The notes beneath the pieces are model-generated. The model did no database searches. It was not told where the DNA came from and was given only the letters and a program-made list of their open reading frames with translations. Both the position numbers and the translations under genes were made by a program. DNA of 64,000 nt, taken from positions 11,284,001 to 11,348,000 of the forward strand of contig NC_135254.1 in the NCBI RefSeq assembly GCF_964204865.1, given 5' to 3'. Origin of the DNA: Styela clava. Its lineage: Eukaryota. Of the stretch, positions 1-64,000 are shown in pieces. Every line of letters starts with the position of its first letter. The first letter of the stretch is position 1.

Positions 1-29
1 AACAAACATCTGAATTTGTAACTTCACAG

Positions 30-1842
30 GTGTGGTTTCAGAATGCAAGAGCCAAATATAGAAGGGGTAAAGGTTTGAAAGGTGTTGAGTGCAAGAAATC
101 CGACGAAGGAGAACATTCTAATATAGAAAAAGAAACTGATCAAGCTGGCCAGAGCTCAAAAGACACAAACTCAAACGAGGATCAAATGAATGGGGATGAA
201 ACTGGTGACTGTGACGTCACAAGTAACAGCGAAAACGACGAAGGTATTACAAATTTCAATATGCCCGTGTCTTACTTAGTAGACACAAAGTGTACATACG
301 GATAGTTTTGTTATTATGTTGTTGTTCTTCTTAGTCAATCTTTTCTTCTTTTCCTTCTTGTGAAATCGATTTTCTCATCATCTACGAGACCAATCACTTG
401 AAAATTTGCCTGTAGCCTACTGCTTCGTCTTGGCTTTCGTGTCCATAGATTTGAGCATCATTTTCTTGTTTCTGATACCATTGACTGCAGAGCAGTGATG
501 CGGCCTCCGACAACCTTCCAGCTCTAAAAATTTAATTCGGATCTCTTGTTTAAGCATCAACTAATGATTTAAGGAAACAAATTCTAAAAAAAATTGATTA
601 TCACAAGACACACTGGTTGTGTTTTCTGTCAAATTTTTTTCACCTAAAAATAACATAAACGACGCGACAAATTAGTCTCGTATGAACTTGATAAGCAATA
701 TTGACATTTATATATTTCTTTGACATTAAGATTCCACGAAATATATAAGTCATAAAAGTATAATTTTTTTTTGTCTTTGTCATACAGACCATGTATATAT
801 AGGTATTTGTTTACAATTTAATTGTTTCAATTATACAGCATGGCTAGCAGATAACAATACTTCTGCTGTAGAATCTTTGAACGGAGACATTCCGAACATA
901 TCGTCGGAAGAGTCTTCAGTATCTCAGCGGTAAGTGATGTTTTTATCATTTTCGTCAGACTTCAGTTGACATTTTATCTCAATGAACTATGTCAAGAATT
1001 GTGATGATAAATTTAGATTGAAAGATATTTTGCAAACTAAAATGAAAGTAACGTATTTCCAACTGCTAAATAACAGTATGCATTTTTGATACAATGAAAA
1101 AAAAACTGTGATCATATTCTAAAATATTGAATATGGTGGTATATCTAAATGATTTTTTTCAGAAATATTACCATAAATATGGTTCCATTACATTTGAACC
1201 CACGTACATTTGAACCCATGACAATTGCACCTGTATGAAGTTGCACCTATGGAATTTTTTTTGTTTTTCGGATAGTTGAACCCATACTAACCCTAACCCA
1301 TGGGTTTTAGCACTCGCATATAGATTGAACCCGAGGATATACACATGGGTTCAAATGTACGTGGGTTCAAATGTACGGTCACCCCATAAATATATATGAC
1401 ATTTTTCAATTCAAACTTTCAATAACTTTTTATATTCAAATTTTCAATTTTATCCAACAGATCAGATACAGTAGACTCCAATGTTCACACTGCTTGGTCA
1501 TATAATGGGACCGATTCTAACAACAATTGTACACTGGGTATGACATCTAATCAAGCATCTGTAATACAGTCAGTTGCATCATCTTCAATAAATGGCAACG
1601 CAGTGTACGGGTTCCACGAATTAGCTCCGACGTTACAGCCAACAAAATTGTTGGGTCATTCTGATATACAGTATGGTGATAAACCGTTGCACAACGGGAA
1701 CATAAACGGGCCCAACGCTATGATTTATGCCCCCACGGGGTTGTTCGATGATCGACATGGGAACGGGTTCTTGCCTCACCAGCAACAGTATTATTATACA
1801 ACCCAATTTGTACCACATGAAAATTTTAACTCCGTAGACTAA
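30..1842 (+). CDS. Lhx2/9: LIM-homeobox Lhx2/9 (apterous)-like transcription factor, 3' part (exons 30-243, 839-929, 1461-1842)
   Basis: After an acceptor at 28-29 the exon reads VWFQNARAKYRR, homeodomain helix 3 with the NARAK signature of Lhx2/9. GT-AG boundaries are phase-compatible (1 then 2) and lead into ORF 1540-1842. AATAAA near 2363. The 5' exons lie outside the window. Confidence 0.8.
262..415 (+). repeat. Dispersed repeat fragment (GACACAAAGTGTACATACGGAT family, possibly Helentron/DINE-like)
   Basis: Similar to minus-strand copies at about 25113-25330 and 36290-36470. A related segment at about 20640-20940 is inverted relative to 24420-24600. Confidence 0.55.
1181..1383. mobile_element. 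MITE with 10-bp TSD (Mutator-like)
   Basis: Inverted arms CATTTGAACCCACGTACATTTGAACCCATG (1191-1220) and its complement (about 1344-1373). CCATAAATAT is duplicated at 1171-1180 and 1384-1393. Internal TAACCCTAACCC. Confidence 0.75.
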
Positions 1843-3062
1843 GTGAGTTTATTTCAAAATTGGAACAGTGCATGAAATCCTAGATTACGATTTTTATGTT
1901 TGTCCTTGGATCTAGGCAAGTTCTATCTTATGAACGAACACTTTTATTTTTGCTAAAATCTAGTAGTTGCATGTATACAACATCTATCGATGCTACATTG
2001 TTTTATGTTGACTATTCAAACACATCCAATCCGATTTTTTCATTCGAAAATTAGCAGGATAGTTTTAAACTACAATAATTACATATAAACTGCAAAGCGC
2101 TAAACAATATCTGAATTTGTGAGATGATCGAGTCCCGTATTGATGATATTTGTGAATTTGATTCGCTTTTTCAGGTGTCTCCATGTCAATTTTACGTTCT
2201 ATAAAATGCGAATTATGAGCCATATTTGTAAAGGAAATTTTTGCCAGGCAGATATTATTGCAATGTTTTAAATTTTATTTTTTATGCTGTATATCACTGT
2301 TACGTCCAACGATCATTATAATCATCCATGCTGGATGAAACTTGTTCCACCATCTCTGTTACAATAAAAATCAGTTTATTACTGTCCCAAAAATGTGATG
2401 TATTATAGCAACGTGAGCTGTGTTTTTTTGTAGTTCTTGATTTCGATAAATATCAAGTAATGGCTCCGAAAAGTCCACTCTCATTTTGAAGAATACCAAA
2501 TACTGTAGTAAAAATATCATTTACATATTCACACTCATATTATCCAAAAGCTGTTTTGAAATTTTCAATTCTAATCTAGAGGGTATCGTCTGTTGTCTTA
2601 TACAACACTCGATTCTAAATTTTATCAATTCAAAACAGAACATAAAAATTAATTCAAGTTTTATGTATAATCATGTGATAATTTATTCATAATTGCTATA
2701 TGTAAAACTGTCTTTCACAACAATACCGATACTTTTCGGATTTGTAGTATTTGCTGTCTTCATAGTTATGTTCTTTTAATTTATTCACTACCTATTCTTC
2801 ATAATTGTGTGCATCACCTCTACACAAATATATATTTTATTCCACGCAAGTATCTGCGGTATAGTACCCGGTCAGAGTTGCAGTTAGTTTAAACATGTAC
2901 AAGGATCAGCCATTATAAATAGTAGCTTGAAAGTTTCAAGGCAGGCTTATCTTTAACGACGTACCTGTACTAAGATGCGTAACTCGGTGAGTGAACCGGG
3001 TGTTTTGAGAATTTTATTTACTTTTTGAATGTTAAGCTACGATCTTTTTTGCCCTCCAGTGA

Positions 3063-3436
3063 TGATAGGATAGGATTTACATATTTATCCCGGGGGGAGA
3101 GGAATGCCAATAATACGGCTTAATCATATGGTGAACCCCCGCATCTCGTCCGGTTACCAGTCCATGTTTGGTATGGGATTAGTTAGTTATTTGTTTTCAT
3201 ATGCATGGACTTGATGGCGGAGGATGCCGTACATGACCGGAGGTTAAGTGAACCACCCCTAAGGCGGCGAGGAGTCCAGCAATCCTCTCGCACATAATTT
3301 ACCCCGCATTGGATTGCCACCGCACCTCTGATTATCCCGCATTGGATTCGAGGCTGCGAATTTAAGGAAGGTATAATCAGAGGTGCGGTGGCGAGCGTGT
3401 CCCTAACGTTTACCACGATGCGCCACACCGACGAGC
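3063..3436 (-). mobile_element. tRNA-derived SINE
   Basis: Minus strand has an A-box-like TGGCGCATCGTGG, a B-box-like CTCGAATCC and an (ATCCT)n tail. A second copy lies at 4760-5016. Confidence 0.7.
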
Positions 3437-4759
3437 CGATTAATGATGATTAATTGGATATAGTGGACATAATCCCATATTGACAGTTTTGTAAAACCTC
3501 ACTTTGTTTTATAGATCATATTCCAGTTATACTCTGCGAGCCAAAAGTGAGATAACAGTTAATTGACTGAAAATAACTGTTACCCTATACATTTGTTCGA
3601 CCCGTAAATATTTTCAATAATAAAAATATTAAAAAAGGCACTTAGATTAAATATATTTTAGCAAGACTTGTTTACAAAACCTATTCAAATATGTGTCACA
3701 ACTGTAAAGTCTAAAGTAAATCTGAAAATTTACAAGCTTTGGGCATCCGCAAGGTGGCAGAATGCAGCTGAGCTAATTTTCATAACTAAATAAGAGAGCA
3801 ACGCTCAAATAAATAGACACGAAACCAAAATGAAATATTTTACCCACAGTTTCCCCAAAAATAATATTCTGAACGAAGCCAGTGTCTGAATTGCTCAAGC
3901 TTTCCCAGGTCCTGCAACAATGCTGAATATGCGTCTAGTCACAACGGGAGTAAAAATAGCAACTGTAGTATCAAATATTTTACAGTACGGTCGATCTACC
4001 GTACCATGTGGCTAGCCAAGGTCACCTTCAAAATTTGTCAAACTTCTTGCCTCTTTCGCTTCAAGCAATGCAGCTATAGTGGGGAATTCCTCCGCAACCA
4101 TGTGGTCTGATGGCTCTTCTCTTCAATATATACCGTCGAATATTAATCTAGCTCTAAATATATTAGATGGTTAATTTTCTATATACAGTTTAAAACTAAG
4201 ACTCTGCTCGCAACAAAAACAGTTGTTCTAAAACAACAAGCTTTCACACATGCTCATTGATTTAACCAATGAAAAATTCAAAATATATCATAAGACGACT
4301 TTCATTATTATATAATGTTAAGGGATATGCTTAAATCTGGCATCACAGTCGCATATCAATGCAATATACTAGCAGCTGATATACATACACATGAATCTAG
4401 AATACACTTTTCTCTATGAAAACGCTATTTTTGATTAGTAGCAATCTTGATATAATTATAACAAAAATATGTGGTTAAAGGCATATCGAAAAATATAATA
4501 TAATGATGTCGAATGTCTGTGATATTTTATCATTCAGTGGGGAAACAGAAAGAAATGCAAATACAAAGATGGTTCACCGCCCATGCATTAGGTAAATACA
4601 AACAGACAATATATTTGAAGTCAAGCATCTTAATGCGCCACACTTCTGGAAATATTCAGGAAGGACTTGGTGACTTGACAGGCGGTTAGGAACACGTGTC
4701 AAGTTGTATAATTGGGCGTGCATAAGTAATCATTTTATCAGTGATGTAGAATAGCTTCG

Positions 4760-5016
4760 GGATAAGATTTACATATTTATCACAAGTAAGGGAAAGTCGA
4801 TAAAACGGCTGCATCATATGGAGAAACACGGTCTCTCGTTCGGTACCAGTCCATGTCGGGCATGGGATTAGTTAGCCAGGTATTTGTTGCAGATGCATAG
4901 ACTTGATGGTGGAGGAAGCCGTGACCGACCAGCGTTTGCATGAACCACCATACGGTAGCGAAGAGTCCAGCAACCCCTTTGGCACATAATTACCCCCGCG
5001 GGATTCGAACCTGCGA
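4760..5016 (-). mobile_element. tRNA-derived SINE, 5'-truncated copy
   Basis: Colinear with 3063-3360. B-box GGTTCGAATCC on the minus strand near 5000-5012. Confidence 0.7.
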
Positions 5017-5020
5017 TTTG

Positions 5021-5702
5021 AACCTAACAAATCCTAAAATTTTTATGTTGTATTTTATACTTTATCGATCTGAAAATATCATTAAAATTTATTTTCTCAA
5101 GTCCTGATTTTATAAGCTATATTGCTTTCTGTATTACTGAATTTCTATATTCTGATTGAAATAACCACAAACAATCAAACATAACATAACGTTAATAAAT
5201 CATAATAAACTTGACTGAACAGAAAGTAAATTTTATTGCTAATGAAAATTTAAATAAATTATCAATTCACAGAATAGGAATCTTTTGATAAACGTTCTTG
5301 AACAATATCTGAATGGGTTATGTGAAAAATAATCCTAGTCATAAAAAATTATGAGACATAAAATTGATGTAAATCACGTGAAAAAAATCTGGTTTTAGTT
5401 AATGTTAAAATATTTCACAATAAAAAATTGCGACTGGTATTCCCATTTGCTAACTAGAGATGACACAAATGTTTTTCAAGTAAATTGAATTTTAATTAAG
5501 CAAGCACGTAAACAAAACCACGATCAAAGTTTGAAAACGCAATTTGAAATATGATTTGGCAAATAAAATCCAAGTAAGCGACGAAAATAAGCTTTTCAGG
5601 GACACATTAATGATGTCTTTGGCATTTTTGGTTGGTGAAATATTAAAAAAATTATAGAAGGGTGTCAAAATGACCCAGGAACACCAGGGGTCATTAGGTT
5701 AA
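5021..5702. mobile_element. Possible piggyBac-like non-autonomous element
   Basis: Right end GGGTGTCAAAATGACCC...CATTAGGTTAA finishes in TTAA. A degenerate left end (TGAACCTAA) sits where the SINE is cut off. Confidence 0.3.
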
Positions 5703-7632
5703 ATATATTTTTGTTAATTCCATAATAACATCCCGCATCCTGTTGTGAATACCACAGTAGAACTAAAGATAAATTTTGAACACAACAAAATAATACAGAT
5801 TATGAGAAATTTCTTTTTGCTTTAAAGCAATTCCAATGTCATCTATTTTTCAGTTTACTTTGAACCCGAGTGCACATCAGTTTAACAGAATCAACGCAAT
5901 CAGATTCAAAACTTTTTTCTGCTTGTTTTCGTGTATACAGCTCAAGTCTATTAACCTACAACGTACCGGTCAAGGGCCACGATGTGGTAATCCGAAGAAA
6001 CAGAAGATAAACGACAGATATTTGTAAACAATATTTTAATTACGCTTCAAGTTTGGGCCAGCGGGCGTAATTGCCGGATTTATTTCAATTGTTGCACGAG
6101 AAGGTACGCATTGTCAAGATGCAATAAAAGGTAAATAATAAATCATAGTTTTTTCTCAATTTTTGTGGGGCTATTTTAGATAATATAAAAATATCGTAGA
6201 ACTTGGATCAAAGTGAAAGATGCATCAAATATTTGGCAAAAGCAAAACTCTAAAATTCATGTTACCCTCAATAATTATTCACGATTTGAAAAAAAAAATC
6301 AGATTTTAAACGTGGCTTCAAAGTTTGTTAATGTAGGCAATTTGGCATTGAATGGGCAATAAAATATTCTGAGAAATGTTATTTTTATTGAACCGAAGAA
6401 AAGAGCTTGGCTTTTGAGATTAAATTGTGTAACCTTTGTCCAAGATTGTTATAAATCAATCATCAAAATTTAAATGAAGCATTGTCGTTGTCAGCTAAAG
6501 ATCGTAAAAGTGTTTCAACTCGTAGTATCGTAAACCTGAATTTTTACTGCAGATATGTTCCTATGACACTAACCAAGCACCTTCTCAATCAAATCCATGA
6601 ATCACGGTCACATCCATAGACCATGCTACGCCAAGCGTTGCCCATATGTAAAACGAGTTGTGACATCACGCTACATTTATGGTACAGTAATAAATCTATA
6701 AAGTTAAACAACTATTCCGCTCTCAATTACTCCAAATTTGCAGTGAATTTATGTTTTTATTTTATTTTATTAAATTTCAGGTGGTGACAATGACAAAATA
6801 TGAGAAATGTTTGTGAAAAAGGCACGAAAGAAAATATCACCTCTCAAGACATCATTTCAAAGTTGAAATTTTTTTAAGGACACTCGGGTCGTCAGTATTG
6901 TTATTTTAACGAAGTACAGGCAAAAGTTAATATACTCGCATGCCAATCATAATTAGACGAGGAAAGATATAAAACCACAATAGAGATATTTTCAGTTTAT
7001 CTTAGAATTGTAAATGATAAGAGATTTGATAGAAAGTATTGCGTGTACATATTTTTGTATATATATTTATATGTAATATCTAATCGATGTCATAAACAGA
7101 CGTCTACAATATATTTGTTCTGCTTGACTATCGTCATACAGCGATAATTTACATCAAAGCTTCAAATTAAAGAGAATACGCAATTTTTCAATTTGCTTGA
7201 AATTATCGAGCTAAACTTGTGGTAAATTACCCATAATATAAAGAGATCACTTCGTTTATGGCTCTTTGAAACGATCCGTTTTGATTGTGTGTAGATATAT
7301 AATAGACAGTATCATCATAGCTTCTAATCTCATCGAATGATTCGTCATATTTACACAGAAAAAAGAATAAATTTTATGAATTTTTGCACAGCGTAATAAT
7401 GCATAAGAGCGAGAGTTATTATTATACAGTATTATCGTGTGCAGGCAAGTGAATATCAATATGAGGAACACTTACATATTCATTTTGGTTTGTGAAACAA
7501 GATTTTTTTCCTATTTTAAATAGTACCTATTTATATGTAGTGACTTGCGTTTACGAATTAATGAATAGTAATAAAATATACAATTAATCTACAAGGGATT
7601 TTATTTGCGCTTGCTGTAAAAGAATTGACAAT

Positions 7633-10600
7633 ATGACTGCAGTCTTTGAAACTGCTGGTAAAAAGGAAGGTTTACAAATATGGAGAGTTGAAAACTTTAA
7701 GTTGGTGGAAAACTCCGAAGCAATCCATGGAAATTTTTATGTTGGAGATTCATACCTTCTGCTGAAGACGATCAAAAGTAAGTGATTGAGGATTTATGTA
7801 TGTAATATCAGACTTTGGAAATGGGCGTATTTTGATTGAATAATAACCGATTTCAATGGGTTGTATGATTTTATCATTTAACTCATTGTAAAGTAAAAAA
7901 GATTAGAAATGTGATCATTAAATCGCTAATTTGAAGTTGATCAAACTGTTTTGACATAAATAAAGAAGAGAACATTTAGTTTACAACATATCATTCGTGA
8001 ACAATGTCATCCTGTTGATTGATATTTATAAGAGTAGTTTGTAATTTATATTCCAGGCGTATCCCCGTGAACGTGATTCTGGCTATATTTCAAATGGTCA
8101 ACACAATATAAAAAGAATTATCACTTAGTAACGTTTTTAATGGAGTTCGCTCAATTCATTAAAATCTGAACCTGTCATAAACGCGTCGTGATCCGGGAGT
8201 TAACGACACGTAAAATCACGTATCACTCCAACAAGTAAACATAACCGTAAAATTTGATCTCACAAATCAAGTTTAATACGTGTCGTCCACATATCTATAT
8301 AGTAGTAGAGTTACTTTTTAGGTGACCTTTACTACTCGCTGAAAGAAGCGCAGTTCAACAACACGATCTTTTTCACAACAAAAACAATTTTCACTTTACT
8401 AGGCCACAGGCCATGATGTTTCTCGAAATCAAGAGCTGAAATTAATAGTAATGGAATTGCGCTATTGCAAAATTGTGTTTAATTTAGTAGCCACATTATA
8501 TTGTTAACATTGTGATAACGTTAAAATATGAAACAGAATACGATAGTAATTCCGATGAGGGACAATTTTGGCCACCCAGACATTCTATTAATAATTATAA
8601 TTTTCTCATACATTGTCATACGCTCGCCTAGCAAGCACTGACTAGCAAGCACAGGCGACAAAACACAGTCAATGAGAAACTTTATTACAACTAGTGTACG
8701 AGGCACGAACCCGGCGTGTCAATCCACATTTTCTCCGGAATTGATTGGTTAGACGAGGGGCGTGCAACCTTTTACGCAGGCAAATACTAGTAACTGGGTG
8801 AAGCCGCGGGCCAGACTTAGAAACTCTAACTACGAATGTCTCTAGATACAAAAAATTTGTAGTTTTTTCCGGCATTTCTCTGTACTTTCTCATTACCATG
8901 TGTACCGTGAAGAATTTCTTACTTGCGAAAAGGTTTCCGCAATTGCAACGAAATTAATTTGTTCCAAACCCCATCGTAAGTATAAAATGTTGTAAGTACA
9001 GATGCTCTTTACCTGAAAATGCATTAATCCGTTCCAAGCCCCAACAACGAACGAACCAATGGGATGGCAGATAGTTGATTGGCGTGTGGTAGGGCAGATA
9101 CCACGGACTTTAATTTTTATATTGCATACAACACCAGCCGTTGATTTAGAAAAACGCAAATGTAATTACGCGATCATCGTCATTCACAAACGAGTGAACC
9201 TGATTTCCAAATTCCCATCTGCCAATTAAGACCGAAAATCTTCTTTTATTTTGCGAGTCGCGGCTGATTAAAATTTGATTATAAATTAATACCGTCAACT
9301 TAAACTGAACGATATTGTCATCAACGACGCCGCCATAGATAGTAAATAATATTTAAGAGCTATTTTATACGCTCTAAATTGCAAACAATGAAATAAAAAG
9401 TTCGGTCACTATCGAAATGAAAGAATAACATCCGTGCTTCAAGCACTGAATTAAATAATCCCAAAATAAACATATATCACTACACGCATTTTTTGTTTCC
9501 GATTTTCGTCCTTTCGTATGTAGAAAATCTTATACGTTAGTCAAAGCAATATTTTTACGTTGAGAATTCTCGTAATTTGGCTTTTTGGTATCCAGAACCT
9601 TTCGTAAGTAGAGTTTCTACTAAAGCACAAAAAATTGTTTAATTTTATTATTGATCTTATGGCATTGTTCGGAGTCCTGACAGAAATGTTGAGGTAAAAC
9701 GCAAAAATTTCTAAAGAAAACCTGCTATTTAAATTTATTGTCACACCGACTTTAAACGATTTCAGTAATAAAAAAAACACGTTTTTATAACATTGTATAT
9801 TTTCCAAAAGGAACTTTTTAGCTAGTTTCGCTGATATGACAGTGGCACTCGGGTAGGGGAAAGTGGGGAAGGTTGGGACACTTTTTTTCTATTGCATATT
9901 TTGAGCCGTTAATTCTGCATATTCTCTTAAGTTTGCGGGACTAATGCATAGAGGGGTGAATGTAGTTTTTATTCAGCAACAAAGAAATTCCCTTGCGACA
10001 CACATCTTACTACCAAAATGCTTTGAAAAACGTCTGTCAAGTGTCCCACTGTACCCCACTGAGGTGTCCCACTGTACCCGACATCAGCAACAGGTTCTGC
10101 GGCATTCTGGGACTTCGATTTCATCTCTTCATGAAGTATTACAGAGAATGGGGAAGACACCTCGTTGTAACTCACCGAAGGCCGGATTGGAACATCGAGC
10201 CGCGGACAGGATTGCGGATATAGTATCAGTGTGATAGCTGATTTTCCACTGTGCCCCATGTCCCAACGTGCCCCACCTTCCCCCACTGGTATAGGCTTCG
10301 CAACGCGAGGAGATTGAAATTTCTCGCACGTTCCAGATTAATTAAACTTAAAGCTCGTTTCGCGGACACATCCTTCAAAATTGGAACTTCTCCACGGGTC
10401 GCACAATTTTTCTCCCCTGAGTTAGACGATAGAATACCGCATTCAAAAAGTCTGGTATTTTTATACCAACCGGCTGACTATTTTGAAGCAAAAAAAGAGT
10501 ATTTTGAATAGATTATTTTGCATAAATCTGTTCCGATAACTTATAATAAACTATTGTTTTTGTTGCAGCCAGAAATGGGAAACTGCGATGGGATCTGCAT

Positions 10601-13600
10601 TTCTGGTTAGGATCCGAATCAAGCCAGGATGAACGAGGAGCAGCAGCCATATTAACGTGTCAAATGGACGAATATATGGGAGGAGATCCAGTGCAATATA
10701 GACAACTACAAGGATATGAAAGTTCAGAGTTCATGGCGATGTTTAAGACTGGTGTAAAGTACATGGTTTGTAAAAATTTAGTAACATTTGTTACAGATTT
10801 GATGTTTGAACTATTGTGAAGTGGAGTCGAATATGCATTGACAGTCTAACTATAATACTTCAGTTGATGCTTTTCTTATCTTTATAGATAGTTATGTACG
10901 TTTCACCTCATTCATTTTTATGCTGTCGCATAATATCTGTGATCTTTATTTGATCGCATTGCCATAAAACATATCGAGGCCATGCTTTCTCTACAAAATA
11001 GAGAAATCAGTTTAAAATTTCAGCTTGAAATCAGTTAAGATTTATAGTAAGGAACTAATCGATATTTATAAAGTGAACATACTTCGCCGAAGACCTCGCT
11101 GCCGAAATGATTCTGTACAAACCATCTCACCTTGGTATGAAACAGTGATGTTTGAAGTGGCTGGAACCTTTTCAGATCATACTTTATTTATGTTCACAGA
11201 TAAATCAGATTAACTTGGATTGTTATGCCAATTTATACAGTTTGTAATTCCTTAAGATTTGACATGATGATACTGGCATATTTATGATTTCAGACCGTAT
11301 AAATTGCAGCAGTCAATTCACCTCTGGGTTACAGGAATTTTATATATAAAACTTAAAGCCCATACATATAAAAATTTGAAAAAAAAAAAAAAAATTTTAA
11401 AGTTATTTATAGAGCAGCGCGAGCGAGCTCCAGTACAGTATTTTTAGAGACAATATTCGAACTATCGCAATTACATATCTCGACTAAGTACAAAATAATT
11501 TTGGGATAATATATTTTATACGCATGGAATTAAGATAATTACAGCATGCCGCTCACATGTCATCAATCAAGCTTTATCTCTAGCTGTTTATTTTTTTAAG
11601 ATTTAACGATTAATATAGTTACAATTTTTGTTCTTAGGGTATGTTTCCTACAAAATCTTCCGCGAGACAACAGAAATTGACGCACTAATATATTTTGTAT
11701 TTAATATATATGTGCTTGGATATAGTCAAAATATAATATCACACATTGTCAGTTGATCAGAATGCAGAAGTACTGAAGGAAATTTTAAAAAAAACGTGCA
11801 CAACAATTGAAATTATCCGATTAACTTTTACCAATTGTTTAAAACAAAGCCAGTTGAACGAGAACCTAATCTTGTATTCACAAGTTAATGTAGTTTTGAG
11901 CTGATCAACGTGATGGGCTTAAAATGAAGACTAATCACCTATCTGCAATAACAACCATCTAATTCTAAGTAGACTATACGCTTTGACCATAAGTTAACAT
12001 ATAACACGATTTCGTTATAAAGAAGAGAAATTTAACAACTAATGATTTCATTTGTACATTATTGATAAACAATGAATATTTTACGATTAACATACTTCAC
12101 CTCTTTGGTTCGCTAACACCTCTGTTCTGGAAAGTTTTAAAAACAGTAGCCAGTAAGTAAAATATTAATAGGTTTCAGGAAAGGGATATACTCACTTCAC
12201 CATAAACCGCTACAGGCCTGTCAAACAGTTTAAAACCAATCAGTAATCAGTAGTTTATTTTTTCACCTTATCGATGATACACACTTATTAAATACACATA
12301 CCGAATGTAAAAAAGGCACTTTTGGGTGAAAAAGCTGAGCACATGTTTTGATAAAATCTATACAACTGACTTGAATAACATGGGAACATTGTATTCGTCT
12401 CATTTCAGCAAGGTGGAGTTGAATCTGGATTCAAGCAGGTAAAAACAAACGTCAGTGAATCGAAACGACTTCTTCATGTCAAAGGTAGAAGATCAGTTCG
12501 CGCGACAGAAGTTCCGATGAAATGGTCCAGCTTCAATCACGGAGACAGTTTTATTCTCGATTATGAAAATGTGAGTTATATTACATTACTTGTTTCAAAT
12601 ATCGTATTTTACGGACCACGAGGCGCACCGTATTTAAGACTAAATGAATTGCTTAGATTGTTTTTCATCCATACATAAGGCGCATCGGAATATAAGACGC
12701 GACGAATTTAAAGTGATTTATTTACTGGTTTAGAGTGTGGGCAATAAATCATGATGCACTGCCTGACCCATACATTAGCCGCACCGGCTTATAAGGAACA
12801 GGGTTAATTTCTGAGAGAGAAAAATGATCTAAAATGCGTCTTATGATCTGCAAAATACGGTAAATCAAAAAGTCTGTATGACGCGGACCACGTTGAAGTA
12901 ACTTCAAATATATTTCTGTGTGCTGTTTAAACGGTCTGGAACTGTAAATTTTATGCAATACTGTAACCTTCGGTTGCATATTTCTGTATGGCTATAGAAT
13001 CATTAAAATTAGTGCACGGAGTTATTCCGTTAGTATACAAATGCAGAAAATAGTTAATCTGGTATTTATATTATCATTTTTGCAAAAACTGACATTAAAT
13101 ATTATCCTTCGTAGAATTTGTTAAAAAATGTGGTCTGTCATATCAATCTCTCTTCCTAATAATTTGTAGCAATTCGTGAGACTTAGAATCTCAGAAGTAT
13201 TCTAATGATTTTGCTCCGGACTTAATTATAAGAGTCCTATGGTAGTAATGACATACCACATACCAATGCCATAAGAATAGCATAGGTAATTGTGTGTGTT
13301 CATTGATATAGTGATTTGATAACATTGTATATGTCATTCCTAAGTGATTCAAGAGTCTTGCTGCACACTAACACAAATATATTTCTGTAACGTTTCGTCT
13401 GACCAAGGTCAGACTTCTTCAGACATACATAATTCAACTACAACACGAAAAGCAGTTACATGCATATTTAAACAATCATAGTAGAATTATAGGAGTCACG
13501 CATGTTAAATAATCAATAAAATCTGTGAATTTCTTGATTAAATAACAGCGGGTGGCCGAAATAAGTGTCATTGATGAGATCTCTCTCTTTGTTTTATATT

Positions 13601-16600
13601 TAGCAATTGAAGTCCAAATTACACAATGGTGTTTTATTTCTCAGTATTGTATAATGCAGACCAAAAAAGTTGTCTGTGTGTCAAATGTAATATAGTGATA
13701 TTTTGTCTGGTATTAGCATATCTGGCCCTGCATGATCCAATTCTGAGAAAAAAATATATTAGGTACAAGAATTGATTTAAACAATGAATGAAAATATCTA
13801 AACTTCCTTAATATTCATCCCTTGTGGTTCGTGTGTCCCGAAAAGATGAATGTAATGGGATTCCTTGTTCTTTCGATAAATGTGGTCATGAAATAGTTTT
13901 TCAATGCCAATGACACTCAAATCTTTAAGCAAATGTCCCGGTTGACTGAAATGGGCGCCAACAACCAGATCTTTGTTTTGGGTTTTTATACTTCTAATAT
14001 GCTCAGTTATTCGGTATGACCACATTTATCGAAAGAACAAGGAATCCCATTACATTCATCTTTTCGGGACACACGAACCACAAGGGATGAATATTAAGGA
14101 AGTTTAGATATTTTCATTCATTGTTTAAATCAATTCTTGTACCTAATATATTTTTTTCTCAGAATTGGATCATGCAGGGCCAGATATGCTAATACCAGAC
14201 AAAATATCACTATATTACATTTGACACACAGACAACTTTTTTGGTCTGCATTATACAATACTGAGAAATAAAACACCATTGTGTAATTTGGACTTCAATT
14301 GCTAAATATAAAACAAAGAGAGAGATCTCATCAATGACACTTATTTCGGCCACCCGCTGTTATTTAATCAAGAAATTCACAGATTTTATTGATTATTTAA
14401 CATGCGTGACTCCTATAATTCTACTATGATTGTTTAAATATGCATGTAACTGCTTTTCGTGTTGTAGTTGAATTATGTATGTCTGAAGAAGTCTGACCTT
14501 GGTCAGACGAAACGTTACAGAAATATATTTGTGTTAGTGTGCAGCAAGACTCTTGAATCACTTAGGATTGTTATCTCTACTCTTGCTACAGCATCCTTGC
14601 AATATATGCATACGGATCCACCGGCACAAAAACATAGAAGAAGGATAAGTAGTTAGTTTCGCAGAAACCAAATAATTGTATATGTCAGTTGCGAAACAAA
14701 AGAAACCAAACAATCACTATAAGTTTGGTTGTTTTCACGACGACAAATGAAACTAATGTCATTTGAATTCTCATTTTAACCTGCTTTTCAGAATGTTTAT
14801 CAATGGAACGGCAAAGAATGCAACCATTTTGAGAAACTGAAAGCTAACAACGTAGCACGCGCAATAATCAGCTACGAAAAAGGTGGCAAAGGCAAACTTA
14901 TTAAAATAGAAGACGGAGAAAGGATACCCATAAATATGTTGCAGGTTGGTTTAAACTTTCGTAAATATAATCAGAATTAGGAATTTAGTAAACAACATTG
15001 AAAATTTTCTTGAGAAAAGACAATTTTACATCCTTCTAGTATGAGTTGTGTCTCCATATACAGGCTCTTCTGGGTACACCAGGCGACATCCTACCTTCAG
15101 TACCCGATGACGTTGTACTATCAACGGACACATCGCCAGCTGTTCTTTATCATGTGTGTGCCGATACAGGAAAACTCATAATTACCGAAATAGGATATGC
15201 ACCACTTGAACAAGACCAGCTGGACAGTGGCGATTCTTACATTTTGGACAATGGATCTCAAGGAAAAATTTTTGTTTGGAAAGGTGAATGACTTACCAAT
15301 TCGGAACTAGTGAAAAATTCCGGTTTTAATGAAGCCATACACCGATGTCACCACAAGCGGTTAACAATGTGCGCTTACCATTGTTTTAATTTCAATTTTT
15401 GACATGTCTGCCTATGAATATATGATTGGGTTCCATCTTTGCACCCACGTACATTTGCATCCAGAACAATCGCACCTACATACTTTTGCACCCACTGACA
15501 TTTGCACCCTTGAACAATTGCACGCGCAGATTTTAGCACCCACATACAGGTTGCATCAATGGACATTTGTACTCACGCACATTTGCACCAACGTAAATTT
15601 GCACCCACAGACATTTGCACTCATAAACATTTACACACACATGTATTTTGCGGTAATACGTAATTTTGAGTACGAATTCGGTACGATTCACCAAAAAAAA
15701 GTTAATATTTGCATTCTAATATTATGGAGTCACTAATAAGCAACTCATGACATCAAATCATGTGACAGGGTATTTGCGTCACCAAGCACACACTTTGTAT
15801 ACGATGAACCTCCAAAAACGTCAGTTGTTAAAACGCTGTATAGTGTTCATCTTCTAATCGGTTTCTTGTCCAGTTCCCTGATCTGGATTCGAGTCGCAAA
15901 CACCTTAAAACAAATAGCTCTAGTAACGATGACTCCAACAGAATTCGCGTATTGGAATTGTCCATTGTCATATTCTAACCTGTAAACATTAGTCAACGAT
16001 AAAAAAATGAAACAACTTCGAACCGAAAATTTCGAAAAATCGATTTAAAACGACATGAAAGTTGCATTTACTTATATGTTAATATTAGGCAAAGGAGCAA
16101 GTAGAGAGGAGCGACTCGGAGCTTTGGAATATGCCAACAAATTCATCGAGAGAAAAAATTATAGCGAAAGTACTGGAATTGAAATAATGGCGGAAGGAGC
16201 TGAAACAATTTTGTTCAAGCAATTCTTTTCGTCTTGGAGAAATAAAGATGAAACTGTCGGTTTCGGAAAAATTTACGCTGCCAACAAGATTGCAAAAATA
16301 GAACAGGTACTGTGATGTTTTCGTATTAAATCATTTTTCACTTCGTTTGCATTCTGAAGTGTCAGAGACATCGGCTTCAAAAATAATGTAAAATTGAAAA
16401 TTGATAAATTTCGGCATAAAAGATGTACACTGTAGTATACATAAAAATTTAATATAGCACACAACGAATTCACCCAAAAGATCTATTGCCAAATAATTAG
16501 TTCAAAAAAAGAAATATATATATATCGTTCGTAATGGAATATCTGATTTTATATTCAAACCTCTGACGAAACTTTCGTGGAAAAATAAAATGATAAATTG

Positions 16601-19600
16601 GATGAATATGAAGAAAGATTCCAGATTACCGTTAGGCTATAAACATAAATATGCCATTTTCTAATATTTCTAACGTTGTTTTTTATGAATCAGTTACGTA
16701 TTTCAGTTCAAATGTGAACAAAAGTAATCGGGTTTATATGTACGTGTTGCATAAGACTGTGTGTACATTGGAATGTGACAGTTATCAATGCTAGTCTGTC
16801 AACACGCTGTTTTAGTTAGAATGGGAGTAAAACTATTAAGTTGTTCTATAACACGTATTTTACAGATCAAGTTTGACATGAAATCATTGAATGACTCAAA
16901 GTTAGCGGCAAAGTATAGAATGGTTGATGACGGCTCCGGAAAGGTAAAACCAATATTACATGCCCAAATCAAATTACATTTTTTTCTAGTATTAGGGAGT
17001 TTTCCAATCATTGTTGCCTTAATAGTAAAAACATGATTTGCCTTCTTTTCATATTATAAGGTCCACTATATATGTATATGTTCATCAAATCTTCTGAATA
17101 AAAAACCGATTTTAGAAGGCTCCCCAAATCGCGTGATATTGCATTCCTAATTTTCACTCTCAATGTTTGATAAGCCCGTGCTGTTTTTGTTAATCCGAGG
17201 GGTGAGGGTGCGCTGGTGTACAGATTCCAAATATGCATGGTAAAATTGTGTACCAATTTGTTACGACAAAATCTTGCAACCTTATCTACATATTTTCGGT
17301 GAGATTATTCAATATGATATCCGAACAAAACAATTCATTTTGGGCTACTTTTACAGCTTGAAATCTGGCGTGTCGAAGATGGTTTTCAATCTGTAGATCC
17401 GTCAATGTATGGAGTATTCTATGACAACCATTGCTACATAATGTTGTACACATACAAACCGTCTAGAAGAGAAGAATATATTATTTATTTCTGGCAGGGA
17501 AGGCAGGCGCCCATCCAGAAGGTGTGTTAAAATATATATGTGTAGTACGATAAGTGTTCAGTATAGTTGTTGGGCGAATGAACTACACAGTCATTTAGTT
17601 ATTAAAGTATATTTCAACTATCGTCTGTTATCCTCGTTTCTGAACATACAATATACTCATAGTATGTTGGAAGAGAAAGGTAGCAAGAAACACGAGGGCT
17701 CCGAGACTTAGACAAGCAAGCGCTGAGTGTTCTAGAATCTAGATTGTAACGCTTGGTTGAGCGCAATAATGACGTATTAACTGTACTTTCCTTATTGCCA
17801 CTTCGATCTACCGGTAATTGTAGAGTCTGAAGACAAAATAATAAATGAAATCTATTTATCTGAATCCCGGAAACTTGCGTAGTGAAATGGATAAATTAAC
17901 AGTCGAATTTTTATTTTGCATTCATCAGGTCACAGTATCGTCATTTCTAGCTGTTGAGCTTTGTCGAAAATATCGCGATAGACCCGTCCAGGTTCGAGTG
18001 ATTCAAGGTAAAGAACCTCCGCATCTACTAAGCCTATTTGGAGGAAAGCCTATGATCATTGTATCGGGAAACGAAAAGATATCAAACTTTATATCAGGAA
18101 TTGACGACGTGGCATTGTTACAGGTACAACAATTCTTGAAACCACTTATAAAATAATATCCTGCTGTGAATTTAAATAAATTGTGTCTTTAGTTCTTGGA
18201 CACAAATGTTATATGTATCAAAATCGTTTTTCGTTTAAGATTTTATAAATTTTAACTACTGCAGCGAGCTATAATTTTCCAGAGTAAAATCTTTTCTTAT
18301 CCCCGTGAGAAAAATATTTTAATTCAATCGGAATATTGAAATTAATTTTCTACTCCTATATTATCGTTTCCAAAAGTAAAATTGAATAAAAATAATAATA
18401 TATTCAAATCTAGTCCTCTGAAATGTTTTTTAGATATTTTGCACTGCAACTGGAGGGCGCGCTATCCAAGTATCAACTTCTGCTGGTTCTCTAAATTCAA
18501 ACGATGCGTTCGTATTGAAAACAAGATCTTCTTGCTATATTTGGGTTGGATTGGGTGCCTCTGATGATGAAATTGATGGAGCGAAATTTGTTGCAAGTAA
18601 GATTCGATTTAGGAAAGTAAATTAATTAAATAAAAATAAAGCAACGCTTAAGATCCAGATCCATGTTTCATATGAGTTTTTTTTTAATTGGGACTTCGAG
18701 CTATTTCTATCCGTTTTTAAAGAAAATAGTAGAAACTGTTTGTCTCTCTTCCTGACCATTCAGTTTTTTGGGCATTCTACTAGGTGTGCATTTCACATTC
18801 ATTATTGTGTGGCTTTATTGCGATTCAAATTTTTCTCGTGAAACAAAATACATATTTTTTGTTTCAATTCTAACATAAAACATTTATATGGATTGTTGAA
18901 ATATTAAACTCTTTTCAGATAAACTGTGCATTCATACACCAGTCGTTCGCAAAGAAGGCAAAGAAAGTCCCGGTTTTTGGTATTGGCTTGGTGGAAAACA
19001 AGAATACGCTAACCACCCAAGGCTTCATGAGGATCTAAATGAGAATCCACCAAGATTATTTGGAATATCCGATGCATCAGGTTAGTGCATAAACAGTTCA
19101 GTAATATTTATTTAAAAGCTTTTTTAAAAGCAATCGCGGTATTTAATGAAGTATAAAATTAGATTATTGGGTTAGAACGGTTCAAAATGTCATATTGGCT
19201 AATGGCTCTTGACCTACTTTGAATAAGGACATTTTGTTAAAGCACTTTATCATTAAAGTTTATATTTGAAAGGTCGACTGGTCGTTGATGAGGTTCCAGG
19301 TGATTTCACACAAGCTGACTTATGTGAAGATGACGTCATGATGTTGGATGTTTGGGATCAAATTTTTATTTGGATTGGAAATGGCGCAAATTCACAAGAA
19401 AGAAAAGAGGCTCCAAAGTAAGAAATAGTTGATATTTTTTAGTTGAAATTTAGTGCTATTCACGTTTAATCGCGTCAGTATATATCTTCTCCAAAGGCAT
19501 GCTAACAAACTGTCAACAGTTCAATTTCGAAAATGAAAATGTTGTAGATATGTTTGTAGCAAGCTATATATTGATCAAGATACCAACTAATAATATTCTC

Positions 19601-19816
19601 GGTACAGGGAACGTGGGAATTATATTTTGACAGTTTGTTTCAAATAATTTTTATTTCATTTTTTTTAGACTTGCGGAAGATTATATTAAATCCGATCCGA
19701 GAAAACGAGATGCAAGAACATCTATTATCACAATAACACAGGGAAATGAACCTTTGTCTTTCACTGGATTTCTCCCTACTTGGGACCCAAAATTCGTTTA
19801 CAGCAAAACTCTTTAG
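7633..19816 (+). CDS. GSN: Gelsolin-family protein A (six domains, about 716 aa, no villin headpiece; gelsolin/adseverin-like)
   Basis: 13 phase-compatible GT-AG exons: 7633-7777, 10569-10765, 12409-12570, 14792-14944, 15064-15283, 16089-16306, 16866-16943, 17357-17521, 17929-18123, 18434-18596, 18919-19080, 19273-19417, 19669-19816. Motifs: [67 protein letters not shown]. The spliced ORF is open to TAG. Confidence 0.92.
9847..10290. mobile_element. MITE with G-rich terminal inverted repeats (gelsolin A intron 1)
   Basis: Left GGGGAAAGTGGGGAAGGTTGGGACA versus right-end complement GGGGAAGGTGGGGCACGTTGGGACA. Internal GTGTCCCACTGTACCC repeats. Confidence 0.6.
12602..12860. mobile_element. Tc1/mariner (pogo-like) MITE
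   Basis: TA-flanked imperfect TIRs CGTATTTTACGGACCACGAGGCGCA and TGCGTCTTATGATCTGCAAAATACGG. Confidence 0.6.
13380..13431 (-). ncRNA. Mirror copy of the minimal hammerhead ribozyme
   Basis: Reverse complement of 14474-14525 in the left palindrome arm. Confidence 0.75.
14474..14525 (+). ncRNA. Minimal type I hammerhead ribozyme of the Penelope-like element
   Basis: CTGAAGA core at 14483-14489, stem II GTCTGACC-TT-GGTCAGAC, GAAA at 14509-14512, palindromic ACGT in place of stem III, GUU cleavage triplet, short stem I TGT/ACA. Confidence 0.75.
15428..15640. repeat. Degenerate minisatellite of about 15-bp units (ACATTTGCACCCACG), related to the MITE at 1181
   Basis: Roughly 13 units. Begins GGTTCCAT like the 1181 element. 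Confidence 0.7.
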
Positions 19817-21496
19817 AGCAACTATTGCTCGAAAAATCCAATAAGCCAACACAGCATTTTCAAGTGCTTGCTATGAAGTCAAAATAAATAAGAATCTTAT
19901 AGGGATTGCAGTGCGTAGACCTATGCCATTCTGTGCTCAACCCAACCAACGTAATAGATATCGGTGTCTGTCGATCTCAAAGCGATTATTTCCTTTATAA
20001 AATAATAAGTATATTTCCTATTGATATGGCCAATACTACATAATATATATATATATATACATACACACTTTCATTTTAAATTTCAGCCGTTGAAATTCAA
20101 AAGAACAATAACTTAATAAATTGTTCGATTCTCTAATGACCTTGACGTTTCCGTCCGATATTTGGTTCATATAAAAAATGATTAGCTGGCAGCCAAATAT
20201 TAGGCCTTTTCAACCCTCAAAATATTGCAATATCATGAATATTTGCAATTTGTTTTGTCATATTACCAAATAATTAATTTGGAATAATATTACAAAACTT
20301 GCATTTTGGTTACGTTTGGTGAGAATTGGTTTCATTTTTACACCCCATGGTCAGCATCGAACTATTGAATTTATCTAGTCCAGTACTCTATATCGAAAAC
20401 TGATACCACATTGCTATAGTTACTTTTAGCAACCAATATTTGATTGTTGCCGGTACAATTTGTAAATAAAAATATAATATTTCTTCCACGTTTATTAAAC
20501 AATAAATAAAATATACGTCGATATATATTATCAGTTCTCTTCTTTTTCATTCACGATCAATTGCTGTCCAACTATAATCAAGCAATTTTATACATGGTAA
20601 AAGCCCTTGCAAGAGATTACCACTTGACTATGAGAAATTATTGGACCTATTGATTTGAAATTTTCAGTGATTTGATTGTTATTAACGATAAAAGGCTATT
20701 ACGTTTATTCATTTCAAAAATTTTTGTGGATTCAATGGAATCGTTTTTTTTGTGCGTTATGACGCCATCAAAATTAACACGATTACGCATCTTGTGGCGG
20801 TTATTGCATATTATTACTGCGTATTATTCAGCTGAAATCGCGACGACTAAGATTCCATACAGGCACTGTGAAAGATTAGATAAATACTCGTACTACTTCG
20901 ATTAGGCTTTCGTTCCATATATTTGTTGTTTCATCCATGAACGTATCATTTGTACGCAACGGAGAGTTTTTTCATCAGCATCGATCCATAATTCAGTTAT
21001 GTACATAGTCCCCCAGTACCTGTACACCATAGGCTTACTTGGATTGCAGCACCTCTTTAGTCACTGCATACTTGTATGTTGGCACTTTATGACGTCTGAG
21101 ACTACGTGATCCTGACCTATATGATGATACGATACGACAGTACAATCACAAAGAAGAAAGTGTCAATCCAATATTGATTTAACGCGCGCGAGTAACGTGA
21201 ATACACCAGGAAATGAAACTACTTGAGCCAGTTCAGCGCAAGTTTATGTAACCACAAAAATACAAAGTTGATATTCCTATGGATAAATTTGAATAGCAAA
21301 ACAAGAAAAGAAAAGAGAGGCCAATAAGTTGAGTTCAAATTTAGGTGAGATCACCTATCATTTATTTATTTCCAATATAATATTTCATTTCTATTGCCAT
21401 CGTAATTAGCAACAACCGGTAAATTCATTTGATAAAATTAGAATTTTTATAATACAACACAGATCATTACCAGCCATCGTTATACTGTATTCAGTA

Positions 21497-24360
21497 CAGT
21501 GGCGGCGCGTGGTCATTTTGACAACCGGGGCAAGCTACTGCGGGACCAAGTCACCCCCCTCTACGGGGACAGGATGAGCGCTGTAAGTTCTCCCATCATT
21601 TTATGAGTATAAAAACCATTCCATCGGTAACAACCAATCGGCAAAAGCGACAATTTTTAACGATATGAAAGTGTCTTTAAAACCGGTCCAAGTCAAGGGA
21701 TCAATAAATATAGACATAGTTTATTTTGAAACCTCTTTCAAAAGGAAAGGCAATATTTACCCAGATAAATACAATGACATATTAACAGAAACTTCGGGAA
21801 AGCAGACAAAACCTAAAATAAGGTTTAAAATGTTACTATGAAGAAAGGAAGGAAATGCAAAGATAAGGACATGCGTCGCTCACTCATAGATATATATGCT
21901 GCTAGACTTCTACTGCTTGAACATATATGCAACACTCCGCGGTTTCTTGGAAGCAAAATGCTCAATAACGCGCTGGTTAAAGTCATGCATCCCAGAAATA
22001 ACGTCTCTGTGAATGGATAAAACAGCCAAGGAATTTAATCTATCTTGCTTCATTGTGTTTCTGAGATACGTTTTAATACGCTTCAGCGTGCTGAATGTTC
22101 GCTCTGCGTCGGCGGAAGAAATAGGCGTCGTCAAAATGATGTCCAGAAATTTTGCAGACGCCGCAAAGGTAGTTAGTTACTAGAGTGTTATCTATGAGGA
22201 ACCCATAGAGCGCGCAAGTTGATGTGATGTTCAAAAAAGTTTGATTGGTGTATATACATCGCAATTCATTTTCCAATTTACCCACGTTTATCATGGGGTA
22301 AAATTTGGAGACAGTAGCCAACAAATGGATGGGAAATTGACGTGCAAATTTTGAAAAATTTTTGGGGTTCATTAAAGAGAACGCGGCAAGGTGTTCAGTG
22401 CGCAGACGATCGCCTACTTGATTCACCAGAATGTCACAGCATTCCTTTGCAGACAAAATCAAACGCTGCGTTGTTTGCCCGCGGCGTAAAGAAGCACTCC
22501 ATGCGTCGTCGTATTTTATTGTTTCCCGGATACGAGATACAGCATCGCAGAAGTCTGAAATACACGACTGCACAGACGCTCCATCCATTAGCCTTGACTG
22601 CAATGCGCCGTATAATACATCCACGTGATAGAATATTGTGGAGAAAAAATGAAAACTCACCATCTTCCAGCAGACGAGCTGGGAGACGGCGGCTACATAT
22701 CTGGCGAAGGAGGTCAGAGCGCTTCGGCGGAACGGAAAAAAATGAAGAAAACCCCGAAACATTTGCAAAAAATATACGGACGAGAGGGGTATCAAGACAC
22801 ATATTTTTAATAACGAGGTTAAATTGGTGTGCATAACAATGTAAAAAATGCAAATGAGGAAAATCTTCTTTTATATAAACTTGAACACCATGTTTCGACC
22901 CACTCATGACTGCCGCGCCGTCATAAGTTTGAGCTATCAATTTTGACTTCGCGTTGTAAGGATGTAACACTTCTTTAAGTACAGCCCATATCCCGCAAGC
23001 CGTGCGATCAACGATTGGTACAAAGCTGTGAAATCTCTCGGTAGGTTTACCATCTTTCACAAACCGAAAAATCACAGTCAGTTGGGAAGCGCACGTGATG
23101 TGAGTTGTCTCGTCAGACTGAATCGAAAGGAACTGGCAATTCTCAATTTCCAGAGCCAAATGTTGTAAATAAATTTTATACATTGAGTCGAGCAAATCAT
23201 TTTGGATATCCTTAGATGTCCCTTTCGAAACAGTTGCGGCATCAAGATGATCTCTCAATACTGTATCTAGGGATGCGGTGTATTCCACCATATCCAAAAA
23301 TACCCCTCTATTAGAAGAGCCAGCCCGTTCATCGTGCCCACGGAGGGACAGTTCGTGACAACCAATGAACTTCAAAACATCTATCAATCGACCGAGAACA
23401 TGGCGGTTTTTCTCGACGTTTTGGTTGTGCCGACGAATAGAAACCGCGCGTCCTTCATCCAACTGTGCTGCAATATTAACATTTCCGAATGTTCGGTATT
23501 TTACTGCATTGTCCAGATGCTCCATAGAAGATTGATGATCCCTGGCACGCTCGGAAAGAGGTTTAAGATCTCTAAAACCAAATTTACACCAACGTGAGTC
23601 ACGGGCGGTAGCAAAAAGTAGGCAATAAAAACAAAAAAGTGCATTTTTGTCCTCGCTGTAACACAACCATTCGTGTTTTTTATACCAAGTTTCTGCGCAG
23701 AATGTACGCCGACGCTTTCCTCCGTCATGGGATTGATCCAGTGAACAATTTTTTGGTTGATAAGGCCCAAGACGTTGTACCTCTAATTTTTGTTCCAGCG
23801 GCAGCTGCGAAAACGGAGTGCGAAGTAGTGCATCAACCTTATTCATTATGAGGTCTAAGCCTAAGAAATGCGAAGCCGGAAAGAAGTGAGGAGCTCAAAA
23901 GGAATGTGGAAAATTGAAAGCAAATGGACTAAAGGTCTCTAACTGATTCAAATAGCGAAACAAGCGACAAAAACGAAGGCGAGGAAACTATCAACTCTTC
24001 AAGCAACCAACGAACGAGAAGGAATGCGTGAATATGTCAACACGTTGTTGTAAGAAACGTCGGCATTGTGTCGTCATAATTTCGGGACTAGCCCCGATCG
24101 GCCCCGATGATTTAGTAAAAGAAACAGAAAACAAACGAGACAAACGCGGCGAGTGGAAGATAAAAGAGAGAATACGATATACAATGACGTTCGACGTTCG
24201 GCGAAGGCTTTGCGAGCGAAAATTGGACCATGTCGGGAGAATATGGCTAGTGTAGACAGTCTGTGCAACCGATATTGAGGTATTTTTCGAATATTTTTTA
24301 TTATACCGAAAAAACAACCGGGGCATTGCCCCGGTTGGCCCTATTGACGTGCCGCCACTG
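21497..24360 (-). mobile_element. hAT DNA transposon (2864 bp)
   Basis: TIRs CAGTGGCGGC(G/A)CGT with subterminal CAACCGGGGCAA. Perfect 8-bp TSD ATTCAGTA at 21489-21496 and 24361-24368. Confidence 0.95.
21910..23846 (-). pseudogene. ZMYM1-like hAT transposase, frameshifted
   Basis: TTF-type zinc finger (WLCYS..FCFYCLLF), LRGHDE, SDET, QTYDGA, HCYAHQFNL and the hATC motif SADAERTFSTLKRIKTYLR are spread over three frames. Frameshift near 22640-22670, a 4-bp duplication near 22172, and the RW-motif region appears deleted. Confidence 0.88.
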
Positions 24361-24599
24361 ATTCAGTATATTGGAAACTGATTTTCAACATTCCCGATAT
24401 AATCGTAATACAGAATGAAAAAAGCGATACCCAAATATATGGACACGAAAGATAAAACTAAGTAATACTAGTATACAATTTGTCACAGTACACTACCGCT
24501 ACCGCAATCCTCACGAATTACGCGAACGCAGGACCGCCACAAGGTGCGTAATTTTAGATATTGATGACGTCATAACACACAAAAGAACGAATCCCATAG

Positions 24600-25112
24600 C
24601 AGTGTTTTTCAACCTTTTTCATCGTGGTATACCTTTTACAATTTTTCAAGAATTTTGTATACCTTACAAATACCAATCTTTATTTAAGGATTAAATAAAC
24701 ATTCAATTTGAGCACATATTGTACTGCAATATCATCATGCAATCTAATAGGCTAATGTCCGCAAGTTATAAGTTTAACTGACGGTCTTAGCGTCAACGGG
24801 GATAATATTCAACGTAAAATAAACAAAGTGCATGACAGCCGGAATCACCAACCCACCACGTAACCGAAATATCTATATAATTTGTGATGTAACAATGTGC
24901 TCACGTCGGTTTTTGCATAAATGACATTTTATATTTCATGTGCGCCGCGTTTGCGTTGTTGTCTTCGCTTGAATATTTTATAATTTAATATATTAGAGTT
25001 TGGAGTCCCTGACTTAGGCTATACACCCTTCGTATGCGCTTTATCAGTTGTATACCCAACTTATGGTTCGGTATATACTTGGGTATACCGTATACCCGGT
25101 TGAAGAACACTG
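24600..25112. mobile_element. hAT (Charlie-type) MITE
   Basis: TIRs CAGTGTTTTTCAACC and GGTTGAAGAACACTG. CCATAG on both flanks. Absent from copy 2 (about 36272-36285). Confidence 0.8.
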
Positions 25113-25819
25113 CCATAGAGCCCACAGAAATTTTTGAAATAAATAAAAATAATAAACTTCTAGTGAAAAATACAATTGCAAATCAATTATTTCATTTTTT
25201 AAAAAGAAACGCGATTTTTTTATAACGATAAAACGAAGAATATCAACAAGAATAAGACCAAGGACAACAACATGATAACGAAACGATCCATAGGTACATT
25301 TCGTGTCCAATAATAAATATGTATTAAACATATTTTTGATATAATTGGACACTAGTTGGGTATATTTATACTTCACTCAATCCCATGCTCAATCAGTAAC
25401 CCGTGTGCAAACAAGTAAACAAGGTTGAGTCGAATTTTGTTTAGAATTGCGTCAACGCTTCATTACCAGTTCTTGTGATTGGGACCAACACGACGTGTCC
25501 TCATAAATATTTCTTGCCACCAGTGTTTGTAGTCTATTTCCAACTAAACTAAAGTAAATATTGGACAATTGCAAAATAACAATATATCATAAAAAATTTA
25601 TTTCTCATATAAATTGTTACATTAATTTGCACCAAATGTACGCTTGTCTATAAATCTTTAATAAAAATAATATATTATCTAATTTATTGAATAAAGTATA
25701 AAAGGTAGTTTTGTTCATAAGATTCAACAATAATTCTGCCTTCATTGATTTTCATCATGTACCACGGTATTGTGAGTTTGATGCAGAATTTCCTGTAAAT
25801 AAGTTCGTATTTGATATCT

Positions 25820-37536: not shown

Positions 37537-40500
37537 TTATTTATTTTTCTAAAATTGTAAAAAAAAATAAAATATTTTATTTTTACAAAATCATTTTTCA
37601 AAACATTATGAGTTATGAGTAAAAATTATGAGTAAAACTCACCACTGTTTGGTCGACTATTTCATTTGGCTGAAAAAAAAATCAATTTTCGTTTTTGTGA
37701 GTTTGATACTATGAAAAGTAATCAATATAAAGGACTACTTATTTCTAATAGATTGCATTACAATAAGTGCATAACTAAATTTGCATTCCACTACGCATGT
37801 GTGTTAGTAGATGCATTTAATACCATTAGAATGATCTAAGCAGCGAGCTGAAACAATTAAATGAACAAAATTCGAATACAATATTATATCAACTTCAATA
37901 GTGTGGAGACATATTTTTTCCCTATTAAGATAATGCTGAACAATGCTCCATATAATCTGTGTAAAATGAATAAACTACAAATTACTACATAGTATCGAGT
38001 TGGTGTGAAGTTTTAGAAAATTTTGGCAATTATTAATACGATCATATCATAATGGTGTTGAATACATTACGAATACATTTTTAATACCAAACAGTAGATT
38101 GATCAAGTACTGTATAGAACTGTATTTTTACTTGTTAGTTTATATCGAGAACAAACATTTTTGACATCTTACTCTGAAGTTAAAAATATAAACATTTTAA
38201 AGTCAACCTTTAAATATGAGAAGTGTTCAAGCTATTTTTTATTACTTATCGATACTAATCGGTAAGTATGTTGATATGTATTTGTCTGTCAGTCTGTCTG
38301 TTTGTTTGTCTGTTGGATGCACGCGATATCTCACGAAAGCGAGATTGGATCTGCTGCAGATTTTGCATGTGCATTCATCATATCTCGTACCAGAGGCCTA
38401 TTGATTTTGGGCGAATTATGTCGTATAATTAGCGAGTTATCAATTAATTAGTGATGGGACACAAAGTGTCACTATGGAGTAAGAGCGCTGTTTTGAGGAT
38501 CCCCTAACTTTCGATCGATAAGTCTTCGGTCTCTGACCGATATTCTCGTTTTATTGTTTCAAGAATTACCTTATTTTCTATTTATTTACGTAGTTGATTG
38601 TTATGGATAGACTCAGACATTAATTTTATTCGTATAAATGTGACTGACCTTCCTTCCCTCTGTTTCATCTTGTACAGTGATATTCTAGAAAACATTATTA
38701 TTATGTTACGTTTTGGCAGTGTTCCAGCCTTGGATTTAAGACAAGCGTTATACAGGTGGGAGGGGGCATTTTTGAATAAAAGTATCTCAAACTAGCTTAC
38801 AATAAACAAATAGCAGGGATTGCCTTTTCCATTTCTACAAGTGACATGCACGAGCAGTTGCAATTTTCAATTCTTGACAGCAATTTACTGTAAATCGAAT
38901 CTACGGAAAATACTCCCCAGCGAGTGAGTATACTTGTCGAGGTGATTAAGGCGGTGTACAGTATTACAACGGAGCTGTGTATTACCAACAATATAATATG
39001 CAACTCAAATTGAAATCTAGTCAATATCGTCTATCGTTTTAACTAACGGCACAATGTCTCGCTTGAGATAATGTAGTTTTATAATACAGTATTCAAGATT
39101 TGACAAAAAATGGCTGGAATGCGACTTTAACGTGAAAATCTTAACTAAGGACAACTAAATTGAGCGTATTTTCAACTCCTGCTGTGAGTAAAACTGCAAA
39201 ATATATGGATAAAGCTGACATTTCTTACAAGTTTAAGTCTAACTCATATTGAAAAATATAGCTGAGAACGTCAAGAAAGATATTTAAAAGTGGAGATACT
39301 TTTCCGCGCGAAATATCTTGCCGAGTTCAAACATGCAGTAGCAAAGTGGTTGTATATTGCTGGAGAATTATGAATTTGGGCCAACTGGTCTAAATCTATA
39401 GTGTTCTCTTATTCGTAGTGTTGCAATAAACTTGTGATGGCTGCACTAACACTTCTATATCCTAGTCCAGTGATTCTCAAACTAGGGTTTGAGAGCCGCA
39501 TGCGGCTCTCAACAACCTTTCCTGCGGCTCCCGTTAATGTTTAAAAAATTAATAATTTTCAAAGAAAATTTTTCATTGAAAACTAATCATTGACTCGAAA
39601 TTAAAATGCAGAAGTCTATTAGTTAGTCGAATGGATTCCCCCGTGTTTTTTGCGTAGCGTTGACTAACCTATAAGATGCAATAGTGACGCGACAGTGAGC
39701 GTTTTCGCGGCCAATCGGACACTTCTCACTTGGAAAGATTTTAGACATGGCTGTAATCATTGGCTTGCTATCGTGGATTTTCAGTTTTTGTCGCATTTCC
39801 AGCTCTTATGTATAAATCAAATAACTCGATGATTATTTTTATTTCTATAGCACTTTAATTTTGTTCCAGTAATCGAAAATAGTCCCGAAAAATCTGGCGA
39901 TCATCTCAAGCAGCTACTGCAGCTTGCATCCTCAACGATTACGACCCGCTTTGACAAACTTATTAGAAATCAAAGCATAATTAAAAAGCTGTTAGAGTAG
40001 GGTGGGCAAAATTGAATCTTTTTTCCAATCGGATAATTTGAATATTTTTTTTATGCATAACAGGGATCCAGAACGTCGGAGGTCGATACTCCATTTGGAA
40101 ATTCATAGAAACATTAAAAAGTCGGCAATAAAGCTTTTTTTAATGGTTAATTTTATCACCGCGATCGTTTTGGCGGCGATATCCTAAAGTTGGTATTCTA
40201 TATTTCCGTCCTTTCTCGTTTTTGCATGCAAGAATAAGCGGTCGCCGAATATCGAAATTTCATATTTCTAGTATACCCTTGCGCTCACATCAGCGACAGC
40301 TGTTGAATACATTTAAGGACTGATTTCAAAACCAAATTAATTCAATTCTAAGGTTATCCTCTGCCTTGGATTCGATCTTCCGTATCATCGCTTGTAAATT
40401 AACTGTGCATGTTTAAAGTGAACGGTAACCGAGATGCAGATATTTATTATAATGATATTTAAGTTTCTCATGCTTTTCTATGGTGTCCGTGTTAATTTAG

Positions 40501-41989
40501 TATTAGATAGATAAACCTAGCAAATTTACGATTGCGTGAATCCTGAATGTTGATTTAAAATAGCGATTAAATAAATTGGCAATAAAGGCATTTCTAGACC
40601 TTTGTGCCTAATAGAGGGTCAGACTCTAATTATAACTAATTCCTTCAAGTTCTAACGTTTTTTTTTTTTCAACAAAACAACACCCCGATGGTTATTATAG
40701 CTAAAATACGTACTGAGTAATGCTCAATTTTTTTACGGAATTTGCAAATTCAGCACTTCACTTAATGATTTTGATTATGTCATGCCTTGAGGCTTAATTA
40801 ACTGCCCAAATGCTTCAAAATTTAATAATTGTAATCATTTTCGATGATAATAGACGCAACAATTCGTGAACGAGTCAGTGTGCATTGTTACAACGAAGTT
40901 CACGATTGATTTTAAGTTCTACTCTTGGCTCAACGGCCATGCAGGGGCGAGTAAAATGTTTACATATTCGAAACATTACTTGGCAAAGGATGGAAGGGAT
41001 CACTAAAGAGCTAATACAAAGTGCTTTAAAGGGAGTAGGACATGACATTTCTTATCTGGTTACAACTTATTGAGTGTTTTCCATACAGGTAACTCATACC
41101 AGCTTTTGGAAAAACTTTTGGTCATTTTTAAATCCATGCTGTTTACATAACTAGAGTGTTTTAACGACCTAAAATCACCTTTTTCACAATGAAACGCCGA
41201 AAAGTCATTTTAACATTTAATTTTAAGCAACTTTATGTTCGGTAATGCAAGAAATGGCCAATGACATGTCACCAAGCATGCCGAGTTTGAATCTGGGAAA
41301 TTTATTTTAAATACCTAATCTGGTTTGACGTTTCTAAATTTACGGAACGGTCGAGTCGGTACGTTTTTTTTTTGCAAAATGATATATTGAAAGGATACGT
41401 TAAGTGCAAAAATAAGCATATAACACCATAACGCAAAGACGACTTTTCAAATTTTTCTTTTTTTCTGATAGCAAGCGCTGTAGGGAAATCTCGCACAATT
41501 CACGATTGAGTTGGAGACGCTCGAGTTCGGTGTCCAAGCAGAGCGGCGCAGGTCACGTGGTACCGGATATTCGAATCGTAAAATGCCATTCGAATATTTT
41601 ATTATTCGAAAATTTTGCCCAGCCCTAGTTGTTACGTGTGTTGTTGTTACGATGACTTAGTATTTTAATTACGCGCTTTGTTGCTAATTTTTCTTGCGTT
41701 GTTTGTGTGCGGCTCTTCATACCTTTGAGGTTTGAAATGCGGCTCTGGGACTAAAAAAGTTTGAGAACCACTGTCCTAGTCCCTGACGAAAATGGAATAA
41801 TCCACACAAATTAAATACTTATGATACACAAACAAGTAGCACTGCCACATTAGATTCTCAATTTAGAAATACTGACGAAATCAAAATAGAGTTTATTTTG
41901 CACAGTCTGCTTACCTGATCTATCGGTTGGGAGCCGATGTTCTCATCAGGCGATACCGCTTGAATTGATTTACTTGTTCCGCAGCCCAT
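37537..41989 (-). CDS. Putative MGCGTSK micro-exon gene, copy 2
   Basis: Exons 41989-41915 (identical to copy 1, GTAAG donor), 38684-38649 (NITVQDETEGRK), 37669-37643 (PNEIVDQTV), 37548 onward (KNK*). Confidence 0.45.
38231..38549 (+). mobile_element. Non-autonomous Helentron (DINE-1/HINE-like) element
   Basis: Subterminal inverted repeats ACTTATCGAT and ATCGATAAGT, a GTCT-type microsatellite and a 3' hairpin TCGGTC-TCT-GACCGA. Inserted in a T run. Empty site in copy 1 at about 26511-26530. Confidence 0.75.
39468..41773 (+). mobile_element. hAT (Charlie/SPIN-like) deletion derivative with a nested element
   Basis: TIRs CAGTGATTCTCAAACT and AGTTTGAGAACCACTG. Perfect TSD TCCTAGTC at 39460-39467 and 41774-41781. 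Empty site at 27424-27431. Remnant transposase C-terminus DHLKQLLQLASSTITTRFDKLI at about 39899-39965. Confidence 0.88.
39998..41627. mobile_element. Nested hAT-like non-autonomous element
   Basis: TIRs TAGGG(C)TGGGCAAAATT and AATTTTGCCCAGCCCTA. TSD is degenerate. Confidence 0.6.
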
Positions 41990-43810
41990 GATTACTTGAT
42001 GTATATAGATATCATACGAACATCATACATATATCAAATAAATTATGCACAGCATAAATTGTGCTGTTTTAAAAATTAGGAAAAACAATTATTGTTTGAT
42101 TCTATCGCTAAATTTTATATAACATCAGCTCTATATTACATTGAGAAAGCAACGACCACGCACGATAACCACATCGCCTTAATACCATATCCCATAACTT
42201 GCACATCTTGTGTTCGATTGTATTGAATTAATTAACATTTGCTAAAACTTGGAGAATTCTATATTTTATTCTGTAATAACTCATCGACTAGATATTTCGA
42301 CTATTGAATTAATTACTCTGTGGTCTGTACAGTCAATACAGTTATCACGTTCTTCTGGCAGACGAATCAAATCGACAGCAAATAGGTAAATATTACAAGT
42401 GATTTTGTTTACAATGGCCCAACCGTATCCTTGGTTACTCAACCAGATGTACTTTGTAAGTAAGAACAGTTTGAAAGATACAATTAAATGGAATCATGCT
42501 GGGTAATTTTTTTACAAATTATGTTAGACATTTTGAAAGTAAATAGCTCAACGGTGATACAAGTATCGTCAAACATTATTATGGTTGGTATATATTGGTA
42601 CATATTATAATATGGTACATATTGGACTATTTAAATATTTATCAAATCAAAACCTCGTGTTAAATTTAATCTCGCATACGATATAAAAATTAAGATGAAT
42701 AATACAAATTTGCAAAGTTAAATTACAATATTTATAAATAGTTACGTGCTTATAAAAGTAAAATTTATGCAGATTTTTTTGGCTAGAGGTTCATGATTAT
42801 GTGATGTTAAAATAAATATGGCGTCGATTGATCTTGTAAAGTTGCTATTATCACTATATTTTGAAAGTGTCAAACTTATTGGTAAGATGTAGTTTTCATT
42901 TTGGTAATGTACTCGAAATTTTCAGAAAAATACAAATGCATTTTTTGTTCACTTAATACATGTGCATTTGCGATTAATAATAAATTTCAGGACGTATTGA
43001 GGAAGCTATCAAAATCGAATTCGCGGGAACTAGAATTTCTAGGGAAATATTATTTTAAATTTTTTGTGGCTTTAAAATACTTGTTTGTCAGCAATTGCTT
43101 CGTTTATGATGAAGTGGTATTCCAATTGGTGGAACTTCTTTCTATTTCGCTCAGGTTAATTTATCGGAGACAGCATTCGAACGTGAACTTTTTTGCATAG
43201 GGCGCCGTTAAGGCGGCTGTACAAACAAATGAAAAGACTACTCTTCAGTAAGTTTGTTATAATTTGCCTTGTAGCAATAAATCAGATTACTGATAGAAAG
43301 GGGAGTTGAATTTTACAGGTTAGATCTGCATTTGTGTCCACTATGTTAACACTAACCAACACTATCTGACATTAAATGAAGTTTGTTTGTTTGCGACAAG
43401 TATAATAATATGTTGCTCCCTTCACATATATATTTTATGATGATACCAACAAGACAAAAGCGCAACAGCTACAGCATGTCTTCGAACATGATAGGTTATT
43501 ATTATCTTTAGTTTTATTGCAACAAGCCAATTTACAGAGATTTGACAAGACGCTGCGTCATATTACATGTTAAATCAAGGCAAAAGTATTAAGTAGCGTC
43601 ATCTGCATATCTGACTAAGTAAGAAGGAAAGCTAGTTAGTGAAATATATATTAGAACGCAACTCAAAAATGATGTAGAATTGAATGGCTGAAAGTAATAT
43701 TTGTTCAAGGTTATAAAATATATTATTTTTGATGATCTTGATAAAAATCAACCAGGTTTATAATATTCATTTATTTATACTTTAGATAGTAATACTAATA
43801 GTCTGCCATT

Positions 43811-45532
43811 ATGCCTGTCCACGGTATTTATTTGTTGTGTTTAATATCATTTGCTTTCGCCCATGATGCCATCAGAACTCCGTTATGTCAGCAAGCCGAA
43901 GATCTTTATCGATCTATTTGTTATCAAACGATTCCTCTCAACCACGAGGATTTAAAAGTTACACAAGGGTTACCTGGAAAGCGTGGCCCAAAGGGAGAAA
44001 TTGGGGGAACCGGACGTAGAGGAGAACAAGGAATTCCTGGTGTTGTAGATTATGGTAAAGTTGAGAACATAACGGAGGCAAAGGTGAAACTTAGTAAGTA
44101 TTTCAGTCACGATTTTTTTATTTTGAAAAATTGTTGGCACGGTATGCTGCTATAAAGGTGATTGTTCGGAAAATTCATCCATATACCCATGAGAAATCTT
44201 CACCCATACTTCTTTTCTAGCCCAGCTTACAGCTCAACTGCAGAAAAATGTTATCCCACCACTTGGCACTTTCGTATAGCGTGGTACAGAGATAACACTT
44301 TTGGAGTGCTTGTGACTTTGCTGCAAATTTTCTTGAATAAAGATAGATTTTTAAATACAGTATATGTATTTTTGTCGTGTTATCTCCTTTCGTTATTAAA
44401 TTATCGTGTTTACATCTAGTTCTAATGCAACAAAACGAAAGAATGACTGAAATGGTGAACAGGATGGATGAACTTGCAACATCACTTTCAAGATCTGAAC
44501 AAAAAATAACGCAACTTGAAACAAAGCAAGGTAACTATAGTTGTGGCGGTGATAGTCGTAGCGTTGCATAAATCAGGAGTCCATATGCTGCATTAGGTTA
44601 TAGAAGATCCCTAGAAGCTACGTAATTGATAAAATGAACTGAAAGTAATTTTAATCTTACAAAACAGGAATCTGTCATGTGAAATTTGAAAACTTTTGCT
44701 TCTGGGTCGAGAGAAGAACAGAGCTGATCAATTATCAAGAAGGTGAACAACTGTGCTCAGGACGTGGAGGGTATCCCGCTAATATTTATTCGAAAATACA
44801 TTATGAAATGATCACATCATACCTTCGTACACAAATATGGGCAAATGAAGACATAATCTCTGTCTGGCTTGGATTGAAGTACAATCTTTCAGTAAGTATT
44901 TTGTTTTATATTTCAGAATAAAGCCTTCAATGTGCTTAACTTCCTCCGGTCAACAGTATTATATGTAGTGAAACACCAAAAAAAATCTGTCCGGGGGACA
45001 TTTTTTACTCAATAATTAGCACAGTTGATTTTGTGCATCTTCTGATAATAGTATTTATGGAAAATTAAAGAGAAGAATTACATTTCAAAATGCAAATATT
45101 CAAGCGACTCGTAATACAAACAAAGACTTTTTAAATTAATTCTCATTTTTTAAATTACTTATTTTATCAGGATAAATGGGTTATTATAACTGAACTTAAA
45201 TATTTATATTTTTAAGATCCTACTTTTTACTCACTGGTTGGTCAGTATACATACCGATTAGTAACACTTGGTGTATATTGCATTACAGCGGCATACATAG
45301 AATGGTTTCATAAATGTTAATGTAATAATTGCCTCATTATCAGACCAAAGAAACAACATTATCTGACGGAAGTTCCGCACCCTACTTGCAGTGGCACCCT
45401 GGATTTCCAAAATTTCATGCAAATCATGTATACATTGGCATGCACGTTAGGGTACCCTGGAACTTGTCAGGTCGTGATATGTACAACCATCCGACCATAT
45501 GGGAGAGACAAGCCGTTTTATGTCAAAAGTAA
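43811..45532 (+). CDS. Secreted collectin-like protein (signal peptide, short collagen, coiled-coil neck, divergent C-type lectin domain), about 268 aa
   Basis: Exons 43811-44093, 44420-44530, 44668-44891 and 45344-45532, phases 1, 1, 0. Signal peptide MPVHGIYLLCLISFAFA. About 8-9 Gly-X-Y triplets. Heptad-rich exon 2. CTLD motifs C..RGG..A.I, VWLGL, LSDGS, W.PG.P, VLCQK. Confidence 0.88.
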
Positions 45533-47549
45533 ACATAAATGGACAACATATAATAAAACAATTGATTAAACTCTCTTCATTCAGTCTTTAAAAATAGAAT
45601 AGTTAGTTGAAATGTTCTACTTTTTTCAGGTAATACTTTTCCTTTCTGCAATAGTTAATCCCTACCATATTACGGTTATGATACATCCACGTATAAATCA
45701 GACAATTTAAAATGCGTTTTTTATTGTACAAACTTTACAATTGATTCTTACAAGTGAAAAATTATCGAGATTGTTTTTCACAACAGCGAAAGAAATTTTT
45801 CAACCTTCAATAAGCAATAGATACGTGCGTTGTAATGCGTTCATGTTATATATCATTCTCAAGTCAGTGTTTTTTCACTTCTTCCTATTCATCGGTATGT
45901 CAGTGTGATACCAGAAATATCTGCATTTAAAATTTTCAACATATCATTTTCTGCTTGTTAATGTGTGTTTGGTATTTGTGATATATATAGGTTATGATGA
46001 TGGTAAGGTTAGGAATAACGATCAACATATCACCCCTTCTATTTTAATAGTCTGCTCGATGGACGTACATTTATCTCCCACATAACGTCCATTACTTCCA
46101 TAATGCACACTTTTATATGAACAACTTTTTCAGTAGGCCTATCAAATATGGCTATAATTGAATGTTCTTGGTAATACATAGAGAGATTAAACCTCATCCA
46201 GTTGATTGGTAAGTTGATAAATACTTCATGTGCTATTGTAACAGCATTTGAAAGTATGATATTTCCTTGAGTATACCTTAGTCATATTTATGTGATTTCA
46301 TGCCTTTTCCAGTTGTAATGTGCTATATTAAATTATAACATGTGTGGATTGGTTTGACTTGCTGATCACCAAATGAATTCGAAGTGAGAGTTCGGAATCT
46401 ACACCTGGCAAATTCAATAGTACCAAACACTAGAATTCCTCATATTGAGATATATTGATCAAAACAACTGCAAGCTGTGATAAAATTTTGAAATAATCAT
46501 CTATGTTACTGGTTACATAAGAATATAAAGATAGTAATTAATAGTGCACAATATTACAACAATAGTACGACTAATATACATCGAAAATCGTCGGATAAAA
46601 ATCAATTATAAAGAATCCTGTATAGGATTTCTAAAATACTATTTATTAATATATCCCATTTCCTAGTTTATGATCGAAAAGTGAATGTAATTCAGCGATT
46701 GTGTATTGGTGTAAGCTTTGACGTCGATTGTTCAGCGTAGTTACAATTTTAGCCAATGCCAAAAGAGGTTTGCAATAGCTCGCTAATATATGAACGAATT
46801 GGATATTTTGTTTGAGAATTTAATAGAGATTATACCATGGAAAACTATTTTAGATGATGCGACAACGTTCTTAAAAATAATTCACGCAGTAAGCAACTAT
46901 GATAAATAATTTGATTTCTTCGAATAAAATTACCATCAAAATGTAATAGTCCGTTCACGAAATTAAAACAAAACAAAAACTAAAGAAGATCATATTGATA
47001 TCATTATTCCATCCTCAATTGTATTAAATGGGTCGGGAGACTTAAATGTTTGTCAAAATACAAAATAATCAGAATAGCAATCCGAAGTAAATGATCAAAG
47101 TTACATAACCAAATGTTACCAATATTTTAAGCAATTTTCCACATTAAAAATAGAAAAATTGAAATTTTTTGTTTAAATTGGGAAGGAAACATCATATTAA
47201 CAGTAAATATATAAAAGTCATGGGAATTATTTAACACGTGAAGCAATAGTAACAAAATTAAAAACAATTTTCCGCAATCCTGCTGCATTACCCCAAATAT
47301 CAATCCTGATTTAATTGAGATTTTTACAAAATGATTGAGAATATAAAACCTCTAATTATATTTAGAAATACAAGGTAGTACTGAATAAATTACATAATAA
47401 AGCGTAAACTATTTAATTACGAACAGTTCTCAACTTCAACAATGAGAATGACTACGTAAACGAACGTCCCGGATAACAATAACAATAAAATTGTAAAATA
47501 TTTCAGTCTATAAACTCTGGCGAAATGCTAATATTGATTTTCTGTAAAA

Positions 47550-47697
47550 TTAATCTGTTTTTCCATATTTAAAAGTCGGATCCCACGAAGGGAGGAATCC
47601 GGTAAACAACAATGGTTCATTTCCTTGAGTAATAGTAACAATTGACATTCTGGGATCTCGTTTTCGCGAATCGTTTTTAATGTAGTCCACGGCCAAT
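47550..47697 (-). CDS. GSN: Alternative terminal exon 13b of gelsolin B (gives an isoform of about 720 aa)
   Basis: CTTTCAG acceptor, phase 2 like exon 13a. Encodes [48 protein letters not shown]. Same 148-nt length as, and clearly homologous to, the last exon of gene A. Confidence 0.75.
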
Positions 47698-48866
47698 CTG
47701 AAAGATCGAAAATAAGTTGCTTAGCGTGACAATTTAGGAAATTTATTCATACGACTACGTGTTCTACAGATGTAATATAAGTTTAGAATTATTTCCAATT
47801 CATTTACAAGCGATATTGAGTCGTAAATAAGTTCTTTGTATCGATTTCGTTCTTTGGCAAGAGTTAAAACTTGAAGGTTCATGGTTCTGTTCTTCAGAAG
47901 AAACCATTGTTGAATAGAATAATCCACGATGAATGTGTGAGATGGTTTAGTAGAATACGTCAGTTGAGAATAACTCTGCAATTATCACGATTTCAACAAC
48001 TATATTCTTTTTTATAAACAACACTAGCTGGATTAAAACTCATTGGACAAATGAATAAATACTGGCGGAAAAATAACTATTGTGCACTTCTTTGGAATGG
48101 TGCCCGGTACAGCGAAAGTAATCGAAAAGAGAAGGCAGTAAAACGTAAGTAATCGAGTCTATGCGTTCATTGGGCAAGAAAATTCAGATTCTATGGTAAA
48201 GGTATTATCGCTGTCGAAATATCGAGTCAAGTCATGTCGATTTCCATATTATCTATGTATATTATCTAATCTTCCTCTTTGCATGAGAGTTATTTCGCTG
48301 TAAATCCTATGAGAAGAAGTATCATGTTGACTGTATTTCAAGTCATTTAGTTGAGAAGAAAGTGACTGAATAACAATCAGATATAAATCAACCATTTCTA
48401 TGATATTGATCAGCAATAAACACAAAACATTATTCTCTTTCAACAAAACAACATCAAAAATCAATTACTCTGAATGATTCTATACAACACAATTAAAACT
48501 AGGTAATCAAGAAGTTCATGCAAATCCACAGATCATATAACATTAGCGATATGAAATCTGAGGGACACTAACCTACATACAAATTAAATTCATGGCATCA
48601 TCTAAACCTAATACTCAATACATATAAACTCCACAAAATAGTGATCAAGCTACCATATCCAGTAATACACATGAAGCAGTTAACATTGATAAAATCAGAA
48701 AATTGGTGAAAGCATAAATTCATAGAATTTATTCAAATTCAATAGGAATTTTCTAAATGTTGCAAGCTTGTGCAACGTTTCTAAATTACCTGAATTCAGA
48801 AACATTATAAGGCATGGAGCAAATTTTTTTTTTATTATGACGTTCATCTGAAGATACTCACCCTAA

Positions 48867-51800
48867 TTATTTATATAGAGCCGCATCCCAACCTTGAAAG
48901 AATCCCGTAAAAATTCCCGGCTCTGAAGCTTGTTTTACAGTCATCACTGGACAGTCAGGAGAGCGACCACGCGGATCGCATTTGATGTAGTCAACAGCAA
49001 GCCTATAATCATGAGTGCGTGACGATGTTGTTAAGTACAGGGGTGATATGAAATTCCAAAGTAACGAGCTGTGCTGAGTCTTAGTTAAAATGCCTTCAAA
49101 ACGATTATTCAAAGCGTGAAATGATAAAAAAAATAATAATAATATTAAGATGGTTCAAAATGAATCTTAAGCATTCGTAGGCACGCAAAGAAATAAACTT
49201 AAATCTTAACATTGCGTGCTATTTTCTACTGAGATCCAACTCAACGTTGCCCTTCAAGTTATTATATGAAGTCAAGGTCATATATTTTATGAAACAATGG
49301 TAATAATCTCAAAAAATATCTAACATCTTGTAAACGTGATATTGTGGTTAATTATTACTTGAGCTCTTTGTTAACGTCATAATATCGTGATTTAATGGCC
49401 AATGTAAAAATGGAAGCAACGGAGTGGAGTGAAAGTAAACATTTTAAAGTTGACATTGTATATTATTTTAAATGCAGCTGACAGGACGACATGCAATGCA
49501 ACAACAAAACAATTAATAGCAACACTGAACTAAAATTTTCACTACAAACCATTGACTTGTTTTATACAAACTGTGATGTCATACTTAGGTGCTTCTTTTC
49601 TCTCTTGTTCGTTCGCGCCTTTTCCAATCCAAATAAAAACTTGATCCCAAACGTCCAACATCATGACGTCATCCTCACATAAGTCAGCCTGTGTGAAATC
49701 CCCTGGAACTTCATCTACAATGACTCGTCCTGTTACATTAGCAAAAATTATTAAACTGGGTAGTATGACCACGATAGACACTGAAATATTCTAAAGAAAT
49801 TATCACGGTCAAACTTCACAAGAAGGTTGACTGAATGAAGTTCAAAAATACGACTGCAGTAAATTGACTGCACGAAGTCTATAGACCAGGGGCGGGACTA
49901 ACTGTTCTGCTGTCCGGGGCAAATTCCTGATGATGATGCTTCTTATACCTAACTATAAAAATAATTCGGGGGATAAACAAATTATAAATGTGTATAATGA
50001 GAATTATAGATTTTCATTATATATACATGAGAATGAATAAATCAAAGGTAGAGTAAGAGTGGAATTTTGTATTACTATTATATAAAATTTCAAATTATTA
50101 AACTAAGCAACAAACTCACACCCCTTCAACGTGCTGAATGTGGCGGCTGCCTCTATGACCCATCTCTAGGCACGCCGCTGGATACAACCAATTTATTGTT
50201 TATACAAATTAAAACTACGGTAGCAGCATTCCTGAGGCAAGACTGAAAATTGTGACAAGATGCAAACTTTCACTGTGAGTAAATGATTGGCACGGTAGAG
50301 ATTTGAATGGCTATGAATGGCATATTTGTCATAATTCTTTTCATTCCATTTACCCGTAGCGTTTGAGATTCCAAACAGCCTTGCTGGATTATCGGTTAAT
50401 TCTTCTTGCAGTCTAGGATGACTAGCATACTCCTGCTTTCCGCCGAGAATCTTCCAAAGGTTGGAATCTTCAGATCCTTCTTTTATTATCACAGGCGAAT
50501 TTGAACCACCAATTTTGTCTAAAAGCATAGAAAAGAATCGTTGTTTGTTTAAATCTGTTTTTGCACAATGTATATATATAAAGAGTTCGTTCACTACAAT
50601 TGTCAGAAATAGGTAACAGAAAAAGTACCTATGAAAAACAGTTATGAAGAAATACCAATAGATAATAATACTTAATAGATAGTATAATAATGATAGAATT
50701 TTATGAGGCGCTTCAAACTTCAAACAAAATGTGAAATCGATTGGTGCAATTTGGAAATATAGAAGAGAATAATTTTACAACAGCAACGTCAACAACGACA
50801 GTTTACCAAAACGATTTTGTTTGAATTTATTCACAATATGGACAACTACCTGAGACGTATTTTGCAGCAGCAATTTCGTCATCTGATGCTCCTCGTCCAA
50901 CCCATACATAACTGGCAGATTTAGTTTTCAGCACAAAAGCATCATTGGAATTGAGAGAACGAGCGGATGTAGCTACTTGAATGGCACGTCCTCCTGTAGC
51001 TGTACAGAACACCTGACAATAAGATAAATTTTTTTATCATCAGTGTTGGTTTATAATGCTATAAATAATGGCACAATGCATGGCTTGGACGTTGAACAAT
51101 ATCGAGATAGGAAATAGCGAAAATTATAGAGAGAGAAGTAAAAATTGAAAATAATAAAGAAATGTCTGTGTTCACCTGAACAAGGGCGGTTTCATCAATT
51201 CCGCTATCATTCTTCCCTTTGCTTCTTCCACCAGACACTATAATCATTGGTTTTCCTCCAAATAAACTAAGTAGATGGGGAGGTTCTTTACCCTGAACCA
51301 CGCGTACTTGAACAGGACGATCGTCGTATTTCTTGTCCATCTCTACGGCGTAGAAAGCAGATGCTGCGATCTGAACAATAAAAAAAGGGTCTGGAGGAAT
51401 GGTTTTTAATCTGAATTGAAGATTTCTCAAAACTGAGAGTTTTACAAAGTAATATTTGGGTCTTAGGAGGTTTGGTGACTCTATGCATGACCGATGAGCT
51501 AAAAGTAACGTTGGGATATTGAGTAATTTGAGCCGTTGCCTCCTCAGTCAACAACGGGGCCACGCTGACCGTGAACATGACATTTAGGCGGGAATTGACC
51601 AACGAGTCAACCATTATATTTGCAGTTATATTGTTGCCGCCGTGCCTCCTTCATCCATGACTTTGAAAAGAGAAGAAAAGAAAAAGATTTTCTGAAAATT
51701 ATAGAGAGAGAAGTAAAAAATTGAAAAAAATAATGAAATGTCTGTGTTCACCTGAACAAGTGCGGTTTCATCAATTCCGCTATCATTCTTTCCTTTGCTG

Positions 51801-54800
51801 AAATATACTACTTAAGCTTTAAAAAGGGGGGTTAAAGCTATTTAGTCTAATCAATAGGCGTGGTTATAAAAAGTAGAATGTAAAAGAACCACTTAATAAA
51901 GCACAAACCTCATCCTGTGTTGCATGTGATCCCTGCCAGAAGTAGATGATATATTCTTCTTTTCTCCCAACTTTATACGTGTATAACATGACGTAACAAT
52001 CGCCCGAGAAGAAAATTCCATATTTGGACTTGTCAACTGGCTTCAAAGAATCTTCCACACGCCAGATTTCGAGCTATTGTGAAATAGTTTTATCATAAAT
52101 AAATATCAGACGACAACTGAATAGTGAATAATGAGCGGAATAAATTGATTGATTCCAAGTGAATAACAACTATATGATCATGGGTTCTGCTTTTATTTTA
52201 TACTGTATGTTTAAGATTATATTTGGGGACAATCCGGGTATTACGACGAGCATGGGGGGCTATTTAGGTTTTTTCTTATTATAAATCGGGATTAGAAGAT
52301 TGGTTTTATAGCATTTTTGTTGTATTAAAAACGATGTATTATAGAATACAATATTGATTATACACGTACATTTTTATTGGGTTGATAAGTCGCCAGAAAA
52401 ATAGATATTATTTTCAATATAGCCAAACATCAAATACGCGATTAGACGAACTGGGTATATTTTATGTAATATAAAATTGAAGCAATTTTGTTTCATTTTT
52501 ATATCTCACCTTTCCAGTTCCGTCATCGACCATTCTGTACTTTGCCGCCAGTTTGGAGTTGCTCAGAGATTTCATGTCAAATTTGATCTGTAAAAAGTTG
52601 AAAATGGTATTATGATTTCTGATATCGAAATGGATAACAACTTGAGATCATATGCATGTAATATACATAGGGATTCATGTATATCGAAGAAGTCACCTTA
52701 GGGGCACTGAGCTTTAGTACTTGATTAAAAAATATTAGACAAAATGGAGCAAATTTGCACGTTATTTATAATTCTTTTTTTTTAATAACCTGCTGGATCT
52801 TGGCAATCTTGTTTTCGCTGTATTTCTCCCCAAATCCGATGGTGTCGCCTTTATTTCTCCATGATTTGAAGAATTGCTTGAACATGATGCTTTCAGATCC
52901 TTCTCCCATCATCTCAATGTTGGTGTAGTCTTTATAGTTTTTATCTTTGATAAAATCAGTAGCGTTCTTAAGTGCACCGCTACGTTCATCCTTGCTTGCC
53001 CCCTTGCCTAAAGAAAAAACAATAAGAGCAATGCTCAAATATATAGGACCAACCGTCACACATCGCTACGGGTAGGGTAAGTCACGAAAGCACTAAGTTA
53101 ACTGAAAAGCAATACGAGAAGAAAGTGTTCTCCTTTAAATTGAAAAACAGCAAAATTTTGGTGTCCATTGAAAAAAGTGAAAGTGATAGCCGTCAAAGGA
53201 CCCTTTTCTCTTTAGGTACCGAAGTTTAGAAATCTACTGGTTTATTAATTACAGAGAAAATCAACCCCCTAAACATATAACCCAATAAATGTATATATTG
53301 TCCCACCTTTCCACACAAAAATCTTTCCATGTGATCCGTTGTCAAGAATGTAGCAATCCCCACTCTTCAGCTCTCCTTGTTGGAACGGAGCTTTTCCAAC
53401 TTCTGTGACTTTAAGAGATCCCGTATCCGAACTTACGTGATACAAGGAAGCGGGAACTTTCTTCTCCTCAACCTTGATATCATCTGACGTCGCCGGTTGA
53501 ATATCGGATGGGGATCCTTCCAAAACCTAGAAAAGATGTCGTTTAGTATGCTATAAAGTACGACGAGTCGTTTTTTTAAATATTTATTTTTTCAAAATGC
53601 GCACGACAAGTAAGGATGTAAATCTACAATGCGTAAAATGTAAAAAATTATTTGACTTAAAAAAAAGGTAAATAAATTCCCCACATTTGCACATAAATTT
53701 TTTTAGTATAGCTTACAGTACAGATACCGGGAATTAGGAAATATATTGAGAAATTATACTGAATAATCTCGCAAAAGTCTATAGGCTAGATTGGGTCGTA
53801 ATGGTGTAGAGGTAAGATCGGGCCCAAAAGTTCCAGCCCGACCCGACCCAGGCCCGTGGGTATTGAACCCGACCCAGCCTAAGCCCGACCAATTAACTGG
53901 ATTTGCAGGCCATAGTCCGAAGCAAATCTGAAATTTCATATTTCATTTAGGAGTTCTTTGAATTGTCATTTATTTTATAACAAGTATTTCTAAGTTTAGT
54001 ATCCACACATAGTTTTAGTATATATATTTTTTTAAACATATATTTATTTTAAAAAAAGTCAGCGATAGAGAAGCCTTGCCGACCCGACCCGAACATAATG
54101 ATTGCCATTTCAGGCCTGGGCTCCAGATCTTAGCACTATAACGTTGTCGCATTAGATGAGCACCATGTCCTCTCAAAAGATCTCCCATTTTTTATAAAAA
54201 ATGCAACTTAAAATGGAACAGCAGAAGTTTGGGTGAAACGTCGGGTCCCATTGGGCGATTGGTCTTGGTGAGAATTTCGGGTAGCTACAGTTTGTAGCTT
54301 TTGATTGAGTAGCCTATTCATTATAAATCATTAAATGAATATTCTACCTTCAGCATAATATCCGGTACTCTGTCTTCTGGCTCGACTTTCGTATGTTTTC
54401 CTTTTCCTCCCTTTTCGTCGCTAATTATGGCTCTGGCAACGTTGTCCGCTTTCAGTTTTTCAAACATATTGCATTCTTTTCCATTCCATTGGAAAACGTC
54501 CTGACGAAACAAAAACGTGAGGAATTTCAAAATATTTTGAAAATCAAAATTTTGGTTTAAAGTCATTTATACAACGTTCCTCCTTTTCTTTATATATTGT
54601 CTTGAATTTTCTCTTATTGATTATTTGATGAATGTTTAAAATATGAATAGGTTTTTAAAAATCATGTTGTGAGTTTCCTTTAGTCCCGGTTTGTACATAT
54701 GCATTTGATTGAACTCAAGTTCATCGTGTATAAAAGTGTTATTATAAAAGTGCATCAAATAAAAACTATTATATTTGGCTTCGAAGTATAAAATGGAATA

Positions 54801-57385
54801 CATTCTGACAGCGCAATACTAACATTTCCATAATCAAGAATAAAACTGTCTCCATGATTGAAGCTTGACCATTTCATCGGAACTTCTGTTGCTCGAACTG
54901 ATCTTCTACCTTTGACATGAAGAAGTCGTTTCGATTCACTGACGTTTGTTTTCACCTGCTTGAATCCAGATGCTACTCCCCCTTGCTAAAAATAAAGTTA
55001 TATTTCATTAAAAGCAATATTGCCACAGTACAGTACGTCTTATTTCGGATTATTTGTATTTGTTTTACCAGACTATGAAATAAACATGTATTTTTTGAGT
55101 AGCGTTTTCGAATCGAATTTCTTACTCAAAAAATCGATTGTGACGGCCATGGAACACTAAAACATTGTTTCTTGCGAATTATCCCTCATTAAAAGCTCAT
55201 TCATTATGTGCTAATCTTGAAATATCTCCTATGAATTATTTATACAAGAAAATTTGATTCATTGTAAGAATCGTGTAATATACATTGAAACATGATGGAT
55301 TAATGACGCAACAAATGAACAAATGTTCGGCTCAACTCGCAGTTTTTAATGTTGTTGAAATATTGTACGTCTGTATCATTTTGTCGTGACTCTTCAATAG
55401 ATAAAATGCATATTTAGGTAGCATTCACACGCCTTTTTCTGAACACTATTCTGACATGACGCTTTATTTGTCGGTTTAATCGCGTACGGTCGAATGTGTC
55501 ATTCGAATAACATGGCACATCATTGCGATTTCCGGCGCAACGGGCCGTTAGAGTTTACATATACTTTTGCTATTTAACATAACACGGTGTAAGAACATGA
55601 ATGTTTATTTTCATTGTTAGATTACCTCGATGACGTTCATCCAGAAACATTCTGATTCACAGCTTGCTGACTGTTTGCAAAAGCATCGACCCGGAAACGC
55701 GTAGTGTGAACCGACGTTACTTGTTATTTCAATCAAATATATTTTTCGACTATCAAGATTTTTGTTTCGAAAACAGTAATAATTTTAAGAGTAATCAATG
55801 CAAATTAACTAGGTTTTTGTTTTTGACTAATTACATGGTCTATTATCCGGCGCTCCCGTAGTATGTTATTTTATTTCTATTAAGATTATGACCTAACTAT
55901 AACCTGATACACATACTACGTTTCGGTGTCCGCCACCTCGGTTCACATACTACATGAGTACCCAATATCCTTATTTAGCAATTTCCGTATTGCGGAAGTA
56001 TGAAAATGTGACCCTTTTGGTAGGTTTTACCAGAACACTATCAGAAACGAGTTAATATTCAACAGTTCTGGTTCCGAGGGGAATTTTCTGCATTAAGGCG
56101 TAGCAAACATGAGCAAACCATCAGGCATAAAATATTATCGTCTTATACACGTTTGAACAAACATGGTTCTACGAATCATCGAACAGAGATAAATTGAACA
56201 AATATTTATCAAAGATAAAGCATATGTTAAAGTTTACACAGCAATAACAATATGAAACTGGTACTTTCACCTAATTTTAAAACCCGTAATTAATCTCCGG
56301 GAAATTCTTGTTCGCAGAGTACAAGGTTCACATGGATTCCGATAACGAATACGGAATATTTTATTGCAAGCAGAGGATTTCATATAGTTACTGCATTTTT
56401 ATCCATTTATTAGTGACTCAACCCAGATTTGGTATTTGATTATCTGTCAGAAATATAATATGAATCCATGTTCCTTCCCTAACTAAATCAAGTTTAACAA
56501 GTGATTTATAGCTATCATATTTCAAGTTCAATGTTTACCATAAAACAGACGAAAAATCGGAACAATGTACATGAATTGGCGACACGACGCTACTTCTCTT
56601 GTATAAAAAAGTTCAGTCAGCAAAACTCGTCTCAATGGTGGCTATGACAATACAGCTATGTGCATCTGCCATATGTCAAATATTTGAGTTTGCGTCCAGG
56701 ATGATGCTCCATCATTTTGCCTCATAATACGTTTAGTCTTTTGTGAGTGAGTTAATAAGAAAGGCAAATATGAAAATGAAAAGATGCTTTTATCAATCTA
56801 TTTTATCCAAATAACTTTATAGTAGACAAATAACTTGGATACTAAATCTCTTTTGTATGGGTATAATCGAATATTACCGAATACTTGACTCCGTTTTTGA
56901 AAAGTGCCATGAATTCACGACTTTCGTGTTCTTGTGTTTGTCTGTATTGAACAGGCTCTCCTCCTAAGTAGTCATCCATTTGGCAAGTTATTATCGCTGC
57001 TGCTCCACGTTCGTCTTGACTTGATTCCCTGCCCAGCCAGAAATGAAGATCCCATCGCATTTTTCCGCATTTAGCTGAAATAAAAATGGATTTTTTTATC
57101 GAAGAGAATGCCAAAACGCTTTAATTCTATAACGGCAATGTGTGCTAGTCTTACTATGTTCAACGTGTATATAATTGAAGTTAAATTATAATTCAATAAA
57201 ACAAGATACAAGAATATATATCCTTGCAAACCTTCAATGGTCTTCAGAACAATGTACGAGTCTCCAACATGGAAATTTCCCAGTAATGCTTGGGCGTTCG
57301 CCACTAAATTCAATTTTTCTATTCGCCATGCCTGTACGCCTTCTTTCTTGCCAGCAGTTTCAAATATTGCGGTCAGATCAGCCAT
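48867..57385 (-). CDS. GSN: Gelsolin-family protein B (six domains, about 716 aa with exon 13a; all canonical Ca2+ ligands kept; no headpiece)
   Basis: Exons 57385-57232, 57074-56878, 54985-54824, 54500-54348, 53526-53307, 53007-52790, 52587-52510, 52073-51909, 51370-51176, 51012-50850, 50518-50354, 49729-49585, 49002-48867. Intron positions and phases match gene A. The spliced ORF is open. Confidence 0.93.
49887..50180. mobile_element. Degenerate hAT-like MITE in gelsolin B intron 11
   Basis: CAGGGGCGGGACTA...CCGGGGCAA left end and TAGGCACGCCGCTG right end. TSD not preserved. Confidence 0.5.
51696..51797 (-). repeat. Local duplicate of the gelsolin B exon 9 3' end and donor, placed in intron 8
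   Basis: Matches about 51120-51223. Confidence 0.85.
53807..54138. mobile_element. hAT-type MITE in gelsolin B intron 4
   Basis: TIRs TAGAGGTAAGATC and GATCTTAGCACTA. CCCGA subterminal repeats. TSD TAATGGTG/TAACGTTG (6 of 8 match). Confidence 0.65.
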
Positions 57386-60300
57386 ATTCAGATGCTATTG
57401 GAAAGGCCGTTAGTAGGTGAAACTAAACGTTACTACTAAAACAGAAAATAAACGTTGTATAAAAATTATCATACGTTTTGAAGTTAACGATTCTTTCGAA
57501 AAGTTAATTTGATCTCGAAATAGGAATTCAAGTAAAATGTTGAAGAATAATTGCAGCGCAAAATATTTTGGTCGGCTCAATTAGGAACGATCCATCCACA
57601 AGAATTAATCGAAATTGCTGCAATAAGCATTTAACTATCATCAGTCGAGATAAAAATAAAAGTATAAATGGCACCTTGACATTTCAAAATTCAATCAACG
57701 TTGTTACGACTTTGCAACTTTTACTGAATATATTTTTATTCCTTTCAATTTTGAAATACCTCATATTATACTTTCGTTGAGTACTCTAGTATCAGATAGG
57801 AAGACGTTTGTCGCAAATACATATTTGCAACAGTTCCAAGTCATTTTAATTTCACCCTTGCGCTTCAACTGAACAACAGCATATGTATGACATTTCACTC
57901 TGTTCAAAGCATTGAACCGATGCGTGAAAGCTCATTTGAGTTTCCGCTTATTGAACTCTGAAACTTATTGAAATATTTCATCCCTCAGCAGTTTCATAAG
58001 AACGCAAAACTAAAAAACTTGAGCGCTCTTAGGCCGCACGTATCATCGACAAAGGGATCTGATGCGTACAGATAGATAAAGCTTGCGGACTATTATACTT
58101 TTGGTGGCAGCTATTCTAAAGACTTACATCCAGTAACCTCTTTACAAGGTTGAAACTCCTAACATTCTCGGCATTATTATCGCGTATTCTAATCTAAATC
58201 TATACGAATACATTCAACAAAGTAAAGTATTGACCAATCACTTTTGTTCAACGTTATAAAAACAATACAATTTCCGCGTCTGTATACCGTTTCATAGTCT
58301 TTAGAAAAGCGAATTTCGTACTAACTATAGATTTCACAGACGTTGCCAGTTCTACTCATGGTTAGGACATTCATGTTTAATACAATGACATGCTATGCTG
58401 CCGAACGAATGTAAATTAGGCTTTACGTGCATGTATGCAAAACTAGTATTGGTAAGATCAATCCCTGTATATATTGTCGATTGCTCAATCTGATCACGAA
58501 TTAACCATATATAAATGGTAAACCTATCCAATATCTTTAGATTGATTACTACATTCGCTACTCTGAAAGATGCAACTTATGTAAAATGTATGGATTACCT
58601 AATCATATAACCTCAACTCAAAATTTTGTTATTTTGCATCCGTATAGTAAAATTAATTCTTTCCATTTTATGCCATAGATGTAGAACGTATAAATGAATT
58701 TCCAGATATAGTTTTGCACCTATACCCTTTGAAAATAAACATCTAATGAAAAGACGCTATTTCATATTATATTTAGAGCATTTTCACCCTACAGTAAACT
58801 TTTACAGCCACCCAAATAAGCTTTAAAGATTTCTGTAAGGATAGACACGGCTGAATCACGTACACGGGCGGCTTGTGTATATAGTATACCAGACAATGAA
58901 CGCTGGAAGTTTGCCTCGTATATTAAAATAAAACAAGTGCAACCAACCATCGAAAACGATTGAAGCATGTTGAAAGATGATTTGCACCAATATATGATAA
59001 AATAATTATGGAAATTTTTAGAAGAATATCGTCATCCTGTGTTTTGCAGACCTTATCAAGAATAGGCAAAATGTTACTTTCGCATTGACTATGTCTGCGT
59101 TTACTCTATCCCACGCCTTGACATACAGATATACTAAACCTACACTTTTGTGCTAACTCAGTCCGTATACTACAACCTAATTTAAAAATTGAAGTTTATA
59201 CGTATTTCATATCATACTAGTCACCACAAAGTTAATTGTTAACTAAAAATTCAGACAACGACAACGTTACGATACGACTCAAATTCTGTTTACCGAGTAC
59301 AACAATTCGTATTTATTCGACAATAAAATGAGAAAAGTAAATCGAAAGAGATTCAATGTTGATCTGCAGGTTCAAAAACAAGACTTACATTATAAAGAAT
59401 CTATTTATCTCATATCTAGAAGCGTTTGCTTGCATGATAAACAAATGCCAATGCTAGCAGATCCCAGGACTTCACTGGCCTTGAGTTAGGGTCCCAAGGA
59501 CATGGGCAAAAATATTCAACCTACCGTGTCAGCAAAATCCTTTATCACTAAACCCGTCATGTATAAAAAGAAATTGAAAAAATGGAAGGTTTCAATCCCA
59601 ACAAAACAACGATATCAGAAATAAAAGTGGACTCGTACCCTCGTCTCTAATCAGAGATATACGGGAGACCTTATACGGGAGACCTCTGAAAGCTACTGAA
59701 AAATAGAAGCGGTCTTCATCAAAAATTATAAAACATCTTATCACCATCGACTGTCAGGAAATGACCACACCATACCATCGATTTCAAGACATTTGATGAA
59801 TACATAATTTCTTACTAGGTTTACACTTATCATTTGCTTCGGAAAGAACCAATTGACAATTCAACACTTCGCAATATCAACTCCTTTTTAAGAAAATATC
59901 AACAAAACTTAATTAGACCGCGCTAACACATTGTGTGGGATTACCTTTCGTCAGTGTCTAAACACAATGTGAAAAGCGTAAATGTAACACTGGATTTAAG
60001 AATTATTAGGCATAGTTACAATTCTTTTTATCTATTGCTTTTAACTTTCAGTTTGATAAAACAAAATTTTAATTTCTAAAAACAGGATCATAAGCTTATG
60101 AATTATAGATAAAAGTTACAAAATAAAACGATGCACAGTCTCAAGACAATGCGCTTGAAACACACTCGCGATCGCACCACAGATATTTCTGCACGGGTTC
60201 GCAATCAGAACTAGTTTACCAAGCGGAAGAGCATTTATGAATCCTCATGCCTGTAATGTTATTCGCGACTCGCCACATTCATAAGCCGTCTGAAGCGCTC

Positions 60301-63300
60301 TTTACAAAAATTTTAATATTTTAAAATAGAATATGAAACAATAGAGTAGCTCAATCATTGACTTACATCGTCAATAATATTTAACAATATATTGAAAGAT
60401 CAGCATGAAAATAAAATTCACGACTGCATTTGTTCAGTCGGTCACTTAGTAATGACTCCATTCAATTTAACAATGAATATTCTCCCCACCTATTCTATTC
60501 AAAACCATTTTCGTTTATCACAATTCACAAATGTTAAACACAAATCCATATTGTGTTCCCCGTGAGCTACAAGATTGTGATAATATACTAAAAAAATTAA
60601 CTTGCGTGAAATTACTCAGCATATTGTCATCCGCTTCCTAGTGCAATTTCCTTTCTTTGGTTGCCATTGTCTTTAAGTATCTTGGAATTAGTAATGGACG
60701 AGTATGGAGCAAACATTTATTAGTTGCTCATCGTTTCAATTATTTTAAGAAATTTCCTCAAGTCTTGTACGCCAAGTGAAATCAAATTTTTGACTTATAG
60801 CAATATCACACACTCTGCGTTTTGAAGGACCTGCCTGTTGATTCGTCACATCAGTCCGCGACAAATACACCGCGATATCATACGAGGAAATACAGGTCAT
60901 CATACCATAACCAATCTGCCACCTACAAACAGTAAGAAAAATCCAAAAAACTCACTTCAGACCCACAGTAACTCCAATCTTATATTTGAGCATTCGTTAG
61001 TTGGTGTTCTATTCAAAATCTGCACCAGGATTTGCTTTTAAAAAGTATTTCTCCTGTTCTTGGGTAAGATACATCATAATAAAAAACTCATGAACAATTT
61101 ATGTTTACCTACAGTTAAATTACTGATTTTGTTGCTTCAGCATTGGTCTATTATTATTACTAGAAAGAGCTTCATCACGTCTCTTCCTGTTAACTCTTCG
61201 GCCACATATCTTGGTACTAGCTTTATTAGCAGCATGAAATACGTCTAAAGGGTTAATTTTATTTGCGAGTCAGGCGATGTTGAATAATAACGATAAACTA
61301 TATTTGTTCGACAATATCAGAGATGATAGGCACACTGAGTTACTAATTAAATTCTACGTTTCGATGTATCTCATCCTGTGTATTTTGCGGTCAACAAACG
61401 TTTTTTTATGATAGGCTGGGTCGAAAATAACTCTTGACTTAATCGAGCCCTGAGCAAACTTGTTTAGCTACTTCGTTCCAACTTGTACCCTGACAGGCAC
61501 ATATTTCACTCAGGAAGAGTAGAGAGATTAACTTTTGGGGTCCAACGAAACTATTCATGAAAATCTATAACTAAAATCGTAACTGTTCTTTGACCAGTAC
61601 GTTTGGTGGCAACTATATATACAGAAATCTCAACCTCACTGTTATATTGATTACTCCTACAAGCCAAGCAGCAGGTTTCTATTTAAGACCGCCGCTTTCA
61701 AACTTCTTCCCAACAATTTCCGAATTAGCATCGTGTTACTGTATCCTATTTCAAAATACATGACGTCATGATTATTGCTGACCATTCGAGCAAGCAATTC
61801 CTTTCAATAATTTGGTTTACGACGAGAAACTAGAAACAATTGATATTGTCTGCAATCATTACTGCGTTATATCAAGTATCTGAATAGACGTAGGCCTACC
61901 ACCCACTGGAAATTTCAAGTTTAACTCCAATTTTTGACGATGCATGTGCGAAGCTACAAAACAAGCAAGCCCAACAGCATGGGGCGTAAGACTACACATA
62001 TTTTACATTAGGGGTTGAAACTGCAAGGACTACGCTTGTCGTTCCAGATAATGAAACAAGTTCAACGGCCACGACTCTCTGGAATAATTTTGTGTCATTA
62101 ATTACAGGGCTTGGATAAACTTTATCTCAGGCGATACAAAAGTTGATAACATTCTATCACATGACAAACAATGACTCGCATCCAGTCACCTCGCCGCAAA
62201 GGGTGTGTAAATAGCTTACCAATCACACGTGTAAGATTCAATAACATGGCAGACCATGATTGCTACCAAGTAAGAACTCCAAATAGGACATATTTATTGC
62301 CAACCAAATACTCGTTCCAAGCGCATGGACTTGTAAGTTATTATGACGATTACACAACTCGAACAATGACTTATTTACCTGGTTCTCTGAGATGAAAAAA
62401 TCACTTAATTTCTTGACGTATCTTGACACAGATAACAAAACATTGAATGTATATACTGGAAGTTCGCTATTATCAAGATTTTAATAATCACAGATACACT
62501 ACATGTTTTTCTTTTATATAATTTTAGATAAATGGGATAAAAAAATACGTTTTGACTGAAATGTTTCTGTGAAGCACGGACCCCATCCTAACAATATATA
62601 TAAGATGTCGCATTCGAAAATTTAAGATTTAATCGATTAACGTATTAAAATCGATTAACGTATAGACATATATATGACCAAAGGTTCTATCCTCGCGTAC
62701 TATCATGTTACCACTAACGTTCCTTTATTTTGTTTGTTTTGGGTTAAATTAAGAATAGGATAAATTAGTCATACCTTTCCCCATTTATTATACGTTGTTC
62801 AATTCTTTTGCTATTCAAACTCCTTACCTACTACAAGCAGAATAAAAACTATAGCTCAAAAAATTAGTGGTGTCGTAATTACAGAACACCCACGTTAGAG
62901 ATAACCTGCTACTTTGTAAATCTCGTCCACGGAACAATTTATGAATCTGCTGAACTGTGTGAATGCCGTGCTGTGCCCTAGCACTGCCTTCTTGACATCT
63001 GCAAGGATTTCAGCTAATCTGAAATGATCTATACGCCACGCGTTTTGACGTTGTATGCAGACTACTTCCTTACCATGCGGTACTAGGATGTTGTGTACTG
63101 ACCTGCAAGTCCGTTCTCCTTGTTTACTCCCTACTTCCGGATCCGTTTGTGTCAGTTGCCACAAGCATGCTTGAGCGAGATAGTATTATAAAGATAAATA
63201 AGAATAGCAAGATTTCGTGGAAAAAGATTATGCTATTTTCATTTACTTCCTAGCCGACATGGTTCTGTTATTTATATGTGTTAGAAGGGGCCTTTATGAT

Positions 63301-64000
63301 TAAATTTTGATATTTTCATAAATATTCAAATCCGATTATCCACTTCGATTGCAAATCCATCCACTTTTGATTGCAAAAATAATAATATTTTACGTGATAT
63401 ATAAATATAAACACAAGACGGATAAAATCAAGGATTTAATAATCTTCAGGGAAACGACTCTAGAACTCGACTTGTTATTGGAGTGTGAAGTGGATATTTT
63501 TGAAACATAATTACGCATTCTACAGTATTGCTATGTTAGAATACGATTTGCCATATTCGTCACTTCAACTGAAGTAGCCCAACAAAATTCATTATTTTCA
63601 GATCGGCACTACAGACCGGTATGTTAGGATTGTTTGGCAGCTTTTGAAGTTTTCAAATAATTCTTCTCCCACTTGTTTTAACTTACATTATTAGCAAGAA
63701 TACATTCGTTTTCCGTGCTTTTTCCAATTTTGAATTTTTTCAAATCATAACCAAGTAGATAATATTAATTCATTCCCAACGACCTCGTCAAAATTCCTGA
63801 AATTTAATAGGGACTTACTTGGCCCCTGCACCTTGACTAAGTATATCTACCCCTACGCTATCATGAAATATTTTAAAGGCGACGATTACTTCAATTGCAA
63901 AGCTCTTCTACGTCTGTACAATAATCCATATCGATAATAGTAAAGCAGCTTACTAAAGGCATATATCACTTTCACAGGAAGATTTACGCTTGAGGGCATT

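What the first reader, a model, noticed from the sequence alone, without database searches (positions are those of the whole stretch)
13324..14687. 1.2-kb palindromic Penelope-like insertion with paired hammerhead ribozymes inside a gelsolin intron
Seen: 552-bp inverted arms with no mismatch noticed by eye, a GIY-YIG C-terminal ORF, a candidate 13-bp TSD, and a minimal hammerhead (CUGAAGA, 8-bp stem II, GAAACGUU) in each arm. Known: Penelope-like elements carry minimal hammerheads in their pseudo-LTRs, thought to act as dimers through a palindromic stem III, and they often insert as inverted repeats. Inference: gelsolin A pre-mRNA contains a sense ribozyme plus its antisense made earlier in the same transcript. 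This would give a 552-bp hairpin that could mask self-cleavage, be A-to-I edited, yield siRNAs against the element family, or affect intron 3 splicing. Arm identity suggests a young insertion and a recently active family.
Basis: partly seen in the sequence, partly recalled or inferred. Interest (0 to 1): 0.8.

Follow-up and report, generated by a model that had tools for sequence, protein, structure and literature searches.

The report
Head-to-head truncated Penelope retroelement insertion
A young, dead-on-arrival insertion of a Penelope-like retrotransposon sits in an intron of a gelsolin gene as two truncated copies joined head-to-head, each carrying that family's usual minimal hammerhead ribozyme motif; it is real, but it is an ordinary example of a known kind of element.

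Summary
The arms 13338-13889 and 14016-14567 are 552 bp and perfectly complementary, with a 126-bp spacer between them. A 13-bp target-site duplication (ATTGTATATGTCA) lies at 13324-13336 and 14675-14687. One minimal hammerhead motif sits in each arm, on opposite strands.

The insert is two 5'-truncated copies of one Penelope-like element (PLE) family joined 5' end to 5' end:
- Copy A is on the minus strand (14015 to 13338) and has no "tail".
- Copy B is on the plus strand (14016 to 14674) and includes a 104-bp tail.

The same genome holds 3.4-kb parents with an uninterrupted 940-codon frame (Pfam RVT_1 and GIY-YIG), about 99% identical to the insert. The hammerhead meets every published criterion for PLE minimal hammerheads and shows compensatory changes between PLE families of this genome. 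No Rfam model detects it, and cleavage was not tested.

The host gene is gelsolin-like and on the plus strand. The insert lies in the intron between exons 12409-12570 and 14792-14941.

Inverted 5'-truncated copies, tails, variable duplications, opposite-strand hammerhead pairs and siRNAs from Penelope inverted repeats are all already published. Earlier follow-ups of this scan reached the same verdict on other fold-back PLE inserts in this genome. Long-read support and the proposed RNA-level effects remain untested. Interest is low.

The parts
13324..13336 (.). Left copy of the 13-bp target-site duplication ATTGTATATGTCA
   Evidence: Read directly. It is the longest word shared by the two flanks. 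It starts with ATT, the cleavage motif preferred by a characterised PLE protein (PMC11167929).
13338..14015 (-). Copy A: a 5'-truncated PLE copy without tail, made of the left arm 13338-13889 plus the 126-bp spacer 13890-14015. It covers the C-terminal part of the endonuclease ORF and the 3' UTR/pLTR.
   Evidence: It is collinear with full-length copy L031 positions 4555-5235, with 6 differences in 678 nt. Other genomic copies match 13335-14017 without a break.
13798..14025 (-). 75-aa remnant ORF holding the C-terminal half of the PLE GIY-YIG endonuclease, downstream of the YIG motif. Its first codons run across the head-to-head junction.
   Evidence: 96% identity to residues 76-149 of the L002 ORF; Pfam GIY-YIG on that ORF.
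13384..13427 (-). Minimal hammerhead motif of copy A. It is antisense in the gelsolin pre-mRNA.
   Evidence: Mirror image of 14478-14521. The pattern match is at 13390-13422(-).
14016..14567 (+). Copy B body (right arm): a 5'-truncated PLE copy carrying the last 28 codons of the ORF and the 3' UTR/pLTR
   Evidence: A 2-nt AT microhomology lies at the junction 14015|14016.
14478..14521 (+). Minimal hammerhead motif of copy B, sense in the pre-mRNA. Helix I is 14478-14482/14517-14521. The core is CUGAAGA at 14483-14489, followed by an extra A. Helix II is 14491-14497/14502-14508. GAAA is followed by the palindrome ACGU. The predicted cleavage site is after U14516.
   Evidence: The criteria are those of PMC4209133. 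Covariation count.
14568..14674 (+). The 'tail': about 104 bp present only on copy B. In full-length copies the same sequence lies between the pLTR end and the ORF start.
   Evidence: L031 1842-1945, 97% identity; two classes of 3' ends, near 547-567 and at 658-659. The tail concept is described in PMC8557442 and PMC11167929.
14675..14687 (.). Right copy of the 13-bp target-site duplication
12409..12570 (+). Upstream host exon (gelsolin repeat), followed by a GT donor
   Evidence: Pfam Gelsolin on 12379-12675. A contig of a putative RNA run covers 12408-12571, though with 9 differences, so it may come from the paralog. tblastn.
14792..14941 (+). Downstream host exon (gelsolin repeat), preceded by a cag acceptor. 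The insert ends 117 nt upstream of it.
   Evidence: Pfam Gelsolin on 14780-14977

Best explanation
This is a one-off retrotransposition product of an endonuclease-bearing Penelope-like element (PLE). The family has a 3.4-kb unit and a single ORF with RT followed by a C-terminal GIY-YIG domain, of the Neptune/Nematis type.

The most likely route to the structure is as follows.
1. The element's endonuclease nicked both strands of an AT-rich intron site 13 bp apart, which produced the duplication of the target site.
2. Each 3'-OH primed reverse transcription of element RNA. One priming began at the inner start site and gave copy A, without tail. The other began at the outer start site and gave copy B, with the 104-bp tail.
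3. Both cDNAs stopped early, after about 680 nt and 660 nt.
4. Their 5'-truncated ends were joined through a 2-nt microhomology.

The result is a 1.34-kb insert with element 3' ends facing outward and a 552-bp perfect palindrome. Each arm carries the pLTR's minimal hammerhead because that motif lies about 50 nt from the inner start site.

The insert has no RT and no complete endonuclease, so it cannot move. For the host it is most likely a neutral intronic passenger. In the pre-mRNA it would fold into a long hairpin that sequesters the single sense hammerhead.

Shown: the anatomy, the parent element, the family's youth and the motif's conservation. Inferred: the two-strand priming mechanism (by analogy with in vitro work on another PLE) and every RNA-level consequence.
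For: - Anatomy.
- Parent element: L031 and L032 each have a 940-codon open frame with RVT_1 (7.8e-10) and GIY-YIG. The translation shows DKG, FIDD, CX4CxxC and the two Cys between GIY and YIG, which are the PLE diagnostics listed in PMC8557442.
- Pseudo-LTR: the upstream partial tandem copy of L031 differs from the downstream one at 1 of 238 nt.
- Two 3'-end classes: about 24 copies end near 547-567 and about 20 at 658-659. This matches the two RT start sites that define the tail in PMC11167929.
- Both-strand priming: the same paper shows that a PLE protein nicks and extends both DNA strands and prefers ATT.
- Recurrence: the arrangement of an inverted tail-less copy next to a tail-bearing copy recurs at L022 and L030. 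It is described as typical for PLEs in PMC8557442.
- One-off junction: no other locus shares the junction 14015|14016.
- Hammerhead: it has all four emergent features listed in PMC4209133. In 17 sequences from this genome, 86% of cells pair against 30-37% in slid controls, and 5 pairs change on both sides.
- Hairpin: the predicted fold is -1032 kcal/mol with the arms fully paired.
Against: - No long read or listed contig was shown to span the palindrome.
- The two-strand priming mechanism is borrowed from in vitro work on a lizard PLE of another clade.
- The tail here is 104 bp, against the 30-40 bp usually reported.
- No Rfam hammerhead model matches. Published minimal PLE hammerheads cleave poorly in vitro and are not needed for insertion in vitro.
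- The covariation rests on essentially two hammerhead lineages, so it reflects few independent events.
Confidence: 0.9

Rival explanations
1. Assembly or library fold-back artefact: the palindrome does not exist in the animal's DNA.
For: Complex PLE inserts are known to trouble assemblies (PMC8557442). No spanning read or contig was listed. Several private letters of this copy (13664, 13778, 13828, 13931) were not seen in the few Hi-C reads sampled.
Against: - A fold-back chimera would not be bounded by a 13-bp duplication with unique host intron on both sides.
- It would not have a tail on one arm only, a spacer collinear with the parent, or a microhomology junction.
- The same architecture recurs elsewhere in the genome and in the literature.
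- Sampled read depth on the flanks was only about 1x, so missing private letters carry little weight.
Confidence: 0.03
2. The insert is real, but it was made by snap-back: one cDNA folded on itself and was copied back, instead of two independent primings on the two target strands.
For: Self-priming of cDNA is a classical reaction. The 2-nt microhomology at the junction and the complete identity of the arms, including five differences from L031 that both arms share, would fit this route.
Against: In a snap-back product the spacer belongs to the first-made strand. Here that is copy A, which lacks the tail. The copied-back arm could not then acquire 104 bp that its template lacks, yet copy B has the tail. 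Shared private letters are equally expected if both cDNAs came from RNA of one source locus.
Confidence: 0.05
3. The palindromic unit is itself a non-autonomous fold-back element (MITE-like or retrozyme-like) that spreads as a unit.
For: This genome holds many short hammerhead-bearing PLE derivatives (earlier scan notes). The hammerhead module and the tail are about 100 times more abundant in reads than the element's interior.
Against: - Among 47 scored matches and 30 fetched loci, none shares this junction. Other inverted pairs have different truncation points and filler bases.
- Retrozymes are direct tandem repeats, not inverted ones.
- The arms are plain 3' parts of an RT-encoding parent.
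Confidence: 0.02

Closest known systems
Canonical endonuclease-bearing Penelope-like elements with complex tandem/inverted insertions (Evgen'ev & Arkhipova 2005; Craig et al. 2021, PMC8557442)
   Same: - Single ORF with RT followed by a C-terminal GIY-YIG carrying the CCHH motif, plus the DKG motif.
- Pseudo-LTR formed by a partial tandem copy.
- Heavy 5' truncation and an inverted 5'-truncated copy beside the main copy.
- A tail at one end only, and target-site duplications of variable length.
   Different: - Here both copies are severely truncated, so nothing autonomous remains.
- The tail is about 104 bp instead of 30-40 bp.
- The CX4CxxC linker points to the Neptune/Nematis type, but no phylogeny was made.
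Minimal hammerheads of metazoan PLEs (Cervera & de la Pena 2014, PMC4209133)
   Same: [quoted passage not shown]
- G10.1-C11.1, a 7-8 bp helix II and a short helix I.
- No helix III hairpin, but a palindrome at 15.1-16.1 that allows a dimer.
- Location in the pLTR.
- That paper also reports pairs of such motifs 100-700 bp apart on opposite strands.
   Different: That paper stresses extreme variability of the motif within a genome. Here a roughly 75-nt module holding the motif is 88-96% identical between PLE families whose endonucleases are only 54-79% identical. Activity was not tested here.
PAc, the Poseidon PLE of Anolis characterised in vitro (Frangieh et al. 2024, PMC11167929)
   Same: - Two reverse-transcription start sites that bracket the tail at the pLTR-ORF junction.
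- Nicking and extension of both target strands.
- Preference for ATT in AT-rich DNA. The duplication here begins with ATT.
   Different: - It belongs to a different clade and host.
- In PAc the start sites lie inside the ORF. Here the outer site lies about 45 nt upstream of the first ATG.
- Nothing was tested biochemically here.
Twin priming of LINE-1 (Ostertag & Kazazian 2001; cited from my own knowledge)
   Same: Both target strands prime cDNA synthesis, which gives an inverted, 5'-truncated structure flanked by a target-site duplication with a microhomology junction.
   Different: L1 twin priming inverts the 5' part of one template, so the two segments do not overlap. Here both arms copy the same 3' region, which implies two template molecules or two passes.
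Non-LTR retrozymes (Cervera & de la Pena 2020; Li et al. 2026 preprint, 10.64898/2026.07.22.740005)
   Same: They derive from PLE pLTRs and carry hammerheads.
   Different: Retrozymes are head-to-tail repeats whose same-strand hammerheads can excise a unit as circular RNA. This insert has only one sense motif per strand, so no unit can be excised.

Membership tests
Penelope-like element (EN+, C-terminal GIY-YIG) | Single ORF with a reverse transcriptase followed by a GIY-YIG endonuclease | tested here: met
   The parent copy L031 hits RVT_1 at 7.8e-10 (aa 408-592). It hits GIY-YIG at aa 833-914 with 22.5 bits, 0.1 bit under the 22.6 cutoff. The 149-aa ORF of L002 passes the cutoff (25.4 bits). 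The window copy keeps only the last 74 residues.
Penelope-like element (EN+, C-terminal GIY-YIG) | PLE-specific motifs: DKG upstream of the RT, and a CCHH finger with two Cys between GIY and YIG (PMC8557442) | tested here: met
   PADKGGG and VIYLISCKKCGMQYIGET...EH...H are read in the L031 translation. CX4CxxC (CGRKSCSTC) is also present, which marks the Neptune/Nematis type. No RT phylogeny was made.
Penelope-like element (EN+, C-terminal GIY-YIG) | Pseudo-LTR from a partial tandem copy, an optional inverted 5'-truncated copy, and a tail at one end | tested here: met
   L031 has a 238-bp upstream partial copy, then the tail, then the ORF. The window and loci L022 and L030 have inverted pairs with the tail on one arm only.
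Penelope-like element (EN+, C-terminal GIY-YIG) | Target-site duplication of variable length | tested here: met
   13 bp here, 9-12 bp at L014, and 5-9 bp at L031.
PLE minimal hammerhead (Cervera & de la Pena 2014) | Conserved core: CUGANGA ... GAAA with a non-G nucleotide at the cleavage site | tested here: met
   CUGAAGA, GAAA and U17 are read directly. The core columns are invariant in 17 sequences, but those sequences were selected with that pattern.
PLE minimal hammerhead (Cervera & de la Pena 2014) | Features not imposed by the search: an extra nucleotide between 9 and 10.1, G10.1-C11.1, a long helix II, and a palindrome at 15.2-16.2 | tested here: met
   - The extra A is invariant.
- G-C is present in 15 of 17 sequences.
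- Helix II has 6-7 bp, with changes on both sides at two pairs (C-G/U-A and U-A/A-U).
- The palindrome is ACGU in one lineage and AGCU in the other.
- Helix I pair 13-50 is G-C or A-U.
All. The AGCU lineage was first found with a pattern that did not require the palindrome.
PLE minimal hammerhead (Cervera & de la Pena 2014) | Self-cleavage, as a dimer or with protein help | not testable with these tools
   This needs in vitro transcription. Published relatives cleave weakly as dimers or only with the element's protein.
Rfam hammerhead families (type I/II/III, HH9, HH10) | Match to a curated covariance model | tested here: not met
   There is no hammerhead hit at E<=1 on 4 kb or at E<=10 on 131 nt. 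This is expected, because the motif has no helix III hairpin.
Non-LTR retrozyme | Head-to-tail repeats with same-strand hammerheads that bound an excisable unit | tested here: not met
   The two motifs are on opposite strands and no direct repeat of the unit is present.
Fold-back DNA transposon / MITE | The same inverted-repeat unit present at many sites | tested here: not met
   The junction is unique among the loci examined, and the arms are the 3' part of a retroelement.

The most novel reading that the evidence does not exclude
The perfect 552-bp intronic hairpin, transcribed from the gelsolin promoter, is processed into small RNAs or edited. It would then act as a newborn host-driven source of siRNAs against a PLE family that still has copies with uninterrupted ORFs, or it would perturb splicing of intron 3 on the filled allele. 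The unitig break exactly at 14675 hints that the insert may be heterozygous, which would allow an allele-by-allele comparison within one animal.
Probability: 0.12. Interest if true: 0.45.

Novelty: new member of a known kind. Interest (0 to 1): 0.2.

Why it matters
The main value is for annotation. The finding shows that the fold-back, hammerhead-bearing repeats scattered through this genome are by-products of an apparently recently active PLE family, not a new class of element or a host ribozyme.

It also gives a clean natural example that fits the two-start-site, two-strand priming model proposed from in vitro work on a distant PLE:
- The tail sits on one arm only.
- The target-site duplication begins with ATT.
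- The head-to-head junction uses a 2-nt microhomology.

If the insert is polymorphic, it could serve as a natural test of what a long intronic hairpin does to a housekeeping cytoskeletal gene.

Tried and rejected
- Rfam scans on 4 kb and on 131 nt found no hammerhead. This was not taken as refutation, because the models need a helix III hairpin.
- Pfam on the 75-aa window ORF alone gave nothing. The match appeared only through the longer ORF of sister copies.
- A search for a haplotig with the empty site failed: the left flank is single-copy in the assembly.
No empty-site joint and no spanning piece was among the rows shown.
- Within-family variation of helix II looks mostly like decay of dead copies and was not used as covariation evidence.
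- Two abundant matches to the loose pattern (CTGAGGATTCTGACCC... and CTGAAGAGCAAGTATG...) cannot form helix II. They were dismissed as unrelated repeats.
- PDB sequence search and NCBIfam on the parent ORF gave nothing.
- The large protein searches were not spent, because the family scans already placed the protein.
Exons were scanned one by one.
- Snap-back synthesis and a transposing fold-back unit were considered and rejected, as set out under the rival explanations.
Full report
**Observation.** The repeat finder reports arms 13335-13889 and 14016-14570 with 126 nt between them. Read base by base, position 13337 does not pair with 14568, so the perfect arms are 13338-13889 and 14016-14567, 552 bp. 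ATTGTATATGTCA occurs at 13324-13336 and 14675-14687, with different bases on either side. The right side has about 104 extra bases (14568-14674) between the arm and the duplication. The left flank is single-copy in the 377-Mb assembly.

**Anatomy.** Other copies of the repeat in the same genome match 13335-14017 without a break, and separately match 14016-14676. The spacer therefore belongs to the left, minus-strand copy.
- Copy A runs from 14015 down to 13338 on the minus strand, about 680 nt.
- Copy B runs from 14016 to 14674 on the plus strand: 552 nt of arm plus the extra segment.
- They are joined 5' end to 5' end, with a 2-nt AT microhomology at the junction.
- The 3' ends of both copies face the host flanks.

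**Parent element.** A protein search of the genome with the 149-aa ORF of a sister copy found many relatives. Two of them have an uninterrupted 940-codon frame at 98-99% identity. In locus L031 the order is as follows:
- a 238-bp partial upstream copy;
- the 104-bp segment;
- an ORF of 927 aa counted from the first ATG;
- a 3' UTR that ends where copy A ends.

The unit is 3394 bp.
- The ORF hits Pfam RVT_1 (7.8e-10) and GIY-YIG.
- Its translation shows DKG, FIDD, CX4CxxC and two Cys between GIY and YIG. Craig et al. 2021 list these as diagnostics of canonical endonuclease-bearing PLEs, and the linker finger marks the Neptune/Nematis type.
- Copy A differs from L031 at 6 of 678 positions.
- L031's two terminal repeats differ at 1 of 238 positions.
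- The two long ORFs differ at 27 of 2781 nt.

The family is therefore young. The window's 75-aa ORF is the endonuclease C-terminus downstream of the YIG motif. On its own it has no Pfam hit.

**Tail and mechanism.** Among 47 scored matches, about 24 end at unit positions 547-567 and about 20 end at 658-659.
- In full-length copies the 104-bp segment lies between the pLTR end and the ORF start.
- This is the PLE "tail" (PMC8557442).
- Frangieh et al. 2024 explain the tail by two internal reverse-transcription start sites at the pLTR-ORF junction.
- They also show that a PLE protein nicks and extends both DNA strands and prefers ATT (PMC11167929).

Two primings, one on each strand, explain everything seen here:
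- 3' ends that face outward;
- a tail on one arm only;
- a 13-bp staggered-cut duplication that begins with ATT;
- truncated 5' ends joined by microhomology.

Snap-back copying of a single cDNA does not fit. The spacer marks copy A as the first-made strand, copy A lacks the tail, and so the copied-back arm could not have gained it. Loci L022 and L030 also hold inverted pairs with the tail on one arm. None shares this junction, so this palindrome is a one-off product and not a transposing unit.

**Hammerhead.** The motif lies at 14478-14521(+) and mirrored at 13384-13427(-). Its parts, in order, are:
- the CUGAAGA box;
- an extra A;
- a G10.1-C11.1 pair that opens a 7-8 bp helix II;
- GAAA;
- the palindrome ACGU instead of a helix III hairpin;
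- U at the cleavage site;
- a short helix I.

These are the features Cervera and de la Pena (2014) list for metazoan PLE minimal hammerheads, including those that their search did not impose. They also report motif pairs on opposite strands 100-700 bp apart.

No Rfam model matches, as expected without a helix III hairpin.

The exact motif occurs at least 399 times in the genome, against 19 for the reversed control. A second PLE-associated lineage has the palindrome AGCU, helix II GUUAGA/UCUAAC, and helix I with U-A or C-G at pair 1.2-2.2. On 17 sequences, 86% of cells pair against 30-37% when partners are slid, and five pairs change on both sides. Only about two lineages contribute, so the independent events are few. 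Catalysis is untested.

**Host context.** Plus-strand exon pieces on both sides hit Pfam Gelsolin.
- The insert lies in the intron between exon 12409-12570 and exon 14792-14941. That intron is 2221 nt, and about 870 nt without the insert.
- The insert ends 117 nt upstream of the acceptor.
- A paralog on the minus strand (exons at 54985-54824 and 54500-54351) has a 323-nt intron there and no insert.
- Folded as RNA, 13300-14720 gives a fully paired 552-bp stem at -1032 kcal/mol.

The lone sense hammerhead would thus be buried, and it has no same-strand partner for a dimer. Cleavage of the pre-mRNA is therefore unlikely. siRNAs from Penelope inverted repeats are already reported in flies (PMC3681739). 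Editing, small RNAs and splicing effects at this locus are untested.

**Reads.** The single read-laying run used four runs.
- The hammerhead module (14480-14558) and the tail are about 100 times deeper than the element's interior. They are shared by other PLE families: the module is 88-96% identical in families whose endonucleases are 54-79% identical.
- No listed piece spans the palindrome.
- In run X1 a unitig starts exactly at 14675 and carries about the summed depth of the two haplotypes seen at 13134-13305.
- In run X5, from a different organism label, a contig aligns from exactly 14675 with 14 unaligned letters before it.
- Both observations are what an empty allele would give, but the letters themselves were not shown, so this is only a hint of polymorphism.
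- The putative RNA contig over exon 12408-12571 has 9 differences and may come from the paralog.

**Limits.** No exon-joined model was built.

**Verdict.** The kind of element is well described in the literature. Earlier follow-ups of this scan reached the same verdict for other fold-back PLE inserts of this genome.

Noticed in passing
window 14480-14554, and L033-L045: A roughly 75-nt module (the hammerhead plus the 40 nt downstream of it) is 88-96% identical between PLE families whose endonucleases are only 54-79% identical. In reads it is about 100 times deeper than the element's interior. It is the most conserved non-coding part of these elements.
   Followed up: partly
L051:323-383, L056-L061, L080 (about position 1487-1547): A second PLE-associated minimal hammerhead lineage has the palindrome AGCU, a different helix II and two helix I variants. 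It is present in dozens of copies.
   Followed up: partly
G000:C4:6205669-6211058: Hammerhead motifs recur at exactly 2678-bp spacing on one strand. This suggests a head-to-tail array of a PLE or an internally deleted derivative.
   Followed up: no
G000:C2 (for example 278121, 288646, 460797) and C1/C2 (for example C2:23884235-23913092): Two abundant repeats match the loose pattern CTGANGA...GAAAGCT but cannot form helix II. They are probably unrelated dispersed or tandem repeats with 7-10 kb spacing.
   Followed up: no
window 54351-54985, minus strand: A paralogous gelsolin gene has its exon 3 homolog 96% identical and its exon 4 homolog 72% identical at the protein level. The intron between them is only 323 nt and carries no PLE insert.
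   Followed up: partly
window 13134-13305: Run X1 holds two unitigs of similar depth over this stretch. One is identical to the window and the other has 10 substitutions and 1 indel in 172 nt, which implies a highly heterozygous sample.
   Followed up: no
window 13084-13168, minus strand: A weak Rfam match to the plant snoRNA family snoR18 (30.6 bits, gathering score 55, E=0.49) lies in AT-rich intron sequence. It is most likely chance.
   Followed up: no
L031:1595-1603 and 5230-5244: The full-length copy is flanked by ATTGAATTT, whose first bases are ambiguous with the element's own end. This is a second target that begins with ATT.
   Followed up: partly

Follow-up and report, generated by a model that had tools for sequence, protein, structure and literature searches.

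The window, a stretch of 64,000 nucleotides (G000:C5:11284001-11348000) of the 377-Mb genome of Styela clava, contains two convergent gelsolin genes, gelsolin A on the forward strand and gelsolin B on the reverse strand. The features of both genes are as follows:

7633..19816, forward strand, gelsolin A (scinderin-like/adseverin-like in RefSeq), with 13 coding exons that encode 716 aa
19669..19816, forward strand, the only last coding exon of gelsolin A, of the 13b type; intron 12 (19418-19668) contains no 13a
50354..57385, reverse strand, coding exons 1-11 of gelsolin B, a GT/AG exon chain with an open frame, identical to the RefSeq proteins
49585..49729, reverse strand, exon 12 of gelsolin B, common to both isoforms, which encodes G6 from its beginning up to the midpoint, including where the long helix starts, and ends at a phase-2 donor
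48862..49002, reverse strand, exon 13a, a 141-nt cassette of 44 codons and a TAA ending at 48867, followed by 5 untranslated nt; its G6 end is of the ancestral type
48856..48861, reverse strand, splice donor GTGAGT of 13a, which makes 13a an internal exon by its sequence and its use in RNA
47550..47697, reverse strand, reading frame of exon 13b, 48 codons and a stop, coding if 13a is skipped and 3' UTR if 13a is included
46186..47549, reverse strand, shared 3' UTR of the last exon, with an approximate far end; contig 46186-47697 is found at high depth in run X1

Genes A and B show the same 13-exon layout, and 512 of 716 residues are identical (71%). The translation of gene A is that of RefSeq S. 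clava scinderin-like, and the translations of gene B with 13a (716 aa) and with 13b (720 aa) match, letter for letter, RefSeq S. clava gelsolin-like isoforms X3 and X1, respectively. Both B proteins are already known in RefSeq as these isoforms, each under two accession sets, and neither tail shows an amino-acid difference between the sets. The RefSeq isoforms come from automatic annotation only, and their protein records are silent on the splicing mechanism. Six stretches match PF00626 in both B isoforms, which corresponds to six gelsolin repeats, and the best PDB matches are gelsolins. Two further G6-like matches in the genome, on C16 and C14, are other members of the family and contain one such exon each within stretches of 3 kb.

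Exons 13a and 13b are both open, start after an AG in the same phase 2 and translate into diverged versions of the same protein region, each of which completes G6, as the earlier note had described. Identity between them is 21 of 44 residues, which leaves 23 of 44 positions with a difference. The two B proteins are identical over residues 1-672 and differ from residue 673 on, that is, in the last 44-48 residues; the 13a ending has two cysteines and five basic residues, and the 13b ending has no cysteines and seven basic residues. The donor of 13a (AGG/GTGAGT, at 48862), which the earlier note had overlooked, is found 5 nt past the 13a stop.

Transcription was analyzed in six RNA runs (X1, X2, X3, X6, X7, and X9) from three studies, out of nine listed candidates for organism A. 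These runs were taken as RNA on the basis of GT..AG joints at exon borders that are absent from DNA run X11. Run X11 and one run of organism B (X10) were used for comparison, and X4, X5, X8, and X12-X15 were left out. The evidence consists of assembled contigs rather than raw or long reads; contig depth is a poor measure and contigs drop variants. The joints of gelsolin B exons 10-11 and 11-12 were present in 3 of 3 RNA runs, and the exon 12-13 joint of gene A was matched by loose ends in runs X6 and X7. At the end of gelsolin B, the joints 12>13a (49585>49002) and 13a>13b (48862>47697) were found in all six runs, from the three studies, and the joint 12>13b (49585>47697) in four of them (X1, X3, X6, and X7; two studies). 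All three joints show GT..AG ends at the predicted borders and none appears in DNA run X11. Thus, both isoforms are transcribed, and splicing to 13b, on which the isoform proposal of the earlier note depended, does occur. The depths of the joints, in the order 12>13a, 13a>13b, and 12>13b, were:

Run X1: 553, 490, 239
Run X2: 91, 83, none listed
Run X3: 356, 156, 102
Run X6: 122, 115, 35
Run X7: 74, 93, 35
Run X9: 1466, 1100, none listed

Skipping of 13a represents roughly one quarter to one third of the joints in runs X1, X6, and X7, a rough value taken from contig depth. That the skip joint is unlisted in runs X2 and X9 was considered as a sign of tissue specificity and rejected, since contigs drop variants.

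The earlier note had interpreted 13a and 13b as alternative last exons, which would have their own poly(A) sites and be mutually exclusive in the mRNA. Homologous C-termini usually arise in this way (PMC8373072), and two AATAAA motifs follow the 13a stop, one of them 31 nt after it (48836) and the other at 48733. However, the two exons are not mutually exclusive, as the 13a>13b joint is found in 6 of 6 RNA runs and its depth is similar to that of 12>13a in runs X1, X2, X6, X7, and X9. Furthermore, in runs X3, X6, and X7, 13a stands alone as a contig exactly 141 nt long (48862-49002) that ends at the donor, and directly past the donor the rough contig depth is only that of an intron (about 13 vs about 500 in run X1, and 4 vs 108 in run X7). 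Depth at both AATAAA motifs is also at intron level, in contigs that do not show transcript ends, and by their sequence these motifs may allow 13a to act as a true last exon at a minor level. As the main route, alternative last exons are refuted, and true alternative last exons are a highly improbable description of this locus.

The switch is the inclusion or skipping of a stop-carrying cassette before one common last exon and 3' UTR. As the mRNAs are of the types 12-13a-13b and 12-13b, 13b is contained in both, untranslated when 13a is included and coding when 13a is skipped, and each of the two exons supplies the C-terminus in some transcript. With 13a included, its stop would leave 13b untranslated and the product would be the 716-aa gelsolin; with 13a skipped, exon 12 would be joined to 13b and give the 720-aa gelsolin. 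It is therefore likely that gene B, by including or skipping the stop-bearing 13a, gives rise to both gelsolins. The 50-nt rule of nonsense-mediated decay is well established and is assumed here to be valid in ascidians; under it, the mRNA that includes 13a would escape decay, because its stop is only 5 nt before the last junction. The shared 3' UTR shows a shorter cover in runs X2 and X9, and it contains an AATAAA at 46647. Read-through of the 13a stop into 13b (141 nt, in frame) was also considered and rejected, as it would append a second half-domain; in addition, TAA is a tight stop codon.

Run X10, of organism B, showed a 192-nt contig 12-13a-13b with 0 differences and a depth of 2.5, which was excluded from the counts as likely carry-over. 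This run also contains two gelsolin contigs of its own, 80-83% alike over exon 12, and one exon-12 joint in which the nine following codons visible are too few to type.

The organization of gelsolin B is that of KRAS 4A/4B, where, of two homologous last coding exons, the upstream one (4A) carries a TAA near its 3' end and is either included or skipped (PMC5945503). KRAS exon 4B is present in both mRNAs, and inclusion of 4A leaves it untranslated (PMC5945503); KRAS is listed as a homologous 3' exon pair in PMC8373072. Gelsolin B likewise shows a stop 5 nt before a used donor (48862) and contains 13b in both mRNAs. The two systems differ in that KRAS is an unrelated protein that swaps a membrane-targeting tail, whereas gelsolin B swaps half of the folded domain G6 and is known from RNA contigs and sequence. 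In humans, 77 C-terminal substitutions derived from tandem exon duplication are reported (PMC8373072), which as in gelsolin B involve two homologous exons and alternative C-termini; according to this source they arise mainly via alternative poly(A), whereas gelsolin B uses a stop-carrying cassette. The word gelsolin has 0 matches in the main text of PMC8373072. In a search of titles and the beginnings of abstracts, covering few subscription journals, no paper was found on the S. clava gene or on a gelsolin in which homologous C-termini are swapped. Gelsolin isoforms are otherwise known to differ at the N-terminus. Older papers on ascidian gelsolin (Halocynthia, 1990s-2001), which could mention variants, were not among the titles found. 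Gelsolin B is a well-supported invertebrate example of the KRAS 4A/4B architecture, and its importance is moderate because the class is common, both proteins are in RefSeq and their function is only predicted.

Comparison of 13b with exon 13 of gene A gave a dN of 0.19 and a pS of 0.74, so that synonymous changes are close to saturated. The pooled exons 1, 2, 4, 5, 6, 8, 9, 10, and 11 of A and B (exons 3, 7, 12, and 13 left out) gave a dN of 0.25 and a pS of 0.74, and the dN between 13a and 13b was 0.50, twice the A-B value. Exon 13b is under purifying selection and constrained as protein, since its dN is 0.19 with near-saturated synonymous sites, like the pooled exons; neutral evolution of 13b, which would have undermined the earlier proposal, does not agree with these values. 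The region does contain dead gelsolin tails, and 13b could be envisaged as a neutrally evolving remnant of another, deleted gelsolin paralogue. Against this, its frame is open and constrained as described, and the joints that splice it to exon 12 of gelsolin B itself and to 13a refute such an origin, whose probability is practically negligible.

In the AlphaFold models of both B isoforms, the exon border (residue 673) is located inside the long helix of G6 (664-679), and the variable part comprises the end of this helix, a strand at about 690-695 and a helix at 701-704. No tail (latch) helix was found after G6 in the model of either isoform. The full-length models have low pTM values (0.54 and 0.46) and TM scores of only 0.30-0.44 to solved full-length gelsolin, and are therefore silent on the closed state. 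After the last conserved Trp there are six residues in 13a and 10 in 13b and gene A, whereas two vertebrate gelsolins have 19 at this place and the proteins of Ciona and Clavelina 18-21. With only six or 10 residues instead of 19, neither B isoform can form the latch, and the argument of the earlier note from the role of G6 and the tail in holding the calcium-free closed state is not supported. Adseverin/scinderin also has six gelsolin repeats without the C-terminal latch helix (PMC4647846), as seen here in S. clava. The loss of the tail in S. clava looks independent of that in adseverin, because A and B fall among the other gelsolins of the tunicate type, and the majority of these have a tail of 18-21 residues.

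According to the models, both endings would complete G6 alike, by finishing the long helix and adding the last strand and a short helix, and no latch helix. The glutamate of the long helix that binds calcium presumably corresponds to E666, in the shared exon 12, according to the alignment and the offset in numbering. Since both endings would complete G6 alike, the latch is missing and this glutamate would be shared, the swap would most likely tune how readily the G6 long helix and its contacts with G4/G5 open, or which partners bind the surface, rather than switch calcium control on or off; its predicted effect is thus most likely a tuning of the stability and surface of G6. The two endings might instead be functionally equivalent, skipping being a tolerated variation and 13b being conserved only so that the skipped product folds. 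The same G6 elements appear in both models, no calcium ligand or latch differs and no tissue pattern was seen in the contigs, which agrees with equivalence, but 23 of 44 positions differ, both genes have retained the 13b type ever since they separated, and such exon pairs are often tissue-specific in humans (PMC9741552), and we regard equivalence as unlikely. The two B proteins, identical over 672 residues and both latchless, offer a clean test of the role of the G6 long helix and last strand in calcium sensitivity. In a wider proposal, styelids replaced the calcium tail latch by a second half of G6 that splicing can switch. This switch would be conserved throughout the family and under stage or tissue control, and a single gene would give two predicted actin-severing proteins with different calcium thresholds. 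The proposal is doubtful as a whole; if true, the isoforms would be a natural pair for testing the part of G6 in activation without a latch.

Gene A has an exon of the 13b type alone, with 36 of 48 residues identical to 13b and 21 of 44 to 13a. No remnant of 13a was detected in its 251-bp intron 12, where the local score was reached by 230 of 500 shuffles and there was no tblastn match, and both observations agree with the earlier note. Comparison of intron 12 and the 3' UTR between A and B showed no similarity above shuffles. The subfunctionalisation that had been proposed for the two genes does not hold: because B retains and splices both exons and A has the 13b type only, the A/B outcome is one-sided loss. 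PGM1/PGM5 is similar in that one paralogue has both homologous exons and the other has one (PMC9741552, PMC4494069), and section 12 of PMC9741552 separates that outcome from subfunctionalisation. It differs from S. clava A/B in that here the order of events is deduced, not taken from outgroup genomes.

Two trees were used for this order, one of residues 1-672 (16 rows) and one of the exon (21 rows, 50 columns), and trees of the exon rest on 39-50 columns. In the first tree, P0007 is sister to A and B (93/87); it has a short 13a-like tail, 25 of 39 residues identical to 13a and 18 of 39 to 13b. In the exon tree, the ORFs P0140 and P0141 join 13b and exon 13 of A (90/88), outside that pair (97/93), and show the same tail of 9-10 residues, with 26 of 47 and 27 of 47 residues identical to exon 13 of A, respectively. 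The ordering nodes (93/87 and 90/88) are below the 95/80 mark. In Ciona, Clavelina and the gelsolins of the same group there is one ending, with a core like that of 13a and mostly a tail of 18-21 residues (12 in P0014). Among seven candidates, only S. clava A and B showed the 13b-type tail in full-length proteins. A metagenome scan gave the locus of one animal on four contigs; only one clear exon 13 is present there, its border is the same, and a weak match 1.5 kb downstream (E 0.025) was attributed to chance. Among this genomic locus and the protein sequences compared, none showed both exons together in the same gene.

The placements of P0007, P0140, and P0141, together with the divergences, favor an exon duplication followed by the gene duplication and the loss of 13a in A. 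On these sequence comparisons, the Styela lineage probably started from a single long-tailed exon 13, which was duplicated; the tail helix then disappeared from both copies, the whole gene was duplicated, and A lost 13a while B retained both exons. The same splicing could have another history, in which the gene was duplicated first, exon 13 of A diverged and B later took up a copy of this exon. Alternatively, 13b originated in B and replaced the exon of A by gene conversion; in either case A lost nothing. A and B are inverted neighbours, and the low dS of exon 3 (0.26) and exon 12 (0.81) appears as a sign of gene conversion between them, which blurs their history. For KRAS 4A, an origin by exon capture from a paralogue has been put forward (PMC9882654), and the missing 13a remnant in A would also fit. 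Nevertheless, the divergence between 13b and exon 13 of A has reached the level of the unconverted exons (pS 0.74 vs 0.74; dN 0.19 vs 0.25), so that any capture would be about as old as the gene duplication. In addition, the dN between 13a and 13b is twice the A-B value, and the identities of P0140 and P0141 to exon 13 of A are below the 71% between A and B. We consider capture a possible history, at less than even chances.

The window also contains a tandem duplication that the earlier note did not mention, with copies at 19005-33712 and 33749-51696. The duplicate includes dead copies of parts of both genes:

31180..32692, reverse strand, 13b', a third copy with its UTR in a dead duplicate of the B tail; the acceptor and the frame (32692-32545) are intact, with one amino-acid change
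33052..33712, reverse strand, dead copy of the B exon 9 region, frameshifted; about 3 kb, with exons 10-12 and 13a, are missing, which joins it to 13b'
33749..34545, forward strand, dead copy of A exons 11-13, with a stop and a frameshift in exon 12; start of the second tandem unit

The tail of RefSeq isoform X2 matches 13b', which corresponds to a joint from exon 12 to 13b' over about 17 kb. No RNA support for this use of 13b' was seen in the contigs, and the diagnostic letters of 13b' at 47679 and 47690 appear in no run among the differences listed, in which letters near contig ends are not included. Several 13b' alleles are found in this UTR in other animals, and the depth of DNA run X11 here is at single-copy level (442 vs 446); the tandem duplicate may therefore be polymorphic.

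The last exon of gelsolin B has only two copies in the genome. Outside this exon the duplicate copies differ at 635 of 8478 sites (7.5%), and inside it at 21 of 1510 sites (1.4%), with 98.6% identity along a tract that coincides with the last exon. For comparison, 61 differences are found in the 1400 sites that are most alike elsewhere. Recent gene conversion is the likeliest cause of this likeness, and as a guess, a template derived from mRNA would explain a tract that matches the exon.

The dead copy of the last exon of gelsolin gene B (13b') and the live one (13b) are 98.6% identical across exon and UTR (31180-32692 vs 46186-47697), while identity between the copies in the remainder of the duplicated unit is 92.5%. 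The borders of this high-identity tract lie near the exon borders. The likeness could possibly be due to a recent gene conversion, or to an RNA-templated one; alternatively, 13b' possibly serves as a third ending, as in RefSeq isoform X2, which ends in it. Further features of the window, the duplication among them, are listed below:

13400-13900 and 14048-14540, intron 3 of gene A: inverted repeat of ~500 bp, noticed by eye
19005-33712 and 33749-51696: tandem duplication units (15-18 kb), which carry disrupted 3' ends of gelsolin genes A and B
22437-23894, minus strand: 486-codon open frame, DUF4371 (PF14291)
43813-44900, plus strand: small multi-exon gene, start resembling a signal peptide, short collagen repeat
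51119-51223 and 51694-51799, inside intron 8: 106-bp second copy of the final part of B exon 9 with the donor site that follows, 95% identity

The DNA sequencing run X11 shows no doubled depth, and therefore the animal behind this run may be without the duplication. The small multi-exon gene, whose collagen repeat match (PF01391, E 4e-4) is below the cut-off, is present only in the second unit. The DUF4371 frame is presumably a hAT-type transposon.

Synonymous divergence between the inverted paralogues A and B is low in exon 3 (A 12409-12570 vs B 54985-54824, dS 0.26) and exon 12 (A 19273-19417 vs B 49729-49585, dS 0.81), which points to gene conversion at these exons. The inverted repeat in intron 3 of gene A, within which a mirrored chance match occurs at 13578/14327, is probably a foldback element.

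Elsewhere in the Styela clava genome, two more gelsolin/villin-family genes were found (G000:C16:272468 and C14:19291457). Furthermore, P0140, a 13b-type ORF of 47 aa from ENA (longest contig 2104 nt), starts exactly at the first codon of the 13b-type exon, a start that fits an ORF call on an mRNA from a related species with exons 12, 13a and 13b joined.
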